IMG/VR virus record: IMGVR_UViG_2718218136_000001
Length of the DNA: 64,000 bases
Direction: 5' to 3' (one strand)
Source: a virus
Lineage: Duplodnaviria > Heunggongvirae > Uroviricota > Caudoviricetes
Notes under the pieces: model-generated
Told to the model about the DNA's origin: nothing
What the model saw: the letters and a program-made list of their open reading frames with translations, nothing else
The model's database searches: none
Made by a program: the position numbers and the translations under genes
Shown here: in pieces, positions 1 to 64,000 of the stretch
Numbering within the stretch: position 1 is the first letter of the stretch
Layout: every line of letters begins with the position of its first letter

Positions 1-7
1 TTAAATG

Positions 8-24
8 ATTGCTCTAATTATTGA
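8..24. promoter_or_regulatory. C1-repressor operator-like 17-mer (ATTGCTCTAATtATTgA)
   Basis: 13/17 match to the P1 operator consensus ATTGCTCTAATAAATTT as I recall it; lies upstream of first ORF. Confidence 0.3.
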
Positions 25-39
25 TATTTATGGTGACAT

Positions 40-351
40 GTGAGAAAGGATTTCAACATCGACGGAAAATATGTATTGCTGTCTGTAAGCACTAATATTC
101 AGTCGCCAGCCGTCATTGTCACTGTAAAGCTGAGCGATAGAATGCCTGATATTGACTCAATATCCGTTGCGTTTCCTGTCAAAAGTATGCGTAGTGCTGA
201 ACATTTCGTGATGAATGCCACCGAGGAAGAAGCACGGCGCGGTTTTGCTAAAGTGATGTCTGAGTTTGGCGAACTCTTGGGTAAGGTTAACAATGTCCTT
301 TCAATCAGTTCAGCAAGGTCCAAAGCGTTAACAGCTTCCATGATGAAATAA
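40..351 (+). CDS. hypothetical protein (103 aa)
   Basis: ORF track; no recognisable motif. Confidence 0.4.
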   Translation: MRKDFNIDGKYVLLSVSTNIQSPAVIVTVKLSDRMPDIDSISVAFPVKSMRSAEHFVMNATEEEARRGFAKVMSEFGELLGKVNNVLSISSARSKALTASMMK

Positions 352-382
352 AAAAAAAGCCTGGCAAGGAGCCAGGCTGCAC
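352..382. terminator. hairpin gcctggc-aagga-gccaggc preceded by A9 (intrinsic terminator when read on minus strand)
   Basis: Stem-loop read directly; U-tract is on minus-strand reading. Confidence 0.4.
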
Positions 383-481
383 AAAAAGAGCGGGTTTGTA
401 TTCCACCATCAATCAAGAAGGAGTATAGCACACAGGTACTGAAGTGAAAAAATGTGATTCGCGATAAACAAAATACCTATC

Positions 482-505
482 ATTGCTCTAATTGATTGCT
501 ATAAT
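482..505 (+). promoter_or_regulatory. operator-like 17-mer ATTGCTCTAATTGATTG (482-498) followed by TATAAT at 500-505
   Basis: 12/17 match to operator consensus; -10-like hexamer adjacent; upstream of ref-like gene. Confidence 0.35.
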
Positions 506-596
506 TGAGCCGCAGTTTTTGTCAACTACGAAGACGTTGCCATTACTTCACTCCTTGACATCATTGGCGGCCATTAGGCCGCCTTTTTTTTGCCAT

Positions 597-1155
597 ATGA
601 AAACAATCGAACAAAAAATTGAACAGTGCCGCAAGTGGCAGAAGGCAGCCAGAGAACGAGCGATCGCTCGGCAACGGGAGAAGTTGGCTGATCCGGTCTG
701 GCGAGAATCTCAATATCAGAAAATGCGGGATACTCTCGACCGCCGTATCGCTAAACAGAAAGAGCGCCCACCAGCCAGCAAAACGCGGAAAAGCGCGGTA
801 AAAATAAAATCTCGTGGCTTGAAGGGGAGAACACCAACGGCGGAGGAACGGCGCATCGCCAATGCTCTTGGCTCTCCCCTGCATTGCCTGCTATATGCAT
901 GGAGTAATATCTAATGAGGTGTCTCTGCACCATATCGCCGGTCGTACCGCGCCGGGTTGTCATAAAAAGCAATTGCCACTTTGTAGATGGCACCACCAGC
1001 ATGCAGCTCCGGCTGAAGTAAGAGAAAAATACCCATGACTGGTCCCTGTTCATGCCGATGGTGTGGTTGGAGGCAAGAAAGAATTCACCTTGCTGAACAA
1101 GTCAGAGATGGAGTTACTGGCTGACGCCTATGAAATGGCAAACATCATGCACTAA
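597..1155 (+). pseudogene. ref: Ref-like RecA-dependent HNH nuclease, disrupted (one frameshift near 885-905 and in-frame TGA at 1036-1038)
   Basis: ATG at 597; basic N-terminal region, then in a second frame the HNH motif ...CIACYMHGVISNEVSLHHIAGRTAPGCHKKQLPLCRWHHQH...; span of 559 nt is close to a ~186-codon gene; gene name from recalled P1 map position. Confidence 0.5.
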
Positions 1156-1316
1156 TAAATATATTATTTTTAATGATAAATGATTGACAACTGACAAGTG
1201 ACTTCAGTCAGAATCATCACACGCCCGGTACGGATGGATCCCTTTTCAAATATTCCATGGACGGCACAGTCTGAGTACCGGGCGCTACCTTCAGTTGTAT
1301 TGCTAAGCCGCCGCTG

Positions 1317-1762
1317 GTGGCTTTTCTTTTTTGTAGGGGCGCTATGGATAAGAAAATATGCGTTGTTTCAATGAGCGTCGGCAAACCGGCGTCAATGACT
1401 GCTGCATGGATCAACAATGAGCTGATCATGGCTGAGCGGACCAGCTACCCTGAACGCCCCGCGATATGGAACTCCAGCTGCTGCGAATTGCGAGAAAAAG
1501 AGGAAAAGGGTTTTATCGTGCTGGTGGAAAGGAAAACAGCTTTATTACCGGTCGAGTTGGCCAGCGTGTAAGGTTGCGTGATCCCTTCATGAACGGCAGA
1601 CCGGTACTGATTGAAGCAATGCAGATTTACAAGGAATTGGAACGCCAGAAAGCGATCAAGTTACCGCGCAATCCGGCAAATACATCCTTCACCAAAGCAT
1701 CTTCGATTCCGAACACGATAAAAAAGGCGATGAATTTTTCAACATCAACTGGAGCGAAATAA
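1317..1762 (+). other. two overlapping ORF fragments in different frames; possible disrupted gene of unknown function
   Basis: ORFs 1317..1571 and 1466..1762 overlap in different frames; no motif recognised. Confidence 0.2.
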
Positions 1763-2031
1763 CGAGAACATGTTCTGACGTTACTATGTTGCTTTGCGAC
1801 GGAATACAACAACGTTGCCAGCGCCGACTACATCAGGGCAATGGCTGGAGAAGTTGAGGCCCGCCAGGAGCCATCGTTACTAAGCCCTCTGATTAACAGA
1901 ATTCGCGGAACCCAAACGCTGGCACAAAAACGGGTGCCGAAAGGGGAATTAACAGGAAAAGGAAATTATCTATAAACGTCAATGCATTAGGGTATACTTC
2001 TCCATAGAACTATAAGTAAATGGAGTAAGTA

Positions 2032-3185
2032 ATGAGCGAATATGTTGAGTTAGCATACGCTGCCGCTACAAGCAGGCTTTGTCTATTTACCGGGACTGGC
2101 TTTTCAAAGGCAGTCTCGAACGGCGAAGCACCAACGTGGAAAGAACTATTAAAAAAAGTTTGCAGCAAAGTTCACAACGCCAAACAGTTGGAAGACACGT
2201 TATTCCCTGATGATAAACCACCAGCACTGAGTCTTGAAGAAGCCGCACAAATACTATCTTTGAAGCTCAACATTGAAGGCAAGTCGATTTATGATGAAAT
2301 TGTTGACATCATATCTCCAATACAACTTGGCGAAGATATATCAAATATAAAGGATTTTTTTCAAAAAAGAACATTTCGTGTCATTACAACGAATTATGAC
2401 AAGTTAGCTGAATACTTAACTGGAGATGAGGAGGTTCAGTCTATTACCCCAGGCTTACCTATTCCTAAATATCCCTCCAAAGTTAAAATATATCATGTCC
2501 ATGGTTCTATTGACTCTCACAAAACATGATTGTTACATCAGAAGACTATTTTAGGTTTATAAACTCCGACACTTATTCTCTCGAAAACTTAGCACGATGC
2601 TGCATGAAAATACAGTTGCGATATTAGGCTATTCTTTAAGCGACACGAACCTAAAAGCAATTATAAATGATTACAAAATATTCTCGAAAGGTAACACTCT
2701 GTGCTCTAATATATTTTTCATCTCTCGCAGTGAAGTAAGTCAAGATATGAAGGATTATTATTTTTATTGTTTTGGAATACGAGTAATTGACAACACCGAA
2801 ATAGACTCTTTCTTTAAGAGATTGAGCATTAACATAATGTTAATTGAAGGCGTCATAGCAAGAGCCAGACAAAGTATAAAAAGAGTTTTATCAGGCACTT
2901 TTAACTATAAGGATGAATACATTAGATTAGAAGATTCATTCTATCAAATAACTTCCTCGATTATATGAGGGTTTCGACTGGAATGACGGACAAGTAGTTG
3001 ATTTTTTCAAGAGAATAATAAAAAAAAAGAGACTTAACAAGAGAGAGTGGTGCTTGGGAGCAATACGAGCAGCTTGCAAAATGGCTTATATATTTCGGCA
3101 GCCTTTAGAAATTGGTGGAACTAAGTATGAAAATGAATATTTAGACGCCGTTGAATACTCAATGTCCAACATGAGCAAAGAATGA
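2032..3185 (+). pseudogene. SIR2-like (sirtuin-family, defence-associated type) protein, reading frame broken at least three times
   Basis: Motifs LFTGTGFS, ITTNYD, HVHGS (frame 1), then IVTSEDYFRF (frame 0, 2526 onward), then ILGYSLSDTNL (frame 2, 2597 onward), then a further frame to stop at 3183-3185; good SD (ggag) 8 nt before ATG 2032; region clearly more AT-rich than flanks by eye. Confidence 0.6.
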
Positions 3186-3381
3186 GATTAGGTTATTCGT
3201 GGCATGCTTATAGAGCTTGGGAAACAAGATGGTCCACAATCATTGCTTCAAATCGATTAATAATAAAAAACGCATCGAAGAAATTGGCGTACTGGAGGAT
3301 GCTAATTCTATAGTAAAAGATATAGTGTAATTGAAGAGCGGCAAAAATTTAACGGGCAGCTACAACTGCCCGATATATAAA

Positions 3382-3624
3382 TCAATCCGCATTCAGGAGC
3401 AATGCGTTATCTATGATGATCTGCTCCCATTCTTCGAATGCCCGGTCGCGGACGCCCTGGGGAACGCTGTTAGTTTTGAAATCGACGACCGTACGCCATT
3501 TCCCGTCCGGACGGTACATGCGCAGAGCTTTACTTCCCCCTTCCCTGCGCACCTCAACGTTATGCTTATCAGCAAACTCTTGTAATGCTCGTAGCGTCCC
3601 ATGCTTGTAGTATCGCTTTTTCAA
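3382..3624 (-). CDS. small basic protein (80 aa), TTG start; possibly Lxc/Bof-like C1 co-repressor by position and size
   Basis: ORF track; start TTG overlaps stop of upstream 40-aa ORF (TTGA); identity by recalled size/position only. Confidence 0.4.
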   Translation of the reverse strand: MKKRYYKHGTLRALQEFADKHNVEVRREGGSKALRMYRPDGKWRTVVDFKTNSVPQGVRDRAFEEWEQIIIDNALLLNAD

Positions 3625-3743
3625 GTTTTCTCTCCAGCCTGTGCCAAGGCTTCAACTTCCAAATCGTAAGACTCAAACTCATAGTCCTGGTCGTCAACTT
3701 CTTCAGGCACTGGCAGTAAATGCCAGGCTGTATATCTGACCAT
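3621..3743 (-). CDS. small acidic protein (40 aa: MVRYTAWHLLPVPEEVDDQDYEFESYDLEVEALAQAGEKT)
   Basis: Hand translation of minus strand; stop overlaps TTG start of the downstream gene. Confidence 0.3.
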   Translation of the reverse strand: MVRYTAWHLLPVPEEVDDQDYEFESYDLEVEALAQAGEKT

Positions 3744-3782
3744 TATCAAAACGCCCTGGCTGTAGAGCGTCGCGGCTATGAG

Positions 3783-4053
3783 TGTTAGCGCCGGGCGGTC
3801 ATAACGGTAAATTTGCGAACGTCACGGTCAACGAGACGACCGAAATTACCATAACCGCGCTCCAGTAATAATTTTTTAATTTCCGGCCAGTATGGACCAT
3901 AGCTGCGGTACAGGCGGGGATTTTTCAGTAATCGCCCGCGTAGCCCTGACAGAAGAAATCAACGTATTCGTCTTCTGTCTTTCCTAACAACGCTGTACGG
4001 AGTACCGCCTCAAGATATGTTTTATTCGGTTTTATTGTATCAGATAGTGTGGC
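3783..4053 (-). pseudogene. small ORF (~90 aa) interrupted by one frameshift (MATLSDTIKPNKTYLEAVLRTALLGKTEDEYVDFFCQGYAG / RLLKNPRLYRSYGPYWPEIKKLLLERGYGNFGRLVDRDVRKFTVMTARR)
   Basis: Hand translation of minus strand in two frames; ATG at 4053. Confidence 0.3.
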
Positions 4054-4089
4054 CATATTATGCGACGCCCGGCGAACCGGGCGCTCCTG

Positions 4090-7000
4090 TTATGCGTATT
4101 GTTGGATGACGGCCAGAACGTCCGCCACGTTGTGTTTTGTCTCGATAATCCACCAGTTACCCGGGAAATCGCTGTTCTTCGCCTTCGCTGGCAGCCAGCG
4201 AGCGCCGAATTTCGCCTTGATTGCGTCTTTCGCACGGAAAAGAACGCCTTTCATGCCTGAGGCTTCCTGAAGCCCAAATACCTCGCCAGCGGCGAATTTT
4301 GGTGCGTACATCATCTTCAGGTCGGCGGTGGATACGCGATAATTCAGACCAAGAGACTGAGCTATGCTGGTGGCATCACCCTGTATTGATGATAACTCTT
4401 CTTGTTTCTCGTTTCTGGCGGCAATTTCTTCCTCCGTGATGTTGCCAAGGGCCAGGTTTATCCGATCAGCGTCGGCCTGTTCTCTTCATCGGTGCGCCCG
4501 GCAAGAACCGTGTTAATTCTCTGCAATATCTCCACATGATTCTTGCGCATGCTGAGCAATTCCGGCGTAACCTCGTTAAGATCCACCAGCCCAAGGATGG
4601 CAAGGTCGGAAAACATTGATACCAGGTTGTAGGTCATGCGATAGCTGAGTTGGCCATAGGCTGATGGCAACTGCACCGCATCCATTTGATAGGCATCCAT
4701 AAATTTAGAGCCGTCGTTTACGACATCCGCAATTGCAGGTGTGATTTTCCCTGTGGTGGCGGCCTCCCTGATTGCTGTTACCCATGATTGAGTCAGTGCG
4801 GCGACTGCATGATTCAGATTGGCTTCCCGTTCTGCTGCGATGCGCGCGCTTGCTGAGTCCATTGCCTGCTTGATCTCGGCTTTATTGCTGTAAATGCCAA
4901 TGGTGCCAAACTGTGCTGTGGTGATCTCATAATCTGACGCCCGGAACTCATGGGTACCGAAAATGGCATTGGTGACCTCAAGTTCAGAATCCCCGTTACG
5001 AGTAGCCCCCTGGCTTGTTTTCTCCGGCATTTTTGCGATCGCATCCGCTATTTTCTCCTGAATTACTTCAGGGATAGCGTATCTCCGTATGACGCGATTA
5101 CATCGCCATAATTGGAGCCAAACAATTCAACCAGGAATGTTTCTGCGAACGGATCTGGCGGTTATTCCCTTCCGACATCATACCAAGCACCCATTTTGCA
5201 ATTGACGACTTCAGCGCGCCGTCACGGCGATCCGGGTAAACCGCATGCTTCAGTGGGGCCGTATAGGAACCAACAAAATCAATGCTATAGCCTGACTCTG
5301 TAGTCTGAACGCCGTATGAGTCAGTGATTTTGATCATGCCGCGCTGCTGGAAACGGTAGAAATCGTCACAGGAAATGATGTCGTTAATCCCGGCGATGGA
5401 GACGCCACCACTGATTTTCTGCATAACAGCATCTTCATCGGGAGTTACATCAACCTGTTTATCCAGCGTCTTCACATCCCAGTTACCCGATTTGGTGCCT
5501 TTGAAGGTAAAGATGATCTCCGTCTGCGCGCTGGCTGTCGAAGTCCAGCGACTTAATGCGAACGATATCACCGGCACAATCATAGTATTGGCCTACACGC
5601 CATGAGCGATCGCCGATAACAAGGAACTCATTCGCATGGTTAACCAGATCAGGATCAACATCCAGAATGCCTTTATTTATTGCATCCTCCACCAGCGGGC
5701 GCAGGCGTTTGATATCCGTCGCGGCCTTCTGAGTACGGTTCAATAATTTCTCATAGCGGGAGATGGCCTGAGAGATATTAGCCTTGCGCTGAATGGCGCT
5801 TTTCAACGACGCGCGATACTGTGCTAACAACATACGGTCTGTGTGATGGACGCTACCCCAGCGGGCTTTCCAGTCTGCGTTATCAGCTGCTTTGGCCATT
5901 ACCGCCTGTTTGAATTTGGCGACGTCGGCGGTGGTCTTTTCAAGTTCCGCTTTGCTTCGCTCCAATTCAGCGGTAAGTACCTCCACATCCTCACCAGCTG
6001 CGTGCTGCGCCTTGATGTAGTTCTGAAGGTCGATAGTAGCCTGTTCTTTCTGGCGAGCGCGTTTCGCAGCTTTCGCCTTATCCATTTGAACCTGCATCAT
6101 TACCAGACGTTCGCCGTCATCCTTCGCGGTATACATCTGCATTTCGATCATGTCATTGGCGTCGGCGTTCTCCATTTCTGACTTATCTGAACGGAGGATA
6201 TCGGAGATCCAGCCTGCTTTACGCTTCAGCGTCTTCAGTCGGTATTCATCGAAAGACCCCTTGCCGCAGTAGTAGTGAACGCGAACGCTTGCACGGTTGG
6301 AGCCAACTCGTGCACCGCGACCGTTACGTTGTGCGATACTGGCTGGTGTCCACGGCAACGTCAGGTGGTGGATATCCGTCGTTCCTCGATGCAGGTTGAT
6401 ACCCACCTCTGCCTTTTTGTTGCAGATGATGATCGGAGTCCGGCCCTCCTGGAAGTCGGCTGCAATCTTTTCCAGACCGCCCACGACATTTCATTTTGCT
6501 GCGCGATATAGGCGTCATACAGAGCCATTTGCTCGTTGTATTTCGCTATCTGTGCATCTGTTGGTTCATCCGGTAGCTCTTTCGGCGGTTTAACCGCTTT
6601 CAGTTTCTTACCGGTTTTACCTGCCTCGGCAACCGTCTGAGCATTCAGGATCCCCACCTTTGAAGGTTCAAGGTTTAGAGCATTGCAGATAATGCGCTTG
6701 AGCTTCTGGTGCTGCGTTTTTTCATCGGTGAAGATGATTTGCTTACCTTCCGGGAAAAACTCCTTCAGCGTCGCGATCAGCTTCGCGTATTTCGGCGTAA
6801 CGGGGTGAGTTACGGTCAGTTCGTCAATGCCAAACCTGGCCAGGCGCTTATTCACTTCCTGCTCGAACGCTTCCGGAACCTGCAACTGAATAAACTCGCC
6901 CTTATCTATCAGGGAGTATTGCGATTGCTGCGTGATTGAATCATCACTGTCGTCGTCTTCGCTGGTGGCTTGTTTAGGCAAACTGTCCGCAAAGCTGCTG

Positions 7001-10000
7001 CACCGCATCGGCGTACTCCGGCAGGAAACGATAGGTGATCCGGCGATAGTACAGGTCCATGTCAGTACATACGCGGTCCATATCCCTGATTATTGAGAAG
7101 ATCGGACGGGCTTTCTCGTGCTCAATCACGCCGTCTTCATTGACCGAGGTCGTTACGCCATTGTTGGCTTTGGCCGCCGCTTCCGCCTGCTGACGCAATT
7201 CTTCATACGCCGCCAGTTGTTCTTCAGTAAGTGGTGCATCCTGCTGGTGTTCGTCCAGCTCCGGGATCTCCACGGTATCCTTAACGTCTTCCGCCGTTTT
7301 AAGCGTTACCCAGCGATGGAATATACCGCGCAGCGCATCAAGGTTTTCAAAGCCCACCAGCGCCATTTTCTTCAACTTCACCGCTAATTTTCTGTACCGT
7401 TTCCAGCCTGGTCTTGCCGAAGAATTTAACGAAGTCATCAGGACCGTAGATCCCCATGTTCTGCAGTATTCCTTCGGCAAACATGAGAAAGCATGTTGTA
7501 TGCATCGATCGGGGTGTTAACGACTGGCGTTGCAGTCAGGAGAACCGGCCCGCGCCCGCCATTCTTTTTCATCAGGTACGCGTTTTTAATTGCCATATCT
7601 CGCGCCGATTGCGCCACCGCGCTGGTGGGCAGATAGGCCAGTTGTGACGCTTCGCGACCATTTTTATAGCTATTGCGGTAGTTGTGACCTTCGTCAGCGA
7701 TCACACTATCGAAGCCCATATCCTCAAAGTACGGATACTTCTCTGCTTTTTCGGTGCCGGTATCTGAATACTCCGACAATACCCGGCGACGCGCGGCCTC
7801 TTTGCGGTGGGAGTCGGAGTCCATTGCGCTGGCTACGCGTCCGGCGGCAACGAAGTCATAAAGCATATCCTGTGCATGCTCATCTACGGTGTCATCACGT
7901 AGCGGAATGCGGGCGTATTGTTTTTGGTAAACACGACTGCACGGTAATTTGAGTGCGGATCGCGTTCATCCGCGCCGTGATAGTGGCTTCATCTGCCAGC
8001 TTAAGAGCATCGCGCATAACTGGAGTGCCATCAGTACCAAGAACAGGTTTACCGTTCTCATCGAGCACCGGCACCTGGCGAATCTGATCACCATCCATCA
8101 GCACATCAAGACCGACGAACAGGTAGTTACTGAATGCCTCTTCACTCAGGAATTCTTTTGCTTCGTAATACCAGTTTTCCAGCACTGATTTAGGCACTAC
8201 ATACGCAGTACGGGTGGAGCGACCGTTCTCATAGTTGAACGCCTCAAGCGCCAGCGCGGTCGTGGTTTTACCCAGCCCGGTGCCGAAGCCCAGGATCCGC
8301 GCCCATCTTCGGACAGTCGGCGCACCTCGCTATTCTGGTAATCAAATGGCTGGCGCTTACCGCTTAATCCCTTCAACCCAAGCGGATCGCCAGAGTGTTC
8401 ATACGGGATATTGCTATTGAACACATCGTTGTATTTGGCAACCAGCTCATCGTAGCGATCGTGCGTCTTGATCCACTTATTGAACTGGTCCTCAAGCAGT
8501 GCCATCTGCTCGCGGTAGCCGTTCGCCGTCGCGCTATCTTTGCCACCGATACGCGCACCATTGAGATACTTTTCCAGCTGTGCCGGGAACCCGGTCGCGT
8601 TTTCACCTGATTTACGGTCCCACTGTAGCGGATTCTCGCCTGTTTCTTTATCCTTGCGCTGGACGACACCGTATCGGTGCCCGACGAACAGACCATCACC
8701 ACCGTGATAGGTGTCAGAAACCATTTCGTCGCCTTCCAGCTGCACTGACTGCACATAGCGCAGATCCGGATAGCCGTTTTCCTGCAAAAACTCCAGAATG
8801 ACGGAACGGTCGAACCAACGGCTATTGAGCTTAAACCGGATATTCTCTGCTGGCGTCTTGATGCGCTTCTCTTCGATCGCTGCCAGCTGATTAAGGACGT
8901 TGTTCTTTACTGGACCGTCGGGGAGCGTGGCGAGGAATTCCTGTTTTGGAGCCACTATCTCGTTAATGTCGCCGCTGGTGGCGCGGGCGAACGGAACAAT
9001 CCCGCCATACGGTGAAACCGCAATACCAGGAGTGCTGGCCAATAAATTAAGCAACTCTTCATCACTGGCTGGCAATTCGCCGGTAAACGCAAGGCGGAAA
9101 TCATCGAGCTGGATTGGATCGCGGGTAAGATCGCTATAGAGATAACGCAGGGTGTCCTGATAGCTGGTGGAGTCATAACTGGCGCTGGAATCATGCGTAA
9201 CCAGCTTTCCTGTCAGCTCGTCAGAAATAGTGCCATCCAGCTTAATTGCACCACGGAAAGCAACCAGGCGCGCGCACCGCTTCCCGATAATTAGCTATCG
9301 GACCGCGACCAGGGTTACCAAAACGGTCAATCTCTGCCTGCAAACGGGATACCAGAGAAAGGCGCTGCTGTTCGATTTGTTCAGCACTATGCCCGGCGGC
9401 CTTCATATCCTGATATTCAATTAACATCCGGCCAATCATCGCCCCACGATACAAGCGTTCACGGTATTTTTCAGGCTGGCTGTTAATCCAGTCCACCAGC
9501 GGCACCATATCGTCGCTGATTGATGTGGTGTACTTATCGCGGACATTTGCCATCTGGGTAAATGTCATACCGAGACGGCCTTCTGTTGTAGTCAGGTTAC
9601 GCTGAAGAGCCTCCCAGCTATCCGCGCCATAACTGGCAGCATCAATTTTAAGTTCCTTCCCGGCATCAGCTTCAATCCAGCGACCACCAGCATATTTTGC
9701 CATACGCCATTAATCAGGCGCATTTCCCCTTCACCAACAACGTCTGCGGTCAGTGACGGTTCAGCCATATCGAGCAAAGACCAGTCGATACGGCTTTCGA
9801 AACGATGAATCAGCTTCGCTTTAAGAGCCTGGTTATCAATCTGACCGTCGGCACGAACCTCAATACGCCCCTGGAAGCCCTTTTCCTGGGTGCCATGAAC
9901 AAACCGGCGGCCATCCTTTTCAAACCACTTGCCAGAAATAAACGTTGGCCAAAGCACATTTGCTGATTCAAGAGTGCTTTCATCCACCAGGGAGATTTTC

Positions 10001-10842
10001 TCAGCCATCTCTGCCGGATGTTTGCGCATCAGCACCACATCAACGATTGTACTGGTCCCGTTTGCGTCAAAAGTACCGGTAGGCAAGCGGTGAGCGCCAA
10101 GAAATTCAGCTTTACGGGATAGGCGCAGGCGTAACCGCTTCATGTTTGAACCTGAAACAATGGACGGCGGCACAATCACACACATGAATCCGCCAGGCTT
10201 TATCTTGTCCAGCATGCGGAGCATGAAGTAAGAACCCATGTCCGTTTCTTCTGCGTAAGGCTTATCGATGTTGCGTGTGTTATCACGACCACCGAACGGA
10301 ACGTTACCCACAACATGGTCGAATGAATCGTTAGGCGTGCTTACAGCCAGCTGTTCGAACGGGGAAATCTGTACGCTGTCTTCCGGGTGTAACAGCTGGT
10401 TTATACGACCGGAAACACTGCTGATCTCAGTCGCGGTCATCACCGTACCAACCGGTTTTGTCTCATTAAAAACGCCGGTGCCCGCCGATGGTTCCAGAGT
10501 GTTACCTACGTCCGCGCCGTAGAGCTTCATGATCTCCCAGACACCTTCAGCGATCGGCTTTGGTGTGTAATATTCGGAGACGGACCCGCCAATGCCGCCT
10601 TCACCGGTGTACCCAGCCAGGATCTGGCGCTGTTCATCTGTCAGTGTCGCGCCGTCCACCAGCGAATTAAGCAAATCTATCGCCTTCTGATTCGCCTCCC
10701 GGCGCAGTCGGTCATAGCTTTTGCCTTCCACCTTTTCCACGCCGTATTTAATCGGCGCTCGGTGAGATGTTATTGCCCTAATGTATTTTAATATTTCGCT
10801 GACACTTGAACAGCGAAACACCCCCATAGATAGCTTGTTCAT
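4090..10842 (-). pseudogene. darB: DarB-like giant N6-adenine methyltransferase + SF2/SNF2-type helicase fusion (~2250 codons), fragmented into at least 11 ORF pieces
   Basis: Collinear motifs on minus strand: MTase EPSAGTGVF and VVGNVPFG (9592..10842 piece); Walker A GFGTGLGKTTT (~8262-8290, hand-translated between listed ORFs); DEGH and LLTATPVVNTP (7438..7866); helicase motif VI QRNGRGAR (5483..6484); total span ~6753 nt. Confidence 0.7.
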
Positions 10843-13509
<2,667 letters not shown>

Positions 13510-13639
13510 TCAAAGTTGGCGCACGCAACTTGCCTGTTACCAAGAAATTAAGGAGGTTCCGCAAGCGGCTAACGTCCAGGCACCGCGTGAGACAAGCATC
13601 ATCACGTTTAATAATTCAATCAATCCGTTTAATTGACAC

Positions 13640-13665
13640 CCTCCACGCCCTGACGGGCGTGGAGG
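13640..13665. terminator. GC-rich hairpin cctccacgccc-tgac-gggcgtggagg between convergent genes
   Basis: Read directly; no clear U-tract. Confidence 0.3.
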
Positions 13666-13668
13666 ATG

Positions 13669-14034
13669 TCACGCTGCCTCTTTAATGTTGGCGGCTATCC
13701 ATGCCGCCGTGTGCTGTTTAACCTGGTCCAGGTCGATGTATGTGCCAACATATTGACTCAAATCCTGCAAGGTACCGATAAATGCATCGGTGCTCTGATC
13801 GACGAATTTATCAGCCAGGAAATCAGCAACCAGTTTTGGCACACCATCATGTTCCGAAGGTTGTTTTTCCTCGCCACTACCGCCGCCGGACGCGCCGTAC
13901 CCCATCTGTTGCATGATCTGGTCAATTTCATCGCTGATATCCAGCAACTCCATGCCACTCGCGGTAGCAGCTTTGGACATCAGAGAATCCAACTTGTCGC
14001 TGAGGTCCATTAACTCAATAGCTGATAGTGTCAT
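13669..14034 (-). CDS. hypothetical acidic protein (121 aa), DdrA-like position
   Basis: ORF track; position downstream of DarA-like gene. Confidence 0.35.
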   Translation of the reverse strand: MTLSAIELMDLSDKLDSLMSKAATASGMELLDISDEIDQIMQQMGYGASGGGSGEEKQPSEHDGVPKLVADFLADKFVDQSTDAFIGTLQDLSQYVGTYIDLDQVKQHTAAWIAANIKEAA

Positions 14035-14059
14035 GCAGCTACCCCCGCTTTCTGGATTG

Positions 14060-15949
14060 CTACCAGCAGATCAGCCAGGTGGCGAGCAGCGCCATTAACC
14101 AGCTCTTCGTTTTCCTCAAAACGTCCGGCAGCCTGAAGGGCTGCAATCGCTTCCCGGACATTGCCCGGGCGTTACGGATCTCCGCCATGTCAGTGCTTTG
14201 CATATCCATCATGTTATTGAGATATTCAATGGCTTTATTAGCCTCTGCATCTGCTTCGCTAACCGTTTCATCAGGCTGTGCCGGGGCCGGTTCTGGCTGA
14301 GTAATCTCACCAACTTCGGTCTGCAATGCATTGATCATGCTCTGCACCATTTTCTCGGTGCCAGCGCCACCCGGAAACACAATATTGGGGAAAGTTTTTT
14401 GAAACTGAGTTTTCAGCATTACGCGGAACTCGTCTGGTGAGCTGGTGGCCAGCTCCAGAGCTTTTTGTGCATATTTGCCAAACGGACCATTAGTAAGTGT
14501 CTTCGCCAGGAAGTCGAAAGAATCCTCGCGAGGCAATAACTTCAGGTCGTACTCACTCATTTGCTGATCAGAAAGCGGGGTATCGTAAGTAGCAATGCCG
14601 TAGCGTGCATATTCATAATACGAGTCACCTTCATCAGGGCGCGGCAGAATCGCTTTGTTACCTTCAGGTATTGCGCCAGGGGCCGCCGGACGCATTTGCA
14701 GGGCATATCGATATGCACCTACAGAGACTTCTGGTTCAGGCGAAGAGCTACCGGTATCCTCCGCTGGTTCAGGTTCGACGTTTTCCGGTTTATGTTCTTC
14801 TGGTTGGACCAGATATTCCGATACATTACCCGCTTTATAGGCTTTAAACAGCTTGCCGATCGCATCTGCCATGTCCACACCCTGTATGGATTTAGCCTTG
14901 ATCATGTATACGCTGCCATCCGGATCGGTTAACTGGATATACCCTTCGCCATCCCCAATGAATTGCTTCATTGATGCACCATTACTGAGCGTCGCTTCCC
15001 CGTCCATATGCATACGATTTTTGATACTGACAAGGCGATCCGTCAGCGCGCGAGAGTGCCCACCAGTCATCCCCGCTGGAGCAATGGTATCGCGCCCACC
15101 AGTGCGATTGAGCTGATCAATCTCCGTCTGCAAACTCTCATTCTCTTCATAAAGAGAATCCGCTTCCGATGCAACAGCGTTAATTTTCTGCTCCAGATCT
15201 GCCTTCTGCCCTTCTACCGCTGCCACCTGATCCGCGAAGTCGCTCATGGCATCCTCTTTCTGGTCACTGTCAGCCTGTAGTTGGGTTATTTCATCAACAA
15301 GGGCTTTTTTCTTCTTCTGCGCACGCTGGAATTTTGCCGAGTTTTTCTCTGCAAGGTTGGCAAGTTTCATGGTGACCTGCGCCAGCGTCATATCACGTCC
15401 ACTCATCGGAGCAACGGTGTGAGTAACGTCTTTTTTATTCAGTAAGAACTGGAAAGCAACCAGCGTATCGCTATTGGTGATCCGGTTTTCCGCTGTCGGG
15501 CTATGAAACAAAATGCTGATAGTCTGACCATCACTGAGCGGAATAATGGCTGGCAGGACCGGCAGCCCGTTAACGTTACGTGCCCGACCAATTTCAGCGC
15601 CGCCGATCGCGCGCGAGCCGCTCTGGGCCACATCCCCCGTTTTATCACTCCCCGCAGAGATTCCGGTACCATTCAGCTTCTGGTTCAATGCCCGGACAAA
15701 TGCCTGCATGGTCCGGTGTAACTGCAAACGAGTAGAACTAATCGCCTCCAGTAAATCCGTAGCACACCAGTGGATCGGTGTGTCATAGAAGAACGTAGCC
15801 TCGATTTCCTCCAGGGTGTTGGATTCCGTCATCAGATAGCGGTCCTCACCGGCCATTAATGCGCGATATTCATCATCAGTCACTGGCGGGGGAAGCACGT
15901 CAAGCCCAGGCTTGATCGTCACCCCTTTATTGATATTGAACTGTTCCAT
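14060..15949 (-). CDS. darA: DarA-like head-associated antirestriction protein (629 aa)
   Basis: Size and position in Hdf-DarA operon upstream of holin genes; no catalytic motif recognised. Confidence 0.45.
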   Translation of the reverse strand: MEQFNINKGVTIKPGLDVLPPPVTDDEYRALMAGEDRYLMTESNTLEEIEATFFYDTPIHWCATDLLEAISSTRLQLHRTMQAFVRALNQKLNGTGISAGSDKTGDVAQSGSRAIGGAEIGRARNVNGLPVLPAIIPLSDGQTISILFHSPTAENRITNSDTLVAFQFLLNKKDVTHTVAPMSGRDMTLAQVTMKLANLAEKNSAKFQRAQKKKKALVDEITQLQADSDQKEDAMSDFADQVAAVEGQKADLEQKINAVASEADSLYEENESLQTEIDQLNRTGGRDTIAPAGMTGGHSRALTDRLVSIKNRMHMDGEATLSNGASMKQFIGDGEGYIQLTDPDGSVYMIKAKSIQGVDMADAIGKLFKAYKAGNVSEYLVQPEEHKPENVEPEPAEDTGSSSPEPEVSVGAYRYALQMRPAAPGAIPEGNKAILPRPDEGDSYYEYARYGIATYDTPLSDQQMSEYDLKLLPREDSFDFLAKTLTNGPFGKYAQKALELATSSPDEFRVMLKTQFQKTFPNIVFPGGAGTEKMVQSMINALQTEVGEITQPEPAPAQPDETVSEADAEANKAIEYLNNMMDMQSTDMAEIRNARAMSGKRLQPFRLPDVLRKTKSWLMALLATWLICW

Positions 15950-15950
15950 G

Positions 15951-16562
15951 TTAATTTCCTGCTTTCAGTTGCTTAAGACGACGTTTGAGTTCGCCATTCC
16001 GTGCCTTTTCGTTATTGAGTCGGCCCGTCTCCTTATCCAGCTTCGCCCGCAAATCAGTGATCTGCTGTTGATTGAAAGACACCGAATTCTGCGCGGACTT
16101 ATAAGCGGCAACCACCTGAGCATTCCGCTGTTTTGCTTCTTGCAGGCGCTGAAAGTTGGATTTAACTGCCGGTTTCTTGTCTACCGGATTGGCAACACGC
16201 TTCGCTTTGGCGATCAGTGATTTCTGGAATTTTGCGGAGTTTTTGCGGGCCGCTTGCCCCATGACGGTACCAAGCGTCTTGATATCCGGCGACTGAGCGT
16301 TAGGAATAGCTTTTCCATTCAGCTTCACAGACGATATATCGCCAGTATCGTTTACCTGTATGGCAAGAATTTGTCCGTCGTTAAGAACCAGCTTTGCTGT
16401 TTTAACTTTAACGCCATCTTTCGTTGTTGCGCGGTTGCTGGAGTCAACCTCAATTACCGTAACACCGGTTTTATTGATCGCCGCGATAAGGGATTTCAGC
16501 CCCTTTTCATTAACCTGGTCAAAATCGACCGTTGCATACTTATTTTTCGTCATCTGACACAT
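15951..16562 (-). CDS. Hdf-like protein (203 aa), basic coiled-coil C-terminus
   Basis: ORF track; position. Confidence 0.4.
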   Translation of the reverse strand: MCQMTKNKYATVDFDQVNEKGLKSLIAAINKTGVTVIEVDSSNRATTKDGVKVKTAKLVLNDGQILAIQVNDTGDISSVKLNGKAIPNAQSPDIKTLGTVMGQAARKNSAKFQKSLIAKAKRVANPVDKKPAVKSNFQRLQEAKQRNAQVVAAYKSAQNSVSFNQQQITDLRAKLDKETGRLNNEKARNGELKRRLKQLKAGN

Positions 16563-16983
16563 CCTGTGCGAGATTTATTACGTAACTTCTGCGGATTTGC
16601 TGAGTAACAGGGAAAATCCGATACAACGGGTTAATGAACGAGTCGCCATGCGTAACCATGACGTTGAAATGCCACAGTCGCTCTCCTTTACCCATATATT
16701 CAGTGGGTATGTACAACCATTCACTGTTTTCGCCCTGTTCAGCCGACGTCAGACAACGTTGTTCACCTTCAATCACTGTCGTCGGCTTCTGAACATCGCG
16801 GATCCAATATCTGACCGTTGCGCCGCGCAAAAACGGGAATTTAGACCGGTATTTGAACGGCACCCGGATGAAACCCGGTTTAATTTCCACATCACCAAGT
16901 TCTAAATGCGTGATGTCCTTGCGTTTTAGCAAATAGCGATCGGCTAAGGCTAACGCAAGAACGCATACACCCCAGCCAATCAT
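16540..16983 (-). CDS. lydB: LydB-like antiholin (147 aa)
   Basis: Position immediately downstream of holin, overlapping stop/start. Confidence 0.4.
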   Translation of the reverse strand: MIGWGVCVLALALADRYLLKRKDITHLELGDVEIKPGFIRVPFKYRSKFPFLRGATVRYWIRDVQKPTTVIEGEQRCLTSAEQGENSEWLYIPTEYMGKGERLWHFNVMVTHGDSFINPLYRIFPVTQQIRRSYVINLAQDVSDDEK

Positions 16984-17309
16984 TTCCCGCCTCCCTTTTT
17001 CACCAAACTTGTAAGAACATTCAGAATGCTATCGATATTCACTCGTTTCATCCCTGAAATCACCTCATGACCGTTATTGCTGGCTATCGTTACCATTAAG
17101 TACGTAATTGATAACTCCCAGCCCTCGTGTTGCCCCAATAGGTACGCCACCGCGCCAGCTGTCACTGCAACAAAGATCTCCGTAACCAATCCCAACAAAT
17201 TGCCAGACTGGCGACCGTCTCGGACATCCATCAGGAACGTGCCTATCCCACCAATTACTGAAAGCAGGAGCGCAATAGCAACTGGAGCTAATTCCTGTGT
17301 GTCAAGCAC
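16980..17309 (-). CDS. lydA: holin (LydA-like, 109 aa, hydrophobic helices)
   Basis: Hydrophobic segments VAIALLLSVIGGIGTFL and IFVAVTAGAVAYLLG; small size. Confidence 0.5.
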   Translation of the reverse strand: MLDTQELAPVAIALLLSVIGGIGTFLMDVRDGRQSGNLLGLVTEIFVAVTAGAVAYLLGQHEGWELSITYLMVTIASNNGHEVISGMKRVNIDSILNVLTSLVKKGGGK

Positions 17310-17376
17310 AAGTTCCCTCCTACGTTGTCAGGAGGTAATGGTATGCAAAGTAACTTCTCAACCGGTCATTTGTTGC

Positions 17377-17658
17377 TTAAGAGGCATTTCTATTGAGGTA
17401 CGAATCAATAATCCTTTGTAACTTTTCAAGAATGAGCCTGTTATTGATGCTGCAAATAATAGTCACGCAATTCTGAAGACTTTCATCCATACCCTTATAT
17501 TCCGCGAAATACATGCCTATAAAGCCTGCAAGTACGGCAGCAATACACTCGGCCATCAATTGCCTGCATGACGCTTCGTAACGTTTTTCACAAACCCCAT
17601 TCAGAAACGAATGCACCCCGCCAAGGATGGAGAGGAGCATTATTGTGAAATCACACAT
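17377..17658 (-). CDS. hypothetical small membrane-like protein (93 aa)
   Basis: ORF track. Confidence 0.3.
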   Translation of the reverse strand: MCDFTIMLLSILGGVHSFLNGVCEKRYEASCRQLMAECIAAVLAGFIGMYFAEYKGMDESLQNCVTIICSINNRLILEKLQRIIDSYLNRNAS

Positions 17659-17785
17659 AACTATTTCCTTAATAGTGAATTAAATATCATTGGGAAACGG
17701 TATGTACTTTGTGATTTCCACACATACTGGTTTTTGTTAATTAAAATCCGCAGCTTGCTATAAATAACGATAGTGAGCAGAAAAT

Positions 17786-18346
17786 ATGCTAATAGGCTAT
17801 GTACGCGTATCAACAAATGAACAAAACACTGCTTTACAACGAAACGCTCTTGAAAGCGCAGGATGTGAGCTAATTTTTGAGGACAAGGCGAGCGGCAAAA
17901 AGGCTGAGCGCCCTGGGTTAAAAAAGGTACTCCGTATGCTTTCCAGAGGTGATACCCTGGTCGTATGGAAGTTAGATCGTCTTGGGCGCAGCATGCGTCA
18001 CTTAGTTGTGCTGGTGGAAGAGCTGCGTGACAGAGGCATTAACTTCCGGAGTCTCACTGACTCCATCGACACCAGTACACCAATGGGGCGCTTTTTCTTT
18101 CACGTAATGGGGGCGCTGGCAGAAATGGAACGTGAACTTATTGTTGAACGTACACGCGCTGGACTTGATGCAGCTCGCGCAGAAGGTCGAATAGGTGGGC
18201 GTCGGCCTAAATACCAGAAAGAAACATGGCAGCAAATGCGGCGATTGCTGGAGAAGGGCATCCCCCGTAAGCAGGTTGCAATCATCTATGATGTGGCTGT
18301 TTCCACTCTTTATAAGAAGTTTCCGGCGTCATCATTTCAATCCTAA
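17786..18346 (+). CDS. cin: serine DNA invertase, Cin/Gin/Pin/Hin family (186 aa)
   Basis: N-terminus MLIGYVRVSTNEQNTALQRNAL, catalytic Ser in VRVST, TLVVWKLDRLGRSMRHL, C-terminal HTH; adjacent to invertible segment. Confidence 0.9.
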   Translation: MLIGYVRVSTNEQNTALQRNALESAGCELIFEDKASGKKAERPGLKKVLRMLSRGDTLVVWKLDRLGRSMRHLVVLVEELRDRGINFRSLTDSIDTSTPMGRFFFHVMGALAEMERELIVERTRAGLDAARAEGRIGGRRPKYQKETWQQMRRLLEKGIPRKQVAIIYDVAVSTLYKKFPASSFQS

Positions 18347-18363
18347 ACCTTGGTTTAAGAGAA
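18338..18363. promoter_or_regulatory. left inversion crossover site (cix/hix-like 12-2-12: caatcctaaACC TT GGTttaagagaa)
   Basis: Matches hix/gix-type architecture; mirrored by site at 22634-22659. Confidence 0.55.
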
Positions 18364-18946
18364 CTCGGTACCAGCGGTGAAAAGATCCCCCTGTTGAGCA
18401 CGGCTAACACATGGAGTGCACGCCAGACTTTCAACGGCGGGATCACCGGGGCGCTGACAGGGAACGCCGATACCGCAACAAAATTGAAAACAGCCAGAAA
18501 CATTAATGGCGTCAGGTTCGATGGTTCTGGTGACATTAATATCAATACTCTGGTATCGCGCGGTCGCGTAACGGCCCTGGAGGCGAATGCACAGGGAACA
18601 TCCGGGATTCAGCTGTATGAGGCATACAACAATGGCTACCCTTCCCCCTATGGCAATGTGCTTCACCTTAAAGGTGCCACCGCTGCTGGCGAAGGTGAGT
18701 TATTCATTGGCTGGAGTGGCACGAGCGGTACCCATGCGCCCGTACATATCCGTTCGCGGCGGGATACTGATTCTGCCAACTGGTCTGAATGGGCGCAGGT
18801 CTATACGTCAAAAGATTCAATTCCCGGCGTCAATGCCAAAGGGGATCAGGATACCTCTGGTAATGCGGCTACAGCGACCAAGTTGCAGACAGCATGTACT
18901 ATCAACGGTGTCTCGTTTGATGGTTCTAAAAATATTGAGCTAACGG
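18350..18946. repeat. left inverted repeat (~597 bp) of invertible segment
   Basis: Identical ~190-aa tail-fibre translation in + ORF 18394.. and - ORF 21089..; boundaries checked by reverse complement at both ends. Confidence 0.9.
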
Positions 18947-19995
18947 CGGAAGATTTAAATCTACAGGAAACGGTAAACAAGGCTGATAACGCGGTTCAAA
19001 AGACAGGCGATACCTTGTCCGGTGGACTTACTTTTGAAAACGACTCAATCCTTGCCTGGATTCGGAATACTGACTGGGCGAAGATTGGTTTTAAAAATGA
19101 TGCCGACAGCGATACTGATTCATACATGTGGTTTGAAACAGGCGACAACGGCAATGAATATTTCAAATGGAGAAGTCGCCAGAGCACCACAACAAAAGAC
19201 CTGATGAATCTTAAATGGGATGCTTTGTCTGTCCTTGTTAAAGCCCTTTTCAGCAGTGAAGTAAAAATATCGACAGTCAATGCACTAAGGATATTTAATT
19301 CATCTTTTGGTGCTATTTTTCGTCGTTCTGAAGAATGCCTGCATATCATCCCTACACGAGAGAATGAGGGGGAAAATGGTGATATAGGGCCACTACGTCC
19401 CTTTACACTTAATCTCAGAACTGGCCGTATAACTATGGGGCATGGTCTGGATGTTACAGGAGATATAACAACTAACGCCTGGGTGTATGCAAACAGGTTT
19501 GCTATTAACAGCAGTAATGGTATGTGGATTCAGATGCGCGATAACAACGCTATCTTTGGGAAAAATATAGTTAACACTGATAGCGCCCAGGCATTGCTAC
19601 GTCAGGACCATGCTGATCGCAAATTTATGATTGGTGGTCTGGGGAATAAGCAATTTGGCATCTACATGATTAATAATTCAAGGACAGCCAATGGTACCGA
19701 TGGTCAGGCGTACATGGATAATAACGGGAACTGGCTTTGCGGCTCGCAAGTTATTCCCGGCAACTATGGCAATTTTGACTCCAGATATGTGAAAGATGTT
19801 CGACTTGGTTCACAGCAATATTATGGAGTGAACAACTGGCAAACATGGAATTTCCAGTGCCCTTCAGGTCATGTATTGTCTGGTATTAATGTTCAGGATA
19901 CAGGGTCCAACTCTGCCGATAATATAGCAGGCGTTTATTACAGACCCGTTCAAAAGTATATAAATGGCACCTGGTATAATGTAGCGAGCGTTTAA
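18394..19995 (+). CDS. alternative tail-fibre C-terminal cassette (Sv'-like), currently not joined to the constant N-terminal part
   Basis: Shares IR-encoded segment with S then diverges after ...GSKNIELT; frame open from 18352. Confidence 0.6.
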
Positions 19996-19996
19996 T

Positions 19997-20524
19997 ATGA
20001 TGCACTTAAAGAACATACAAGCGGGTAATGCTAAAACACTGGAGCAGTATGAGTTAACAAAGAAGCACGGAGTCATCTGGCTTTACTCTGAGGACGAAAA
20101 AAACTGGTATGAGGAAGTGAAAAACTTTCAGCCAGACACCATAAAGATTGTTTACGATGAAAATAATATTATTGTCGCCATCACCAAAGATGCCTCCACG
20201 CTTAACCCTGAAGGTTTTAGCGTCGTTGAGGTTCCCGACATAACAGCCAACCGCCGCGCTGATGATTCAGGAAAGTGGATGTTTAAGGATGGAGCTGTAG
20301 TTAAACGGATTTATACGGCAGACGAACAGCAACAACAAGCCGAATCACAAAAGGCCGCATTGCTTTCCGAAGCTGAATCAGTCATCCAGCCGCTGGAACG
20401 CGCTGTCAGGCTGAATATGGCAACAGACGAGGAACGCACACGACTGGAAGCATGGGAACGCTACAGTGTTCTGGTCAGCCGTGTGGATACGGCAAATCCT
20501 GAATGGCCACAAAAGCCTGAATAA
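19997..20524 (+). CDS. tail-fibre assembly protein (U'-like, 175 aa)
   Basis: Paralog of 20553..21086 ([11 protein letters not shown].. vs MMHLRNITAGN..); immediately follows Sv'. Confidence 0.6.
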
Positions 20525-20530
20525 AAATTA

Positions 20531-20549
20531 AGGCCCGCTATCGGGCCTT
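20531..20549. terminator. bidirectional hairpin aggcccg-cta-tcgggcct between convergent assembly genes
   Basis: Read directly. Confidence 0.45.
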
Positions 20550-20552
20550 GTC

Positions 20553-21086
20553 TCATTCAGGTTGTTCGGGAAATGTTACTGGTAGGCTGGAGGTGTCTGT
20601 GGATTCGACTTTCTGCGCAAAGAGCATCCACTCGGTTAATTTCTGCTTATTCTCGGCGGAAATGATACCCAGCCGTAGCTGTGAGTCCCATAGCTGGGTT
20701 TTATCCCTGACGAGCTGTAGCAGACTTTGCTTTTCATTTTCCGCTTGTTGCCTCTGCTCTTCCTCGGTATAAGTTCGCTTTACCACTACGCCATCTTTGA
20801 ACATCCATTTACCAGAAATATCAGCCCGGCGATTTGCTGTAATATCAGGTAATTCAACGACGCTTGCGCCTTCTGGATTAATTGCTGAAACATCCTTTTC
20901 AATACAAATAATAACGCCGTTGTGGTCATAGGCCATTTTCAACGTATCATACTGGAAATTCTTTTGTTCCTCATACCAGTTTTTTCCATCCTCTGTATAA
21001 AGCCATTTGATGTTAAATTGTTTCGTTAGCTGGTATTGCTCTTTTGTTTTAGGGTTGCCAGCTGTAATATTTCTTAAGTGCATCAT
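20553..21086 (-). CDS. tail-fibre assembly protein (U-like, 177 aa)
   Basis: Immediately downstream of expressed tail-fibre gene. Confidence 0.65.
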   Translation of the reverse strand: MMHLRNITAGNPKTKEQYQLTKQFNIKWLYTEDGKNWYEEQKNFQYDTLKMAYDHNGVIICIEKDVSAINPEGASVVELPDITANRRADISGKWMFKDGVVVKRTYTEEEQRQQAENEKQSLLQLVRDKTQLWDSQLRLGIISAENKQKLTEWMLFAQKVESTDTSSLPVTFPEQPE

Positions 21087-21088
21087 AA

Positions 21089-24007
21089 TTAAATACTCCC
21101 CGCGTTATACCACGTCCCATTAATGCAATACTGAATTGGCCTTGCCTGAGTTGTATCAATTAATTCATCACGGTTTCCGTTAACTGAACCAGTAACGACA
21201 TAACCTGACCTGTCAGACCAGCCAGGACCATTCCATGTCTGAACAGATGACAGACCGCCAAGGCGAATACCTGTAATAAACCTTGAGTTACATTCTGCCT
21301 GCGTATATGCACCAACATCTCCCGCAGAGGGTTTGCGTGTTGTGGTGTAAAACTCTGACCAGTTAGCTTCAAAGCCATAACCATCACGCGCTGAACGATA
21401 AAAGATACCGCCATTTCTGTAATTCACGCGGAACTGTACAGCAGGGCAACTCCCCGCATTCATATTAAAGTGGAGGATTAATGTCGATGCGCCACTGATA
21501 TCTGCATCATAAACGCCGCTATTCCAGTTCCAGCCAACAGCTTTATCATTTGCGACCCTGCGTCCTGTTTGCCCTAAAGCAAATGCAGGCTGCTGGTTTT
21601 TCGTGTTGTAGTCTCGTCGCCAGCCAGGAGCGTAAGCATCACCATGATTAATATAAGTGAATTGAGCGTTAGTGATTCCGCCACCGCTGGACGTGCTCGG
21701 CGTAGTAACGCGTATGGTCATGGCACCTTTATTACCCATAACCTCAATAACGCAACCTGCAAGATGAATAGTTCCACAGCCAGTATCGGTTATAATTTTA
21801 TTATTGCCGTACGACCATGAACATTTGCACATCCAGTATGGGTGATTGAATGCCCCTTGAGAATCCAGCCATTCAATCAATTGTGCCGTTGTCCAGTTCC
21901 CTGCACCTGTACTAATAGAACTGTGAAAAGCGCGACATGCACCAATATTTTTAGTGAAGGTATCTTTTCCAGGAATATCCGCGCCGTTCTGATTTTTCTG
22001 CAATGACCCAGCGGCTAATTCTACTGTTCGCTCAAGATTTAAATTTTCAACCGTTAGCTCAATATTTTTAGAACCATCAAACGAGACACCGTTGATAGTA
22101 CATGCTGTCTGCAACTTGGTCGCTGTAGCCGCATTACCAGAGGTATCCTGATCCCCTTTGGCATTGACGCCGGGAATTGAATCTTTTGACGTATAGACCT
22201 GCGCCCATTCAGACCAGTTGGCAGAATCAGTATCCCGCCGCGAACGGATATGTACGGGCGCATGGGTACCGCTCGTGCCACTCCAGCCAATGAATAACTC
22301 ACCTTCGCCAGCAGCGGTGGCACCTTTAAGGTGAAGCACATTGCCATAGGGGGAAGGGTAGCCATTGTTGTATGCCTCATACAGCTGAATCCCGGATGTT
22401 CCCTGTGCATTCGCCTCCAGGGCCGTTACGCGACCGCGCGATACCAGAGTATTGATATTAATGTCACCAGAACCATCGAACCTGACGCCATTAATGTTTC
22501 TGGCTGTTTTCAATTTTGTTGCGGTATCGGCGTTCCCTGTCAGCGCCCCGGTGATCCCGCCGTTGAAAGTCTGGCGTGCACTCCATGTGTTAGCCGTGCT
22601 CAACAGGGGGATCTTTTCACCGCTGGTACCGAGTTCTCTTAAACCAAGGTATTGGATAACAGCAAGAACGCTTGTTTTGGCCAGAATATCGCGACCAACT
22701 GACGTTAAGTCAGTCTGAGAAACAGTGTCTGTACCGGTAAAGTACGGCAATTTATTTGCGCCTGTCGCAAGACCAGCAAGCGCGGTTAAAGTTGCATCAA
22801 GTGGCTGTTTCCCTGCCAGCGCATTTGTCATTGTTGTCGCAAAGTTCGGGTCATTGCCCAGTGCTGCTGCAAGCTCATTCAGGGTATCAAGAGCTTCAGG
22901 TGATGAGCCGACCAATGCAGAGATAGCAGCCCGTACGTAAGCAGTCGTAGCGATCTGCGTATTGTTTGTGCCCTGTGCAGCCGTAGGCGCAGTAGGGACA
23001 CCCGTTAATGCAGGGCTTGCCAAAGGCGCTTTGAGAGCCAAGGCATTGTTGATAGTTGTGCTGTAATTCGGGTCGTTATTGATCGCAGCCGCTATTTCTT
23101 TCAGCGTATCCAGTGTGCCAGGCGCACCGTTGATAAGTGCAGTTATAGCTGCCTTAACAAAGGCTGTATTTGCGATCTGCGTGCTGTTTGTACCTTGCGC
23201 TGCCGTCGGCGCGGTTGGCGTTCCTGTCAGACTCGGGCTTTCTATTGGCGCTTTGGTATCAGCCAGATCTTTTATAGACTTAACAGCTTTAGGGGTAGCC
23301 GCCATTGTTTCGCTGTCGCTGTTAGTTGCGCTACTGAGCTGAACTAATCCCTTTTGCGTTGTGCTTGCATCCTGCGCCGTATACTTGCTTTTCGCCAGAT
23401 CGTAGGCTTTTTTAACTGCCAGCGAACTTGCAGCAACATCACTTCTGGTACTGGTTACAGAGTCTGAAATATCAATGCCGATCGTGCGGTTGATACGCTC
23501 GGATGTATCAATCATCTCCTGGGTAATGGCAGATACACCAGCAGGGATATTCACCGTACAAACAAGCAGCTCCCCATCTCCTAACTGATATGAATCGGTA
23601 TAGGTTCTGGCAACAAATTCAGCCGCATGAATATGTGACGCGGTATTCACCTGATAGGTATCTTCTCCAAGGAGGTATCTTCCCTTCAGCACAATTGCAT
23701 ATTTCTTGCCTGCACTAAGTGCAAGAGAAATATCCTTACGTTGCTGAATAGTTACCTGGTAGAATTCACCAATATCCACCGACGCCGCGCCTGCGGTTTT
23801 ATCACCATCCACTGAGGTGATTAACAGGTTCATCCCACCGCCAGGCTTAGGTAAGAAACCGGCATAAAATCCCGGGTCAACAATCCCCCTGAATTTTCGG
23901 TTTAGCGCGGCTGACAGATATGGTTCGTGGTATTGCACATCAGCCACCAGAGCCAACGACTCGGGTGATGGGTAAGTAACTGATGTAACAACTGTAACGT
24001 CATTCAT
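21089..24007 (-). CDS. tail fibre protein (S-like); constant N-terminal part outside, variable C-terminal part inside the invertible segment; likely start MNDVTVV at 24007
   Basis: 1001-aa ORF; repeated collagen-like and fibre motifs; spans right crossover site. Confidence 0.8.
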   Translation of the reverse strand: MNDVTVVTSVTYPSPESLALVADVQYHEPYLSAALNRKFRGIVDPGFYAGFLPKPGGGMNLLITSVDGDKTAGAASVDIGEFYQVTIQQRKDISLALSAGKKYAIVLKGRYLLGEDTYQVNTASHIHAAEFVARTYTDSYQLGDGELLVCTVNIPAGVSAITQEMIDTSERINRTIGIDISDSVTSTRSDVAASSLAVKKAYDLAKSKYTAQDASTTQKGLVQLSSATNSDSETMAATPKAVKSIKDLADTKAPIESPSLTGTPTAPTAAQGTNSTQIANTAFVKAAITALINGAPGTLDTLKEIAAAINNDPNYSTTINNALALKAPLASPALTGVPTAPTAAQGTNNTQIATTAYVRAAISALVGSSPEALDTLNELAAALGNDPNFATTMTNALAGKQPLDATLTALAGLATGANKLPYFTGTDTVSQTDLTSVGRDILAKTSVLAVIQYLGLRELGTSGEKIPLLSTANTWSARQTFNGGITGALTGNADTATKLKTARNINGVRFDGSGDININTLVSRGRVTALEANAQGTSGIQLYEAYNNGYPSPYGNVLHLKGATAAGEGELFIGWSGTSGTHAPVHIRSRRDTDSANWSEWAQVYTSKDSIPGVNAKGDQDTSGNAATATKLQTACTINGVSFDGSKNIELTVENLNLERTVELAAGSLQKNQNGADIPGKDTFTKNIGACRAFHSSISTGAGNWTTAQLIEWLDSQGAFNHPYWMCKCSWSYGNNKIITDTGCGTIHLAGCVIEVMGNKGAMTIRVTTPSTSSGGGITNAQFTYINHGDAYAPGWRRDYNTKNQQPAFALGQTGRRVANDKAVGWNWNSGVYDADISGASTLILHFNMNAGSCPAVQFRVNYRNGGIFYRSARDGYGFEANWSEFYTTTRKPSAGDVGAYTQAECNSRFITGIRLGGLSSVQTWNGPGWSDRSGYVVTGSVNGNRDELIDTTQARPIQYCINGTWYNAGSI
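22051..22647. repeat. right inverted repeat (~597 bp) of invertible segment
   Basis: Reverse complement of 18350-18946. Confidence 0.9.
22634..22659. promoter_or_regulatory. right inversion crossover site (ttctcttaaACC AA GGTattggataa)
   Basis: Mirror of left site; lies inside S coding sequence. Confidence 0.55.
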
Positions 24008-24018
24008 CAAGCATATCC

Positions 24019-24453
24019 TTATGCTGTTGTCGTGTTTATGGCCATAACTGCGGTATATGTTTTGCCCACATACAGCGAGTCTTCCTGGACACAAATAATG
24101 GCGATTGGCTTGTTCTCGTTATCCAGAACAACCAGAGTGTTGAATGGGTAGTTTTTCCCTTCCTGCAACTGGCTTTGATCAAGGTCCATTCGGACAGTAA
24201 TTATCCCGCCTGAGTAGGTTGGGACGAGGTTGATGGTGCAAAATTGACTGGTCAGTTCTGCCAGATCGAAAACCTTTGGCAGTTCTCCAATCTCATAAGT
24301 GCCATCTCCTTTCTTAGTAACCAGTGAACTGGTACCGAAAACGGCCTTGCTGATTAAAAATCGAGAGCCTTTGTTAATGGACGATTCAGCGCGCCGCTGA
24401 TAGTAATAGTCCAACAACTGACTCTTATAGAGGTTTGTTGAGACGTCAGACAT
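24019..24453 (-). CDS. tail-fibre-associated structural protein (R-like, 144 aa)
   Basis: Position directly upstream of S. Confidence 0.4.
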   Translation of the reverse strand: MSDVSTNLYKSQLLDYYYQRRAESSINKGSRFLISKAVFGTSSLVTKKGDGTYEIGELPKVFDLAELTSQFCTINLVPTYSGGIITVRMDLDQSQLQEGKNYPFNTLVVLDNENKPIAIICVQEDSLYVGKTYTAVMAINTTTA

Positions 24454-24531
24454 GATTTTCCCTAATCAATGTTGTGAAGCCTCATTGTAAGAGAAGTAAC
24501 TTGTCACCCCGCCCTGCGGACGGGGTGATTG

Positions 24532-35846: not shown

Positions 35847-35915
35847 CGTTTTCTAAGTGCAAAGAATCACCATTTCGAGCTGGTGATTGAAGGTTGATGC
35901 AAATTTGGAGAAAAA

Positions 35916-36716
35916 ATGCAACAAACATTCAATGCGGATATGAATATATCAAACCTTCATCAAAATGTCGATCCTTCAACCACCCTGCCTGTTATTTGTG
36001 GTGTTGAAATTACGACCGACCGCGCTGGCCGTTATAACCTTAATGCTCTACACAGAGCGAGCGGACTCGGTGCCCATAAAGCGCCAGCTCAATGGCTAAG
36101 AACGCTGTCAGCCAAACAGCTCATCGAAGAGCTTGAAAAAGAAACTATGCAGAATTGCATAGTTTCGTTCGAAGGCCGTGGCGGCGGCACTTTTGCCCAT
36201 GAATTGCTCGCAGTGGAGTACGCTGGTTGGATTTCTCCCGCGTTTCGGCTGAAGGTAAACCAGACATTTATCGACTATCGAGCTGGAAGATTACAACCTG
36301 CTATTCCGAAGAGCCTCCCAGAAGCTCTCCGTTTGGCTGCTGACCTGGCAGAGCAAAAGCAACGGCTGGAGCAAAAAATGCTGATGGATGCACCTAAAGT
36401 CGAATTCGCCGAACGCGTTGCTACCGCCAGCGGGGTTCTAATCGGCAACTATGCCAAAGTGCTCGGCCTGGGCCAAAACTATCTCTTCACCTGGTTGCGT
36501 GATAACGGAATTCTGATCGCAACCGGTGAACGCAGAAACGTCCCCAAACAAGAATACATATCCCGTGGGTATTTCACCCTTAAAGAAACCGTGATCGATA
36601 CAAGCAATGGAAGCAGGATTTCTTTCACGACTCGTATAACCGGCAAAGGTCAGCAGTGGCTGATGAAGCGATTGCTTGATGCTGGTGTGCTGGTACCTGT
36701 CGCGGCAACGCGCTAA
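35916..36716 (+). CDS. kilA: KilA (KilA-N domain + KilA-C domain, 266 aa)
   Basis: KilA-N-like N-terminus (GRYNLNALHRASG...WISPAFRL); C-terminus paralogous to Ant. Confidence 0.6.
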   Translation: MQQTFNADMNISNLHQNVDPSTTLPVICGVEITTDRAGRYNLNALHRASGLGAHKAPAQWLRTLSAKQLIEELEKETMQNCIVSFEGRGGGTFAHELLAVEYAGWISPAFRLKVNQTFIDYRAGRLQPAIPKSLPEALRLAADLAEQKQRLEQKMLMDAPKVEFAERVATASGVLIGNYAKVLGLGQNYLFTWLRDNGILIATGERRNVPKQEYISRGYFTLKETVIDTSNGSRISFTTRITGKGQQWLMKRLLDAGVLVPVAATR

Positions 36717-36745
36717 CAGACGTAGTAAGAACCACCAGCATTGTA

Positions 36746-37591
36746 ATGCTGGCTAAAGTCACTTTCCTGAGCTGTATAACGATGAGCGATTTTACTTTTT
36801 CTGGCTATGAATTGGCCTGCTTTGTAACACACTCCGGTCTATCCCGTAGCGCCGGGCATATCCTGTCGCAATGTGCAAATCTCGCGGCAACAACCAGTGA
36901 ATACTTCATTCACAAGCCTCACCGCCTGATCGCGGCAGAAACTGGTTATAGCCAATCAACCGTCGTTCGTGCATTCCGTGAAGCTGTAAACAAAGGAATT
37001 CTGTCTGTAGAGATTGTTATCGGCGATCACCGTGAACGTCGCGCTAACCTGTACCGGTTTACACCATCCTTTTTGGCCTTCGCACAACAAGCCAAAAATG
37101 CGCTGATTGAAAGCAAATTAAAGATCTCTTCAGCGGCAACCAAGGTTAAAGCTGTTCTCGCTAAGACATTGGCTTTATTTAATTTTTTATCCACACCCCC
37201 ATGTCAAAATGATACCCCCTCCCCCTGTCAGGATGACGTGGCAATAAAGAATAAGAAGTCACAAGTTAAAAAAACAAAAAGATCAGTTTCCGGCGGTGCC
37301 GGAACGACCAGACTCAAAAAATTGACTTCATGGATCGCTGAGGCAAAAGCAAAGGCTGACAATCTGCGGTTATCCAAAAAACGCGCTCAAAAACATGAGT
37401 TCAAGCAGAAAGTAGAGGCGGCAGCGCGGAAATATGCTTACCTGAAGGACAAGCGTTCTCCTGATATTGGCGGGATATCAAACTTCGATAATCTGCCGCA
37501 TTGCATGACGGTAAACGAAGCTCTTAATGCGGTTTTAGCCAAAAATAAAGATAACGAACAATGGGGTATACCGGCAGGATTCAGAGGGTGA
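36746..37591 (+). CDS. repL: lytic replication protein RepL-like (281 aa)
   Basis: Position after kilA under the same operator; size. Confidence 0.5.
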   Translation: MLAKVTFLSCITMSDFTFSGYELACFVTHSGLSRSAGHILSQCANLAATTSEYFIHKPHRLIAAETGYSQSTVVRAFREAVNKGILSVEIVIGDHRERRANLYRFTPSFLAFAQQAKNALIESKLKISSAATKVKAVLAKTLALFNFLSTPPCQNDTPSPCQDDVAIKNKKSQVKKTKRSVSGGAGTTRLKKLTSWIAEAKAKADNLRLSKKRAQKHEFKQKVEAAARKYAYLKDKRSPDIGGISNFDNLPHCMTVNEALNAVLAKNKDNEQWGIPAGFRG

Positions 37592-37641
37592 TAGATTGCT
37601 CTAATCTGGAGTCACCTGGCGTTTTCAGTTTGAGGTCGGAG

Positions 37642-37887
37642 ATGCAATCTGATTTTTTACAGTTAGCGATCGCTTTTGCAGGATATGTTTGTATTGGCTT
37701 CTGTGTATACATGATCAGCCGAAAAATGCTTGTCGATATCGACCGCAAAGAACAAGCAGAGGAGATCTTAGTATGGATTTTCTTTGGCGCGGTCTGGCCA
37801 TTAGGGATCATGTTTGCTGCAACATTTCTTCTGATGTGGATATTCACCCTTCCAGGTGATTTCTATAGAAAAAAAGCCAGACATTGA
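37642..37887 (+). CDS. small membrane protein (~81 aa, two hydrophobic helices)
   Basis: Internal ATG of ORF 37561..37887. Confidence 0.3.
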   Translation: MQSDFLQLAIAFAGYVCIGFCVYMISRKMLVDIDRKEQAEEILVWIFFGAVWPLGIMFAATFLLMWIFTLPGDFYRKKARH

Positions 37888-38010
37888 TACAATCGTTGCG
37901 GGTGCTTGAGGCTATCTGCTTCAGGCATTACCCGAAAAGCAGATAGAAGAAAGCCCCAGATAACATTACGCGTCCTGCAAGACGCTTAACATTAATCTGA
38001 GGCCATATCT

Positions 38011-38217
38011 ATGCTTAGCATACGTAGATTAGCCTCTTACCGACCAAAAGGTCAAGGAGAAGCAGGCTATGAAGCAGCAAAAAGCGATGTTAATCGCTCT
38101 GATCGTCATCTGTTTAACCGTCATTGTGACGGCACTGGTAACGAGGAAAGACCTCTGCGAGGTACGAATCCGAACCGGCCAGACGGAGGTCACTGTCTTC
38201 ACAGCCTACGAATCTGA
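38011..38217 (+). CDS. Mok-like overlapping reading frame (68 aa)
   Basis: Overlaps hok in another frame and ends 7 nt before hok stop. Confidence 0.4.
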   Translation: MLSIRRLASYRPKGQGEAGYEAAKSDVNRSDRHLFNRHCDGTGNEERPLRGTNPNRPDGGHCLHSLRI

Positions 38218-38224
38218 AAGGTAA
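38069..38224 (+). CDS. hok: Hok/Gef-family type I toxin (51 aa: MKQQKAMLIALIVICLTVIVTALVTRKDLCEVRIRTGQTEVTVFTAYESER)
   Basis: Hand translation; conserved LTRK.LCE.R...TEV..F.AYES Hok signature; below 60-aa ORF-track cutoff. Confidence 0.8.
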   Translation: MKQQKAMLIALIVICLTVIVTALVTRKDLCEVRIRTGQTEVTVFTAYESER

Positions 38225-38298
38225 GAGACCTGGCGGGGAGAGATCCCTGCCACTCTTCGTGTGTCAGGTATCCTCAATGCACCCTTTCCTCTCCAAAT

Positions 38299-38322
38299 AA
38301 AAAAGCTCCCGAAGGAGCTTTA
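38299..38322. terminator. bidirectional intrinsic terminator aaaaagctcc-cgaa-ggagcttt
   Basis: Hairpin flanked by A-run and T-run. Confidence 0.5.
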
Positions 38323-38340
38323 AAATACAAGGGATGACTC

Positions 38341-38850
38341 TTAAGCCCACTCAATCCAGTTGTAGACGATACGAAGTGACGGGCGCACAGCGGCAGTCAC
38401 ATCTTCGGTACTAAAGTCGATTGCATCACTGTAGATTTTGCAGTCCAACATTTCAATTGTTGTAGCAGCTTTTGTCACAGCGTTAACCCCGGAAGATTTG
38501 GATTCAGGGGTCGCAGCCATCGTGATATCAACATAGTCCTTCGCCGCAATGCGATCTTTAATGAACTGAAGAATATCGCCTTCGATAGTCTCCACGCACT
38601 GGACCTGGATTTCCCCAGAGTTTCGAATTGGACCGTGCTGGTTGAACTTCACACCATTCGGACCATAGTCCTCCACATCCTCGCGGGTCATTTCAGGAAT
38701 TTGCGACGTGCGAACCAGTACGCTGATATCTTCATGGCCTGCAAAAGTGAGCTGGAATTCAGAAGATACCAGTCGTTCGCCTTTGGCCGCGTTGGCAGTA
38801 TAGCGGCCCTTAATAAATTTACGGTTTCCCTTAGTGTTATTGTGCCCCAT
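38341..38850 (-). CDS. hypothetical phage structural protein (169 aa)
   Basis: ORF track. Confidence 0.35.
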   Translation of the reverse strand: MGHNNTKGNRKFIKGRYTANAAKGERLVSSEFQLTFAGHEDISVLVRTSQIPEMTREDVEDYGPNGVKFNQHGPIRNSGEIQVQCVETIEGDILQFIKDRIAAKDYVDITMAATPESKSSGVNAVTKAATTIEMLDCKIYSDAIDFSTEDVTAAVRPSLRIVYNWIEWA

Positions 38851-38861
38851 ATAAAATCCTT

Positions 38862-39443
38862 TTACTGGAACGCCCGAACAATATCGGAGCTGTTATATAT
38901 CGAAGAACCGGTCAACTGGAGGTTGACGGTGTTTTTCAGGAAATGCCCATTGCTGTCCCTGGGCGCATCGAGATCGAAACTTATGTCCTGGATAGCGACA
39001 TCAATGATGTTGATCCGGCGACCAATGTTTAGCGTCACACGCTCCGGGATTCGACCACCAATACTGGCATCTTTAAGTTCCGGGCTAATCATCGCTGACA
39101 ATGCGGCGATAGCTCCTGAAACCTCCGTGAATGGGTCAAACAAAGCGATGAAAGTTACTGGCAGCGTGAAAGTCGGCGGTGTTCCCCCCTCCCAAACCAT
39201 TAAGCTGTTCCAACGGGCCACCGACGTTGTTTCAGTACCAACCTGCGCAAAACCACTGAAAGCACCAGCAACAGACCCCATGGACATACCGGTAAACGGC
39301 GCTTCCCAATTCTGGGCCATGTTCATTGCTGCCCCCTGGCTGATATATCCGGTAACCTGGTACTGAGAGTTCGTTAAAGTAACTTTCAGAAATGGCGATA
39401 CACCGTCAGCCTGGCTGTAAACCCCATAAGGAATAGGTGCCAT
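38862..39443 (-). CDS. hypothetical phage structural protein (193 aa)
   Basis: ORF track. Confidence 0.35.
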   Translation of the reverse strand: MAPIPYGVYSQADGVSPFLKVTLTNSQYQVTGYISQGAAMNMAQNWEAPFTGMSMGSVAGAFSGFAQVGTETTSVARWNSLMVWEGGTPPTFTLPVTFIALFDPFTEVSGAIAALSAMISPELKDASIGGRIPERVTLNIGRRINIIDVAIQDISFDLDAPRDSNGHFLKNTVNLQLTGSSIYNSSDIVRAFQ

Positions 39444-39478
39444 TCAAGTTAAAGGCCGGAGTTCTCCGGCCTCCTCCT

Positions 39479-40294
39479 TTAGCCAAGGCGCTTACGGCGC
39501 AGTTTCATTGACTTTTTGCGGGCAAGTTTTGCCGCGCCGGTCTGGGCTTTTCGACGCGCTTTTTTCAGCGCCGATTTTTGAGCCGCAGTCAGACGTTTTT
39601 TACGCAGGCGTTTACGGATGAGTTTGATCTCACCGTTACGAACAACCTTCTTAAATGCTTCAGTCAGCATTTCATCAGAAGTGCCAGCAACAACAAACGC
39701 CGCTTCCAGTTCGTCGCGGTCGTCGCTATCTAAACCAGCGATAGAGGCACCAACATCAGCAGCTGCGTCGTCGTCTTCATCGTCAGCCAGTGCTTCGATC
39801 AGGTCATCATCTACACCGCATGCTGCGAGGAAGTCAGCAACATTTGCCCATGCTTCGTTATAGGCATCGTCCTGTTCTTCTGTAACTTCGGAGTCTTCGT
39901 CATCAGAGATACCAGCGATAGCCTGAACGAAACCATCAAGGGAGTCGAAAGTCAGATCACCGCTATCAGCCCAGGCGAAAACGGCGTCGGCCGCATCACT
40001 CAACGCATTCTGCATAGCACTTCGATTTGCAGCTTCCAGAATCATCTGGTGCGCCTGTTCGACGGTCCATTCTTTACCGTCTTTCCCTTCCAGGATTTGC
40101 TCAGGAGCCGTGGCAGATGGAACGTTATCGTTAGTCTGTGCCGCCGGTTTCGGATTATTATTAATAACCGGATCTGTTGTCGGTTCGGCGCTTGCTCGGG
40201 CAGACTCCATCAACTGCACAGGATCAGAGTTCAAAGCGAAACGAGACAGTCCATTCCCCAAAAATGCCCCGGATTGAAAAAAGTTTTTGCTCAT
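39479..40294 (-). CDS. acidic protein with highly basic C-terminal tail (271 aa)
   Basis: D/E-rich body; C-terminal KLIRKRLRKKRL...KLRRKRLG. Confidence 0.4.
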   Translation of the reverse strand: MSKNFFQSGAFLGNGLSRFALNSDPVQLMESARASAEPTTDPVINNNPKPAAQTNDNVPSATAPEQILEGKDGKEWTVEQAHQMILEAANRSAMQNALSDAADAVFAWADSGDLTFDSLDGFVQAIAGISDDEDSEVTEEQDDAYNEAWANVADFLAACGVDDDLIEALADDEDDDAAADVGASIAGLDSDDRDELEAAFVVAGTSDEMLTEAFKKVVRNGEIKLIRKRLRKKRLTAAQKSALKKARRKAQTGAAKLARKKSMKLRRKRLG

Positions 40295-40303
40295 TGTATT
40301 TCC

Positions 40304-41893
40304 TTACTTAATAAGCAGCGGTACGCCCTGGATGCGACGGGCTACGCCAGTCGGGCAGCAGGCCCAGACTACTTCCCATTTATCGAATTCCGCCTGCGTA
40401 ACTTTCAGCACATACGGTTCTGTACCGTCAGCATCAGGATCACGAGGAGCCACCAGAGCGCCGGAGGCGACAAAGCGATCTAAAAGTTTGGTCATCCCTT
40501 TAGTCAGGCCAGCCGCAGTAATACCGTCCGGGCTATGCTTCATCTGTCGGGCTAACTGGACAAAGAAACGGCTGATTGCATTCATCAGGGATGGGACGTG
40601 CTGGAAGTGCAGATAGTTATCCTGCGTGCAGCAAGTTAAAGCATCATCGATGATCATCTGGCCCGAAGTACCTACAGATACTTTATTGAGTCGGCCCTTG
40701 ACCATAGCTTCTTCGTCCGGGGTGTCTTCAGGATACAGCGGCTGAAGTGATGCACGAGCTATGACGGCACGTTCTTCACCAGCCGGTGAGTAATGCCAAC
40801 CGCCGACATCGGAGTTTTTCCTGACGCCACGAGCTTTCGCCGCATACGCCGCGCCAGACAGACCGAAGACCACGCGGGATTGGGTCCATTTGTCTTTGCA
40901 GGAGAACGGGAAATGATAGACAGCACAGCTTACATAATCGGTACCAAGTAAACCGGTATCTTCAACAGCAGAGATCGCTTCCGTGTACGTCAATGTCGGT
41001 TTGACATCAAAGAAGCCATCAATCAGGCGATCAGAACAGATATTACCTAACGCAGTGATCGCCGCATTGTCATAGCACCCCAGGCCGAGAACAGCGGTGT
41101 ACATGTACGGCGCATTGTTCAGCACTTTCACCGCACGCAGGTACGCAGCGGTTGAGATTTTCGACTGATCGCCGTTGGTACCGCCAGTGAACGCCAACGA
41201 TTTTTTGTTTGTTACTTTCGCTGTCGAAATCAGCTCTTCATTAACAACCGCGCGCAGATATTTAGAACGGGCTTCCAGAGCCGTAGGCAGATAACACAAG
41301 CGGCCCATGTCATCTTTCGCTTCTTCCGCCAAAGACACAGTGTGTGTCTCCAGGGTCGTTACCACGCCGAGCGAAGTCGTCTGGGTCAGTTTTAAGAGGA
41401 AGCGTTCATTACCCGCGCTGTCCGCTGTTGCCGTTTCGATGGTTAACTCACGGGTAGGTGAAATACACGGATCACCATCATCAACGTAGATAGCAAAGGC
41501 TTCGCCACTATCAAGTTCAATTTCAGAACCGTATGGCAACGCACTGTAAGCCGGTTCGCCTGATTCATCGAACATAATAATCGGGAACTTCGCATCATCC
41601 GGAACAGCGCGAACAACATAACCAGACGTTTGCTGAATAGCTTCGTATACATGGCGAATTGGTTCGAACTGTGAGCCGGAAGACGGCTTCAGCGGTTCGC
41701 CGAGAACATCTTCGTAATTGGACTCAGTAACCGCAAGAACAGTAAACGGCTTGCCACGCGCAAATACGCCAATACCAGCCCACAAGCTGCTATTTAATGC
41801 AACACCGGTAGATAACGTCGCATCGGCATTGATCGGGCTAACAGCGACGCCGGATGCATTACCTAATGACTGTTGAATTGAATATTGAGACAT
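40304..41893 (-). CDS. major structural protein, candidate tail sheath (529 aa)
   Basis: Size and position next to capsid-like gene; no diagnostic motif. Confidence 0.35.
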   Translation of the reverse strand: MSQYSIQQSLGNASGVAVSPINADATLSTGVALNSSLWAGIGVFARGKPFTVLAVTESNYEDVLGEPLKPSSGSQFEPIRHVYEAIQQTSGYVVRAVPDDAKFPIIMFDESGEPAYSALPYGSEIELDSGEAFAIYVDDGDPCISPTRELTIETATADSAGNERFLLKLTQTTSLGVVTTLETHTVSLAEEAKDDMGRLCYLPTALEARSKYLRAVVNEELISTAKVTNKKSLAFTGGTNGDQSKISTAAYLRAVKVLNNAPYMYTAVLGLGCYDNAAITALGNICSDRLIDGFFDVKPTLTYTEAISAVEDTGLLGTDYVSCAVYHFPFSCKDKWTQSRVVFGLSGAAYAAKARGVRKNSDVGGWHYSPAGEERAVIARASLQPLYPEDTPDEEAMVKGRLNKVSVGTSGQMIIDDALTCCTQDNYLHFQHVPSLMNAISRFFVQLARQMKHSPDGITAAGLTKGMTKLLDRFVASGALVAPRDPDADGTEPYVLKVTQAEFDKWEVVWACCPTGVARRIQGVPLLIK

Positions 41894-41953
41894 AACTTTC
41901 CCTGTTATGCGCCCCGCACGGGGGCGCTATGTTAAACGGAGAACTTCCCCTGA

Positions 41954-43681
41954 TTACTCAGAGTCACCGGCATCAATCGTGTCGCCGCTTATGAAGTTAA
42001 GCCCGCCTTTTTTGGCCATTGTCAGCGTTACACGAGTGAAGTAATCAGCGCCGTTGCGTGGGTGCATATCATTGATAGCCGAACCCCACAGCGTGGTACG
42101 ATTGACCAGCGCCGGAGTGGTCGGATGCTGGAACGGGATGGCCGGGACAGCATCACCAGTCACGAAGCCTGCTTTACCCGGATTTTCATCACGGACGTAG
42201 CACAGCACATCCATCGAGCTGAACTGAATGTTCTCTGTCGTTAAGTTCTTACAAATACCAGCAGGTACTTCGTACACTTTCACGTTACCGAACAGGGTAC
42301 CGATGTAGTGAACATACGGAGTCTGGATATAGTCTTCGGCTGGCTGGAAGAAATCCTTCGGCAACTGTTTGAAGAAAGATGCTGCATCAGCACCAGCAAA
42401 CATCCCCATCGCACCAGAAGATTTAACGCGCTCAATAATGTCGCGATATACAGTCTGGAATTTGCCACGAATGATGGTTGCCCATACATCAAAGGACTGG
42501 TTAACCGGCAGAGCGATGTCAAAGGTGTCGGTCGCAAGAGTGCGCCAGATCATGATGCGAAGACGCAGCATATCCTGTTCATGAGACAGGTATTCCTTCA
42601 GGGTGCGGAACTGTAGGGAACCCAGGTCCAGACCAAATTCACGCTGTGCTTCATACGCCGCCTGTACCGTGTGCTCAGCCGCGATAACGAACTGACTTGG
42701 GAACAGGGTGTATTTCTTCATTTCGTGGTTGATCAGCGGGATCAGCTCAGGAGCGGCTTCAATATTGATTTCCGTCTCAATTGCGATCTCAGTGCCTTTA
42801 TCCGGCGCTTTGGAGAACGACAGGGCAATCTGACCAATGTTGTAGTTCAGAGAGCAGGTAACAGTGATTTGCTCACCAGCAGCATTAGTAAACGAGTGAA
42901 GTAGGCTGCCGGAACCGTTATCAACAACAGACTTAATACGGTTAACGTAGATGTTAGTGCGACCTTTTCGGATTGGTACATTCTGGCCTTCGAAGTCTTC
43001 CATCTTGAAGGTTGCGGTTTTGCTGGTGCCATCGGAGCTTGCCACCAGCACATAGCGGCGACGTAACTGGCTGTACACACCGACGGATTGCATGTCCAGA
43101 ACATCACCAGCAGCATAAGAACCAAAAGAGGAACCTGCCACGTTAAAGACTTCATAGATGTCGGACTGGTCACGCGTAACCGGAATGAAGGTACACGCAT
43201 CAGCGGTAGCTGCCCCCAACTGAACAGGTAGGATCATCGCGAGGAATAAAGGCAGACGCATAACACCGTCAGAAACGCTCATCATCTCTGCTGCGACGGA
43301 TTCCAGCATCGCTTTATTAGTGGCATCCATGCTATTGCGGGTGGACTCAATCAGGCAGTTTTCCAGCGTCTGGTGGCAGGAGGCCAGAATTTCCGGACGC
43401 GGCATAGATTTATGTGCTGCGGCGTAGTCAGCCAGTGCACTTGCCCACGCTGTAGCGATTTGAGCGGTGGCATTATCAGAGATACCCGCAAAAACCGGGT
43501 CTTTACGTGCAGCTTCAAGGATAGATGCGGCACGCGCGGCATCATCTTTAATGAATTGGTTATCAGTACCGAACTGCGCAGTGCTTGCCCAGCCAAGCAC
43601 AGCTTTAGAGCGTTTTGCGATATCTGCAATACGATTCTGGTATTCGCGTAAGTTACTCAATTTACTCTTCCTTAAACACAA
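41954..43681 (-). CDS. major structural protein, candidate major capsid precursor (575 aa)
   Basis: Size and position immediately before the par locus. Confidence 0.4.
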   Translation of the reverse strand: MCLRKSKLSNLREYQNRIADIAKRSKAVLGWASTAQFGTDNQFIKDDAARAASILEAARKDPVFAGISDNATAQIATAWASALADYAAAHKSMPRPEILASCHQTLENCLIESTRNSMDATNKAMLESVAAEMMSVSDGVMRLPLFLAMILPVQLGAATADACTFIPVTRDQSDIYEVFNVAGSSFGSYAAGDVLDMQSVGVYSQLRRRYVLVASSDGTSKTATFKMEDFEGQNVPIRKGRTNIYVNRIKSVVDNGSGSLLHSFTNAAGEQITVTCSLNYNIGQIALSFSKAPDKGTEIAIETEINIEAAPELIPLINHEMKKYTLFPSQFVIAAEHTVQAAYEAQREFGLDLGSLQFRTLKEYLSHEQDMLRLRIMIWRTLATDTFDIALPVNQSFDVWATIIRGKFQTVYRDIIERVKSSGAMGMFAGADAASFFKQLPKDFFQPAEDYIQTPYVHYIGTLFGNVKVYEVPAGICKNLTTENIQFSSMDVLCYVRDENPGKAGFVTGDAVPAIPFQHPTTPALVNRTTLWGSAINDMHPRNGADYFTRVTLTMAKKGGLNFISGDTIDAGDSE

Positions 43682-43689
43682 GGCACTTG

Positions 43690-43925
43690 TGTGAATCCCT
43701 TTTCGGAAGAGATTTTATTGAAAGTCACTTGTTGACTTTCTCGCTAAAAGTAATTTTTTAAATTTTTTGTGCGGGGGAGGGGGCAAGTAAAACAGGCGTG
43801 AAATCGTGGGAATTTCAGTCTGAAATTTTCTATGAATATCTATATATATCATATATTTATACATGAAATAGGCGCGGGACATTTTAGACAGGGGAGGGGG
43901 CTAAAGCCGCCTCCCACCAGCGGGA
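43690..43925. promoter_or_regulatory. partition site parS-like region (heptamer GTGAAAT/ATTTCAG motifs, AT-rich bend, flanking gggggagggggc repeats)
   Basis: Read directly downstream of parB. Confidence 0.5.
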
Positions 43926-44891
43926 TTATTCCCCAGCAGACATTTTCCCAATGATTTTTTTTATTGCTTCGTCAATTTCAGTTTGCACTTCAGACGGGAG
44001 TCTGGAGAACTCGTAGGCGACAACCCGTTTTTTCGGATCGGACTTCTTTCGGGCATATTGGCGACGGTCAGAGAAGTCTCGCAGCTTCTCAACCACCACA
44101 GATTTAACCGGCGCGGGCTTCAGGCTTTTGCTTTCCGCTTTGAAGATAGCCAGTATCTTCGCTTTATCCTCTTTCGCGCCCTCAGTCTCTGCAATTCGTT
44201 CGCGCACCGTATCAACCAGCTCTTCAATCGGCACGCTTTTAGCGTTAGCATCCTCGGCGATCTGGAGCAGTAACTGGTAATCTGGAAGGGCGAGATCGCT
44301 GGCTACGGGGAAGACAGCAATCATCTCATCCGGCACTGCCGCAGCCTGGAAAGCTCGCGTCACTTTAGCCTTTGAGATGTTCTCAGCTCGGGCGATCTCT
44401 TCTTTGGTCATATTCTTACCGTACATAACCTCGAAGCGTTTACCCAGCTCGCGCAGAGTGTGTTCGCGGGCTGTCTGGATATCAATGGCCAGCTGGCGGG
44501 CATCCGCCAGGCTGATCTCATCTTTCGTCACCAGAATCTCAAATTTCGTTTCATTGAAGATACACGCAGCGCGGCGACGCGATCCGTCCAATACCTCAAT
44601 GCGCTCCCCAACCATACGACCGATAGCCGGGAAGAACTGTTGCAATTTAATGGTGCGGGAAATATCGCTTACCGACTCAGGGGTGAGCAGAGACTGATCG
44701 CGGCCGTTAACTGCCGGGTCAACGAACGTGCGCGACTCAATCTCACCACTCAGCACGACGGTAAGCAAGAATTTAGCCTGGCGGCCAGATTTTAGGGTAA
44801 AGGTTTTGGTACCTTCACTGCCTTCAAGCATGCGAGCAAACTCGGAGCTATTCTTGCCCAGCACTCGTCCACGGGAAACTATTTTTTTCAT
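43926..44891 (-). CDS. parB: partition protein ParB (321 aa)
   Basis: Follows parA with overlapping stop/start; ParB-like HTH region. Confidence 0.8.
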   Translation of the reverse strand: MKKIVSRGRVLGKNSSEFARMLEGSEGTKTFTLKSGRQAKFLLTVVLSGEIESRTFVDPAVNGRDQSLLTPESVSDISRTIKLQQFFPAIGRMVGERIEVLDGSRRRAACIFNETKFEILVTKDEISLADARQLAIDIQTAREHTLRELGKRFEVMYGKNMTKEEIARAENISKAKVTRAFQAAAVPDEMIAVFPVASDLALPDYQLLLQIAEDANAKSVPIEELVDTVRERIAETEGAKEDKAKILAIFKAESKSLKPAPVKSVVVEKLRDFSDRRQYARKKSDPKKRVVAYEFSRLPSEVQTEIDEAIKKIIGKMSAGE

Positions 44892-46099
44892 GCCGCCTCA
44901 CCCCTAACAAACTCAATTCGATCAAACACAGCCTTAGTGAAACGCTCGGCCTCGGTTCGTGCCTTCTTCAGCGCCTCTGCACTGCCTGGATACGATTGCG
45001 GGTTGGCACTGATTACGGTGTCGAAAGACTCGCCGCATCGCTCAAAGCCATCCAGACGAGGCAGAGAAGAGTCCAGAATGTTGCTGGCGTAAACCTCACG
45101 CGCAAGGCTGTGTGATGTCTCGTGATCGCGCTTGCCGGTCATCTTCGACATAAAACCAATGCTGGCGCTCAAACGCGGTTCTACGCCTTCCTCCTCCAGT
45201 TGCTCCAGCATTTCTGGCAGACGGGTGAGATATTTCAGTGTTGAGTGGAAGTCAACCTGGGCTGGTGGGGTAGGGGTAAGCAGCAAATCGCTGGCCGCCA
45301 GACCGTTGAGCAGGAACGGATCCAGGTGTGGACCGGTATCAATAAAGATAAAGTCATAATCATCCGCAACACGATCAATGATATTGCGTCGAAGGATTTC
45401 GTACTGATTTTGTCCGGGAAGATGCTCTTCAACCAGCTCTTTCCATTGGCTGGCAACAAAGCCATCGTCGATAGAGGCTGGAATCACGTCTACGCCAGGA
45501 ACGATGGTCGGACGAATCACCTCTTTGCGTAGCGTCTCCGCGTCCAGGTCGTTCAGCATCGCCTGCGCGGCGGTTTCCAGGATGGAACCAATACTGTGAG
45601 TATGGTCGAGGAACATTGTGCTGGATGCCTGAGGGTCAAGGTCAATTACCAGAATGCGCAGATCGTGACGCAGTAAATCCTGATGCACACGCAGAGCGTG
45701 CGCCAACGTGACTGTGGAAACCGTTTTGGATACGCCACCCTTCAGGTTTACGACAAAAATAACGTAAGGCGATTTGTGAATGTCGCGATATTTGGGGATC
45801 TTACGGTGGGCATAGATATCAATGACGTTCTGGATGGTCAGCGCGTACTGTTCAACGTTACCGACCTGTTTCTTGTTGAACTGGTACCCATCATCTTCCA
45901 TCTCTTTGATGGCCTGCTCCACAATACGGCGGCTCAGCTTCGGCAACTTTGCCACAGCGTTACGAGTGAACGTCTGATAATACTCGGTCTGATTGAACTC
46001 TTTGCGCTGATCTTCAATATCCTGACTCATGGCCTTAAGTAATGCGCTTGCACGAAGAGCTATGGTGCCGACACCGCCGTAATCGCGTTTCATCATCAT
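44888..46099 (-). CDS. parA: partition ATPase ParA (type Ia, 403 aa)
   Basis: Deviant Walker A NLKGGVSKT; strong resemblance to P1 ParA as recalled. Confidence 0.9.
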   Translation of the reverse strand: MMMKRDYGGVGTIALRASALLKAMSQDIEDQRKEFNQTEYYQTFTRNAVAKLPKLSRRIVEQAIKEMEDDGYQFNKKQVGNVEQYALTIQNVIDIYAHRKIPKYRDIHKSPYVIFVVNLKGGVSKTVSTVTLAHALRVHQDLLRHDLRILVIDLDPQASSTMFLDHTHSIGSILETAAQAMLNDLDAETLRKEVIRPTIVPGVDVIPASIDDGFVASQWKELVEEHLPGQNQYEILRRNIIDRVADDYDFIFIDTGPHLDPFLLNGLAASDLLLTPTPPAQVDFHSTLKYLTRLPEMLEQLEEEGVEPRLSASIGFMSKMTGKRDHETSHSLAREVYASNILDSSLPRLDGFERCGESFDTVISANPQSYPGSAEALKKARTEAERFTKAVFDRIEFVRGEAA

Positions 46100-46199
46100 C
46101 TCCTTATCATTTCGTATGAGTGAATTGTACGTTTGATTCTGCTACGTGCAACTTTTTTTGATTCGTGCGTCAATTATTGCACGTAAAGAAATGGCGATG

Positions 46200-46495
46200 T
46201 GGCTATTAGATGTGTGCTGGAGGGATGATGCAGGACCAGAATGTGCGATAGAGGGAAGTCGCATTAAATTATGTGCTGTGGAGGGATCGCTGGTATCAAA
46301 TATGTGTGCTGGAGGGAAAGGCAGAGAATTACATGTGCACTGGAGGGAAAAACGGATGGACAGATGTGTGCTGGAGGGAAAGTCTGGGCAAACTGCGGGG
46401 CGTCCCCCTCCAGCGCACATCAAAAACAGGAAATTGGACAAGCCTTCCCGGCAGCACACATTTTTTTAATGCAGCTTCCCTCCAGCACACACTTA
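46200..46495. repeat. incA-like iteron array (~8-9 copies of GATGTGTGCTGGAGGGAAA in both orientations)
   Basis: Repeats read directly downstream of repA. Confidence 0.8.
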
Positions 46496-47353
46496 TTCTG
46501 GGAGTTTCAGCTTTGGATTGCGAGAATGGACGATTACAAAACTTTCCCGGCCTTTCTTCTCAATTGAACAGTCGAGATAGCCGATTGTTTTAAGCTGTTC
46601 TATCGCTTTCTTAATGATACGGTTTTGCTCGCCAACAGCTGACTGCAAAGCCAGGCGCTCACGGATTCGGGCGAAAGATAGCGGCAACGGATTCTGCGGA
46701 AGGCTTTCGATGAAAGTGTAAATGGCTTGTGCAGCTTCTTTCTTCGGAAGGGCACGCAAGGCGTGGTGTTGCAACAGAACGCGATAATCAAGCTGGAACA
46801 GCTCCCACAGCTTCGAATCAGCCTCCAGCTCTATCAGATCAAGGTCAGCATCAAAACGACCGACCTTTAGCAGACCAGTCTGATAGCCGCCTTTAGCATC
46901 TTTTCCGCGCTTAAAAGCGATACCCTTGTTACGTAAGCGTCCAAGTGATTCATGAATGGTTAAACGCAGTTTCGCATCCAGACGTTTTGAGGGGAAACCA
47001 CAGGCTTTAGCGAATTCCTGAAACGATAACTGGATGGTGTTTGAGGACAAGCCGTATTTGCTGAACGCGTAGATGACACCGATCCACGTTTTGAAATCAG
47101 TATCCATATCGAGTCGAGGACCGGTGATTTTAATATCATCGTAACCCTCGGCTTTAGCTATCTCCAGCTGGGAAAACGCTTTGGTGGCATCAATCTCTTT
47201 ACTTTCTCCTTTGCTCTTTGATGGCTTCGGAACGAATACCCCCAAGCGCATCAACGCTACAGGCTGGACAGTGTTGTTTGAATTAACTGTTAGTTCTTTT
47301 GCCTTACTTTCAATGTCTGCGTAAAGAATATCGGAGATAAATGATTGATTCAT
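46493..47353 (-). CDS. repA: plasmid replication initiator RepA (286 aa)
   Basis: Flanked by iteron arrays; sequence recognised as P1-type RepA. Confidence 0.9.
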   Translation of the reverse strand: MNQSFISDILYADIESKAKELTVNSNNTVQPVALMRLGVFVPKPSKSKGESKEIDATKAFSQLEIAKAEGYDDIKITGPRLDMDTDFKTWIGVIYAFSKYGLSSNTIQLSFQEFAKACGFPSKRLDAKLRLTIHESLGRLRNKGIAFKRGKDAKGGYQTGLLKVGRFDADLDLIELEADSKLWELFQLDYRVLLQHHALRALPKKEAAQAIYTFIESLPQNPLPLSFARIRERLALQSAVGEQNRIIKKAIEQLKTIGYLDCSIEKKGRESFVIVHSRNPKLKLPE

Positions 47354-47354
47354 A

Positions 47355-47640
47355 TTACTTTTTCCGAATTATGTGGATAGTTTTTATAAGTGGTGATAAC
47401 TACCCAGGCTTTCCCGTCAGCACACATCCTATATCCCGCCAGCACACATTAGCAACCCGTCAGCACACATTTTTATCCCTCCAGCACACATCGTTTTCCC
47501 TCCAGCACACATCGCGATACACTTCTAAGCCAGACGTGGCGCGGCCTGCAACGATCAGGGATCTATATGGATCTAATTGGGATCTGTATGGACCTAATTA
47601 TTGGATCTACCCAGTGGATAATGTGGATAAGTGAAAAACC
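47355..47640. promoter_or_regulatory. plasmid origin oriR with incC iterons (5 copies), DnaA boxes (TGTGGATAG 47378-47386; AGTGGATAA/TGTGGATAA ~47614-47630) and five GATC heptamer repeats (47551-47600)
   Basis: Read directly. Confidence 0.8.
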
Positions 47641-47670
47641 GGCCAACATAGCCGGTTGGAAGGAAGGGTA

Positions 47671-48063
47671 TTATTCTACGCTTTCGATAAGAAGACCATG
47701 TTCATAGCATTTAAGCTCATCGCCTTCATACAGGAACTGGTATCCAATACCACCATATTCAGGCACATTAGGGAATAACTCATCACTTACCGAAGAACAA
47801 ATCACACCAATGCAGCGATCAACGCCTTCTCGTTCTTCAGTGCTGAAAAAATCCTCTTCGGTAAGAACATGAGTGCATTGCTCATCAGCATAGGTCGGAA
47901 ATACATGCTCGATGCAATCCGGGTGTTTTAAACCAAGCTGATCGGCAAGCTCGAAAGCATGACGGTATTGTTCAGATCCTGGCTTGCCAACAGTGATTTG
48001 CTCAATTTTGTAGATTGAAGTCGCTTTGTTGATAGTTTGCTTTACTGTTACTTTATCAGACAT
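47671..48063 (-). CDS. hypothetical protein (130 aa)
   Basis: ORF track. Confidence 0.4.
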   Translation of the reverse strand: MSDKVTVKQTINKATSIYKIEQITVGKPGSEQYRHAFELADQLGLKHPDCIEHVFPTYADEQCTHVLTEEDFFSTEEREGVDRCIGVICSSVSDELFPNVPEYGGIGYQFLYEGDELKCYEHGLLIESVE

Positions 48064-48074
48064 AAAAATCCCTT

Positions 48075-48407
48075 TTAGTTACCACTGATAGCGTGGTTGT
48101 AATCATTAACGTTGCGATTCTTCCTGTTAATCCCCATCAGCATCGTTTCTGTATCAAGGATATAGGCTGGCAGATCATCAAAATATTCACTGCTAAACTC
48201 TGGCATCCTGCACATAAACGCACTTTTGGGGGCAGGGTGATTAACCTTTGTCGGCGTCGGCGTTAAATTCGCTGATCGACTCCCGGAGCAACCGCTGAGT
48301 GTCAACAGGAATGCGCTGGCGAACACTACCCGACGCAACCAGTTGTTTCTGAACTTCAGCTTTTCGTTCCATTTGCCTGTCAGCATATTTGGCTTGTTCT
48401 GATTCAT
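48075..48407 (-). CDS. o-spanin-like outer-membrane lipoprotein, overlapping i-spanin 3' end in another frame
   Basis: Lipobox LTLSGC followed by proline-rich segment; true start probably internal. Confidence 0.45.
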   Translation of the reverse strand: MNQNKPNMLTGKWNEKLKFRNNWLRRVVFASAFLLTLSGCSGSRSANLTPTPTKVNHPAPKSAFMCRMPEFSSEYFDDLPAYILDTETMLMGINRKNRNVNDYNHAISGN

Positions 48408-48690
48408 TTTTCACTTCCTGGCTGTGAAAATGTTGCTCTGCTTTGTTCATCGTCTCAATGGTCTGGTTAAGATCCATTATTGACTTATCACGTTCCTTAA
48501 CAGCCTGATCAAGACTGCCAATTTTCTCCATGGCTTGCTTTAGCTGATGACGTTCCCATGCAAACCCAGCACCAACAAGTGCGCAAATCAGAACAAGAAC
48601 ACCAGTAGCAGCAAGTTTCTCCTTCAAAGACAAAGCTGTTTTTAACGTAGAAAAGAATGACATGTCTTCCTCCTGAAGAAAAATTATCAA
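48241..48690 (-). CDS. i-spanin-like protein (N-terminal TM helix + coiled coil)
   Basis: TM segment AATGVLVLICALVGAGFAW followed by coiled-coil region. Confidence 0.45.
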   Translation of the reverse strand: MIIFLQEEDMSFFSTLKTALSLKEKLAATGVLVLICALVGAGFAWERHQLKQAMEKIGSLDQAVKERDKSIMDLNQTIETMNKAEQHFHSQEVKNESEQAKYADRQMERKAEVQKQLVASGSVRQRIPVDTQRLLRESISEFNADADKG

Positions 48691-48702
48691 TGAAGTCCTT
48701 TG

Positions 48703-49548
48703 TTACTGTGCCGCTTTGTTTAATTCATCAAGAACAGAATCAGGAACCAAAGCGGCAACTGCGCTGGCTGTGCTGGCCTTATTTGCTGATGCTTCCGCAA
48801 GCGCGGTACCGATAGCATGGTTATAAGCAGTTATGGCTACGTTGGCGCTTTCATTCGCTCGTTCATACTGCTGTTGTAACGCAGTTGTGGGCGCTGTTGT
48901 CTGGTTGAAAACAACCCCAAACTGTTCAGTTGCTACTTTCAGAGATTCAATTTGCTCTTCTGTTAGTGCTGGTGGGGGAGTGGCAGTGCCGCCGCCTGAA
49001 CCAGAGCCTGACGAGCTTCCTGAGCCAGTGTTAAGGGTCTGGTTAATCTCCCCCATAGCAGCAACTAAACTTGATGTATTAAGCGCGTTTACAGCGTCCT
49101 CAAGCGATTTAGTAATAGTCACATCACCAATGGCAATAGAGATCGGCAGTTCTGAAACTTCTCGCTCATTAGCACGGCAGTAAACATCCCAACCAATATC
49201 GAGTTGAAGCAGCATTGACAGATCTGCATAACCAGCCAACAGGTCCGCGTGCTTAGTTGCCAGTTCGACAATGTTCGTTAAGCCTGTTGTGGTTGTTCTG
49301 ATCGTTGAAACATAACTGGTAATAGTGTCGGGATAGACAATTGTATCCAAAATTAATCCGATCAATTCTTCTGCAAGCTGTTTTGCCGTGTTAGCACTGT
49401 TTCGTGCCGATGTTATGGCACCAAGTGTTTTCATCCCACCGGCTGCGGCCAATTTTTTATATGCGGATAACTGGTAGTCTTTTTCCAGCATGATATCTCC
49501 TAACTTACCTGAACTAGGCCGTCTCCGGACGCTACGGTAGATCCGCAT
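48703..49548 (-). CDS. hypothetical protein (281 aa) with Gly/Ser-rich linker
   Basis: ORF track. Confidence 0.35.
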   Translation of the reverse strand: MRIYRSVRRRPSSGKLGDIMLEKDYQLSAYKKLAAAGGMKTLGAITSARNSANTAKQLAEELIGLILDTIVYPDTITSYVSTIRTTTTGLTNIVELATKHADLLAGYADLSMLLQLDIGWDVYCRANEREVSELPISIAIGDVTITKSLEDAVNALNTSSLVAAMGEINQTLNTGSGSSSGSGSGGGTATPPPALTEEQIESLKVATEQFGVVFNQTTAPTTALQQQYERANESANVAITAYNHAIGTALAEASANKASTASAVAALVPDSVLDELNKAAQ

Positions 49549-49784
49549 GAAACAGGGTCACCAACGCATACGATCCCTTTACCATTGACGGTAAACCATG
49601 CCCTGGTTGATATAGCTTGCCCACCGTGCGTACTGTTTCCATCGGTATGCTGTGCATATTGCTTACCATCAACTAACACTTCGACTCCGTTGACTTTAAG
49701 TAGTGGTTCACTCTCTACAGGAGGCCTGGATGGGAATCCTCCGTGCCCCGAACAAATGCTGTCTTTTGTTGCAATACTTGCCAC
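49500..49784 (-). CDS. PAAR-like spike-tip protein (94 aa)
   Basis: Repeated G.P..CG/HGG motifs typical of PAAR fold. Confidence 0.4.
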   Translation of the reverse strand: MASIATKDSICSGHGGFPSRPPVESEPLLKVNGVEVLVDGKQYAQHTDGNSTHGGQAISTRAWFTVNGKGIVCVGDPVSCGSTVASGDGLVQVS

Positions 49785-49865
49785 GTCGTCACCAATGATT
49801 TGCTCTGATTTTCGTTATTTTAACTTAGGTTATTTGTGGTCTGTATGGCGTTTACTTATTACAAA

Positions 49866-49882
49866 ATTGCTCTAATAAATAT
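49866..49882. promoter_or_regulatory. C1 operator (ATTGCTCTAATAAATaT, 16/17) upstream of uhr-hrdC-dmt operon
   Basis: Read directly. Confidence 0.55.
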
Positions 49883-49953
49883 TGTTTTTTATATCGTGTT
49901 TTCGGTACCATTCAGCCATCGCCCTTCAATGGGCATTTGTTTGGAGTCGTCAG

Positions 49954-50238
49954 ATGCAGATGGAGCTAATAAGCCGCAAGGAGTTCGATAGCCGTGTAAC
50001 CAGCGGTGAACTCGACAACTTGCAGGCTATCAAGGTGAAAGAAGGCTTTTGCCTCATTGGGAATCAGAGCGGAACAAATCGCGTTTTTATGCTTCGCCGT
50101 ACGGATTTGAAGCCATTTGTCTGGAAGAACGAAATTGGTCCCAGCTCATACGCTCAAATGAGGGGGTGCCACAACTTGGCCTTTTTCTACAAAGACGAGC
50201 TTTCTGTGGTTGATATTCAAGGGTTACAACATGTTTAA
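49954..50238 (+). CDS. small protein upstream of hrdC (Uhr-like, ~94 aa)
   Basis: Internal ATG of ORF 49882..50238. Confidence 0.35.
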
Positions 50239-51136
50239 GCACTGGAAAAATATTACTATTTATAAACTTTCTCGTGAGGCGGATCTGACCGACTTAGAAG
50301 ATAAAAAGAAAATGATCCTTTTCACGCCATGCGGTAGTCAGGATATGGCCAAGTTCGGTTTTGTATCGCCATTTGGTGATAATTCCGAAGTTATCGCTAT
50401 GCATGGAAATGGTTTTATCCTTGTTGAAGCAAAGCGCGAAACAAAAATTCTTCCCCCGCCGGTTATCCAGCGAGCTATTCAAGAAAAAATTGAAAAACTT
50501 GAGCAAGAACAAGCGCGTAAACTGAAGAAAACAGAGAAGGACTCCCTGAAAGACGAAGTTCTGCATTCTCTTCTGCCACGGGCTTTTTCAAAGTTTTCTG
50601 TTATCCAGGCGATCTACGACGGTTCAACTAAACGTATCTATATCAATGCCAGCGCGCGGCAGGCAGAGGATATGCTCGCGCTTATGCGTAAGTCTCTGGG
50701 TTCTCTTCCTGTTGTGCCACTAAGTGTTGAAAATCCCATTGAGTTAACGCTGACCGACTGGGTACGTGATGCTAGTGCTCCACAGGGATTTCAAATGGGG
50801 GATGCGGCAGAACTTAAGGCAGTGCTTGAGGATGGCGGTATCGCCCGAGTGAAAAAGCAGGATTTGGGAAGCGATGAAATTTCCACACACCTGGAAGCTG
50901 GCAAGCTCGTCACTAAGTTGGCACTCGACTGGCAGAACCGCATTAAATTTACACTGGACCATAACTTCAGCATTACCAGCGTCAATTTTGCGGATGAATT
51001 GCTTGAGCAGAACTCTGATATTGATAGTGAAGATGTTGCGCAGCGACTGGACGCAGATTTCTTCCTATTGACCAGTGAAATTTCGTGCCTGGTTGATGCT
51101 CTGGTAAATGCCCTTGGTGGAGAGGCTAAGCAGTGA
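50231..51136 (+). CDS. hrdC: RdgC-family recombination-associated protein (HrdC-like)
   Basis: Close resemblance to RdgC throughout ([44 protein letters not shown]). Confidence 0.8.
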
Positions 51137-54100
51137 AAGAGCTGTGCTATGGATCTGTTTGCAGTGGAATTGAAGCCGCGAGTATTGCCTGGGAACCGTT
51201 GGGTATGCGTCCGGTTTGGTTTGCTGAAATCGAGCCTTTTCCATCGGCCGTTCTTGCGCTCCGCTGGCCCCATGTCGCCAACCTTGGCGACATGACAAAA
51301 CTTGCCAAAAAAGTCTTGGCTGGGGAAATCGAATCCCCTGACGTGCTCGTCGGGGGAACACCATGTTTTACCGCGGGGCATATGGTTCTTTGTAAAAATG
51401 GTTATAAACCAATAGAAGATGTTTGCCCTGGCGATTACGTAGTCAGTCATCTCGGGCGGTTACAACAAGTAAAAAGAGTTGGTTCAAAAATAGCTAATAC
51501 GGGGTTACTTAATGCCGTTGGGCAGCCTTTAGGTATAAGAACAACCAATGACCATCCCTTCCTGGCTGTTCGGTGGAAAGCCCAAAACACCCGGAAAAAT
51601 GGCACATATTTTAAGAGAGAGTTGTTGTCTGAACCGGAATGGCGAGCAGCATGTGATATGCCGGGATATCAATGGTGCGCTCTAACTAATTTCAATATTG
51701 CATCTCCAGATATTTGTTCTCGGTTCTTGTCTGAAGAACAGGCTATGTATCTTGCGGGCGCTTATGTTGGCGATGGATATATTAGGAGATGGAGAGGTAA
51801 ATCTAAGAAGGCGGTTGTTTTTGGCATAAATTGCCAGAAATTGAGAAAGTTTCATTGCCGCATACCAGAAAACATATTTTCCGTGGCAAGCGAAATCCGA
51901 GGGAGCATCAAAGTAACCTTGAATGATACGTGTTATGCCAATTGGCTTAATGAACATTTTGGCGAGTTAAGCCATGCTAAGCGTATCCCTGCATGGGTGA
52001 TGTCGCATCCATTGCGTCATGTGTTTTTACAAGGCTATCTTGATACTGATGGGACACCAAGTGGTAAAGCGGGATTTAGAATTAATAGTGTTAGTCCTGC
52101 GCTTGCTTGGGGCGTTGCGGGGTTGTCACAGACTTGTGGTTATGTTTCTTCGGTCAGCTTTATTGAAGTTGAGCCCAAAAAAGTGATCGAGGATCGCGTG
52201 GTAAATCAACGGAATTATTATCAGGTAACAATCTGCCCGCAGAAATTGTCACGTAAATCAAGATTGGCTCATGGAATGCTTTTACGAACAGTCAAAGAGT
52301 TTAAATCGGTAGGCCTAGATACTGTATACAACATAGAAGTCGAAGGTGATCATTCCTATATCCTCAATGGTGCGGTGGTCCATAACTGTCAGGCATTCAG
52401 TATCGCGGGCTTACGTGGTGGGCTTGATGATGAACGCGGCGCGCTAACTTTGAAGTATGTGGAGCTTGCAAATGCAATTGACGACAAACGGTCTGAGTCC
52501 TTCCTCAAACCGACAGTTATCGTCTGGGAAAATGTCCCAGGAGTCCTGTCATCGGCAGATAACGCCTTCGGATGTTTCCTTGCCGGATTGGCTGGAGAAG
52601 ATGCGCCATTTGAACCAGGTGATCGACCTGAATCAGGAAAAAGTAACGCGTTCTGGCGGTGGGATGGCAAAACCGGTTGCCATGCTCCAAAGTGGCCGCA
52701 GTGTGGTTGTATTTATGGACCGCAGCGAAAGGTGGCCTGGAGAATCCTTGATGCCCAATACTTCGGAGTGGCACAACGACGCCGACGCGTGTTTGTTGTC
52801 GCAAGTGCTCGAACAGACCTCGATCCCGCAACGGTACTTTTTGAGTTCGAAGGCGTGCGTCGGAATATTGCGCCGAGCCGAAAAAAGAAGGAAATCGCTT
52901 CCGCCATTATTGCAAATGGCGCTGCAATCAGTGGCGAAAGCCTAAATCCATGCCTACACGCTGACATGCCACCCGGTATGAAATCGACGAAAGCCGTAAA
53001 CGCTTTCAGGATGGCAGCATTTGGGGAATATATTGACGATGAAACCGCATCGACAGTAAAGGCAAGAGATTTTAAAGATGCCACTGACCTTGCCGTTTTT
53101 AGCAGCACAGGAGCAGGTTTTTGGTCAGAAGGGCATGGTACATTGCGGGCACGTGAGCAAGAAAGCCATGAGCATCTTGTTACATTGGTTTTTCCTGAGC
53201 GTATGAGCGGTACACAACATGCTGAAACTAAGAATACTTCACCATCTCTAATGGCTAAAAATCCAACAGCTGTTTGCTATGAAGTAAGAAACGCAGAAGT
53301 AGCTGTCCGCCGTCTTACCCCTGTCGAATGTGAAAGGCTGCAAGGTTTTCCTGATGGGCATACGTTGATCCCGACGGAAAAGCGTAAAAAAGTTAATTCA
53401 GATGAACTGGCATATCTTCGCAATCACTATCCAGATTTAAGCGAAGAAGAGGCCGCGATGCTTGCAGCTGACGGACCGCGTTACAAAGCGATCGGCAATA
53501 GTATGGCAATACCAGTAATGCGCTGGATTGGCGATCGGATTACTAAGGCCGTATGTCGGCAGAAAGAAGGAAGTGAAACAAAAGAGCGAAAAGTTAAACC
53601 AGCGGCAGAATTCGAACGGTCCATATTCAAATGGGCTGGTGGAAAATTTGGTGTTCTGGAACAAATCTTTCGCTATTTGCCAGAAGGGAAGCGCCTGATC
53701 GAACCTTTTGTCGGTGGCGGAGCTGTCTTCACGAATGCCGGATACCAGGAAAATCTGCTAAATGATGTGAATGCTGACCTGATTAACTTTTACAAGACTC
53801 TGCAACGCGAGGCGCATTCACTTATCACACTGGCGCATCGTTTCTTCCAGGACTACAACACACAGGAAGGATACCTGGCAGTACGGAATGCGTTTAACAA
53901 ACAAGTCTATGATGATTTACATCGCGCAGCGGCGTTTTTGTTCCTGAACCGACATTGTTTTAACGGATTGACGCGTTACAACCAGGCCGGTGAGTTCAAT
54001 GTCGGTTATGGGAAGTATAAAACTCCGTATTTCCCATTACAGGAGATGGAAGCCTTCCTCGGTGCGGAAGGGCGGTCTGAGTTTGTATGCGGTGATTTTG

Positions 54101-54420
54101 CAGCGGTGATTGAAGCTGCCGGAGAAGGAGATGTCATCTTTTGCGATCCGCCGTATGAACCGCTTCCAAATACAGAGGGATTCACGAACTATTCCGGTCA
54201 TGACTTTAAGTTTGAAGAGCAAAAACGCCTGGTGTCTCTGTTGACGGATGCTCATCGCCGAGGTGCAAAGGTTCTCATTACTAACAGTGGCGCGCCAAAC
54301 ATCAGAGAGCTTTATCATGACAATGGCTTCAGAGTGGAACCTCTTTTTGCCAGACGTTCTGTGTCTTGTAAGGGGGACACTCGAGGTGTTGCTCATGACG
54401 CCTTAGGTATATTGCTCTAA
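51133..54420 (+). CDS. dmt: bifunctional DNA methyltransferase Dmt (N-terminal C5-cytosine MTase + C-terminal Dam-like N6-adenine MTase), intein-containing precursor (1095 aa)
   Basis: C5 motifs I (SVCSGIEAA), IV split GGTP|C..intein..|[10 protein letters not shown] (VWENVPG), VIII (QRRRRVFVV), IX-X ([26 protein letters not shown]); Dam motifs [21 protein letters not shown]; GTG start overlaps hrdC stop. Confidence 0.85.
51364..52386 (+). mobile_element. intein (341 aa) with LAGLIDADG homing-endonuclease domain inserted at catalytic Cys of C5-MTase motif IV
   Basis: Begins CFTAGHMVL, block [18 protein letters not shown] motifs [11 protein letters not shown] and [11 protein letters not shown], ends ...GAVVHN followed by +1 Cys; in frame, exteins rejoin to GGTPCQAFS. 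Confidence 0.8.
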
Positions 54421-54428
54421 TAAATTTA
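54412..54428. promoter_or_regulatory. C1 operator (ATTGCTCTAATAAATTT, 17/17 consensus) overlapping dmt stop
   Basis: Read directly. Confidence 0.6.
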
Positions 54429-54601
54429 TTAGTGTAATATCGTCTCAATGAATCGTGATTTATAGAGCGATTTAGCTGTTAGCCGCGACAGGCGCGGCGG
54501 TAAGCATGGCTGGGCCTAGTCCTCCCAGACAAACCACCGAGTTGCCAGGTTGACCATGCGCCTAAGTGGCAACGCCGAAGTGCGTTACGAGCTTCCAGTT
54601 T

Positions 54602-54627
54602 GCCCATCTTCGGGTGGGCGTTTTTTT
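54602..54627 (+). terminator. rho-independent terminator gcccatc-ttcg-ggtgggc followed by gTTTTTTT
   Basis: Hairpin plus U-tract. Confidence 0.6.
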
Positions 54628-55092
54628 CAGGGTTTTCGTCATGGTTAGCGACTTTGCGGCGGTTTAGAAACTGACCATTAAAGTAAATGCAAACGATGAT
54701 CTGATGATGGTAGCGGCCTAAGAAGCCAGACGCCACGGGGTATGAGTCGTCCCCCGTCAAAAAATCGACCGCAGAGTGTCCCCGTCTGTGTATTAGGGAA
54801 CGGGGAGGCACAACAGGTAAGGGCGCTGGTGTGATTAACCAGATGAACGAGAAGGGGCCATCTGTTGGTCAGCGTCCTTTCCTGTTGCGTCTTCTTTTCA
54901 GCGTAACAGCGGTGCTTAACAGCACTGTGGGTACAGTTCCACGAATTTACGGGTATATCCCGTCATGCTGAAAGCGCTAATCACGCTGGAAGCCAGGGTT
55001 ATGCATCCCCTGTTACCGAATTGCAGCCAGGGCGCGGTGCGCCGAAAAGCATACGGAGGTGGAAGCCCTCGCCGGAGACGTACCCGGCAAGT

Positions 55093-55168
55093 GATGGTGT
55101 AGCTCAGCGGTTAGAGCGGTTGACTGTTAATCAACGGGTCGATGGTTCAAATCCATCCACCATCGCCA
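55093..55168 (+). tRNA. tRNA-Asn (anticodon GUU), CCA encoded
   Basis: Cloverleaf folded by hand: 7-bp acceptor stem, anticodon loop CUGUUAA, T-loop GGTTCAAATCC. Confidence 0.85.
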
Positions 55169-55170
55169 AT

Positions 55171-55246
55171 GCTGGTTTAGCTCAGTTGGTAGAGCGCCTG
55201 CCTTGTAAGCAGGATGTCAGCGGTTCGAGTCCGTTAACCGGCACCA
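55171..55246 (+). tRNA. tRNA-Thr (anticodon UGU), CCA encoded
   Basis: Cloverleaf by hand: anticodon loop CUUGUAA, T-loop GGTTCGAGTCC. Confidence 0.85.
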
Positions 55247-55977
55247 GCACAACAGGTAAGGGTATTTTGCGACGTCGGAGATCGCCGAGCTTGGCAGAGG
55301 GTTCGAATCCCTACGAAGTGCCCTTACCGTTGTGATGAAGTGCAGCTCTTTGAAGCAACCAGAAGATAAGCATCTGGCTTCACAACATAAACCGCAGGAA
55401 CGACCAATAAACGGTAGTCCGTATGGAGAACACCCCGTTGAGGAAGAGGCCTGGCCGGAACCGTAACCGGCACTACAACGTTGAGAACACTGGCGTAACG
55501 GGGTCATATCCCAATCTACGAATAAATGTTGCGTTGCAGCGTGACAACCAGTGTTCTCAACATTGTGGTGAATGCACAGGCTGATGTGCCGCAACTACAG
55601 TAGTGCGCGCTTTGCGGGGCTTGCTATAACCCTGTGTCGGAGTTCAGCACCGATCATCACAGTTTGATTCTCTGGCATGAGCATAACGCTGAAATAAGTC
55701 CAGTCTGGTGCGGCCCGATCACCCGCCGTTAGCTCCACGAAACGGAGCACGTAACAGGTAAGAGCATTCTCCTGTAACGGGTTCATATCCCAATCTACAG
55801 GTCCACCAGGAATGCTCTTTCCGTTGCGGTGAATGCGGCTAAGCGCACGCGGAACAGTTAAAACAATCCTCCTTAATGGTTAAACATTCCGGCGTTAATT
55901 GTTAACTGGTTAACGTCACCGGGAGGCACTCGGCACCGCAATCTAATAAATATGTCACTTTTATTGAGGGATAACCA

Positions 55978-56412
55978 ATGTTCGGTAAATTGTTCGGCAA
56001 GAAAGTCGCTTCTGCAAAAGTAGAGCTGAAAAAAGTTGAGAATCGAGATCTGATGGAGGCCATCATCGGTGGCTGTTTGTTGGTATCTGCCGCTGATGGT
56101 GAAATCGAAAAAGAAGAAACAGCGAAACTTGATCAGCTTGTCCGCTCTAATCCGCGTCTTAGTCATTTTGGTAACGAAATTACTGCAACAATTACCCGCT
56201 TTACCGAGCAACTGGAAGCTGGCTTCCGTGTTGGTCGCATGAATATCCTTCGCGAAATTGAAGATATCAAAAACGATCCAAAAGAAGCGGAAGAAGTATT
56301 CGTTAACATGCTGACAATTGCAGAAGCGGACGGTGAAATCGAGCCAGCAGAACACAAAGTACTGGAAGAAGTAGGCCGTCGTTTAGGTCTTCGTGTGGAA
56401 GATTATCTGTAA
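55978..56412 (+). CDS. TerB-like tellurite-resistance-family protein (144 aa)
   Basis: Duplicated SAADGEIEKEE / AEADGEIEPAEH motifs typical of TerB fold. Confidence 0.6.
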   Translation: MFGKLFGKKVASAKVELKKVENRDLMEAIIGGCLLVSAADGEIEKEETAKLDQLVRSNPRLSHFGNEITATITRFTEQLEAGFRVGRMNILREIEDIKNDPKEAEEVFVNMLTIAEADGEIEPAEHKVLEEVGRRLGLRVEDYL

Positions 56413-56576
56413 TGGCAAGCAAGGCACGTATCGCAATCGCCATTGGTTTTCTCTTGCTGTCCGTGCTGGTGGATTTCACCAGCACAATCCTGTCAGTTTT
56501 ATCGGACGGGGCGTTGGTGGCAGTAGCTGTAACATTGGTATGGCCGATATTAAAAACAGCTTCTAAGGATCAGTGA
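56412..56576 (+). CDS. small membrane protein (54 aa), translationally coupled (TAATG)
   Basis: Hand translation MASKARIAIAIGFLLLSVLVDF...; below ORF-track cutoff. Confidence 0.4.
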   Translation: MASKARIAIAIGFLLLSVLVDFTSTILSVLSDGALVAVAVTLVWPILKTASKDQ

Positions 56577-56683
56577 TGGGCTTCTGGGATTTTGCTGACA
56601 AGCATCCAATTGTTCTCGTTGTCATTGCTGGCATAGTTGTAGGCGGTATTGCTGGCGTCATAGAAGCACTCAGGAAACAGTAA
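56576..56683 (+). CDS. small membrane protein (35 aa), translationally coupled (TGATG)
   Basis: Hand translation MGFWDFADKHPIVLVVIAGIVVGGIAGVIEALRKQ. Confidence 0.35.
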   Translation: MGFWDFADKHPIVLVVIAGIVVGGIAGVIEALRKQ

Positions 56684-56686
56684 TCC

Positions 56687-56762
56687 GGCCCTTTAGCTCA
56701 GTGGTTAGAGCTGGCGACTCATAATCGCACGGTCACCGGTTCAAGTCCGGTAGGGGCCACCA
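56687..56762 (+). tRNA. tRNA-Ile2-like (anticodon CAU), CCA encoded
   Basis: Close resemblance to enterobacterial ileX-type tRNA; anticodon loop CUCAUAA. Confidence 0.8.
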
Positions 56763-57048
56763 TATTTGGTTGTAACACGGCGTCTGGCACATGCGTCGTT
56801 AGCGGTCTGGTGACGTTAAAAGGGGGGAACCTTGCCCCTAGCTCAGGCAACGAACCAGGTAGCCGGAATGTGCAAGCCACCGTTTGTTGTTTCTCGGGTA
56901 AAGGGATTCACCATCCTGGCGATTCGGTGTGACAGCCGGGAAGAGTCCGGCGCATTAATCCTGATTTTCTGGTGATGACTCATATCGTTAGGAGTGATTT
57001 GAGTATGCCGATTATATCTGACATTCAGCACGCCTGGGTGGAGTGCTA

Positions 57049-58413
57049 ATGTCTGCATCCCCTCTTGAATCCATGCCAAATTCCCTTAGTGCAGAACAAG
57101 CTATACTTGGTGGCTTAATGCTTGATAACTGCCGCTGGGATGAAGTTGCAGATCGTATAGTTGCTGATGATTTTTATACCAGTGCTCATCGTGAAATTTT
57201 CAGTGAGATGGAGAGGTTATTAAGTCATGGCAAACCGATTGATTTGATAACACTTGCTGAAGCACTTGAACAGAACGGTAAATTAGAACGCGCCGGTGGT
57301 TTTGCGTACCTTGCGGAGATGTCAAAGAACACGCCCAGCGCGGCAAATATTTGTGCTTATGCGGATATCGTTCGTGAACGCGCGGTTGTTCGTGAAATGA
57401 TTTCCGTCGCAAATGAAATAGCCGAAGCTGGATATGCGCAGGATGGCAGGGGCAGCAATGAATTGCTGGATATGGCCGAGCGCCGCGTTTTTGAAATAGC
57501 TGAAAAACGACAAAAGAGCGGTAGTGGTCCAAAAGATATCGCCAGCATTCTCGATGCAACGGTATCTCGCATAGAAGAGTTGTTTCAGCGACCACATGAT
57601 AGTGTAACGGGGCTTGATACGGGATTTACCGATCTCAATAAGAAGACGGCAGGGCTTCAGCCGTCCGATCTCATCATTGTCGCCGCCCGCCCATCTATGG
57701 GGAAGACCACGTTTGCGATGAATCTCGTCGAAAATGCCGCAGTTCGTAACGATAAGCCCGTATTGGTTTTTAGCCTTGAGATGCCGAGCCACCAGCTGAT
57801 GATGCGCTCACTGGCTTCTCTTGCACGCGTTGATCAGACTCGTATTCGGACAGGGCAACTTAACGACGAGGATTGGGCGCGGGTTTCTGGCGCAATGGGT
57901 ATTCTGTTGGACAAGCAGAATATTTTTATTGATGACTCAAGCGCCCTGACACCTACAGAGCTTCGTTCCCGCGCTCGTCGTGTTTATAAAGAAAATGGTG
58001 GTTTGAGCATGATTATGATCGACTACCTGCAACTTATGCGCGTCCCCGAGCTGCAAGATAACCGAACGCTGGAAATTGCCGAGATTTCTCGCTCACTGAA
58101 GGCTTTGGCGAAGGAATTACAAGTACCGGTGGTGGCATTGTCACAACTTAATCGATCGCTTGAACAGCGTGCGGACAAACGACCGGTAAATTCAGATTTA
58201 CGTGAATCAGGAGCAATTGAGCAGGACGCAGACCTGATCATGTTTCTGTATCGCGACGAAGTTTATCACCCGGATAGCGAAATGAAGGGCATTGCCGAGG
58301 TGATTATCGGTAAGCAACGAAATGGCCCAATTGGCACGGTGAGATTGGCTTTTAACGGCCAATACTCACGGTTTGATAACTATGCTGGTGCTGACTGGCA
58401 AGAGGATTATTAA
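57049..58413 (+). CDS. ban: replicative DNA helicase, DnaB family (Ban-like)
   Basis: DnaB N-terminal domain, Walker A PSMGKTTFAM, Walker B IMIDYLQLM, arginine finger region. Confidence 0.85.
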   Translation: MSASPLESMPNSLSAEQAILGGLMLDNCRWDEVADRIVADDFYTSAHREIFSEMERLLSHGKPIDLITLAEALEQNGKLERAGGFAYLAEMSKNTPSAANICAYADIVRERAVVREMISVANEIAEAGYAQDGRGSNELLDMAERRVFEIAEKRQKSGSGPKDIASILDATVSRIEELFQRPHDSVTGLDTGFTDLNKKTAGLQPSDLIIVAARPSMGKTTFAMNLVENAAVRNDKPVLVFSLEMPSHQLMMRSLASLARVDQTRIRTGQLNDEDWARVSGAMGILLDKQNIFIDDSSALTPTELRSRARRVYKENGGLSMIMIDYLQLMRVPELQDNRTLEIAEISRSLKALAKELQVPVVALSQLNRSLEQRADKRPVNSDLRESGAIEQDADLIMFLYRDEVYHPDSEMKGIAEVIIGKQRNGPIGTVRLAFNGQYSRFDNYAGADWQEDY

Positions 58414-59411
58414 TGCAATGGAATGAGGAAAAGCCGATGAACATCCTGATCATTGGGCGAAAATTTGAAGCTATCAGTGATGTGAAAACATATACGGAAA
58501 TGTGGGCTTATAACCTGGCCTGCGCCTTTAGTGAGGCAGGGGTAACATTGCAATACCATCGTCCATATTCCCCCGGCGTCGAAAGCCCGGAGGATTATGT
58601 TGAAGCTGTGTTGACTGCTGCGACCGCATGTTCTGCGAAGGCCATTTTGGCACCAGGATTGAGGTATTTTACTACGGTGCCCAGGGAAATAGGCGTGCAA
58701 CTGCGTCGTCGATTCACTGGATGGGTAGCCCAGGTATACGACGGTTCTATGCTGGATTCGGCACCAGTCGATATTACTTTTACTGTCCGCGATGATACCT
58801 GGCGGTACCTGGATAATCCCGGCAGGTTAGAGCGTCATAATCGCTTTAACAAACATGTTGGATGGGCAGCGAATCAGGATCTGTTCCATCTGGAAACCAA
58901 AACAGACGATGTTCTGCGTATTTTTGTAGACCACGCTGCATTTGATGTTAGTGGGTTTGATCACTCCTTAAGTATCCTTATGAACCTTCAGCGTCTGACC
59001 GTTCCGTATGAGGCCAGAACGTTGACCGATGACGGATTGATTACCATTGATCCGGGGAATATATCGGTAACCCCATACAGACGGACGCCGGTACCAGCAA
59101 CCGAATTTGCAGCTGAATTGCGTAAGAGTGACGTGTTTATCGTTACGCATCCCGAAAGCCTTGGATTAACTGTACTTGAGGCGGCAATGTGCGGGGCGTT
59201 GGTATTAACGCCTCCCGATTGCCTTCCGCCAGATCGCTTGGCTTTGGTGAACCATATGGTTATCAAGTCGCGGATTGATTGGGATGAGGTTATTGCTCGC
59301 GTTGATCGCGTGAAAAATGCTGAAAAGGTCCAGTGTCACACCTGGTCGGCAATTGCGGAAAAGATGCTTGAGACGTTTATCACGCAGAAACCGTCGTGCG
59401 GTAACGGATAA
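58413..59411 (+). CDS. hypothetical protein downstream of ban (332 aa), coupled start (TAATG)
   Basis: ORF track. Confidence 0.45.
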   Translation: MQWNEEKPMNILIIGRKFEAISDVKTYTEMWAYNLACAFSEAGVTLQYHRPYSPGVESPEDYVEAVLTAATACSAKAILAPGLRYFTTVPREIGVQLRRRFTGWVAQVYDGSMLDSAPVDITFTVRDDTWRYLDNPGRLERHNRFNKHVGWAANQDLFHLETKTDDVLRIFVDHAAFDVSGFDHSLSILMNLQRLTVPYEARTLTDDGLITIDPGNISVTPYRRTPVPATEFAAELRKSDVFIVTHPESLGLTVLEAAMCGALVLTPPDCLPPDRLALVNHMVIKSRIDWDEVIARVDRVKNAEKVQCHTWSAIAEKMLETFITQKPSCGNG

Positions 59412-59433
59412 AAAATTGAACCCGTCATAACAG

Positions 59434-59456
59434 AAAAGCCCGAACGCCGGGCTTTT
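59434..59456. terminator. bidirectional intrinsic terminator aaaagcccg-aacg-ccgggctttt
   Basis: Hairpin flanked by A and T runs between convergent genes. Confidence 0.5.
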
Positions 59457-59457
59457 C

Positions 59458-62604
<3,147 letters not shown>

Positions 62605-63822
62605 TTATCCTTTCCGTTTACGGGCTTCGTTAATTTGTGTCTCAAGAATGCTTCGCGCCTGCGCAGTGGCAGCGGCCTTGTCCATTCCCTGACTCATGAA
62701 AAACTTTATGAGGTTGTTCGCCTGCGTTTGCAGGGCTTTTTTGAGAGCGTCGGCTTCAGCGCGAGCCTGGGCTTCCCTCACCCGCGATGCTTTTAGTTCG
62801 GCATTCTTCCTGTTTGCCGTGGTGCGAGCTTTTTTTAACAACCGGCGAACGTTGTCCGTGGCGCTATCTTTTGCGCGTAGTTTTTTGCCTAATGCATCCT
62901 GAGATTTCAGATACAGCTCATACTCACGCGCAGCTTTAGCCTGATCCGTCGTTGTTGTCCGGTTGCGCGCGAGCGATTTAGCCAGTTCGCCTTTGAAATA
63001 GGTTGTTGTCTTCCGCTTGTCATCGCCGAAGGCCACCTGTTCAGCTGCTTTTTCCAGGGCAATAATGATGGCCTTGTGCCATGTGGGAGACTGAAAACGC
63101 GTCATAGCGTGCAACACATGTTTGCAGGCCACACCAGTCAGATCAGGGTTGCGGATCTTGGGGAATGCATACTCTTTTGGCGGCGCGACAGCATAGTTAC
63201 CAGCCGTGGCCATATAACGGTACCAGTATTGATGGCGTCCACAATCACAGTCGAAAGATACCCGGCCCTTGCAGAGTTCGGCAGCGATTCGGGCTTTTTT
63301 CGCACCGTCTTCAGCAATTTCCTCAACGGCTTTATCCCATTCCTCAAATCGAATTCTGACACGGTGATGCTGGTGGACCGACTCATCCGAGGCATTAACA
63401 GATATCAATGCAAGGTTGTGTTTTAGCCCGAGGAATGTCGCGGCTTTGATCCCTGTGCCATCAGAAACCTTGTTGTTAGCGCGTTTTATATCAATGCTGG
63501 TGGACTGCGCCACCAGCTGAGCATAGGTAATGCCGGGTACCGTGCTCTTGAATTTGGTTTTATGAGCCTGCCTTGAGGTGTTGAAACTGCGTATATCTTC
63601 GGGCGTAAAGTAGGTGCCATCTTTCTTTTTCCCAAGGCTGAGGAATGCCTCAAGTTCGCGGTTACGCATCCCCATAATCCTTGGGGTGAGTGTACGTCGC
63701 GCGTTTCGCCGATTCTGACGCTGCTGTTTACGGATAAGATCGAAGACCTTGTTAAAGTCTTTTGCACTTAATCCATCAGTCTGATAGCGACCAAGGTTGT
63801 CGCGAGCATATTCAGTTGGCAT
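62605..63822 (-). CDS. hypothetical late protein (405 aa) with basic coiled-coil C-terminus
   Basis: ORF track. Confidence 0.35.
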   Translation of the reverse strand: MPTEYARDNLGRYQTDGLSAKDFNKVFDLIRKQQRQNRRNARRTLTPRIMGMRNRELEAFLSLGKKKDGTYFTPEDIRSFNTSRQAHKTKFKSTVPGITYAQLVAQSTSIDIKRANNKVSDGTGIKAATFLGLKHNLALISVNASDESVHQHHRVRIRFEEWDKAVEEIAEDGAKKARIAAELCKGRVSFDCDCGRHQYWYRYMATAGNYAVAPPKEYAFPKIRNPDLTGVACKHVLHAMTRFQSPTWHKAIIIALEKAAEQVAFGDDKRKTTTYFKGELAKSLARNRTTTTDQAKAAREYELYLKSQDALGKKLRAKDSATDNVRRLLKKARTTANRKNAELKASRVREAQARAEADALKKALQTQANNLIKFFMSQGMDKAAATAQARSILETQINEARKRKG

Positions 63823-63831
63823 TCAATCCCC

Positions 63832-64000
63832 TTACGCAATGGATAATGTCCCTATTACCTGGCCGTCGTATTGGAAATGGCGAATCATTTCGCGGATCCA
63901 GGTGGCAGGTGGGAGTTTTAATTTTTTGCCAACAGTCATACCCTGAGACTCATCCTCAAGCCCGGCGGCGAGCGTCACAACCCAGCGTAGCTCTGCTATG
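63832..64000 (-). CDS. 3' end of a gene continuing beyond the window (partial)
   Basis: Minus-strand frame open from window edge to stop at 63832-63834. Confidence 0.3.
   Translation of the reverse strand, partial: IAELRWVVTLAAGLEDESQGMTVGKKLKLPPATWIREMIRHFQYDGQVIGTLSIA

What the first reader, a model, noticed from the sequence alone, without database searches (positions are those of the whole stretch)
2032..3185. AT-rich SIR2-like candidate defence gene in the accessory slot between ref and lxc/darB
The ORFs carry defence-type sirtuin motifs (GTGFS, TTNYD, HVHGS, SEDY, ILGYSLSD) in a block that looks markedly more AT-rich than the flanking backbone. From memory of the P1 map this is where the type III res/mod system sits, so this looks like a defence-cargo swap at a variable locus. 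The gene is about 385 codons with no obvious partner gene, and its frame is broken at least three times.
Basis: partly seen in the sequence, partly recalled or inferred. Interest (0 to 1): 0.7.

Follow-up and report, generated by a model that had tools for sequence, protein, structure and literature searches.

The report
Lone SIR2 defence-type gene in P1 plasmid
A P1-like phage-plasmid carries, where phage P1 keeps its restriction system, a single AT-rich gene for a SIR2-type (probably NAD-destroying, anti-phage) enzyme that public records already annotate but nobody has tested, and its broken reading frame is almost certainly a sequencing artefact.

Summary
The gene runs from window 2032 to 3330 (+) and is 435 codons when repaired, not about 385 ending at 3185. 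It lies between mat and lxc, exactly where P1 carries res-mod. This interval is the published variable region RD-1.

No partner gene recurs in P1-like plasmids or in seven chromosomal contexts, most of which are defence islands or mobile elements. About 125 of about 700 P1-like plasmids carry one of four alleles in this slot.

The frame is broken 7 times, always by deletions (9 bases in all). These are part of 41 deletion events against 4 insertions in window 1-13,640. They hit every gene there, and the rest of the window is nearly clean. That points to an assembly artefact, not decay.

The best reading is a stand-alone, DSR-like abortive-infection NADase. This function is inferred and has not been tested.

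The parts
1344..1975 (+). mat-like (maturation control) gene. This is the left backbone flank of the slot. In the window it is broken by 10 deleted bases.
   Evidence: Homology to P1 runs up to window 1975, which is P1 3468, the mat stop. It is annotated 'maturation control protein' in relatives. The deletions are listed.
1976..3383 (.). AT-rich cargo block (1408 nt here, 1417 nt in intact relatives). It replaces the 6.3-kb res-mod(IS5) block of P1 (P1 3469-9751).
   Evidence: The P1 homology break points are at window 1975 and 3384. GC is 0.358, the lowest 1.4-kb stretch of the window. It is the RD-1 of PMC6906374.
1976..2031 (+). 56-nt leader with a GGAG ribosome-binding site 6 nt before the ATG. 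It is identical in all four SIR2 alleles.
   Evidence: Alignment A4 shows invariant columns from the mat stop to the ATG, even for the allele with about 66% nucleotide identity.
2032..3330 (+). SIR2-family gene, 435 codons when repaired. Here it is split over three frames by 7 deletion events (after 2518, 2577, 2966, 3023, 3106, 3182 and 3270).
   Evidence: The repaired product differs from WP_032271833.1 at A223T and L298I only.
2032..2794 (+). SIR2 (Rossmann-type, SIR2_2) domain, residues 1-255. It carries invariant GTGFSK (21-26), TTNYD (N121) and HVHG (H157, which aligns with KomC H146).
2795..3327 (+). C-terminal all-helical repeat domain, residues 256-435. No family is assigned. Its most variable segment is residues 256-340. 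It is the putative sensor or regulatory domain.
3353..3372 (-). GC-rich hairpin (8 pairs) between the convergent SIR2 and lxc genes. It has a T-run on the minus strand, so it is a terminator-like site for lxc transcripts and possibly for both directions.
   Evidence: It is conserved in alleles 1-3 and replaced by a different hairpin in allele 4.
3382..3624 (-). lxc (modulator of C1). This is the right backbone flank of the slot. The window lacks 6 bases in frame relative to the comparison relative.
   Evidence: Homology to P1 resumes at window 3384, which is P1 9752. P1 lxc is at 9750-9998. The deletion is listed.
6..13640 (.). Deletion-dense block: 41 deletion events and 4 insertion events against the 98%-identical relative. 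It contains the SIR2 gene and all its neighbours (ref, mat, lxc, ulx, darB, prt, pro).
   Evidence: Beyond 13673 the aligned blocks (about 16.8 kb at 97% identity or more) carry 7 deleted and 2 inserted bases.

Best explanation
Window 2032-3330 encodes a stand-alone 435-residue protein. It has an N-terminal SIR2 (SIR2_2-type) domain with the catalytic Asn and His intact, and a C-terminal domain of about 180 residues made of helical repeats.

The gene is AT-rich accessory cargo in the mat|lxc variable slot (RD-1) of a P1-like phage-plasmid. This is the place where P1 itself carries the EcoP1I res-mod system.

The most likely function is a single-gene abortive-infection defence, built like a compact DSR1/DSR2:
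1. In the lysogen the enzyme is kept inactive.
2. A component of a superinfecting phage is recognised through the variable helical domain.
3. The SIR2 domains become active, probably through oligomer or filament formation as in KomC, ThsA and Avs5.
4. They hydrolyse NAD+, which stops the infected cell and the invading phage.

Shown here: the fold, the conserved catalytic residues, the slot, the absence of a partner gene, purifying selection on the intact alleles, and defence or mobile-element neighbourhoods of homologues.

Inferred: NADase rather than another NAD-dependent chemistry, the sensor role of the C-terminal domain, the trigger, the oligomerisation and the abortive outcome.

The seven frame breaks in this window are sequencing or assembly errors, not gene decay.
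For: **Identity**
- 99% DNA match to 6 plasmid and 12 complete E. coli genome records with an intact 1308-nt 'SIR2 family protein' CDS.
- The repaired product has 2 amino-acid differences from that protein.

**Fold and family**
- Pfam SIR2_2, E=1.5e-23.
- PADLOC hits to PDC-S25, ThsA, LmuA, Dsr1 and Dsr2, over the SIR2 core only.
- PDB sequence hits to KomC and ThsA.
- AF2 model of an 88%-identical relative, pLDDT 85.5, pTM 0.80.
- Foldseek top hits are DSR2, ThsA and KomBC.
- N121, H157 and the GTGFSK loop are invariant in 54 homologues.

**Slot**
- P1 homology breaks exactly at the mat stop and the lxc stop.
- P1 has res-mod there.
- Other plasmids carry other cargo.
- The literature describes RD-1 / variable region 1 as a low-GC hot spot.

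**Single gene**
- No conserved neighbour in 4 plasmid alleles or in 7 chromosomal contexts.
- The neighbours there are a prophage integrase, a NERD-UvrD helicase, a dGTPase-like HD protein, Hachiman HamA plus a DEAD helicase with integrases, and an island of HNH, DUF87 and STAND-like genes.

**Functional gene in relatives**
- dN/dS is 0.02-0.18 in every segment between alleles.

**Artefact**
- 41 deletion against 4 insertion events in window 6-13640.
- 27 of the 45 events lie in homopolymer or repeat context.
- Every gene in the block is hit, including portal and protease.
- The other aligned blocks (about 16.8 kb) carry 9 gap bases at similar substitution divergence.
- Within the SIR2 gene there are 7 indel events against only 6 substitutions.
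Against: - No experiment on this protein or family was found.
- It is not a full-length member of any named defence system: the NCBIfam Dsr1 and Dsr2 scores are far below cut-off and the PADLOC hits are partial.
- No strong sigma-70 promoter was found directly upstream. The gene may be read through from mat, which in P1 is C1-repressed and late-expressed. That would fit a lysogen-protecting role poorly.
- One of the seven chromosomal contexts (Pseudoalteromonas) shows no defence or mobile genes.
- The structure was modelled on an 88%-identical relative, not on the window protein itself.
- The cause of the deletions cannot be proved without reads.
- The window also lacks an 8.9-kb lyz-ssb-ddrB segment, so a really degraded element is not excluded.
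- No P1-like record in the phage collection carries the gene.
Confidence: 0.65

Rival explanations
1. The gene is a true pseudogene. The element is a decaying P1-like plasmid in which the SIR2 gene and its neighbours have really accumulated small deletions.
For: - The window lacks the 8.9-kb lyz-ssb-ddrB segment present in relatives, so the element may be defective as a phage.
- P1-like elements are reported to degrade into plain plasmids.
- About 18 of the 45 indel events are not in repeat or homopolymer context, and some remove 2-6 bases.
Against: - The indels are almost all deletions (41 events against 4).
- They fill one contiguous 13.6-kb block, with density falling away from the window start (37, 12, 6 and 4 deleted bases per successive 4 kb).
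- They stop at a structural junction.
- They hit every gene there, while the rest of the window is nearly free of them at equal substitution divergence.
- In the SIR2 gene there are 7 frameshifts but only 2 non-synonymous and 4 synonymous changes, which is not the pattern of slow decay.
- None of more than 130 public copies shares any of the deletions.
Confidence: 0.12
2. The protein is an NAD-dependent protein deacylase or ADP-ribosyltransferase that modifies a host or plasmid protein for regulation or maintenance. This is what the current RefSeq name 'SIR2 family NAD-dependent protein deacylase' implies. On this reading it is not an immune NADase.
For: - The RefSeq product name.
- The catalytic His is common to all of them.
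Against: - Only PF13289 (SIR2_2) is matched. No other Pfam family is listed up to E=1, so the classical sirtuin family PF02146 (recalled from memory) is absent.
- The protein has four Cys and no CxxC pair, so the Zn-ribbon of classical sirtuins is missing (read directly from the sequence).
- The genomic company is defence or mobile genes.
Confidence: 0.07
3. It is the effector of a multi-gene system (Thoeris ThsA/ThsB, SIR2-HerA, Kongming KomABC or Lamassu) whose partner genes lie elsewhere on the plasmid or chromosome.
For: The best sequence and structure matches are effectors of such systems: KomC, ThsA and LmuA.
Against: - In all four plasmid alleles the gene is flanked directly by backbone genes.
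- Seven chromosomal contexts share no neighbour.
- The matches cover only the SIR2 core.
- The C-terminal domain is helical, not SLOG, and is strongly conserved across genera as part of one chain.
Confidence: 0.05
4. The gene serves the phage-plasmid itself rather than the host. Examples are exclusion of or competition with other plasmids or P1-type elements, an addiction-like function replacing that of res-mod, or a role during P1 lytic growth if it is co-transcribed with mat.
For: - It is on the same strand as mat, 56 nt downstream, with no terminator predicted between them and no strong promoter of its own.
- In P1, mat has a C1 operator and a late promoter.
- res-mod, which it replaces, is described as contributing to plasmid maintenance.
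Against: - Homologues occur in chromosomal defence islands with no P1 context.
- A hand-read candidate promoter (TTAACA, 16 nt, TATAAA at 1949-1976) could give expression independent of mat. This candidate is untested.
Confidence: 0.08

Closest known systems
DSR2 / DSR1 (defence-associated sirtuins, single-protein NADases)
   Same: It is a single gene with an N-terminal SIR2 NADase-type domain followed by an all-helical repeat region that, in DSR2, senses a phage protein. DSR2 gives the top Foldseek hits (E about 1e-10; the SIR2 domain alone gives TM 0.70 and 21% identity).
   Different: It is 435 residues, against about 1000-1270. The NCBIfam Dsr1 and Dsr2 equivalog scores are 25.8 and 23.2 bits against a 1400-bit cut-off. 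The helical domain is about 180 residues and shows no detectable sequence similarity to DSR sensor domains.
KomC (SIR2 NADase of the Kongming system)
   Different: KomC is 264-278 residues with no C-terminal domain, and it works with partner proteins (KomBC complex). No partner gene is present here.
ThsA (Thoeris type I effector)
   Different: ThsA has a C-terminal SLOG domain that binds a cyclic ADPR-type signal made by a TIR-domain partner, ThsB. Here the C-terminal domain is a helical repeat, and no TIR gene is adjacent.
PADLOC candidate system PDC-S25 (single-gene SIR2 candidate)
   Same: It is the best PADLOC hit (E=2.8e-27) and is also a lone SIR2 protein.
   Different: The best stretch covers only profile positions 128-286 of 517 (query residues 101-256). 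So the similarity is in the SIR2 core and not in the whole architecture. PDC-S25 is itself only a candidate.
EcoP1I res-mod of phage P1 (occupant of the same slot)
   Same: It occupies the same mat|lxc interval, is AT-rich accessory cargo and has a defence role.
   Different: It is unrelated in sequence and mechanism: a type III restriction-modification system of two genes on the opposite strand, 6.3 kb with IS5.

Membership tests
SIR2_2-type SIR2 domain proteins (Pfam PF13289) | Match to the family HMM above the gathering score | tested here: met
   83.9 bits against a cut-off of 24.5, residues 117-252
SIR2_2-type SIR2 domain proteins (Pfam PF13289) | Sirtuin Rossmann fold with a conserved catalytic Asn and His | tested here: met
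Classical sirtuin protein deacylases | Zn-binding Cys4 module and a match to the classical sirtuin family model | tested here: not met
DSR1 / DSR2 | Full-length match to the NCBIfam equivalog models (about 1200 residues) | tested here: not met
   25.8 and 23.2 bits against a 1400-bit cut-off, over the SIR2 core only
DSR1 / DSR2 | Phage-triggered NAD+ depletion by a single protein | not testable with these tools
   Needs infection assays and NAD+ measurement
Thoeris ThsA | C-terminal SLOG domain and an adjacent TIR-domain ThsB gene | tested here: not met
   The PADLOC ThsA hit covers profile positions 107-233 of 478 only. The C-terminal domain is all-helical. The neighbours are mat and lxc.
SIR2-HerA (Nezha) | Adjacent HerA-type ATPase gene | tested here: not met
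   There is no such gene in the slot. The PADLOC SIR2 (SIR2+HerA) models hit only weakly (E about 1e-8) and partially.
Kongming KomC | Short SIR2-only protein encoded with its partner genes | tested here: not met
   There is an extra 180-residue domain and no partner gene is adjacent
Lamassu (SIR2-type LmuA) | Adjacent SMC-like LmuB gene | tested here: not met
   The PADLOC LmuA hit covers positions 14-224 of 433 only. There is no SMC gene in the slot.
PADLOC PDC-S25 | Full-length match to the candidate's HMM | tested here: inconclusive
   E=2.8e-27, but the best stretch covers profile positions 128-286 of 517
P1-like variable region RD-1 cargo | Lies between the mat stop and the lxc stop, is absent from P1 and from many relatives, and has low GC | tested here: met
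   Literature.

The most novel reading that the evidence does not exclude
This family is a minimal, stand-alone 'mini-DSR'. A helical-repeat domain of about 180 residues is enough to sense a phage component and switch on a SIR2 NADase. In P1-like phage-plasmids, four cassette alleles swap between identical flanks. Their specificity would be set mainly by the hypervariable segment at residues 256-340, giving a compact, naturally modular sensor-effector pair.
Probability: 0.3. Interest if true: 0.5.

Novelty: new variant of a known kind. Interest (0 to 1): 0.3.

Why it matters
If the intact alleles defend against phages, this would be one of the smallest single-chain SIR2 immune proteins. It would come with four natural allelic variants at a fixed site on a transducing phage-plasmid that is common in E. 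coli. That would make it a handy system for asking how a short helical domain senses infection and gates a SIR2 NADase, and how phage-plasmids trade defence cargo.

For this particular window the practical message is more modest. The gene is already annotated in more than a hundred public records, and its slot is a published hot spot. The "frameshifts" flag a poor-quality 13.6-kb stretch of the assembly rather than biology.

Tried and rejected
- **Phage collection.** Megablast and tblastn found no P1-like phage with this gene, only two remote Gram-positive phage hits.
- **Structure prediction of the repaired protein.** An 88%-identical relative was modelled instead.
- **Exact look-up of the truncated 165-aa product,** to find the source assembly and its contig position: nothing on record. 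So the 'contig end' explanation for the deletion gradient could not be tested.
- **Literature searches** for the protein accessions, for SIR2 in P1-like plasmids and for PDC-S25: no functional study found. The 'Sir2 homologue' in Vassallo 2022 was not identified further. The same paper describes PD-T7-2 as having a HerA-like second protein, so I took it to be a SIR2/HerA-type system and not this family.
- **Positive selection on the C-terminal domain:** rejected. dN/dS stays at or below 0.18. The uneven divergence reflects recombinant mosaicism plus relaxed constraint at residues 256-340.
- **Consensus promoter scan:** nothing significant upstream of the gene, and the counts equal the shuffled expectation.

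Full report
**What is in the sequence**

ORF listing and base composition show a run of + strand ORF fragments from 2032 onward in a block with GC 0.32-0.39, between flanks of 0.46-0.55.
- GTGFS at 2092-2106
- TTNYD at 2386-2400
- HVHGS at 2494-2508
- SEDY at 2538-2549
- ILGYSLSD at 2621-2644

The block 1976-3383 has GC 0.358. It is the most AT-rich 1.4-kb stretch of the 64-kb window (mean 0.483, sd 0.031; 0.1% of windows are as low).

**True extent and the frame breaks**

Megablast against plasmids and complete E. coli genomes finds 99% matches with an intact 1308-nt CDS annotated 'SIR2 family protein'. Base-by-base alignment to NZ_CP027575.1 gives these results:
- The window gene runs from 2032 to 3330.
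- It lacks 9 bases in 7 events, after positions 2518, 2577, 2966 (2 nt), 3023 (2 nt), 3106, 3182 and 3270.
- It has no insertions and only 6 substitutions.
- With the frame restored, the 435-residue product differs from WP_032271833.1 at A223T and L298I.

'At least three' breaks is in fact seven.

**The breaks are not specific to this gene**

Aligning the whole window to the same relative shows 41 deletion events (58 bases) and 4 insertion events in window 6-13,640. The remaining aligned blocks (about 16.8 kb at 97% identity or more) carry 7 deleted and 2 inserted bases, at similar substitution divergence.

Deleted bases per gene in the block are:

| Gene | Deleted bases |
|---|---|
| ref | 2 |
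| mat | 10 |
| SIR2 | 9 |
| lxc | 6 |
| ulx | 5 |
| darB | 17 |
| prt (portal) | 1 |
| pro (protease) | 2 |

Density falls with distance from the window start: 37, 12, 6 and 4 deleted bases per successive 4 kb. Of the 45 events, 27 lie in homopolymer or short-repeat context. The block ends at a structural junction (13640/13673), where the window also lacks an 8.9-kb lyz-ssb-ddrB segment.

Taken together, the deletion bias, the context, the sharp localisation and an indel-to-substitution ratio above 1 inside the SIR2 gene are the signature of an unpolished long-read stretch or a poorly supported assembly bridge. They are not the signature of gene decay. None of the more than 130 public copies shares the deletions, and the truncated product is not on record. 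I put about 85% on artefact. Only the reads can settle it.

**Where it sits**

The P1 reference has the order cra-cre-c8-ref-mat-[res, mod::IS5]-lxc-ulx-darB. Homology between the window and P1 stops at window 1975 (P1 3468, the mat stop) and resumes at window 3384 (P1 9752, the lxc stop). So a 1.4-kb one-gene cassette replaces the 6.3-kb EcoP1I block.

Other P1-like plasmids hold two unrelated ORFs (CP057418.1) or an EAL gene, IS3 and an HTH gene (NZ_AP028829.1) in this interval. Published comparisons already call the interval RD-1 (P1 3,469-9,749) and 'variable region 1', and link such regions to low G+C (PMC6906374; PMC9603915).

About 703 PLSDB records carry the adjacent lxc-ulx backbone, and about 126 carry a SIR2 gene of this family. 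That is roughly 18%. They fall into four allele groups at about 99, 87, 82 and 66% nucleotide identity, and the representative of each group that I inspected sits in the same slot. The only refinement is that the left neighbour is mat rather than ref.

**What the protein is**

- Pfam: SIR2_2, 83.9 bits against a 24.5-bit cut-off, residues 117-252.
- PADLOC: partial hits, over the SIR2 core only, to PDC-S25, ThsA, LmuA, Dsr2 and Dsr1.
- NCBIfam: no family reaches its cut-off.
- PHROGs: full-length match to phrog_7567, function unknown.
- PDB by sequence: KomC and ThsA, again over the core only. H157 aligns with KomC H146, the residue mutated in the deposited KomC(H146N) entry.

A homologue search returns 704 proteins. 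The top 120 are almost all 431-444 residues long and 52-60% identical over the full length, from Xenorhabdus, Pantoea, Vibrio, Halomonas, Pseudomonas, Idiomarina, Paracidovorax and others. GTGFSK, TTNYD, HxHGS and GYSLxD are invariant, and so are a set of Trp, Tyr and Gln residues in the C-terminal half.

AlphaFold2 on the 88%-identical relative P0002, with 53 homologues, gives pLDDT 85.5 and pTM 0.80. The model has a Rossmann-type domain to about residue 255, then helices only.
- Foldseek ranks DSR2, ThsA and KomBC first.

The sequence has no CxxC pair, so the Zn module of classical sirtuins is absent. The current RefSeq name 'NAD-dependent protein deacylase' is therefore probably a poor description.

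**Partner genes and neighbourhoods**

In all four plasmid alleles inspected the gene is flanked directly by backbone genes. The seven chromosomal contexts are:
- E. coli: alone beside a prophage integrase.
- Stutzerimonas: beside a NERD-UvrD helicase and a DUF2971 gene.
- Pantoea: beside an HD/HD_assoc (dGTPase-like) gene.
- Halomonas: in an island with HNH, DUF4145, DUF87, FRG and AAA_16-TPR genes.
- Idiomarina: next to HamA and a DEAD helicase (Hachiman-type Pfam families), between integrases.
- Paracidovorax: near PDDEXK and SMC-like genes.
- Pseudoalteromonas: an uninformative context.

No neighbour recurs. The company is mostly defence or mobile-element genes.

**Allele structure**

The 56-nt leader from the mat stop to the ATG, including the GGAG site, is identical in all four alleles. 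Allele 4 diverges within a few bases of the start codon and has its own terminator hairpin.

Between alleles 1-3, residues 1-112 are 98-99% identical, while residues 256-340 are 65-75% identical. dS rises from about 0.15 to above 1 along the gene, so the alleles are recombinant mosaics. dN/dS is 0.02-0.18 everywhere and is highest at 256-340. The intact alleles are thus maintained by selection, and their least constrained part is the start of the helical domain.

**Mechanism (inferred)**

By analogy with DSR2, ThsA, KomC and Avs5, the most likely function is a stand-alone abortive-infection NADase. The helical domain would hold the SIR2 domain inactive and recognise a phage-derived trigger. 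Activation, probably through higher-order assembly, would deplete NAD+. I give this about 0.65.

The rivals are:
- a true pseudogene in this element (0.12)
- another NAD-dependent chemistry or a regulatory role (0.07)
- an effector with an unlinked partner (0.05)
- a function serving the plasmid itself or its lytic cycle (0.08)

The last rival is kept alive by two facts. No clear promoter of its own was found, and the gene lies 56 nt downstream of mat, which in P1 is C1-repressed and late-expressed. A hand-read candidate promoter (TTAACA, 16 nt, TATAAA, at 1949-1976) overlaps the mat stop but is untested.

**Verdict**

But the gene is already annotated in many records, the slot is a published hot spot, and the frame breaks are most likely technical.

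What remains open, and is modestly interesting, is that this compact architecture of SIR2 plus a helical repeat fits none of the named SIR2 defence systems and has not been tested experimentally.

Noticed in passing
window 6-13640: A deletion-dense block of 41 deletion and 4 insertion events against a 98%-identical relative. It breaks ref, mat, ulx, darB, prt and pro as well as the SIR2 gene. Density decays away from the window start, and the rest of the window is nearly clean. It looks like an unpolished or low-coverage assembly stretch.
   Followed up: yes
window 13640-13673: A junction at which about 8.9 kb present in relatives is absent, and not found elsewhere in the window. The missing segment holds lysozyme, ssb, a DUF2829 gene, ddrB, an Icd-like gene and a KilAC antirepressor. 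It is either a real deletion, which would make the element lysis-defective, or a misassembly. It coincides with the end of the deletion-dense block.
   Followed up: partly
window about 32790-34250: The second-lowest GC stretch of the window (about 0.40). It overlaps a segment (32794-34171) that does not align to the relative NZ_CP027575.1, so it is probably another P1-type variable region with different cargo.
   Followed up: no
window 1976-2031 and loci L001, L002, L003, L015: The 56-nt leader upstream of the SIR2 ATG is identical in all four SIR2 alleles, even the one at about 66% nucleotide identity. The alleles therefore behave as cassettes exchanged between fixed flanks. Allele 4 also has a different terminator hairpin downstream.
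   Followed up: partly
window 1949-1976: A hand-read sigma-70-like candidate (TTAACA, 16 nt, TATAAA) overlaps the mat stop codon. The scan tool missed it because the last base is not T. It could give SIR2 expression independent of the C1-controlled mat promoter.
   Followed up: no
window 3382-3624 (lxc): lxc lacks 6 bases in frame (after window position 3606) relative to the comparison relative NZ_CP027575.1, giving an 80-codon ORF instead of 82. Unlike the other indels, this one preserves the frame, so it may be a real variant.
   Followed up: no
public records: About 18% of P1-like plasmid records carry this SIR2 gene, but no record in the phage collection does, P1 included. The gene is so far seen only in elements deposited as plasmids or prophages.
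   Followed up: partly
RefSeq annotation of homologues: RefSeq now names the protein 'SIR2 family NAD-dependent protein deacylase'. The absence of a Zn module and the much closer structural match to defence NADases suggest the name is misleading.
   Followed up: partly

What the first reader, a model, noticed from the sequence alone, without database searches (positions are those of the whole stretch)
4090..10842. Giant DarB-like methyltransferase-helicase gene broken into 11 or more pieces
MTase and helicase motifs lie in correct N-to-C order along ~6.75 kb of minus strand, but the reading frame changes at least 11 times. Either this antirestriction gene is a decayed pseudogene, or this region has sequence errors. 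The neighbouring DarA-like operon is intact.
Basis: seen in the sequence. Interest (0 to 1): 0.55.

Follow-up and report, generated by a model that had tools for sequence, protein, structure and literature searches.

The report
P1 darB fragmented by sequencing errors
This is the well-known phage P1 anti-restriction gene darB; its 17 frame breaks belong to about 50 tiny, record-specific deletions spread over the first 14 kb of the window, which look like sequencing or assembly errors and not gene decay, so the finding is ordinary.

Summary
Window 4090-10842 (minus strand) is darB of a P1-type plasmid-prophage, about 98% identical in DNA to P1. It is interrupted by 17 small indels: 13 one-base deletions, 2 two-base deletions and 2 one-base insertions.

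The damage is not specific to darB. Every gene from ref to pro (window ~600-13632) carries private indels, as do the 3' end of darA and the intergenic DNA. That is about 50 events, 92% of them deletions.

Against four short-read sibling assemblies, window 1-10303 shows 39-42 indels but only 3-5 substitutions. The remaining 40.8 kb compared (22651-40576 and 41134-64000) shows 1 substitution and 1 indel against another short-read assembly.

Undoing only the 17 indels restores a 2255-codon ORF with no internal stop. Its product is identical, residue for residue, to a protein on record, WP_065749888.1.

None of several hundred related records shares any of the six indels tested. The indels are enriched in homopolymers but not near GATC or CCWGG sites.

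Verdict: these are consensus indel errors in a badly polished stretch of the assembly (confidence about 0.9), not a decayed pseudogene. The gene itself is already known. Interest is low.

The parts
4090..10842 (-). darB (P1 defence-against-restriction B; 2255 codons when intact), interrupted here by 17 small indels at 4479, 5070, 5145, 5520, 6482, 6991, 7365, 7463, 7479, 7922, 7956, 8296, 8624, 8633, 9261, 9290 and 9694
   Evidence: About 98% DNA identity to P1 darB and 99.6% to pCombat11I9-3 darB. Indel list. Repair restores a 2255-aa ORF identical to WP_065749888.1.
9592..10842 (-). The only piece translatable from the native start as the sequence stands: 382 native codons plus 34 out-of-frame codons. 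It holds the 30-aa capsid-targeting N-terminus and the N6-methyltransferase-like domain (about 9970-10578).
   Evidence: ORF list. Pfam N6_Mtase/Eco57I at aa 89-291. The N-terminal 40 aa are identical to P1.
8114..8349 (-). SNF2/ResIII helicase ATP-binding motif region of DarB (aa 833-911), out of frame with the start as the sequence stands
   Evidence: Pfam on P1 DarB. Coordinates converted using the indel table.
6302..6489 (-). Helicase_C region of DarB (aa 1455-1517)
   Evidence: Pfam. Coordinates converted.
1..14163 (.). Indel-rich stretch of the record: about 50 private indel events in coding and non-coding DNA alike. Density is about 5.5/kb at 0-4 kb, about 2.8/kb at 4-10 kb and about 0.8/kb at 10-14.2 kb, then essentially none.
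3621..4056 (-). ulx (helps DarB localise to the capsid), with 4 private indels
3382..3624 (-). lxc, with one private 6-bp in-frame deletion at 3605
2032..3330 (+). SIR2-family defence gene occupying the place of P1 res/mod, with 7 private deletions
10918..12626 (+). prt (portal protein), split by a 1-bp deletion in a CCCC run at 11624
12619..13632 (+). pro (head processing protease), with two 1-bp deletions in A runs at 13478 and 13544
13633..13668 (.). Junction of a deletion of about 7.5-8 kb (lydE/lydD, lyz, ssb, hxr, ddrB and a TnpB element are missing). It lies inside the palindromic end hairpin TCCACGCCC-TGAC-GGGCGTGGA of an IS200/IS605-type TnpB element.
   Evidence: No record with a contiguous junction was found.
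14031..15949 (-). darA, intact to codon 595, then frameshifted by a private 1-bp deletion at 14162

Best explanation
The locus is the ordinary darB gene of a P1-family plasmid-prophage. DarB is a roughly 250-kDa protein with a methyltransferase-like domain and an SF2 helicase. It is packaged into the P1 head through its N-terminal 30 residues and protects incoming phage DNA from type I restriction (EcoK/EcoB). The 17 frame breaks are not biological. They belong to about 50 small, deletion-biased consensus errors confined to the first ~14 kb of the window. That pattern fits a stretch of a long-read or hybrid assembly that was poorly covered or never polished. What is shown: the indel pattern, its confinement to this stretch, its absence from relatives, and exact restoration of a known protein. 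What is inferred: the technical cause, meaning which platform, low coverage or failed polishing.
For: (1) In window 1-10303, four short-read sibling assemblies (GCA_023599035.1, GCA_035827035.1, Logan ERR3567397 and ERR1880019) differ from the window by 40-42 indel events but only 3-5 substitutions. All four share 39 of those indels.
(2) The rest of the window is essentially error-free against a short-read assembly, GCA_916160465.1. There are 0 differences in 17,926 bases (22651-40576). There is 1 substitution and 1 G-run indel in 22,868 bases (41134-64000). At the rate seen in the first 10 kb, 158 indels would be expected there (P = 3e-67). Fisher's exact test on indels versus substitutions between the two parts gives p = 8e-14.
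(3) Undoing only the 17 darB indels gives 6768 nt and 2255 codons with no internal stop. The product is identical over all 2255 residues to WP_065749888.1/ANW32560.1.
(4) The indels ignore gene boundaries. They hit ref, the mat-like gene, SIR2, lxc, ulx, darB, prt, pro, the 3' end of darA and intergenic DNA. All indels in the rest of the window relative to pCombat11I9-3 are intergenic or net in-frame.
(5) The spectrum is 36 deletions to 3 insertions (p = 4e-8), mostly 1-2 bp. Homopolymers of 3 or more bases are enriched, 14/39 against about 15% expected (p = 9e-4). This is the profile reported for gene-fragmenting errors in long-read assemblies (PMC12007338).
(6) The indels are private. None of 575 E. 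coli records shares any of the 3 events in 7340-7500, and none of 455 plasmids shares any of the 3 in 9240-9720.
(7) Another deposited punavirus record, vB_EcoM-673R5, also has darB split by 1-bp deletions, at different positions. Fragmented darB therefore recurs in deposited P1-type records.
Against: No reads or quality values are available, so the technical cause is inferred and not observed. About half of the events are not in runs of 3 or more bases, which is less homopolymer-bound than typical polished nanopore consensus. There is no enrichment at Dam or Dcm sites. The same region ends at a private 8-kb deletion that removes lyz, ssb and ddrB. If that deletion is real, the phage would be defective and darB useless, which is the setting in which decay could happen. 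One short-read sibling (ERR1880019) does carry a single frameshift in darB (270 + 1984 aa), so real darB frameshifts exist in this lineage.
Confidence: 0.91

Rival explanations
1. Genuine pseudogene decay. The plasmid-prophage lost lyz, ssb and ddrB through the 8-kb deletion and became defective, and darB and its neighbours then accumulated real frameshifts under relaxed selection.
For: The private deletion between pro and ddrA removes ddrB, which is needed to add DarB to the capsid (PMC9024508), along with the endolysin gene. All genes hit are dispensable for plasmid maintenance. A sibling lineage (ERR1880019) has one darB frameshift in a short-read assembly.
Against: There are 39-42 indels against 3-5 substitutions in 10.3 kb, and in darB 17 indels with no amino-acid change at all relative to WP_065749888.1. 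From recalled mutation-accumulation work in E. coli (Lee et al. 2012; cited but not quantified in PMC10292909), small indels are roughly tenfold rarer than substitutions. Even at a 1:1 ratio, P(4 or fewer substitutions) = 5e-13. There are no nonsense substitutions. About 40 kb of equally dispensable tail, baseplate and head genes in the same window carry no frameshift. Real decayed P1 remnants in chromosomes (LR134247.1, KE136820.1) show large deletions and IS1 insertions while the surviving darB part stays in frame.
Confidence: 0.05
2. A real, localised burst of frameshift mutagenesis: one tract of error-prone repair or recombination-dependent DNA synthesis that ended near the deletion junction at about 13.6 kb.
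For: The indels are confined to one contiguous stretch of about 14 kb, and they peter out within about 0.5 kb of a private recombination junction. Break-induced synthesis is known, from recalled work in yeast, to be frameshift-prone.
Against: No such tract has been described in enterobacterial plasmids. Indel density is lowest next to the junction and highest 10-13 kb away from it. One event lies beyond the junction, at 14162. The deletion bias and homopolymer spectrum match sequencing consensus error.
Confidence: 0.02
3. The breaks are read through biologically, by programmed frameshifting or by expression as separate subunits.
For: None, beyond the preserved order of the domains.
Against: The 17 shifts are in both directions, at unrelated sequences and without slippery-site patterns. 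They are absent from all relatives, which encode one 2255-aa protein.
Confidence: 0.005

Closest known systems
Phage P1 DarB (YP_006479.1; NC_005856.1 10469-17236)
   Same: About 98% DNA identity over the whole gene. The start and stop are the same, and the N-terminal 40 aa, including the capsid-targeting signal, are identical. The order N6-MTase then SNF2/ResIII then Helicase_C is the same. Synteny is the same: lxc-ulx downstream and prt-pro divergently upstream.
   Different: As written, the window copy carries 17 frameshifting indels.
E. coli 'N-6 DNA methylase' WP_065749888.1 / ANW32560.1 (DarB allele of P1-like plasmids)
   Same: The conceptual product of the window gene, after removal of the 17 indels, is identical at 2255 of 2255 residues.
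   Different: Only the indels differ.
Gene-fragmenting indel errors in long-read or hybrid assemblies (e.g. PMC12007338, Kastor)
   Same: Deletion-dominated 1-2 bp errors, enriched in homopolymers, that create false frameshifted pseudogenes. The events are private to one record and the ORFs are restored by comparison with references.
   Different: Here the errors are confined to about 14 kb of the 64-kb window and are not spread over all of it. About half are outside runs of 3 or more bases. The platform is unknown.
Genuinely decayed P1 remnants in E. coli chromosomes (LR134247.1, KE136820.1)
   Same: They contain darB-derived sequence next to ulx and lxc.
   Different: Their decay consists of a large deletion fusing a truncated darA (343 aa) region to the last 462 codons of darB, with IS1 copies flanking it. 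The retained darB part is in frame and 98% identical to P1. There is no scatter of 1-bp deletions.

Membership tests
P1 DarB (defence against restriction B) | N-terminal N6-adenine methyltransferase-like domain | tested here: met
   Pfam N6_Mtase (5e-10) and Eco57I (9e-8) in the 416-aa first piece.
P1 DarB (defence against restriction B) | Central SF2 helicase (SNF2/ResIII plus Helicase_C) downstream of the methyltransferase domain in one polypeptide of about 2255 aa | tested here: inconclusive
   The domains are present in the correct order at DNA level. As written they are out of frame. After the 17 indels are undone, a single 2255-aa ORF results.
P1 DarB (defence against restriction B) | N-terminal 30-residue capsid-targeting sequence (PMC9024508) | tested here: met
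   The first 40 residues are identical to P1 DarB.
P1 DarB (defence against restriction B) | Genomic context: ulx-lxc downstream, prt-pro divergent upstream, in a P1-type genome | tested here: met
P1 DarB (defence against restriction B) | Protects phage DNA from EcoK/EcoB restriction after packaging into virions | not testable with these tools
   Requires plating efficiency on restricting hosts or virion proteomics.
Naturally decayed pseudogene | Frameshifts accompanied by a neutral load of substitutions, including nonsense changes | tested here: not met
   17 indels, no nonsense codon and no amino-acid change relative to WP_065749888.1. There are 3-5 substitutions against 40-42 indels in 10.3 kb.
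Naturally decayed pseudogene | Lesions reproducible in independent assemblies of the lineage | tested here: not met
   Absent from 4 short-read siblings and from 455-575 related records at the six sites tested.
Sequencing or assembly consensus error | Deletion-biased 1-2 bp events enriched in homopolymers | tested here: met
   36 deletions to 3 insertions. Homopolymers of 3 or more bases account for 14/39 events against about 15% expected.
Sequencing or assembly consensus error | Events fall regardless of coding status or gene, and are regionally confined in the record | tested here: met
Sequencing or assembly consensus error | Low or discordant read support at the sites | not testable with these tools
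   The source record and its reads were not found.
   3/48 and 1/48 events lie within 6 nt of a motif, against 4.6% and 2.1% for random positions.

The most novel reading that the evidence does not exclude
The roughly 50 small deletions are real and were laid down in a single event: a frameshift-prone tract of recombination-dependent repair synthesis across about 14 kb of the plasmid. The tract would be linked to the private 8-kb deletion at the IS200/IS605 hairpin between pro and ddrA. That would be a natural example of clustered indel mutagenesis in an enterobacterial phage-plasmid.
Probability: 0.02. Interest if true: 0.6.

Novelty: already known. Interest (0 to 1): 0.07.

Why it matters
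The value is mainly practical. The window should not be read as evidence that a P1-like phage is losing its anti-restriction system. All frameshifted genes in window 1-14.2 kb (darB, ulx, prt, pro, SIR2, mat-like, ref and the darA tail) should be treated as intact until they are re-sequenced. The case also gives a simple rule for telling artefact from decay without reads. Compare the ratio of private indels to private substitutions against near-identical short-read siblings, and check whether removing the indels alone recreates a protein already on record.

Tried and rejected
2. Indel positions shared with another fragmented darB record, vB_EcoM-673R5: none, so no systematic hotspot.
3. Finding the source record:
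- The exact junction pattern is absent from IMG/VR, the GTDB representative genomes and JGI metagenomes.
- The frameshifted 416-aa DarB fragment and the 629-aa DarA variant are not on record.
4. Looking up the contigs that encode the exact repaired DarB (P0002): the tool turned this away.
5. Looking up Hdf to reach the closest sibling's pro-ddrA region: the protein is too common (18,014 blocks) and the sibling was not shown.
6. Programmed frameshifting or a split-gene reading: rejected because all relatives encode one 2255-aa protein and the shifts have no common motif.
7. Selection as the reason why only the left part is hit: rejected because about 40 kb of equally dispensable virion genes in the rest of the window are untouched.

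Full report
WHAT IS THERE. The window is a P1-type (Punavirus) plasmid-prophage. Window 4000-11000 on the minus strand matches P1 and 18 other punavirus genomes over its full length at 97.5-98.2% identity. It matches hundreds of E. coli and Salmonella P1-like plasmids, best of all pCombat11I9-3 at 99.6%. In P1 the matching interval is darB (10469-17236, 2255 codons). It is flanked by ulx-lxc on one side and by the divergent prt-pro genes on the other. The finding's coordinates are exact: ATG at 10842 and TAA at 4090. Pfam places an N6_Mtase/Eco57I domain at aa 89-291, SNF2/ResIII at aa 833-911 and Helicase_C at aa 1455-1517. The first 40 residues are identical to P1. They include the 30-residue capsid-targeting signal defined experimentally in PMC9024508.

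The minus strand carries 11-12 ORF pieces. Global alignment to intact darB shows 17 indel events: 13 one-base deletions, 2 two-base deletions and 2 one-base insertions. None is a multiple of three. As the sequence stands, only 382 native codons can be translated from the start.

THE DAMAGE IS NOT ABOUT darB. I mapped every indel in the window against P1, pCombat11I9-3 and pO26_EH2252_2. Indels where all references agree against the window are confined to window 1-14163. There are 48 loci up to 13640, plus one in darA at 14162.
- Genes hit: ref (1), a mat-like gene (5), a SIR2 defence gene (7), lxc (one 6-bp in-frame deletion), ulx (4), darB (17), the portal gene prt (1), pro (2) and darA (1, replacing its last 44 codons). 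Intergenic DNA is hit too.
- Density falls from about 5.5/kb (0-4 kb) to about 2.8/kb (4-10 kb) to about 0.8/kb (10-14.2 kb), and then to nothing.
- Beyond 14.2 kb, the only indels relative to references are intergenic, net in-frame within divergent patches, or alignment-end effects. All large ORFs there are intact.

DECISIVE COMPARISONS. Exact-protein look-ups recovered sibling plasmids from short-read assemblies.
- Four siblings carry the same C8 allele (GCA_023599035.1, GCA_035827035.1, Logan ERR3567397 and ERR1880019). They match window 1-10303 with only 3-5 substitutions but 40-42 indel events, 39 of them common to all four. Those 39 are 25 one-base, 8 two-base and single 3-, 4- and 6-base deletions, plus 3 one-base insertions.
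- One contig of GCA_916160465.1 is identical to window 22651-40576 (0 differences in 17,926 bases). It differs from 41134-64000 by one substitution and one G-run indel in 22,868 bases.
- At the rate of the left part, 158 indels would be expected in that right part (P = 3e-67). Fisher's exact test on indels versus substitutions gives p = 8e-14.
- Undoing only the 17 darB indels yields a 6768-nt ORF with no internal stop. Its product is identical at all 2255 residues to WP_065749888.1/ANW32560.1. With P448Q it is identical to WP_250303035.1.
- None of 575 E. coli records shares any of the three indels in 7340-7500. None of 455 plasmids shares any of the three in 9240-9720.

INTERPRETATION. A lineage separated from its siblings by about 0.03% substitutions cannot plausibly have gained about 50 real indels in 14 kb and essentially none in the 40.8 kb compared elsewhere. 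From recalled mutation-accumulation work in E. coli (Lee et al. 2012; cited but not quantified in PMC10292909), small indels are about tenfold rarer than substitutions. Even at parity, the observed 4 or fewer substitutions have P = 5e-13. Selection cannot explain the distribution either, because about 40 kb of equally dispensable virion genes are untouched.

The spectrum is 36 deletions to 3 insertions (p = 4e-8), with homopolymers of 3 or more bases in 14 of 39 events against about 15% expected (p = 9e-4). That is the spectrum described for gene-fragmenting errors in long-read assemblies (PMC12007338). Another deposited punavirus genome, vB_EcoM-673R5, likewise has darB annotated in four pieces because of 1-bp deletions at different positions.

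I therefore conclude, at about 0.9 confidence, that the breaks are consensus errors in a poorly covered or unpolished stretch of the source assembly. The technical cause itself is inferred, because no reads were available.

WHAT GENUINE DECAY LOOKS LIKE. Chromosomal P1 remnants recovered in passing (LR134247.1, KE136820.1) keep only the last 462 codons of darB, in frame and 98% identical to P1. That piece sits next to a truncated darA and is flanked by IS1. Decay there means large deletions and insertion sequences, not a scatter of 1-bp deletions. One short-read sibling (ERR1880019) has a single darB frameshift. Real single lesions therefore do occur, but not 17 without any substitution.

HOW THE GENE WORKS (established knowledge; PMC9024508). 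DarB is the last of six Dar proteins loaded into the P1 procapsid, at roughly 40 copies per virion. Loading depends on its N-terminal signal and is helped by Ulx and DdrB. DarB is believed to enter the cell with the DNA, and it protects that DNA against EcoK/EcoB type I restriction. Nothing in the window suggests a departure from this.

RESIDUAL UNCERTAINTY. The window lacks about 7.5-8 kb present in all relatives between pro and ddrA: lydE/lydD, lyz, ssb, hxr, ddrB and a TnpB element. The junction lies inside the palindromic end hairpin of an IS200/IS605-type TnpB element. In relatives that element sits either next to pro (pRHB17-C14_2) or next to ddrA (pCombat11I9-3, EH2252). No record with this junction was found.

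Contig-length arithmetic weakly suggests the deletion may be real. The 82,207-bp GCA_916160465.1 contig would end at the invertible tail-fibre segment (about 17.4 kb in window coordinates) only if it carries the same deletion. This assumes its unseen arc has the length seen in pCombat11I9-3. It is an inference. If the deletion is real, the phage lacks its endolysin gene and ddrB. That still does not explain the indel spectrum.

Noticed in passing
window 13633-13668 (junction between pro and ddrA): About 7.5-8 kb present in all relatives is missing: lydE/lydD, lyz endolysin, ssb, hxr, ddrB and a TnpB element. The junction sits inside the palindromic end hairpin (TCCACGCCC-TGAC-GGGCGTGGA) of an IS200/IS605 TnpB element, which relatives carry either beside pro or beside ddrA. 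No public record searched has this junction. It could be a real hairpin-mediated deletion or a misassembly.
   Followed up: partly
window 14162 (darA, 14031-15949, minus strand): darA has a private 1-bp deletion. Its product is native to residue 595 and then has 34 out-of-frame residues (629 aa against 639 aa), so the DarA operon is not strictly intact as written.
   Followed up: yes
window 10918-13632: The portal gene prt (1-bp deletion in a C run at 11624) and the head protease gene pro (two 1-bp deletions in A runs at 13478 and 13544) are also frameshifted. Both are essential virion genes.
   Followed up: yes
window 2032-3330: A SIR2-family NAD-dependent deacylase (defence-type) gene occupies the place of the EcoP1 res/mod genes of P1, as in pO26_EH2252_2 and the sibling plasmids. 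In the window it carries 7 private deletions.
   Followed up: partly
window 22651-64000: This part is virtually identical to contig CAJZPC010000021.1 of assembly GCA_916160465.1: 0 differences in 17,926 bases, then 1 substitution and 1 indel in 22,868 bases. That assembly probably holds the same plasmid and could serve as the truth set.
   Followed up: partly
window 43778: The only indel in the well-matched part of the window: a G run of 5 against 6 in the sibling contig, in an intergenic region between the ORFs ending at 43681 and 43926.
   Followed up: no
window 40: The c8 start codon reads GTG where all relatives have ATG. Two other private substitutions (1899 and 9501) are also changes to G. 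The one at 9501 (Q448P in DarB) is shared with WP_065749888.1, so it is probably genuine.
   Followed up: partly
L002 (ON470615.2, phage vB_EcoM-673R5), darB region: This deposited phage genome has darB annotated in four pieces because of four 1-bp deletions at positions different from those in the window. A likely error of the same kind exists in a public record.
   Followed up: partly
L043 (KE136820.1) and L044 (LR134247.1), about 10,600-13,740: These are chromosomal P1 remnants. A truncated darA (343 aa) is followed by the in-frame last 462 codons of darB, then ulx and lxc, with IS1 copies flanking the block. They are examples of genuine decay by large deletion.
   Followed up: partly
L029 (Logan ERR1880019) and L031 (ERR15823409): These short-read siblings have darB called as 270 + 1984 aa (a 1-bp difference at window-equivalent 10076) and a shortened SIR2 gene (366 aa). 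They are possible real single frameshifts in this plasmid lineage.
   Followed up: no

Follow-up and report, generated by a model that had tools for sequence, protein, structure and literature searches.

The question raised by this locus is whether a serine invertase gene and the segment of about 4.3 kb beside it form a working host-range switch, and to which known inversion system they belong. Site-specific inversion of the C-segment by Cin at cix sites has been a textbook case since the early 1980s, and the P1 reference genome carries a base-by-base annotation of the C-segment. We analysed a 64 kb stretch of DNA (the window), which is collinear with P1 coordinates ~1.5–78 kb at 96–99% identity. 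The feature is, with a probability of roughly 93%, the classical Cin/cix C-segment host-range switch of a P1-family phage-plasmid. The elements named in the original prediction all lie at the coordinates it gave, and its interpretation holds throughout. It spoke of a Cin/Gin-family invertase and hix/cix-like sites; judged by sequence, the locus is more than that and corresponds to the P1 C-segment itself, because the cix sites, the enhancer and the cin promoter region are identical to the annotated P1 reference. The gene order is also the same as in the annotated P1 and P7 C-segments, and we found nothing in the sequence that contradicts a P1-type C-segment.

The invertase gene cin (17786–18346, plus strand) encodes a 186-aa serine DNA invertase with the resolvase catalytic domain and C-terminal helix-turn-helix of the small serine recombinases (Pfam Resolvase, 4e-51; HTH_7, 2e-18). 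The Mu Gin structures 3UJ3 and 4M6F match Cin over their full length (residues 1–182, E = 2e-89), and the catalytic Ser9 is present and aligns with Ser9 of Gin in 4M6F, 3UJ3 being the S9A form. The end-to-end alignment with Gin, together with 99.5% identity to P1 Cin (185 of 186 residues), bears out the placement of a Cin/Gin-family invertase directly beside the segment. The sole change relative to P1 is E145K, residue 145 being lysine in Mu Gin at the same position; this substitution is a caveat to the functional reading.

Over the 150 nt upstream of cin the sequence does not differ from that of P1. The promoter region (17664–17747, plus strand), which would contain the predicted P2cin and P1cin of P1, was transferred by coordinate offset, its positions being those predicted in the P1 annotation and assigned here by identity with P1; a consensus promoter scan called no plus-strand promoter upstream of cin. 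The 5' part of cin carries a cis recombinational enhancer of 72 bp (17804–17875, plus strand), identical at 72 of 72 positions to the P1 enhancer annotated at NC_005856 31678–31749. This element is Fis-dependent in P1 and, by that identity, probably binds Fis here as well.

The end of cin lies inside the left crossover site, cixL (18338–18363), a 26-bp site of 12-2-12 structure that overlaps the TAA stop codon at 18344–18346. Its sequence is CAATCCTAAACC-TT-GGTTTAAGAGAA, with the core TT at 18350–18351, and the crossover annotated in P1 at 32224/32225 maps to 18350/18351 here. The right site, cixR (22634–22659), has the same 12-2-12 structure and 26-bp length, reads TTCTCTTAAACC-AA-GGTATTGGATAA and has its core AA at 22646–22647. 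Both cix regions are identical to their P1 counterparts. The plus-strand cores TT and AA are the same core in inverted orientation, as inversion requires, so that the segment is flanked by two inverted 26-bp sites with matching cores. The outer ends of the two sites, 18338 and 22659, are those of the interval for which hix/cix-like boundaries had been proposed. The right crossover site was also correctly placed within the S coding sequence, since cixR covers about codons 450–458 and its core falls in codon 454. When the 64 kb were searched with a 16-mer that combines the inner half-site with the core and two more bases, exactly two occurrences were found, even with 3 mismatches allowed. Extra or quasi-cix sites, as in a p15B-like shufflon, were sought over the same 64 kb at up to 3 mismatches and none were detected.

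The two sites are joined to long inverted repeats. A repeat search returned arms at 18340–18975 and 22022–22657 (636 nt at 98%), and base-by-base comparison of these arms revealed a perfect core of 600 bp, with its left arm at 18347–18946 and its right arm at 22051–22650. Measured from the crossover dinucleotide at 18350 the repeat is 597 bp, which agrees with the length of about 597 bp first reported. The repeats encode the first 199 residues of the variable part, identical in both Sv variants; this is the shared tail-fibre segment of about 0.6 kb that had been anticipated. A perfect inverted repeat of 600 bp cannot be due to chance. Chance or an assembly artefact as its origin was rejected on the identity of 600/600, the exact coincidence of its ends with the cix sites and the synteny of the locus with P1 and P7.

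The segment carries two opposed cassettes, one of which is in frame with a constant part transcribed from outside. In its present form S (21089–24007, minus strand) is an open reading frame of 972 aa in which the constant part Sc is fused to Sv'; alignment to P1 and P7 S places the true start at the ATG at 24007, and the protein contains the Pfam domain Phage_fiber_2. Sc (22648–24007, minus strand; codons 1–453) shares 98.9% identity with its P1 counterpart. For the Sv' part (21089–22647, minus strand) the identity is 98.1% to P1 Sv' and just 49% to P1 Sv. It is followed by the expressed tail-fibre assembly gene U' (20553–21086, minus strand; 177 aa; Pfam Caudo_TAP, 1e-35), which is identical to P1 U' at 177 of 177 residues. 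On the opposite strand lie the silent Sv (18352–19995, plus strand), a P1 Sv homologue with an open frame of 548 codons that lacks the constant part, and the silent assembly gene U (19997–20524, plus strand; 175 aa; Caudo_TAP, 1e-37), which is 93.7% identical to P1 U. A terminator-like hairpin on the minus strand (20530–20549) separates the convergent U genes; its 8-bp stem includes 6 G-C pairs and precedes AATTTTTATT on the minus strand, and the hairpin stands directly after the U' stop and has the same sequence in P1.

These open reading frames and their Caudo_TAP domains substantiate the proposal of two alternative fibre C-termini and two assembly genes in opposite orientations. The original prediction also held that the minus-strand pair is joined to the constant part and that the plus-strand cassette is silent. 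Both statements agree with our data, since the former is in frame with Sc across cixR and the latter has no constant part and is in a frame that differs from that of cin. We also considered whether read-through from cin might lead to translation of the silent cassette and set this aside: the Sv frame differs from that of cin, Sc is absent and the only open frame is a mechanical one initiated at TTG. By homology the pair predicted to be expressed is P1 Sv'/U' (98.1% and 100% identical) and not Sv/U, which places the segment in the C(-) orientation of the P1 nomenclature.

Upstream of S lies R (24019–24453, minus strand), which heads the R-S-U tail-fibre operon; it is an open reading frame of 144 aa in a block 98.5% identical to P1, with the length and the N- and C-terminal residues of P1 and P7 R. 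The late promoter LPs of this operon (24484–24502, minus strand), located outside the invertible segment, is identical to the annotated P1 LPs at 18 of 19 positions. Its -22 box AAGTTACTT and its -10 box TACAAT are intact, and the lone mismatch is in the spacer.

As read from the sequence, LPs transcribes R, then Sc and then, through cixR, whichever variable cassette faces it. That cassette is currently Sv'-U', which means that virions produced from this molecule would bear the S' fibre. On the paradigm of P1, Mu and Hin, Cin dimers would bind the two inverted 26-bp cix sites and an invertasome would form on supercoiled DNA with Fis on the enhancer inside cin. All four strands would then be cut by Ser9 at the 2-bp core, one pair of subunits would rotate by 180 degrees and the 4,296-bp segment would be religated in reverse orientation. 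The Fis/enhancer invertasome mechanism has been described (PMC3798978), as has C-segment inversion by Cin at the cix sites, which switches between the S and S' fibres (bioRxiv 10.1101/2022.07.24.501295; PMC6906374). According to the literature inversion is slow in P1 lysogens, which for this reason give mixed progeny with two adsorption specificities.

Inverting the segment in silico at the cores regenerated both cix sites and brought Sc in frame with the other Sv, resulting in an intact S of 1001 aa followed by U. Switching in this particular element is inferred, since its one assembled molecule displays a single orientation. A census of contiguous junctions found the present type in 26 public plasmid records and the flipped type in 68, and the present type in 17 complete E. 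coli genomes and the flipped type in 46; these counts depend on allele similarity and on the orientation that each assembler reported, and the records are not mutually independent. No flipped copy of this element was found at 99% identity or above in the census, the best flipped junctions reaching 98.6% in the E. coli genomes and 97.9% in the plasmids. Because these values are below 99%, the census shows both states within the family and not within one clone. With the flanks as reference, the segment has the opposite state in the P1 record to that in the window, and the P7 record agrees with the window.

Comparison with named systems supports the assignment to P1. The P1 C-segment (NC_005856: cin 31660–32220, C-segment 32225–36480) has the same gene order, inverted repeats of 0.6 kb and a conserved LPs, but its record is in the C(+) orientation, compared with C(-) here. 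The segment measures 4,296 bp here and 4,256 bp in P1, because the silent Sv is 14 codons longer than that of P1. The P7 C-segment (AF503408) has the same architecture and, with respect to the homologous cassettes, its record is oriented as the window is. P7 Cin is 97.8% identical to Cin here, whereas the region upstream of cin is unrelated, the alleles of the fibre are distinct (87% and 69% identity) and in P7 the U gene beside S is split into Ua and Ub.

The Mu G-segment with Gin, a homologous invertase, follows the same logic of a constant Sc and alternative Sv cassettes, and over its unique portion the segment here shows homology to Mu S/U/U'/S', with ~90% nucleotide identity. However, the inverted repeats of Mu are short, about 34 bp against 0.6 kb here, and Mu is a transposable phage whereas the present element is a plasmid prophage. 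Plasmid p15B contains multiple crossover sites and numerous fibre segments, in contrast to the two sites found here. Its invertase, Min, is related to Cin and is flanked by P1-like tail-fibre genes (P1 annotation notes). Salmonella Hin belongs to the same DNA-invertase subfamily (Hin/Gin/Cin/Pin) and uses 26-bp hix sites and a Fis-bound enhancer invertasome (PMC3798978), but Hin flips a promoter in flagellar phase variation while Cin swaps the 3' ends of a coding sequence.

The only departure of the switch from P1 is a mosaic silent Sv allele, which has 80.3% amino acid identity to P1 Sv. Two stretches of this gene, 19249–19489 and 19809–19950, have no match in P1, and its tip is 89% identical to an SfMu fibre and 94% identical (70% coverage) to a P2-type fibre. 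The same allele is found in E. albertii plasmids at 99.9%, which hints at an adaptation to E. albertii.

An explanation that we consider rather improbable is that the element is a defective P1-like plasmid prophage in which the C-segment is a relic that no longer affects host range, since no infectious particles would be released. The region corresponding to P1 20034–27541 (lydE, lydD, lyz, ssb, isaA, IS1, isaB, hxr, ddrB) is missing between pro and ddrA, and tblastn of the 64 kb window found no homologue of Lyz, Ssb or DdrB. The pro-ddrA junction of the window is contiguous in none of 489 matching plasmid records, and genes are retained at this position in the P1 isolate OP279344.1 and in an E. 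albertii relative. In addition, the switches of published P1-like plasmids are often degraded, with cin truncated or the C-segment degraded in many of these plasmids (PMC6906374). On the other hand, about 30 kb of a P1-size genome lie beyond the window and could carry a lysis gene, and the holin genes lydA, lydB and lydC are intact, as are all tail, baseplate and fibre genes seen. The switch components are all intact as well, and the identity of the repeats at 600 of 600 positions fits ongoing or recent use. This bears on our main reading too: were lyz, the endolysin gene, likewise missing from the part of the replicon beyond the window, particles might not be released, and flipping would then have no host-range consequence.

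The perfect inverted repeat of 600 bp present in the segment is a good substrate for homologous recombination. Inversion might thus proceed chiefly by RecA-dependent recombination across the repeats with little contribution of Cin, but this is very unlikely, as the repeats stop exactly at the conserved cix sites and adjoin an intact Cin and enhancer. Moreover, PMC6906374 and bioRxiv 10.1101/2022.07.24.501295, in citing Iida et al. (1982), describe P1 inversion as cin-dependent and as mapping to the cix sites. Homologous recombination could supplement Cin activity and would not replace it. A multi-site shufflon such as Min of p15B, with many fibre variants, is hardly conceivable, for although flanking sequence is common to P1 and p15B (P1 annotation notes), the 64 kb contain two cix sites, even at 3 mismatches, and two Sv/U cassettes, instead of more than two of each, and the architecture is identical to that of P1.

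The Cin/cix C-segment of P1 thus remains our reading of the locus: an already known textbook switch, which is complete here and, from its sequence, looks functional. Its value as a discovery is small, and for annotation a P1-like phage-plasmid with a complete switch is worth recording. On S. flexneri 2a/5a and E. coli O3, P1 carrying the S' fibre depends on the O-antigen (bioRxiv 10.1101/2022.07.24.501295; PMC6906374). The present S' (C(-)) state is the one in which P1 adsorbs to Shigella flexneri and E. coli O3 that bear O-antigen and not to K-12. We suggest, tentatively, that the silent Sv could confer a receptor specificity unlike that of P1(S), so that the element might toggle between an O-antigen-dependent S' fibre and a host range uncharacterised in P1. 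This variant alternative fibre may be of interest for P1 host-range engineering.

The feature at 18338-22659 is the already known C-segment/Cin system of phage P1, complete and in the C(-) state. A 6.7-kb region around it matches the annotated C-segments of phages P7 (AF503408) and P1 (NC_005856), and Mu-type G-segments match it over its unique part; at full length it is 99.2% identical to Escherichia albertii plasmids. By local BLAST, the window is collinear throughout with P1 from ~1,479 to 78,246 at 96-99% identity, with a few blocks replaced or missing, and it is therefore a portion of a P1-family phage-plasmid. We compared the switch part by part with the P1 reference, which is annotated base by base. 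Cin is identical at 185/186 residues, and its sole change, E145K, gives the residue that Mu Gin carries at that position. The enhancer within cin (17804-17875; 72/72) and the 150 nt 5' of cin are unchanged, the constant part of S (Sc) is 98.9% identical, and LPs, the late promoter of R-S-U located 5' of R, matches at 18/19 positions with its -22 and -10 elements intact. The P1-type C-segment of the window is apparently functional.

The invertase that the original prediction had placed beside the segment is the cin ORF (17786-18346, plus strand), which encodes 186 aa with Resolvase and HTH_7 domains and whose stop codon falls in the left crossover site, within its outer half-site. The segment carries, as had been proposed, two fibre C-termini and two assembly genes in opposite orientations. 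On the plus strand, the silent variable cassette (Sv; 18352-19995) has an open frame but no proper start, and a U homologue follows it (19997-20524; 175 aa, Caudo_TAP). On the minus strand, the U' homologue (20553-21086; 177 aa, Caudo_TAP), directly after which lies a G+C-rich hairpin with a T-run on that strand (20530-20549), is preceded by the long S frame (21089-24007; 972 aa from the ATG common to P1 and P7 S), which contains Phage_fiber_2 repeats and passes straight through the right crossover site, so that this site does lie within the S coding sequence. The R gene (24019-24453; 144 aa) is upstream of S.

In a repeat search of the region, a single inverted repeat stood out; its arms, 636 nt each at 18340-18975 and 22022-22657, are 98% complementary. 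Base-by-base comparison revealed a perfect core of 600 bp (18347-18946 versus 22051-22650), outside which there are two mismatches in the outer half-sites, and similarity fades past 18946; the predicted length of 597 bp is exact if the crossover dinucleotide (18350) is taken as the first position of the perfect stretch. The repeats encode the first 199 residues common to both Sv variants, which is the shared fibre segment that had been predicted. Two 26-bp sites of 12-2-12 structure form the exact ends of the interval: cixL at 18338-18363 (CAATCCTAAACC-TT-GGTTTAAGAGAA) and cixR at 22634-22659 (TTCTCTTAAACC-AA-GGTATTGGATAA). Even when three mismatches were allowed, a 16-mer comprising the inner half-site, the core and two further bases had just two occurrences in the 64 kb. 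Both cix regions are identical to the P1 reference, and the crossovers annotated there (32224/32225 and 36480/36481) correspond to 18350/18351 and 22646/22647, the centres of the two cores.

At present Sc is joined to the minus-strand cassette, which shares 98.1% identity with P1 Sv' but just 49% with P1 Sv, and whose assembly protein is identical to P1 U' (177/177). The plus-strand cassette adjoining cin is the counterpart of P1 Sv/U (U 93.7%, Sv 80.3% identical). P1 nomenclature therefore calls this state C(-); the P1 reference record has the opposite one, and the P7 record the same one for the homologous cassettes. The minus-strand pair had rightly been taken as expressed and the plus-strand pair as silent, but the expressed pair is S'/U' rather than S-U. 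When the DNA between the cores was inverted in silico, both cix sites were regenerated, Sc was in frame with the other Sv in an uninterrupted S of 1001 aa, and the 175-aa U started one base past the S stop.

The sole notable difference between this switch and that of P1 is the silent Sv allele, which has 548 codons instead of 534, so the segment is 4,296 bp long, as compared with 4,256 bp in P1. Positions 19249-19489 and 19809-19950 had no match in P1 by local BLAST. Across its entire tip region (19200-19996), the allele shows 89% identity to the SfMu fibre gene and 94% (at 70% coverage) to the gene for a P2-type fibre. Fibre tips are typically mosaic in this way, and the mosaicism might, speculatively, change the receptor.

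To count both orientations among relatives, we used a 1,836-bp query of the present junction, which joined cin and the repeat to the 600 bp of unique sequence currently beside the repeat, and a flipped query with the unique sequence that inversion would place next to the repeat. Since more than 30% of the query is taken up by its cin part and more than 30% by its unique part, 80% coverage can be reached only by a contiguous junction. Present and flipped junctions numbered 26 versus 68 in plasmid records and 17 versus 46 in complete E. coli genomes, the best flipped match being 98.6% identical, the records not independent and an assembly reporting one orientation. At the level of the family, relatives thus commonly show either state, which would be expected of an active switch. 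The E. albertii plasmids NZ_CP099904.1 and NZ_CP099870.1 each contain a present-type (99.9%) and a flipped-type (97.8%) cin junction at distant positions, and thus two P1-like C-segment copies per record of 123-133 kb; either two P1-like elements have formed a cointegrate or the assembly has merged them.

The sequence itself shows a late promoter outside the segment, a gene whose 5' part is constant and two opposed 3' cassettes. It also shows two crossover sites that are inverted and have identical cores, along with the enhancer and an intact invertase. By the paradigm of the family (PMC3798978), invertase dimers on both sites would join enhancer-bound Fis dimers at a supercoiled branch, the catalytic serines would cut all four strands, and one subunit pair would rotate 180 degrees before the strands are religated. 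In P1, Cin inversion at cix toggles S and S' fibres, and lysogens give mixed progeny because inversion is slow; on K-12 and C strains P1(S) uses the LPS core, and P1(S') depends on O-antigen and transduces E. coli O3 as well as S. flexneri 2a and 5a (bioRxiv 10.1101/2022.07.24.501295; PMC6906374).

Additionally, other loci of the window depart from the P1 reference. The dmt ORF (51133-54420, plus strand) contains a 341-aa in-frame insert (51364-52386) not in the P1 reference, which begins with Cys and ends with His-Asn; the next residue is Cys, and the insert interrupts the catalytic motif of the C5-methyltransferase (GGTP/C...HN/CQAFS, slashes marking the insert ends). With Pfam matches to Hint_2, LAGLIDADG_3 and Intein_splicing, it resembles an intein that carries a homing endonuclease and sits at the catalytic cysteine. 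The block matches 132 plasmid and 5 phage records, a P1 isolate and RCS47 among them, with identities of 95% or higher (at least 99% in 127 plasmid and 5/5 phage records), where the only annotation is as a portion of Dmt; one keyword search of a literature collection found no paper describing it. In place of the res-mod locus (EcoPI type III restriction-modification system), the window has 1.4 kb (1976-3383) with two adjacent ORFs, 2032-2529 and 2597-2968, that match SIR2_2, one its N-terminal and the other its C-terminal part; they may represent one SIR2-like defence gene that a frameshift or stop codon has divided. The sim (superimmunity) locus is replaced (32795-34170) by minus-strand ORFs for a DUF5384 protein (32823-33362) and a weakly TraT-like or glycine-zipper protein (33366-33887), and the rlfA/rlfB region (37606-38298) is likewise replaced. 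The partition genes (43830-46205) are far more divergent than the remaining backbone (ParA 58%, ParB 43% protein identity to P1), which suggests a different partition or incompatibility type.

A block of ~7.5 kb (P1 20034-27541), with lydE, lydD, lyz, ssb, isaA, IS1, isaB, hxr and ddrB, is absent, and pro consequently abuts ddrA at 13632-13673. Homologues of Lyz, Ssb and DdrB were not found in the 64 kb by tblastn, the pro-ddrA junction was contiguous in 0/489 matching plasmid records, and lydE-ddrB is kept in a P1 isolate. In the closest relative (E. albertii NZ_CP099884.1), a gene for TnpB, of an RNA-guided endonuclease family, lies at 3954-5162 of the compared locus between ddrA and ddrB, exactly at the site of the deletion in the window. 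The element may be lysis-defective and unable to release particles, unless an endolysin (lyz) is encoded in the rest of the replicon. If the endolysin is also absent outside the window, this would be an intact switch without phenotypic output.

Follow-up and report, generated by a model that had tools for sequence, protein, structure and literature searches.

Does the short interval between the replication gene repL and the structural genes of a P1-like phage-plasmid hold a complete RNA-regulated toxin locus, and if so, what would it do for the element that carries it? A first-pass annotation of the 64,000-nucleotide stretch of viral DNA analysed here (the window) had proposed a Hok/Mok-type type I toxin module in this interval. 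The proposal is supported by a toxin ORF, an overlapping mok frame, a leader, long-range mRNA pairings, and a Sok unit with its promoter, all of them uninterrupted. Judged from sequence, the locus is very probably an intact type I toxin-antitoxin system of the hok/mok/sok kind that belongs to the HokD/HokW subgroup, with a mechanism like that of plasmid R1, and likely to kill segregants cured of the element. It is also an ordinary complete copy of a known module that is already annotated and common.

The element belongs to the P1-like phage-plasmids: it has a c4 antisense RNA at 34367-34452 and P1-type tRNAs at 55093-56762, and the genes of the window run in the same order as those of NZ_CP080083.1, an IncY plasmid to which it is about 90-99% identical. 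The earlier placement of the module between repL and the structural genes was borne out, repL lying to its left and bplB to its right. The agreement of the ORFs, the signature, and the neighbors with that earlier description is not due to chance. The hok gene is co-oriented with repL, and the sole terminator-like structure separating the two is a weak 5-bp hairpin at 37844-37859. In the near-identical relative NZ_CP080083.1, repA-parAB, phd-doc, and the same hokD are all present, which is consistent with the first-pass view that the module is separate from any protein-based addiction system. A SIR2-family gene is also annotated in that plasmid. A tblastn search of the 64-kb window with Phd and Doc as queries did not find phd-doc; synteny with NZ_CP080083.1 places these genes outside the 64-kb span, and their absence from the window is therefore uninformative about the whole element. 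The features of the locus, which extends from about 37866 to 38321, are collected in Table 1.

Table 1 Coordinates of the hok/sok locus, its RNA elements, and its neighbors in the window.
Feature	Position	Strand	Description
repL	36746-37591		281-aa ORF corresponding to P1 RepL; left neighbor of the locus
Cassette (small membrane ORF + hok/sok)	37606-38298		693 bp; replaces rlfA-rlfB-pmgF of reference P1
81-aa ORF with hydrophobic stretches	37642-37887	+	Left half of cassette; a 108-aa form starts at 37561
hok promoter (predicted)	37866-37893	+	TAGAAA-16 nt-TACAAT, TG upstream of the -10; consensus scan
Full-length hok mRNA (predicted)	37900-38321	+	5' end GGGUGCUUGAGG; 3' end at or near the backbone hairpin
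tac	37900-37911	+	5' end of hok mRNA; 12 bp with 38272-38284 in the minimum free energy (MFE) fold
Sok RNA (predicted)	38019->37949	-	71 nt; coordinates carried over from the annotated sokW misc_RNA of 933W
mok	38011-38217	+	68 codons, +1 frame relative to hok; from ORF list
sok promoter (predicted)	38026-38055	-	-35 TTGACC (+ strand 38050-38055), 18 nt, -10 TAATCT (+ strand 38026-38031)
ucb	38034-38041	+	CUCUUACC; partner of 38220-38227 in MFE folds
hok toxin gene	38069-38224	+	51 aa, MKQQKAMLIALIVICLTVIVTALVTRKDLCEVRIRTGQTEVTVFTAYESER
dcb	38220-38227	+	GGUAAGAG, spanning the hok stop codon; MFE partner of ucb
G+C-rich hairpin	38231-38252	+	MFE helix UGGCGGGGA/UCCCUGCCA, 3' of hok; intact in window
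fbi	38272-38284	+	CCUCAAUGCACCC; partner of tac
Hairpin terminator	38302-38321	strong on -, weak on +	AAAGCTCC-CGAA-GGAGCTTT; P1 backbone
bplB	38341-38850	-	Right neighbor; tail-tube/baseplate gene, convergent with hok

The 51-codon ORF to which a Hok/Gef signature had been attributed is a bona fide member of that family. It matches Pfam PF01848 (HOK_GEF) with an E-value of 2.4e-22 and 78.7 bits against a cut-off of 22, covering the entire profile (1-42 of 42), and it matches PHROG 251, "MokW-like host killing", with an E-value of 4.9e-32. Two NCBIfam Hok models scored below their curated cut-offs, NF007279 (Hok family subfamily) at 49.5 against 73 and NF007290 (HokA equivalog) at 38.1 against 89; these models represent Hok subgroups other than that of the window. 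The identical protein is present in RefSeq as hokD (WP_001313475.1), and its carrier plasmids are 100% or 99.4% identical to the window across the region. Since the NCBIfam models score below threshold, the RefSeq name HokD must stem from another rule. Some phage records label the same ORF MokW.

The longer frame that had been read as Mok was likewise found as described, overlapping hok and stopping 7 nt before the hok stop codon. Its ATG at 38011 is preceded 8 nt upstream by a GAGG Shine-Dalgarno sequence, and both lie within the Sok-complementary segment 37949-38019. No family in Pfam or NCBIfam matched the mok frame. We aligned the window with five other loci, namely hokW of 933W, the hok of a Rac prophage, and three chromosomal loci. 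The mok ATG is invariant across the six, whereas its frame relative to hok differs: in the window and the Rac locus, mok has 68 codons and is out of frame with hok; in 933W and two chromosomal loci, a 1-nt deletion joins it in frame to hok (70 aa); and in one locus a 19-codon mok ends in an ATGA overlap with hok. An invariant start codon with a variable frame fits a role for mok through translational coupling rather than through its protein product.

The leader was identified by the Rfam family RF01794 ("sok"), all of whose model positions (1-157 of 157) align to plus-strand 37900-38074, scoring 114.9 bits (gathering score 59; E-value 4e-27). This is the only full-length match to the family within the 64-kb window. 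The Rfam model represents the strand of the hok mRNA, up to the hok AUG, so the match places the leader and not the strand of the Sok gene. A minus-strand match to the same family at 37809-37957 (21 bits) was far under the gathering score and was treated as chance, as were matches to CRISPR-DR46 (25.9 bits), ceN48, and sbrA. Position 1 of RF01794 aligns to 37900, which puts the 5' end of the mRNA near that base, and the -10 element of the predicted hok promoter sits where 933W has TAGAAT, 7 nt ahead of the conserved GGGTGC 5' end. The bounds first given for the module, 37990-38330, thus contain the features described in them but begin too late by about 125 nt, given a promoter at 37866-37893.

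The predicted full-length transcript folds into an unusually stable structure. The fold of 37900-38326 has a minimum free energy of -166.5 kcal/mol (z = -8.5 against dinucleotide shuffles) and pairs tac with fbi and ucb with dcb. When the RNA was cut before fbi, the 5' end containing tac was predicted to refold into a local hairpin. In the Gerdes model, activation by 3' processing requires such local refolding of the mRNA 5' end. The fbi element is kept in 933W, in Rac, and in two chromosomal loci, and homology to the other hok loci stops exactly at fbi.

When the MFE pairs of the window were imposed on the six-locus alignment, 91.9% of cells formed standard pairs, compared with 36-42% when the 3' partners were slid by one to three columns. 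Two-sided changes were found in 12 pairs; shuffles gave 5.2 ± 1.5 such pairs, and the slid controls gave 0-4. One of the six loci is cut by an insertion sequence (IS); in the other five, whose 3' ends are intact, all 12 tac-fbi pairs are retained. This helix varies little, and the signal is therefore mostly one of conservation rather than covariation. Similarly, seven of the eight ucb-dcb pairs are invariant across the six loci and so are uninformative for covariation. Because the structure was derived from the window itself and only six closely related loci were compared, the covariation support is modest.

The antisense RNA that had been expected on the minus strand is represented by a predicted unit, although not in the interval proposed for it: since Sok maps to 38019->37949, the interval 37990-38070 takes in its promoter but no more than the initial ~30 nt of the transcript. 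The predicted Sok consists of a long hairpin between a free 5' tail and a U-rich 3' tail, GGGGCUUUCUU, with a folding energy of -31.8 kcal/mol and z = -5.3. The consensus promoter scan did not report a sok promoter, and its -10 and -35 elements were read directly from the sequence. The -10 aligns with the TAACCT mutated by Takada et al. (deduced from primers YO-421/YO-422; PMC8621323), the mutation that defines their promoter-less sokW construct and abolishes antitoxin activity (PMC8621323). Both the -10 and the -35 of the window are nearer to consensus than those of the functional sokW.

Two hairpins lie 3' of hok. The one at 38302-38321 had been taken for a strong bidirectional terminator of the module. 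The hairpin is real and strong on the minus strand, but it was scored on that strand only by the terminator scan and is weak on the plus strand: its energy is -13.9 kcal/mol on the minus strand and -11.0 kcal/mol on the plus strand, and the stem is followed by six U on the minus strand and by UUU and then AAAA on the plus strand. The identical sequence is found in reference P1 just downstream of bplB. Because a proper U-tract follows the stem on the minus strand alone, the hairpin serves chiefly to end transcription of the convergent bplB operon. A bidirectional terminator as part of the module is thereby ruled out, the hairpin being P1 backbone. On the plus strand, it would at best form a weak end of the hok mRNA, and the real 3' end of that mRNA is consequently uncertain.

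The second, G+C-rich hairpin corresponds in relatives to a recurrent IS186/IS421 insertion site. About 200 plasmids match the window only up to about 38247, with a second place in the record, and IS421 is annotated directly after hokD in pMCR-1-P3. The IS186B direct repeat GGATCTCTCC described in PMC6906374 is the reverse complement of 38237-38246 of the window. The window locus is without an IS, unlike many of its relatives.

The locus forms part of a cassette whose boundaries are sharp. In a blastn comparison with P1 (NC_005856), homology stops at 37605 and restarts at 38299, and the intervening 1,826 bp of P1, containing rlfA, rlfB, and pmgF, are absent from the window. The left junction cuts the P1 C1 operator Orlf. 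The rlfA-rlfB-pmgF segment is one of eight variable regions in P1-like phage-plasmids (PMC9603915), and all three genes were non-essential for P1 in a CRISPRi screen (PMC10695390). Over its right 400 bp (37888-38284), the cassette shares 87-91% identity with the hok loci of lambdoid and Rac prophages, and the promoter -10 and fbi are the exact limits of this homology (37888-38284 for hokW of 933W). The left half encodes the small membrane ORF, the 81-aa form of which is annotated as hypothetical protein WP_001369095.1 in NZ_CP080083.1 and matches phrog_3772 (unknown function) with an E-value of 3e-54; its 108-aa form had no Pfam match, and its 81-aa form had no NCBIfam match.

To judge how widespread this form of the locus is, a 491-bp region was compared with the plasmids of PLSDB, of which 668 match, 430 with at least 80% query cover and 359 at 99% identity or more. 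The carriers are mostly non-mobilizable E. coli plasmids, and the top matches among those listed are about 90-100 kb in size. The repL of the window, counted separately from the hok set, is present in 515 plasmids. The similar hok and repL counts suggest that natural P1-like plasmids usually have the hok form, laboratory P1 being exceptional. Among complete E. coli genomes, the whole cassette is found in 235, and some relative of it in 4747 of 5426, mostly chromosomal and mostly 80-95% identical. Pedersen and Gerdes (1999) reportedly regarded most chromosomal hok loci as inactive, which weighs against an active copy here. RefSeq calls the ORF "hokD: type I toxin-antitoxin system toxin HokD" in hundreds of plasmids. 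A full-text literature search found no paper on hok/mok/sok architecture, Sok, or the RNA elements in P1-like elements.

From homology to R1 hok/sok and to hokW-sokW, we infer that the window copy would be transcribed, processed, and toxic and would confer a maintenance phenotype. A weak promoter would produce a stable hok mRNA of ~420 nt, held closed by the tac-fbi and ucb/dcb pairings. Slow 3' trimming would take off fbi, upon which the 5' end would refold and the mok ribosome-binding site would open. The stronger, convergent promoter would meanwhile supply a short-lived but abundant 71-nt Sok, which would pair over the mok Shine-Dalgarno sequence and start codon and block translation of mok and thereby of the coupled hok, the Sok-mRNA duplex being marked for cleavage by RNase III. 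If the element were lost, or sok transcription stopped, Sok would decay first and Hok would be made, enter the inner membrane, and kill or arrest the cell. Post-segregational killing is a plausible role for such a locus on a plasmid prophage of one to two copies, on top of phd-doc; because a close relative carries phd-doc, hok/sok would be a second, independent addiction module.

The main role of the same locus could instead be to help lysis or phage release once the prophage is induced, as reported for hokW-sokW in Sp5. We consider this unlikely, but it deserves weight, since the closest tested homolog was shown to aid phage release and not plasmid maintenance (PMC8621323), and these are the only functional data for the subgroup. 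Upon Sp5 induction, sokW RNA vanishes and HokW precedes the endolysin; phage yield is about two-fold higher with hokW-sokW, and deletion of the locus halves release (PMC8621323). The position of the cassette also fits such a role: it lies directly downstream of repL and co-oriented with it, with only the weak 37844-37859 hairpin between, and its junction cuts Orlf. The corresponding mechanism, which we purely infer and regard as decidedly improbable, would be read-through from the lytic kilA-repL operon after relief of C1 repression, which would add hok RNA, collide with the sok promoter, and deplete Sok. If true, read-through would turn a maintenance module into an induction-triggered device for membrane damage or lysis timing, and would explain the loss of sokW RNA on Sp5 induction. 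However, Sp5 is integrated, whereas the window element is a plasmid, for which maintenance is the classical role, and a function in release would in any case be compatible with post-segregational killing.

Two further readings are less likely because every element of the locus is intact. It is very unlikely that the locus serves mainly in abortive-infection defense, in which an invader would stop host transcription, deplete Sok, and release Hok. [quoted passage not shown] The least likely is an inert passenger gained by recombination from a lambdoid or Rac-type prophage, since then unregulated or unexpressed and kept only through recent spread of the plasmid lineage, for although related copies are present in so many E. 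coli genomes, IS elements interrupt many hok loci, and identity of at least 99% among plasmids reflects recent spread and does not prove selection, the promoter positions, tac, fbi, ucb, dcb, the mok ATG, and the sok hairpin are all uninterrupted here, and the sok -10 and -35 match the consensus better than do those of the functional sokW.

Of these readings, an intact locus working through the standard hok/sok mechanism has the best support, with killing of cured segregants as its most probable benefit. Public records mark only the toxin ORF, and mok, Sok, and the RNA elements are newly mapped on this copy. Where laboratory P1 has rlfA-rlfB-pmgF, most natural P1-like phage-plasmids appear to carry a second addiction module, or a lysis helper, that is based on RNA; this is of relevance to the persistence of P1-like elements, often carriers of resistance genes, and to the benefit that a phage would draw from hok/sok. 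Beyond correct annotation, the significance is slight, the mechanism of the family being textbook knowledge.

Among known systems, hokW-sokW of 933W and Sakai Sp5 is likewise borne by a temperate phage. Its nucleotide sequence is 87% identical to that of the window from the mRNA 5' end to fbi, 47 of the 51 Hok residues are identical, and the sok gene, the sok -10, tac, ucb, dcb, and fbi are found at matching positions. HokW is toxic and localizes to the inner membrane, sokW neutralizes it, and both RNAs were detected on Northern blots; rescue by sokW is lost on promoter mutation and depends partly on RNase III and Hfq (PMC8621323). The two loci differ in that the mok of 933W forms the 70-aa in-frame fusion with hok, whereas that of the window is out of frame, as in R1, and in that 933W and Sp5 are integrated lambdoid prophages, whereas the window element is a plasmid prophage, with unrelated flanks and terminator.

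The best match outside P1-like elements is the Rac-type prophage hok/mok (e.g., MN652886), with 91% nucleotide identity. Its mok, too, has 68 codons and is out of frame, and the ucb-proximal hairpin is identical; its genomic context differs, as does the C terminus of Hok (AYEPEE vs AYESER). The hok/sok locus (parB) of R1, the founding post-segregational killing system, is plasmid-borne like that of the window, and we take its architecture to be the same, with hok, an overlapping mok, Sok across the mok start, tac/fbi, and ucb/dcb. The two loci share no nucleotide similarity detectable by blastn, and amino acid identity to R1 Hok is about 42%; the published value for HokW and R1 Hok is 44% (PMC8621323).

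With the E. coli chromosomal hokD (relF), the locus shares the name HokD that PGAP gives to the identical protein, and its product is about 96% identical to HokD. The K-12 hokD locus reportedly lacks the upstream regulatory region (Pedersen and Gerdes 1999), whereas in the window copy the leader, mok, and sok are all complete. P1 phd-doc, finally, is another addiction module of such elements and co-occurs with the hok of the window in NZ_CP080083.1, but it belongs to type II, in which the antitoxin is a protein, and neither its sequence nor its mechanism is related to that of the RNA-regulated locus described here.

Three phases of the mok frame relative to hok occur among loci that are 85-91% identical, as seen in an alignment of window positions 38011-38069 with the 933W hokW, the Rac-prophage hok and three chromosomal loci (L003, L007, L009-L011). 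Mok is found as a 68-aa out-of-frame protein, as a 70-aa in-frame Mok-Hok fusion, or as a 19-aa protein with an ATGA overlap. These phase differences are due to small indels in the hairpin that lies between ucb and the hok Shine-Dalgarno sequence.

The G+C-rich hairpin at the 3' side of hok is a site hit repeatedly by IS186/IS421. In approximately 200 P1-like plasmids, the match to the window stops at about 38247 and continues at another place in the record, and in pMCR-1-P3 an IS421 is annotated directly after hokD. The same IS arrangement was found at two further hok loci, of which the first is on a chromosome and the second on a 655-kb plasmid. Insertion at this point parts hok from fbi, the 3' element that pairs with the 5' tac. 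The hok copy of the window is itself intact at the hairpin, with no IS.

Features of the hok cassette and its left junction.
Feature	Coordinates	Strand	Remarks
81-aa ORF, left half of cassette	37642-37887	+	hydrophobic stretches; phrog_3772
Left cassette junction	37596-37612		within P1 C1 operator Orlf
G+C-rich hairpin directly 3' of hok	38231-38252		IS insertion point about 38247

An E. coli-type hok locus (89% identity) is also present in PP818812.1 (H8), a record deposited as an Actinobacillus pleuropneumoniae phage. Such a locus would not be expected with the host given in the record; contamination or misassignment may be responsible.

Outside the cassette, the window was compared with the closely related, otherwise collinear IncY plasmid NZ_CP080083.1. 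BLASTN found no match in this plasmid for window 18314-23260, which lies within the invertible tail-fibre (C-segment) region, 32800-34170, or 51367-52386. Window 1-7212 is approximately 90% identical to the plasmid, versus 96-99% for the remainder; its counterpart there carries the 3' ends of two genes, for an N-6 DNA methylase and an integrase, together with ref and a gene of the SIR2 family. Approximately 6.5 kb of NZ_CP080083.1 (record positions 34461-40968), encoding a ddrB-like protein, two hypothetical proteins, a DUF2829 protein, SSB, and lysozyme, is absent from the window, with the gap at window 13632-13673. When the proteins of that stretch were searched against the window with TBLASTN, ddrA alone was found. 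The element may be without an endolysin, unless the gene sits beyond the 64-kb window.

Among the sampled matches, the 81-aa ORF in the left half of the cassette, for which Pfam and NCBIfam searches gave no match, is joined to hok solely in P1-like elements, and similarity to the chromosomal and lambdoid hok loci is limited to the hok half. The left junction of the cassette falls within Orlf, which reads ATTGCTCTAATTATAAC in P1 and ATTGCTCTAATCTGGAG at the same place in the window: the first 11 bases of the P1 operator are retained and the rest is lost.

What the first reader, a model, noticed from the sequence alone, without database searches (positions are those of the whole stretch)
51364..52386. 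LAGLIDADG intein inserted at the catalytic cysteine of the C5-methyltransferase domain of dmt
C5-MTase motif IV is split: ...DVLVGGTP | CFTAGHMVL ...341 aa... GAVVHN | CQAFSIAGL. The insert has intein blocks A and B (TTNDH), two LAGLIDADG motifs and a terminal His-Asn followed by Cys, all in frame. Removing it leaves a 754-aa protein with an intact GGTPCQAFS motif. The enzyme would only be active after protein splicing, and the +1 Cys is both the splice nucleophile and the methyltransferase catalytic residue. I do not know of a described intein in this gene family.
Basis: seen in the sequence. Interest (0 to 1): 0.85.

Follow-up and report, generated by a model that had tools for sequence, protein, structure and literature searches.

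The report
Homing intein in phage P1-family dmt
The DNA methyltransferase gene of this P1-like E. coli plasmid-prophage is interrupted, exactly at its catalytic cysteine, by an intact-looking self-splicing protein element (intein) that carries its own homing endonuclease; the element is real, common in P1-like plasmids, unflagged in database records, and an ordinary example of a known kind.

Summary
Codons 78-418 (51364-52386) are a clean in-frame 341-aa insertion relative to the 754-aa Dmt of phage P1, between GGTP and CQAFS.

The insert has every canonical class-1 intein residue: Cys1, TNDH, two LAGLIDADG motifs with their Asp, and His-Asn followed by Cys+1. It passes the LAGLIDADG_3, Hint_2 and TIGR01443 cut-offs. 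Its AlphaFold model (pLDDT 92) matches PI-SceI, TliVMA and PI-PfuI inteins (E down to 5e-18). Cys+1 aligns with the catalytic Cys81 of M.HhaI.

The intein occupies about one third of dmt genes: 152 of 480 E. coli genomes and 133 of 503 plasmids. It occurs in three dmt length classes that differ in the central segment (the presumed target-recognition region). Its synonymous diversity is 7-8 times lower than that of the surrounding gene, as expected if it spreads between alleles.

Relatives at 27-53% identity sit at the same Pro-Cys site of C5-methyltransferases in Metarhizobium, Mannheimia, Pseudonocardia and a Deferribacteres MAG.

One correction: only the C5 half should depend on splicing, because the Dam domain is a separate downstream module.

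I found no paper describing it, and records call the gene only 'Dam family methyltransferase'. Splicing and homing are inferred, not shown. It is a new member of a known kind, of moderate interest.

The parts
51133..54420 (+). dmt precursor ORF (1095 aa, GTG start, 121.7 kDa). It is a C5-cytosine methyltransferase module interrupted by the intein, fused to a Dam (N6-adenine) module.
   Evidence: 100% identical to WP_065749882.1 of E. coli O177:H21 plasmid NZ_CP016549.1
51133..51363 (+). N-extein (77 aa). It holds C5-MTase motif I (the region that aligns with M.HhaI FAGLGG) and the first part of motif IV, ...DVLVGGTP.
51364..52386 (+). Intein, 341 aa, 38.3 kDa, class-1 type with an embedded LAGLIDADG homing endonuclease. 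GC is 43.0%, against 48-54% in the flanking parts of dmt.
51364..51381 (+). Intein block A (CFTAGH). Cys1 (51364-51366) is the nucleophile of the first splicing step.
   Evidence: sequence; conserved in every homologue that covers it; Pfam Hint_2 covers residues 1-49
51544..51555 (+). Intein block B, T61-N-D-H64 (the TxxH motif).
   Evidence: T and H invariant among homologues of 48-54% identity
51730..52240 (+). LAGLIDADG homing-endonuclease domain (approximate limits, intein residues about 124-292). Motif 1 is LAGAYVGDG at 51751-51777 and motif 2 is LQGYLDTDG at 52027-52053. Both catalytic Asp are present.
   Evidence: Pfam LAGLIDADG_3; alpha/beta elements in the AF2 model; Foldseek matches to I-DmoI and I-SceI
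52324..52386 (+). Intein blocks F ([12 protein letters not shown]) and G (NGAVVHN). The terminal His340-Asn341 lie at 52381-52386.
   Evidence: TIGR01443 above cut-off; phmmer match to the Spl DnaX mini-intein C-terminus; Asn invariant in all 16 aligned sequences
52387..52389 (+). Cys+1, the first C-extein residue. It is the splice-junction nucleophile and also the motif IV (PCQ) catalytic cysteine of the C5-MTase.
   Evidence: invariant in all homologues; aligns with Cys81 of M.HhaI in the spliced sequence
52387..53619 (+). C-extein, C5-MTase part: motif IV CQAFS, ENV, QRRRR, a variable central segment (presumed target-recognition region), and GNSMAIPV.
53620..54387 (+). C-extein, Dam-type N6-adenine methyltransferase module (aa 830-1085).
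   Evidence: TIGR00571 at 246 bits; PF02086
49866..49882 (+). C1 repressor operator Odmt (Op68), overlapping promoter Pdmt of the uhr-hrdC-dmt operon. It implies that the precursor, and hence the endonuclease, is made only when the prophage is derepressed.
   Evidence: one mismatch to the operator consensus, 5 matches in the window against 0.03 expected; region 98% identical to the annotated P1 region

Best explanation
The 341 codons at 51364-52386 are a canonical class-1 intein with an embedded LAGLIDADG homing endonuclease. It is inserted in motif IV of the C5-cytosine methyltransferase module of the P1-family Dmt protein.

Proposed mechanism (inferred):
- When the prophage is derepressed, the 121.7-kDa precursor is translated.
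- Cys1 performs an N-S acyl shift.
- The N-extein is transferred to Cys+1.
- Asn341 cyclises and releases the 38.3-kDa intein.
- An S-N shift joins GGTP to CQAFS, giving the 754-aa (83.5-kDa) Dmt with an intact Pro-Cys catalytic loop.

The same cysteine therefore serves first as splice nucleophile and then as the methyltransferase nucleophile. The Dam module downstream probably does not need splicing.

The freed intein, or the precursor, is predicted to cut intein-less dmt alleles around ...GGGGGAACACCT|TGTCAGGCATTC.... Repair from the occupied allele would then copy the intein in (homing). This would explain its spread among P1-like phage-plasmids.
For: Shown by tools:
- Clean presence/absence polymorphism at one codon boundary.
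- All catalytic residues are present and conserved in relatives down to 27-30% identity.
- Family models pass their cut-offs.
- The AF2 model has pLDDT 91.9 and pTM 0.89. Its best PDB matches are full-length endonuclease-bearing inteins: PI-SceI, TliVMA, PhoVMA, PI-PfuI and PI-PkoII, E 5e-18 to 1e-9.
- Cys+1 aligns with M.HhaI Cys81.
- Population data: the intein is in 152 E. coli genomes, and the dmt Dam segment is in 480. It is in 133 of 503 plasmids.
- All 153 E. coli records carry a full-length copy at >=99% identity.
- In 21 occupied alleles, every catalytic residue and the 1023-nt length are kept. Synonymous diversity is 1.07% in the intein, against 7.5% in the N-extein and 8.4% in the Dam part.
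- The intein occurs in three gene-length classes (1013, 1095 and 1148 aa) and with two N-flank types.
- In relatives, the host C5-MTase ORFs are long and keep their motifs: Metarhizobium 850 aa, Deferribacteres MAG 737 aa.
Against: - No experiment: neither splicing nor endonuclease activity has been demonstrated.
- Pfam Intein_splicing is below its cut-off, and Hint_2 passes only marginally (28.5 against 28.4 bits).
- Sequence similarity to solved inteins is weak.
- Within the intein, polymorphic codons are about 1:1 synonymous to amino-acid-changing (17:15). That pattern fits relaxed constraint or very recent origin.
- P1-like genomes are highly mosaic, so ordinary homologous recombination rather than endonuclease-driven homing could also place one intein in several backgrounds.
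- The C5 activity of Dmt is itself only 'perhaps' in the P1 annotation.
Confidence: 0.85

Rival explanations
1. The intein is genuine but no longer splices, or splices poorly. It is tolerated because only the C-terminal Dam module of Dmt matters to the phage, so occupied alleles are in effect C5-null alleles.
For: The Dam module is a separate downstream domain. The P1 record itself says C5 methylation is only 'perhaps'. dmt alleles with damaged C5 parts exist: the P1 laboratory G74W variant, a 292-aa truncated allele, and other short classes. The Mannheimia homologue sits in a truncated methyltransferase. The ratio of amino-acid-changing to synonymous polymorphism in the intein is about 1.
Against: All 21 examined copies keep C1, T61, H64, H340, N341 and C+1, and keep their full length. 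All 153 E. coli records carry a full-length copy at >=99% identity. The same residues are conserved in relatives at 27-53% identity whose exteins are intact. 20 of the 22 newly recovered occupied genes, and the window's own, have uninterrupted ORFs of 1013-1148 aa.
Confidence: 0.1
2. The intein has been recruited as a post-translational switch. Splicing would be conditional (for example redox-sensitive through Cys1 and Cys+1 or other cysteines, or temperature- or DNA-dependent), timing C5 methylation during lytic growth while Dam activity is constitutive.
For: This is only circumstantial. The insertion is at the catalytic residue. Both junction nucleophiles are cysteines, and the intein holds 10 Cys counted in the printed sequence. 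Conditional splicing is documented for other inteins (for example RadA, PMC4513877, listed). Expression is confined to derepression by the C1 operator.
Against: About two thirds of dmt genes lack the intein and are otherwise near-identical, so it is not needed for function. The low diversity and patchy distribution fit a selfish element. Nothing in the sequence points to a sensor.
Confidence: 0.04
3. It is not an intein. It would be a native accessory or DNA-binding domain, or an in-frame free-standing endonuclease insertion that stays in the mature protein.
For: Domesticated LAGLIDADG folds exist: WhiA appears among the weaker Foldseek matches.
Against: A Hint fold surrounds the endonuclease domain, and the best structural matches are whole inteins. 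The splice-junction residues are exact. The insertion splits the invariant Pro-Cys catalytic dipeptide from its Gln-Ala-Phe-Ser continuation, and the spliced sequence aligns contiguously with M.HhaI. The domain is absent from most orthologues.
Confidence: 0.01

Closest known systems
PI-SceI (S. cerevisiae VMA1 intein) and the archaeal TliVMA, PhoVMA, PI-PfuI and PI-PkoII inteins
   Same: The architecture is the same: a Hint splicing domain split by a two-motif LAGLIDADG homing endonuclease, with Cys1, block B TxxH, and terminal His-Asn followed by Cys+1. They are the best structural matches (Foldseek E 4.6e-18 to 1.5e-9, TM 0.50-0.62).
   Different: Sequence identity is only 11-16%. The host proteins differ (V-ATPase, RNR, DNA polymerase). 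At 341 aa this intein is smaller than those chains (target lengths 361-537). By my recollection PI-SceI has an extra DNA-recognition region; I did not check whether this model has one.
Inteins of actinobacteriophage DNA methylases (DNMT-1 and DNMT-2 of mycobacteriophages, PMC5050341; the actinophage methylase intein of PMC9957025)
   Same: These are phage-borne inteins interrupting a DNA methyltransferase. The PMC9957025 intein also has a LAGLIDADG endonuclease, a patchy distribution and evidence of transfer between divergent methylase alleles, as seen here.
   Different: Those hosts are N6_N4_Mtase-type enzymes of Actinobacteria phages. Here the host is a C5-cytosine methyltransferase (PF00145) of an enterobacterial phage-plasmid, and the insertion lies at the catalytic Cys of motif IV.
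Unnamed inteins at the same Pro-Cys site of C5-methyltransferases in Metarhizobium album, Mannheimia haemolytica, Pseudonocardia, a Deferribacteres MAG and metagenomes (P0007-P0023, L014, L015)
   Same: They have the same insertion point (..PC|F.AG...N|C(Q/T)..), the same architecture, and 27-53% identity over the whole intein. They form one insertion-site family with this intein.
   Different: They sit in different host lineages and different methyltransferase subfamilies. Some have a substituted penultimate His (K, A or N), one is a mini-intein without an endonuclease (P0023), and some are in truncated host genes (P0011, P0024). None carries more than an automatic name.
Spl DnaX mini-intein (PDB 7cfv)
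   Same: It is the best sequence match among solved structures, over blocks F and G (E 1.3e-3).
   Different: It is a mini-intein without an endonuclease, and the match covers only the last 42 residues.

Membership tests
Intein (class 1, Hint superfamily) | In-frame insertion in a host protein that is absent from close orthologues, with exact boundaries | tested here: met
   One clean 341-aa gap against P1 Dmt. In the combined sample of fetched loci there were 106 empty and 33 occupied sites, all at the same codon boundary.
Intein (class 1, Hint superfamily) | Nucleophile at residue 1 (Cys/Ser), block B TxxH, terminal (His-)Asn, and Cys/Ser/Thr at +1 | tested here: met
   C1, T61xxH64, H340-N341 and C+1 are present. 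N and C+1 are invariant in 16 sequences. All are kept in 21 alleles.
Intein (class 1, Hint superfamily) | Hint fold / match to curated intein models | tested here: met
   TIGR01443 scores 30.8 bits against a cut-off of 15.6. Hint_2 scores 28.5 against 28.4, a marginal pass, and Intein_splicing at 22 bits is below its 35.8 cut-off. The AF2 model (pLDDT 91.9) matches PDB inteins at E 5e-18.
Intein (class 1, Hint superfamily) | Protein splicing: excision of the intein with ligation of the exteins | not testable with these tools
   This needs expression with western blotting or mass spectrometry. Predicted products are 121.7 kDa giving 83.5 + 38.3 kDa.
LAGLIDADG homing endonuclease (two-motif, monomeric) | Two LAGLIDADG motifs, each ending in a catalytic acidic residue, in an alpha-beta-beta-alpha-beta-beta-alpha pseudo-dimer fold | tested here: met
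   LAGAYVGD137G and LQGYLDTD229G. Pfam LAGLIDADG_3 scores 35.1 bits against 22.5. Foldseek matches I-DmoI and I-SceI at E about 1e-4 and the endonuclease parts of PI-SceI.
LAGLIDADG homing endonuclease (two-motif, monomeric) | Site-specific cleavage of the empty allele, and homing | tested here: inconclusive
   The evidence is indirect only. About one third of dmt genes are occupied. Synonymous diversity is 7-8 times lower in the intein than in the flanks. The intein is present in three length classes of dmt and with two flank types. The -1 codon is CCA in 33 of 33 occupied alleles and CCT in all empty alleles with a P1-like flank. Homologous recombination without cleavage is not excluded.
C5-cytosine DNA methyltransferase (PF00145 / TIGR00675), host protein | Conserved motifs including motif IV Pro-Cys, the catalytic nucleophile | tested here: met
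   PF00145 at E 1e-30 and TIGR00675 at 101 bits against 100.65. The spliced sequence aligns GGTPCQAFS with M.HhaI GFPCQAFS, which contains Cys81. The catalytic role of that Cys is established knowledge of the M.HhaI family, not tested here.

The most novel reading that the evidence does not exclude
This would be a naturally occurring, currently active homing intein of E. coli's own mobilome, sitting in the classic phage P1 family. Its splicing would gate only one of the two activities of a bifunctional methyltransferase, so occupied and empty dmt alleles would differ in when, or whether, phage DNA receives m5C. That would make the intein a conditional regulator of anti-restriction methylation rather than a neutral parasite.
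Probability: 0.07. Interest if true: 0.7.

Novelty: new member of a known kind. Interest (0 to 1): 0.38.

Why it matters
- Phage P1 and its plasmid-prophage relatives are among the most used and most sequenced elements of E. coli. Even so, about a third of their dmt genes carry a 1-kb selfish element that no record I saw annotates; the gene is called only 'Dam family methyltransferase'.
- Recognising the intein corrects the predicted mature protein: 754 aa rather than 1095 aa.
- It explains the length classes of dmt.
- It gives a convenient native E. coli system for studying intein homing, because occupied and empty alleles, a repressor-controlled promoter and genetic tools are all available.
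- It extends the known intein insertion sites to the catalytic Pro-Cys loop of C5-methyltransferases in several phyla.
- It does not change how inteins are understood.

Tried and rejected
- Literature: all ten full-text searches (of which one search failed on a too-short term) combined intein or extein with cytosine methyltransferase, P1-like, DNA methylase, Dmt, bacteriophage P1, Dcm, phage-plasmid or RCS47. None returned a paper on an intein in a C5-methyltransferase or in P1 dmt. The hits were purification-tag uses, gene-therapy split inteins, or inteins in other genes.
- Papers not held: the P1 genome paper, the RCS47 paper and the D6 / plasmid-prophage paper could not be read. I cannot exclude a mention there.
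- Sequence search of the PDB with the intein gave only weak hits, so I used structure prediction and Foldseek instead.
- The genome scan with the 16-sequence alignment failed for lack of conserved stretches. The 7-sequence alignment worked but, being pattern-limited, returned only 6 loci.
- Exact empty site: no plasmid allele is identical to the precise-excision junction of this window; the best is 97.7%. This reflects the CCA/CCT difference at -1 plus a nearby synonymous site. I considered that CCT marks endonuclease-resistant alleles and cannot test it. Co-conversion or inheritance of the donor flank is the simpler reading.
- GC content: the intein is at 43% and its neighbours at 48-54%. This is suggestive of foreign origin but too weak to use as evidence. 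The GC3 value printed for the Dam segment is out of frame and should be ignored.
Full report
**1. Observation**

The window is part of a P1-like phage-plasmid. At dmt it is 100% identical to E. coli O177:H21 plasmid NZ_CP016549.1 (IncY, 126 kb), with window position 1 corresponding to record position 95.

The ORF at 51133..54420 (+) encodes 1095 aa.

I aligned the window protein with Dmt of phage RCS47, of a 'P1 del res del mod' isolate, and of the P1 reference (AAQ14041, 754 aa). The 341 residues form one clean gap in the P1 protein, between ...GTP and CQAFS.... Removing them gives 754 aa (83.5 kDa). The intein is 38.3 kDa and the precursor 121.7 kDa.

**2. What the insert is**

Curated models:
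- Pfam finds LAGLIDADG_3 (35.1 bits, cut-off 22.5) and Hint_2 (28.5 bits against 28.4, a marginal pass). Intein_splicing falls below its threshold.
- NCBIfam TIGR01443, the intein C-terminal splicing region, passes (30.8 bits against 15.6).

Canonical class-1 residues, all present:
- Cys1.
- Block B T61-N-D-H64.
- LAGLIDADG motifs LAGAYVGD137G and LQGYLDTD229G.
- Block [13 protein letters not shown].
- Block G VVH340-N341.
- Cys+1.

Structure:
- Sequence similarity to solved inteins is weak: Spl DnaX mini-intein E 1e-3, PI-PkoII E 0.03.
- I therefore predicted the structure from a 16-sequence alignment of homologues, obtaining pLDDT 91.9 and pTM 0.89.
- Foldseek against the PDB returns full-length endonuclease-bearing inteins first: PI-SceI, TliVMA, PhoVMA, PI-PfuI and PI-PkoII (E 4.6e-18 to 1.5e-9).
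- Free-standing LAGLIDADG enzymes (I-DmoI, I-SceI) and mini-inteins follow.

This is an intein of the ordinary two-domain kind.

**3. Where it sits**

The host N-terminal module is a C5-cytosine methyltransferase (PF00145 E 1e-30; TIGR00675 above cut-off). The C-terminal module is a Dam-type N6-adenine methyltransferase (TIGR00571 246 bits, aa 830-1085).

The in-silico spliced sequence aligns contiguously with M.Hha[13 protein letters not shown] lies on GFPCQAFSISG, so Cys+1 falls on Cys81. Cys81 is the catalytic nucleophile of that enzyme family; this is established knowledge, not tested here.

My qualification is that only the C5 module is split. The Dam module lies entirely in the C-extein and probably folds and acts in the precursor as well (inference).

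The operon's C1 operator Odmt is conserved at 49866-49882. Precursor and endonuclease should therefore be made only on derepression.

**4. Distribution**

| Collection | dmt present | Intein present | Source |
|---|---|---|---|
| Phage records | 18 | RCS47 and vB_EcoM-Ro157c2YLVW (two records each) and the P1 isolate OP279344 | |
| PLSDB plasmids | 503 | 133 (E. coli, E. albertii, E. fergusonii, Salmonella, Shigella); 128 of them >=99% identical | |
| RefSeq complete E. coli genomes | 480 | 152, all full length and >=99% identical | |

About one third of dmt genes are occupied. No record that I saw flags the intein: products are 'dmt', 'DNA methyltransferase' or 'Dam family site-specific DNA-(adenine-N6)-methyltransferase'.

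**5. Evidence bearing on mobility**

Length classes. dmt occurs in length classes that differ in a central segment; in the alignment of the 1095-aa and 1013-aa forms this segment spans roughly residues 583-725. I take it to be the target-recognition region, which is an inference. The classes are 672, 754, 807 and 862 aa when empty, and 1013, 1095 and 1148 aa when occupied, that is 672, 754 and 807 plus 341.

Diversity. Among 21 occupied alleles with complete ORFs:

| Segment | Nucleotide diversity | Synonymous-codon diversity |
|---|---|---|
| Intein | 0.69% | 1.07% |
| N-extein | 3.9% | 7.5% |
| Dam part | 4.7% | 8.4% |

- The low diversity is therefore not an effect of stronger protein constraint.
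- The intein copies share a more recent ancestor than the gene around them.
- Between E. coli and E. albertii plasmids the intein is 99.1-99.5% identical, while the Dam part is about 90% identical.

Integrity. All 21 copies keep 1023 nt and all catalytic residues.

Flanking sequence. Every one of the 33 occupied alleles in the combined sample of fetched loci has ...ACACCA immediately upstream. Empty alleles with a P1-like flank have ...AC(A/G)CCT. Only four empty alleles, all with a divergent upstream flank, have CCA.

These patterns are what a homing element with co-conversion of its flank would produce. They do not exclude spread by ordinary homologous recombination in these very mosaic genomes.

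**6. Relatives elsewhere**

A protein search with the intein alone returned 25 proteins. Apart from the Escherichia copies, proteins at 29-55% identity from Mannheimia haemolytica, Pseudonocardia, Parvibaculum and metagenomes carry it at the same ...PC|F.AG...N|C(Q/T)... position. In nearly all of them the flanking sequence matches PF00145.

A genome scan added two more:
- an 850-aa methyltransferase of Metarhizobium album (50% identity);
- a 737-aa Dcm-type enzyme of a Deferribacteres MAG (27% identity), both at the same site.

P0023 is a mini-intein at the site. The Mannheimia and Rodentibacter copies look decayed.

This is one insertion-site family spread thinly over several phyla. Conservation of the splice residues across it, in otherwise intact host genes, is the best available indirect evidence that these inteins splice.

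**7. Comparison with what is known, and novelty**

In architecture and predicted mechanism this is a standard class-1 LAGLIDADG intein, closest in fold to PI-SceI and the VMA inteins.

Inteins in phage DNA methylases are published, but in N4/N6-type enzymes of actinophages (PMC5050341, PMC9957025).

I found nothing on an intein in a C5-methyltransferase or in P1 dmt in ten full-text searches. Three potentially relevant papers were not held.

I rate it a new member of a known kind. Insertion at a catalytic nucleophile is typical of inteins, so it should not surprise a specialist. What is mildly notable is that it lies unannotated in one of the best-known phage families of E. coli, at high frequency and apparently in the active phase of the homing cycle.

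**8. Verdict**

- Confidence that this is a genuine intein with an embedded endonuclease: about 0.95.
- Confidence that it splices to give active 754-aa Dmt and spreads by homing as described: 0.85 for the overall statement.
- The splicing and homing steps are inferred, not shown.
- Interest: 0.38.

Noticed in passing
L002 (AF234172, P1 reference) about nt 3219-3221, corresponding to window 51352-51354: The sequenced laboratory P1 has TGG (Trp74) where all other alleles have a Gly codon, three residues before the catalytic Cys of motif IV (VLVWGTPC against VLVGGTPC). It is 1 of 106 empty sites sampled. It may impair the C5 module of the reference phage.
   Followed up: partly
window about 52880-53300 (Dmt aa about 583-725); loci L003-L010, L118-L144: dmt occurs in discrete length classes (672, 754, 807 and 862 aa without the intein). 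In the one pair I aligned (1095 aa against 1013 aa), the difference is a replaced central segment between conserved flanks. This looks like swapping of a target-recognition module among P1-like elements.
   Followed up: partly
L003 (OP279344.1, 'Escherichia phage P1 isolate del res del mod'): A laboratory P1 derivative carries the intein. Its hrdC, dmt N-extein and intein are 100% identical to the window, but its central dmt segment differs (1013 aa). Some working 'P1' stocks are therefore not the intein-less reference at this locus.
   Followed up: partly
window 3600-13500: I expected the large darB gene here, from my recollection of the P1 map. There are instead only ORF fragments (Helicase_C at 5486-6484 on the minus strand, N6_Mtase/Eco57I at 9595-10842 on the minus strand, and three unassigned plus-strand ORFs at 10918-13509). 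The plasmid gene table lists no CDS here. The gene may be disrupted or the assembly frameshifted.
   Followed up: partly
P0011 (Mannheimia haemolytica, 439 aa, seen on 578 contigs); P0024 (Rodentibacter pneumotropicus): The Mannheimia homologue of the intein sits in a methyltransferase whose C-extein ends about 20 residues after Cys+1. The Rodentibacter ORF starts inside the last roughly 50 residues of an intein and runs into an intact C-extein. Both look like decaying copies of the same insertion-site family.
   Followed up: no
window 51361-51363 and the same position in 139 alleles: The Pro codon just before the insertion site is CCA in all 33 occupied alleles and CCT in all empty alleles with a P1-like flank. 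Thirty-two empty alleles match the occupied flank's last 12 nt except at this one base. It could be a co-conversion marker or a determinant of endonuclease recognition.
   Followed up: partly
window 7892-7984: ARAGORN calls a 93-nt tRNA-Thr(GGT) here, which Rfam does not support at gathering threshold. It is probably a false positive inside the broken region where I expected darB. The three tRNAs at 55093-56762 are supported by both tools.
   Followed up: no
window 34246-34452, 37900-38224, 54411-54438: Standard P1 regulatory features are present: C4 antisense RNA with its a1/b1 targets, a sok/hokD module, and the bivalent C1 operator Oban overlapping the dmt stop codon.
   Followed up: no

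What the first reader, a model, noticed from the sequence alone, without database searches (positions are those of the whole stretch)
54412..54627. Operator-controlled short transcript with no ORF between dmt and the tRNA cluster
A perfect 17/17 C1 operator overlaps the dmt stop and a -10-like TAATAT lies just downstream. About 180 nt later comes a canonical intrinsic terminator (54602-54627). The interval has only very short ORFs, so it may encode a repressor-controlled small RNA or leader.
Basis: seen in the sequence. Interest (0 to 1): 0.5.

Follow-up and report, generated by a model that had tools for sequence, protein, structure and literature searches.

The report
P1 ban-operon leader, DicF-precursor homolog
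The repressor-controlled, ORF-free stretch after dmt is the already-annotated start of phage P1's ban operon, and its roughly 180-nt first segment matches the structured front half of the 190-nt "long DicF" RNA of E. coli prophages, a conserved RNA domain that is not in Rfam 15 and for which I found no description or assigned function.

Summary
A perfect C1 operator lies at 54411-54427. It is overlapped by a second, inverted operator at 54422-54438. A TAATAT -10 lies at 54435-54440, and a strong intrinsic terminator at 54601-54627. The stretch between has no credible ORF.

The locus is not new. In P1 (98.5% identical) it is annotated as operator Op72a/b, promoters P1ban/P2ban and a "dicF-like region", which is the start of the ban operon.

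The new finding concerns the homology. It is not to the 53-nt DicF, since Rfam gives no DicF hit. It is to a ~93-nt domain (54482-54574) that sits just upstream of DicF in Qin-type prophages, inside the experimentally known 190-nt long DicF RNA. This domain occurs in 4427 of 5426 complete E. coli genomes and is absent from Rfam. Two of its helices covary clearly. A further helix and a pseudoknot have weaker support. In every copy examined a terminator follows within about 100 nt, while the sequence in between varies (DicF or at least 8 other cassette types).

Best reading: after C1 is lifted, Pban makes a ~181-nt early RNA, the P1 analogue of long DicF. Read-through transcripts continue into the tRNAs, tciABC and ban. 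What the conserved domain does is unknown. It is not a member of the put antiterminator family, although a put-like mechanism is not excluded.

The parts
54411..54427 (+). C1 operator Op72a (Obana), a 17/17 match to the consensus. It overlaps the dmt stop codon.
   Evidence: Annotated in P1 AF234172 at the equivalent position (L001 coordinate = window coordinate - 51799).
54422..54438 (-). C1 operator Op72b (Obanb), a 15/17 match. It overlaps Op72a to form the bipartite 28-bp operator.
54412..54440 (+). Sigma-70 promoter P1ban: -35 TTGCTC at 54412-54417, 17-nt spacer, -10 TAATAT at 54435-54440. The predicted P2ban has its -35 at 54395-54400 and its -10 at 54421-54426.
   Evidence: Sequence; annotation transferred from AF234172. 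The generic consensus scan did not flag it.
54447..54627 (+). Predicted primary transcript of about 181 nt. It runs from the inferred start (A at 54447/54448, 7-8 nt after the -10) to the end of the T run. It is the analogue of the 190-nt long DicF RNA.
   Evidence: Inferred. The length matches the 190-nt species reported in PMC10448788. Not tested experimentally for P1.
54449..54474 (+). P1-specific 5' hairpin (UGAAUCGU...GCGAUUUA).
   Evidence: -7 kcal/mol, z -1.9. Conserved only in P1-type copies. Weak evidence.
54482..54574 (+). Conserved ~93-nt structured domain, the 5' domain of long DicF. Its elements are: hairpin A, 54483-87 with 54493-97; helix B, 54498-01 with 54536-39; pseudoknot helix D, 54504-09 with 54554-59; variable hairpin C, 54510-14 with 54524-28, with a pyrimidine-rich loop; helix E, 54541-47 with 54567-73.
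   Evidence: Covariance model R1 scores 86.3 bits, E 1.4e-16. The segment is 77-80% identical to the Qin ydfC-dicF spacer. Pair counts: 96.2% of cells paired, 6 pairs with compensatory changes, 0 of 500 shuffles as good. B and C were also recovered by RNAalifold. D and E rest on one compensatory pair each, and an alternative pairing of that part is not excluded.
54575..54600 (+). Linker between the domain and the terminator (CCGAAGUGCGUUACGAGCUUCCAGUU). It occupies the place where DicF's seed lies in Qin, but it is unrelated to DicF and is poorly conserved among P1/D6-type relatives.
   Evidence: No DicF (RF00039) hit at E up to 10.
54601..54627 (+). Intrinsic terminator: 8-bp stem with a UUCG loop, then U7. 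It divides transcripts into the short RNA and read-through into the ban operon. D6 shares it but lacks the domain.
55825..55940 (+). Second block of homology to the Qin dicF-dicB spacer (dicB 5' leader, STnc100-like), lying upstream of tciA. It shows that the P1 ban leader is a dicF-dicB-type intergenic region split by about 1.25 kb that carries the tRNA genes.
   Evidence: blastn gives 79-81% identity to L002 3195-3318 and L003 3199-3322. Rfam STnc100 scores 43 bits against a gathering score of 47.

Best explanation
The interval is the promoter-proximal leader of the P1-type ban operon.

How it is controlled and made:
- In the lysogen, C1 occupies the bipartite operator Op72a/b, which lies over promoter P1ban. 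This is established knowledge for P1, carried over here by 98.5% identity.
- When C1 is lifted, RNA polymerase starts near 54447. After about 181 nt it meets a strong intrinsic terminator.
- Transcripts that stop there give a short non-coding early RNA. Transcripts that read through continue into tRNA-Asn/Thr, tciABC, tRNA-Ile and ban. The terminator therefore works as a partition point, or attenuator.

What the short RNA is:
- It is the P1 counterpart of the 190-nt 'long DicF' RNA of lambdoid prophages.
- It shares that RNA's conserved, compactly folded 5' domain (54482-54574; two covarying helices plus a probable loop-loop pseudoknot).
- It shares the same layout: domain, then a short variable stretch, then a terminator hairpin with a U tail.
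- It does not contain DicF.
- In P1 the 5' end comes from transcription initiation. In Qin it comes from RNase III cleavage.

Inferred function. The conserved domain is itself the functional core. It is a self-contained structured RNA, probably a binding site for a protein or another RNA, and it uses whatever terminator lies downstream as its 3' end and Hfq handle. DicF and the other 3' cassettes would then be separate passengers on the same transcript. The partner of the domain is unknown.

Shown here: the operator, promoter and terminator sequences, the homology, the covariation and the constant association with a terminator.
Inferred: the discrete P1 transcript, partial read-through, and the autonomy of the domain.
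For: The perfect operator and its overlapping partner are far beyond chance. The locus is 98.5% identical to P1, where Op72ab, P1ban/P2ban and a 'dicF-like region' are annotated. The terminator was found by the scan and is conserved in P1, P7 and D6.

The segment 54483-54577 is 77-80% identical to the ydfC-dicF spacer of Qin-type prophages in 4427 of 5426 E. coli genomes. In the K-12-like locus L002 the domain (3000-3094) lies 27 nt upstream of DicF (3122-3173, Rfam 76.7 bits).

PMC10448788 reports a 190-nt DicF species whose 5' end is made by RNase III and which ends at the DicF terminator. Counting 190 nt back from that 3' end lands about 11 nt before the domain, so the long form is the domain plus DicF. 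[quoted passage not shown]

Structure: 96.2% of cells paired, 6 pairs with compensatory changes, slid controls 31-55% paired.

In 155 instances (57 distinct downstream sequences, at least 9 cassette types) a terminator follows the domain. The automatic scan placed it 43-90 nt downstream in 53 of the 57; the other 4 were identified by eye, the furthest at about 100 nt.

The linker is not conserved in P1/D6-type relatives. A D6-like plasmid has the domain inserted only about 17 nt in front of the same terminator. This points to the domain, not a seed, as the conserved unit.

There is no coding signal (1-nt insertions or deletions among close copies).
Against: I found no direct evidence that a discrete ~181-nt RNA accumulates from P1. 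The one P1 RNA-seq paper I searched does not mention it. The efficiency of the terminator in vivo is unknown.

The fold of the 184-nt stretch is only marginally more stable than shuffles (z -1.7).

Diversity is low: almost all copies come from Escherichia or Shigella. Helices D and E each rest on what may be a single evolutionary event, and RNAalifold proposes a different pairing for that part.

Phage D6 has the same terminator and downstream operon without the domain, so the domain is dispensable for the basic layout of the operon.

The autonomy of the domain and its binding partner are pure inference.
Confidence: 0.6

Rival explanations
1. The conserved domain is a cis-acting processive antitermination RNA. 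It would work like HK022 put or the Bacillus EAR element: it folds on the nascent transcript, stays with RNA polymerase, and lets it pass the adjacent terminator and later intrinsic or Rho-dependent terminators in long early operons.
For: The position fits.
- In P1 the domain starts 35 nt after the start site, upstream of a strong terminator and about 1.5 kb of untranslated RNA before tciA.
- In lambdoid phages where no N-like gene is annotated or evident in the stretches examined (cdtI, an IMG/VR relative L142, Salmonella phage F1055), it lies in the pL leader before a terminator and the early-left genes. HK022 and HK639 carry putL at that position.
- The topology is two stem-loop arms joined by one unpaired base, with invariant loop bases. 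This recalls the original two-stem description of put (PMC9378689).
- Ban is known to be expressed from Pban, so the terminator must be passed.
Against: Model R1 finds nothing in the HK022 or HK639 put regions, and the putL sequences are unlike the domain.

In K-12 the transcript that ends at the DicF terminator (1,146 nt) is a band seen in wild-type cells. The read-through species accumulated only when RNase E was inactivated (PMC10448788). Termination next to the domain is therefore substantial.

D6 keeps the same terminator and operon without the domain. No second copy was seen in the pR operon of L142.
Confidence: 0.18
2. The domain is only a carrier or maturation platform. As a stable 5' structure, it would protect the precursor and present the linker to RNase E and Hfq, so that the attached 3' small RNA (DicF or another cassette) is released. 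It would have no function of its own.
For: It always sits directly upstream of a cassette that ends in a terminator. In K-12 the 190-nt form accumulates when RNase E is inactivated, and the 53-nt form needs RNase E. The upstream interval is Hfq-enriched, which the authors interpreted as Hfq binding the full-length transcript and taking part in its processing. In lambdoid copies a closing helix around the domain covaries (GUUGUGGY with RCYRCAAC) and coincides with the RNase III-made 5' end.
Against: A simple hairpin would be enough for protection. Here the loop bases are invariant and the fold is complex.

In P1/D6-type copies the linker is short (17-30 nt), is not conserved, and has no recognisable seed. 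In P1 there is therefore little to carry.

The domain is more conserved than the cassettes it would serve.
Confidence: 0.15
3. The RNA is a DicF-like antisense regulator that blocks ftsZ translation and cell division. This is what the label 'dicF-like region' in the P1 record suggests.
For: The GenBank annotation. The surrounding context is linked to cell division: tciA is annotated for tellurite or colicin resistance or inhibition of cell division by homology, and a dicB-leader-like block lies upstream of tciA.
Against: There is no match to the DicF covariance model, even at E up to 10 on a 191-nt search. The homology lies upstream of DicF, not in it. Predicted pairing of the P1 3' part with the ftsZ translation start region is no better than for shuffled sequences. 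That test also failed to single out true DicF, so it is uninformative. The linker is not conserved among relatives.
Confidence: 0.05
4. The segment is a recombination remnant with no present function in P1. A piece of a lambdoid dicBF operon would have been captured by a P1 ancestor. The terminator would merely insulate the ban operon from dmt read-through or trim promoter output.
For: The ban leader is clearly mosaic. Two blocks homologous to the Qin dicF-dicB spacer are separated by about 1.25 kb. D6 lacks the domain and a D6-like plasmid has it inserted. This shows gain and loss as a discrete module.
Against: The domain is kept intact in 610 plasmid records, 474 of which cover at least 80% of the 200-nt query. 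Helices are maintained by compensatory changes between P1-type, P7-type and Qin-type copies, while hairpin C diverges freely. That pattern indicates selection on the RNA fold.
Confidence: 0.08

Closest known systems
P1 Op72a/b (Obanab), P1ban/P2ban and the 'dicF-like region' of the ban operon (GenBank AF234172 / NC_005856)
   Same: The sequence is the same (98.5% identity over 54300-55300). So are the bipartite operator, the promoter hexamers, the position between dmt and tRNA-Asn, and the terminator.
   Different: The dmt gene of this window carries an intein that P1 lacks. The annotated 'dicF-like region' (equivalent to 54535-54636) is offset from the real block of homology to Qin (54483-54577), and that block does not include DicF.
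The 190-nt 'long DicF' RNA of the Qin dicBF operon (Faubladier et al. 1990, as cited in PMC10448788 and PMC4152368)
   Same: The 5' domain is homologous (R1 scores 86 bits in the window and 118 bits in Qin). The order is the same: domain, variable stretch, terminator hairpin with a U tail. The lengths are similar (about 181 and 190 nt). In both cases the promoter is controlled by the phage repressor (C1 at Pban, DicA at dicBp).
   Different: The 3' part is not DicF. The 5' end is set by transcription initiation, not by RNase III cleavage of a polycistronic RNA. The closing helix around the domain seen in lambdoid copies is not evident in P1. No AU-rich RNase E site like the one before DicF is present. 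The only candidate, AG/UUU, lies right at the foot of the terminator (read from the sequence).
DicF sRNA (Rfam RF00039)
   Same: It occupies the same relative position, between the conserved domain and the poly-U of a terminator. It is Hfq-type in layout.
   Different: There is no sequence or covariance-model similarity. The DicF 5' seed (UUUCUGGUGA) is absent.
HK022 / HK639 put antiterminator RNAs
   Same: It is a promoter-proximal structured RNA in repressor-controlled early operons of phages where no N-like gene was seen. It has two stem-loop arms joined by one base and is followed by terminators that must be passed.
   Different: The sequence is unrelated and the model finds no match. It has an extra 5' hairpin and a probable loop-loop pseudoknot. 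No functional data exist. Termination next to the domain is substantial in K-12.
5'-leader or attenuator-derived small RNAs ('parallel transcriptional output', reviewed in PMC9438474)
   Same: One promoter gives both a short terminated RNA and a longer operon transcript.
   Different: Here the short RNA carries a domain conserved across unrelated operons and phage types, not an operon-specific leader.

Membership tests
P1 C1-controlled operator-promoter Op72ab/Pban | A 17-bp asymmetric C1 site matching ATTGCTCTAATAAATTT. | tested here: met
   17/17 at 54411-54427. Operator-like sites are enriched in the window (8 against 0.28 expected).
P1 C1-controlled operator-promoter Op72ab/Pban | Bipartite form: a second, overlapping site in inverted orientation. 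| tested here: met
   15/17 on the - strand at 54422-54438. Matches Obanb in AF234172.
P1 C1-controlled operator-promoter Op72ab/Pban | The operator lies over sigma-70 promoter hexamers, located between dmt and trnA. | tested here: met
   -35 at 54412-17 and -10 at 54435-40. dmt ends at 54420 and tRNA-Asn starts at 55093.
P1 C1-controlled operator-promoter Op72ab/Pban | C1 binding and repression of transcription. | not testable with these tools
   Taken from the P1 record annotation and established P1 literature.
Long (190-nt) DicF-type RNA: 5' domain | Homology of the ~95-nt domain upstream of DicF. | tested here: met
   R1 scores 86.3 bits, E 1.4e-16, at 54482-54574, and 118 bits in Qin. blastn gives 77-80% identity.
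Long (190-nt) DicF-type RNA: 5' domain | A conserved secondary structure kept by compensatory changes. | tested here: met
   Helices B and C are supported in two independent analyses. D and E have one compensatory pair each and remain provisional.
Long (190-nt) DicF-type RNA: 5' domain | An intrinsic terminator follows within about 100 nt, giving an RNA of about 150-190 nt. | tested here: met
   In the window the terminator's T run ends 53 nt after the domain. All 57 distinct downstream sequences examined have one.
Long (190-nt) DicF-type RNA: 5' domain | The RNA accumulates in vivo, and its 5' end is made by RNase III. | not testable with these tools
   Shown for K-12 in PMC10448788. For P1 the 5' end is predicted to be the transcription start. 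No data.
DicF sRNA (RF00039) | A match to the DicF covariance model (gathering score 48 bits), with the 5' seed and hairpin. | tested here: not met
   No hit at E up to 1 over 53500-57500, nor at E up to 10 over 54445-54635. The same search gives 76.7 bits in Qin.
DicF sRNA (RF00039) | Base pairing with the ftsZ translation start region. | tested here: inconclusive
   Duplex energies are no better than for shuffles. The test did not separate true DicF from shuffles either.
put antiterminator RNA (HK022/HK639) | Sequence and structure similarity to putL/putR. | tested here: not met
   No R1 match in the HK022 region (E up to 1) or the HK639 put region (best 6 bits, elsewhere). The putL sequences read are unlike the domain.
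put antiterminator RNA (HK022/HK639) | Factor-independent read-through of downstream terminators that depends on the beta' zinc-binding domain. | not testable with these tools
   Needs in vitro transcription or reporter assays.
RfaH ops element | The non-template motif GGCGGTAGnnTG, with T6 and G8 essential (consensus recalled from memory). | tested here: not met
   The window has GGCGGTAAGCATGG, with A in place of G8. In P7-type copies the T is replaced by C, together with a compensating A-to-G change in its RNA pairing partner. Selection is therefore on the RNA helix, not on a DNA motif.
Known riboswitch, ribozyme or other Rfam families | A match to any of 4227 Rfam 15 models. | tested here: not met
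   Only chance-level hits to the 3' ends of terminator-type small RNAs (RyhB 15.8 bits, AgvB 13.3 bits, and others).

The most novel reading that the evidence does not exclude
The ~93-nt domain (54482-54574) is a previously unrecognised class of phage cis-acting RNA. It would reprogram the transcribing RNA polymerase, or recruit a host or phage factor to it, in the repressor-controlled early operons of P1-type phages and of lambdoid phages that appear to lack N. That would make it a second, structurally unrelated solution to the job done by HK022 put. The adjacent terminator-ended cassettes (DicF and at least 8 others) would ride on the same leader.
Probability: 0.15. Interest if true: 0.85.

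Novelty: new variant of a known kind. Interest (0 to 1): 0.5.

Why it matters
The useful result is what the old label 'dicF-like' really refers to.

- It points to a conserved, structured ~93-nt RNA domain, not to DicF.
- The domain forms the front half of the 190-nt long DicF RNA.
- It is present in about four of five complete E. coli genomes, often in several copies, and in P1-type plasmid prophages.
- It is absent from Rfam, and the DicF literature I read treats this stretch only as precursor.
- It is conserved better than the small RNAs that follow it, and a terminator always comes next.
- It sits in the first RNA made when a prophage is derepressed.

If it has its own function, such as control of the polymerase, a protein-binding site or a decoy, that would revise how the dicBF operon, the early-left operons of lambdoid phages that appear to lack N, and the P1 ban operon are understood. 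P1 offers the cleanest test system, because there the RNA is a primary transcript from a single, well-characterised, heat-inducible (c1ts) promoter.

Tried and rejected
1. DicF membership of the P1 RNA. Rejected: there is no RF00039 hit even in a narrow, permissive search.
2. Any other Rfam family. Nothing above chance.
3. put family. Model R1 finds no match in HK022 or HK639, and the put sequences are unlike the domain. Membership is rejected. The functional analogy is kept as a rival.
4. RfaH ops motif (GGCGGTA is shared). Rejected: position 8 differs, and the T covaries with an RNA partner.
5. ftsZ as a target of the P1 3' part. Duplex energies are not better than for shuffles. The same test does not pick out true DicF, so it is uninformative.
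6. Protein coding on either strand. There are no Pfam hits for the 110-aa antisense ORF or the 32-33-aa sense ORFs. Frequent close variants of the core differ by 1 nt in length.
7. A riboswitch-like switch in which part of the domain pairs with one strand of the terminator. By eye, no complementarity holds across cassette types. Terminator stems change (GGCGG, GGUGG, GCCCAUC) without matching changes in the domain.
8. Pairing between the hairpin C loop and the following linker. It is possible in Qin-type copies (UCCUU with GAGGA) but absent in P1-type copies, so it is not conserved.
9. Long-range stems that would enclose the whole module and serve as RNase III sites. They are visible in Qin and F1055 but are not better than shuffles in the energy test, and they are absent in P1.
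10. A search for more distant relatives. The species-representative genome scan recovered the element (8 Qin-type copies, 4 P1-type or P7-type, and 1 degenerate Qin-type copy in L131) in Escherichia and Shigella records and in four MAG contigs labelled as unrelated taxa, which are probably contamination; 3 further hits were chance matches. The most distant useful copies came from a Salmonella phage and P1/D6-type plasmids.
11. The Lobocka 2004 P1 genome paper (PMC523184) is not held in the library, so the authors' reasoning for 'dicF-like' could not be read.
Full report
**1. The observation**

The window is a P1-type phage or plasmid prophage. The stretch 54300-55300 is 98.5% identical to P1 AF234172.

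The consensus C1 operator ATTGCTCTAATAAATTT matches perfectly at 54411-54427 and overlaps the dmt stop codon at 54418-54420. The window holds 8 operator-like sites at up to 3 mismatches, against 0.28 expected.

TAATAT lies at 54435-54440. The terminator has a stem at 54601-54620 with a UUCG loop, followed by seven T to 54627.

Only very short + strand ORFs (24-33 aa) and one 110-aa antisense ORF touch the interval, and none has a Pfam hit. The description is therefore confirmed, apart from a one-base correction to the operator start.

**2. What is already known about the locus**

The P1 record annotates these same bases as follows:
- the bipartite operator Obanab (formerly Op72a/b), which 'controls expression of ban';
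- the sigma-70 promoter P1ban, plus a predicted P2ban;
- a 'dicF-like region', equivalent to window 54535-54636.

Downstream come tRNA-Asn (55093), tRNA-Thr (55171), the tciA-type ORF (55978-56412, with short ORFs at the tciB/tciC positions), a third tRNA (56687) and ban (57043). The interval is thus the promoter-proximal leader of the ban operon, not an orphan unit.

I could not read the 2004 P1 genome paper. Two P1 RNA-seq papers turned up in the search, and the one I searched for these terms does not mention this RNA.

**3. What 'dicF-like' really is**

Rfam finds no DicF in the window, even in a 191-nt search at E up to 10.

A distant DNA search instead shows that 54483-54577 is 77-80% identical to a segment present in 4427 of 5426 complete E. 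coli genomes, with a median of 2 copies, and with no annotated feature under it in any of the rows listed. In a K-12-like genome this segment lies in the ydfC-dicB spacer of the Qin prophage. The order there is: element at L002 3000-3094, DicF at 3122-3173 (76.7 bits), then the dicB leader, which resembles Rfam STnc100.

The homology is therefore to the sequence upstream of DicF. A second block, window 55825-55940, is 79-81% identical to the dicB leader (STnc100 43 bits). The P1 ban leader thus looks like a dicF-dicB-type intergenic region split by about 1.25 kb that carries the tRNA genes.

**4. Link to a known RNA**

PMC10448788 reports, citing Faubladier et al. 1990, that DicF exists in two forms. 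The 53-nt form has a 5' end made by RNase E. The 190-nt form has a 5' end made by RNase III. Both are detected in K-12, and the long form accumulates when RNase E is inactivated.

Counting 190 nt back from the DicF 3' end in L002 gives about position 2989, which is 11 nt before the conserved element. The long form is therefore the element plus DicF.

[quoted passage not shown] From the predicted P1ban start (about 54447) to the end of the T run is 181 nt. The P1 primary transcript therefore has the same size and layout as long DicF, with initiation taking the place of RNase III cleavage.

**5. Structure of the conserved domain**

I collected copies from IMG/VR with two sequence patterns, from species-representative genomes, from plasmids and from phages. 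From 22 diverse copies I built covariance model R1 and used it to realign 51 hits.

On that alignment a five-helix model gives 96.2% paired cells. Six pairs show compensatory changes, 0 of 500 shuffles do as well, and slid controls reach only 31-55%. The five helices are:
- hairpin A;
- helix B, which encloses hairpin C;
- the variable hairpin C;
- helix E;
- helix D, a pseudoknot between the B/C internal loop and the E loop.

RNAalifold recovers B and C independently but pairs the 3' part differently. That alternative shows no compensatory change. In my model D has U-A, U-G and C-G, and E has U-A and C-G. Each rests on few events, so I treat B and C as solid and D and E as provisional.

Loop bases such as CAGGUUGACCAU and AAG are invariant. 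Hairpin C varies freely but keeps a pyrimidine-rich loop. Frequent close variants differ by single-base insertions or deletions, which excludes coding. In lambdoid copies a closing helix (GUUGUGGY with RCYRCAAC) covaries and coincides with the RNase III-made end. P1 lacks it.

**6. Context rules**

In 155 instances, comprising 57 distinct downstream sequences, an intrinsic terminator follows the domain. The automatic scan placed it 43-90 nt downstream in 53 of the 57. The other 4 were identified by eye, the furthest at about 100 nt.

The sequence in between falls into at least 9 unrelated or diverged cassette types: DicF, several DicF-like variants with other 5' sequences, and the P1 type.

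The domain occurs in four settings:
- inside the Qin dicBF operon;
- in the pL leader of lambdoid phages with no N-like gene annotated or evident in the stretches examined, namely cdtI, an IMG/VR relative (L142) and Salmonella phage F1055;
- right after Pban in P1 and P7;
- inserted about 17 nt in front of the same terminator in a D6-like plasmid.

D6 itself has the terminator and the downstream operon but no domain. Wherever the promoter could be identified (Pban, dicBp, the pL-type promoters of cdtI, L142 and F1055), it is the repressor-controlled early promoter.

**7. Mechanism**

Shown: the operator, promoter and terminator, the homology, the fold and the terminator rule.

Inferred: on derepression Pban makes a ~181-nt terminated RNA, and a read-through fraction serves the tRNAs, tciABC and ban.

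Among P1/D6-type copies the linker in the seed position is short and not conserved, whereas the domain is kept by compensatory change. I therefore favour the view that the domain itself is the functional core and merely uses the downstream terminator as its 3' end.

The rivals are as follows:
- **A put-like or EAR-like antiterminator.** The position in early leaders of phages that appear to lack N favours it. Against it are the lack of any similarity to put, the substantial termination at the DicF terminator in K-12, and the fact that D6 does without the domain.
- **A pure maturation platform.** It fits Qin and fits P1 poorly.
- **A true DicF-like ftsZ regulator.** I found no support.
- **A functionless recombination scar.** Purifying and compensatory evolution argue against it.

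**8. Verdict**

The locus is already annotated in P1.

The added value is the recognition of a widespread, uncatalogued structured RNA domain shared by the P1 ban leader and long DicF. Its function is open, and P1 would be a convenient system for testing it.

Noticed in passing
window 51133-54420 (+): The dmt ORF is 1095 aa, against 754 aa in P1. Pfam finds Hint_2 (residues 77-126), LAGLIDADG_3 (298-361) and Intein_splicing (135-418) inserted after the 'GGTPC' motif of the C5-methylase part. This indicates an intein with a homing endonuclease inside the bifunctional Dmt methyltransferase.
   Followed up: partly
window 54802-54896 and 55245-55335 (+): Two very stable long hairpins flank the tRNA-Asn/tRNA-Thr pair (-48.8 kcal/mol, z -5.8; and -42.7 kcal/mol, z -5.1). 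Both begin with CACAACAGGUAAGGG. The second contains a T-arm-like GGGUUCGAAUCCC and looks like a tRNA-like element with a stem of about 25 bp. They may be processing sites, for example for RNase III, that release the tRNAs.
   Followed up: partly
window 55217-55594 (-): The ORF that corresponds to P1 'plp' (putative lipoprotein) overlaps the 3' end of tRNA-Thr and lies antisense to the tRNA-like hairpin. It has no Pfam hit. The gene call may be spurious.
   Followed up: no
window 55825-55940 (+): This block is 79-81% identical to the dicB 5' leader of Qin-type prophages and falls just below the Rfam STnc100 gathering score (43 against 47 bits). It lies upstream of tciA. STnc100 may be a conserved leader of prophage genes linked to cell-division inhibition, not a free-standing small RNA.
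   Followed up: partly
window 54640-55092 (+): The roughly 450 nt between the terminator and tRNA-Asn are non-coding and shared with D6. The whole 646-nt leader folds far better than shuffles (z -3.8). No Rfam family matches it.
   Followed up: no
window 482, 2700, 10772, 34169, 35830, 49866 (+): There are further C1 operator-like sites with 1-3 mismatches. The best are 35830-35846 and 49866-49882 (1 mismatch each) and 34169-34185 (2 mismatches). They presumably correspond to other known P1 operators.
   Followed up: no
window 7892-7984 (+): ARAGORN calls a 93-nt tRNA-Thr (GGT) here, which is unusually long. I did not check it against the P1 annotation or Rfam. It may be a false positive or a tRNA-like structure.
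   Followed up: no
L133, L135, L137, L138 (genome-contig hits): MAG contigs labelled Bacillota, Veillonella parvula, Proteobacteria and Collinsella carry P1-type or Qin-type copies of the element. Three are identical over the ~100 nt compared to copies in Escherichia loci; the fourth (L137) differs at two positions. This is most likely E. coli or P1 contamination or mis-binning in those assemblies.
   Followed up: no
L002 2970-2999 with 3200-3225; L174 2476-2497 with 2696-2716: In lambdoid copies, the sequence just upstream of the domain can pair with sequence just downstream of the cassette terminator (for example GUGCUCUCUUCGUUGUGG with ACACAACAGAAAAGAGCAU in F1055). That stem would enclose the whole module and could explain the RNase III-dependent ends of DicF species. 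The energy test against shuffles was not significant.
   Followed up: partly
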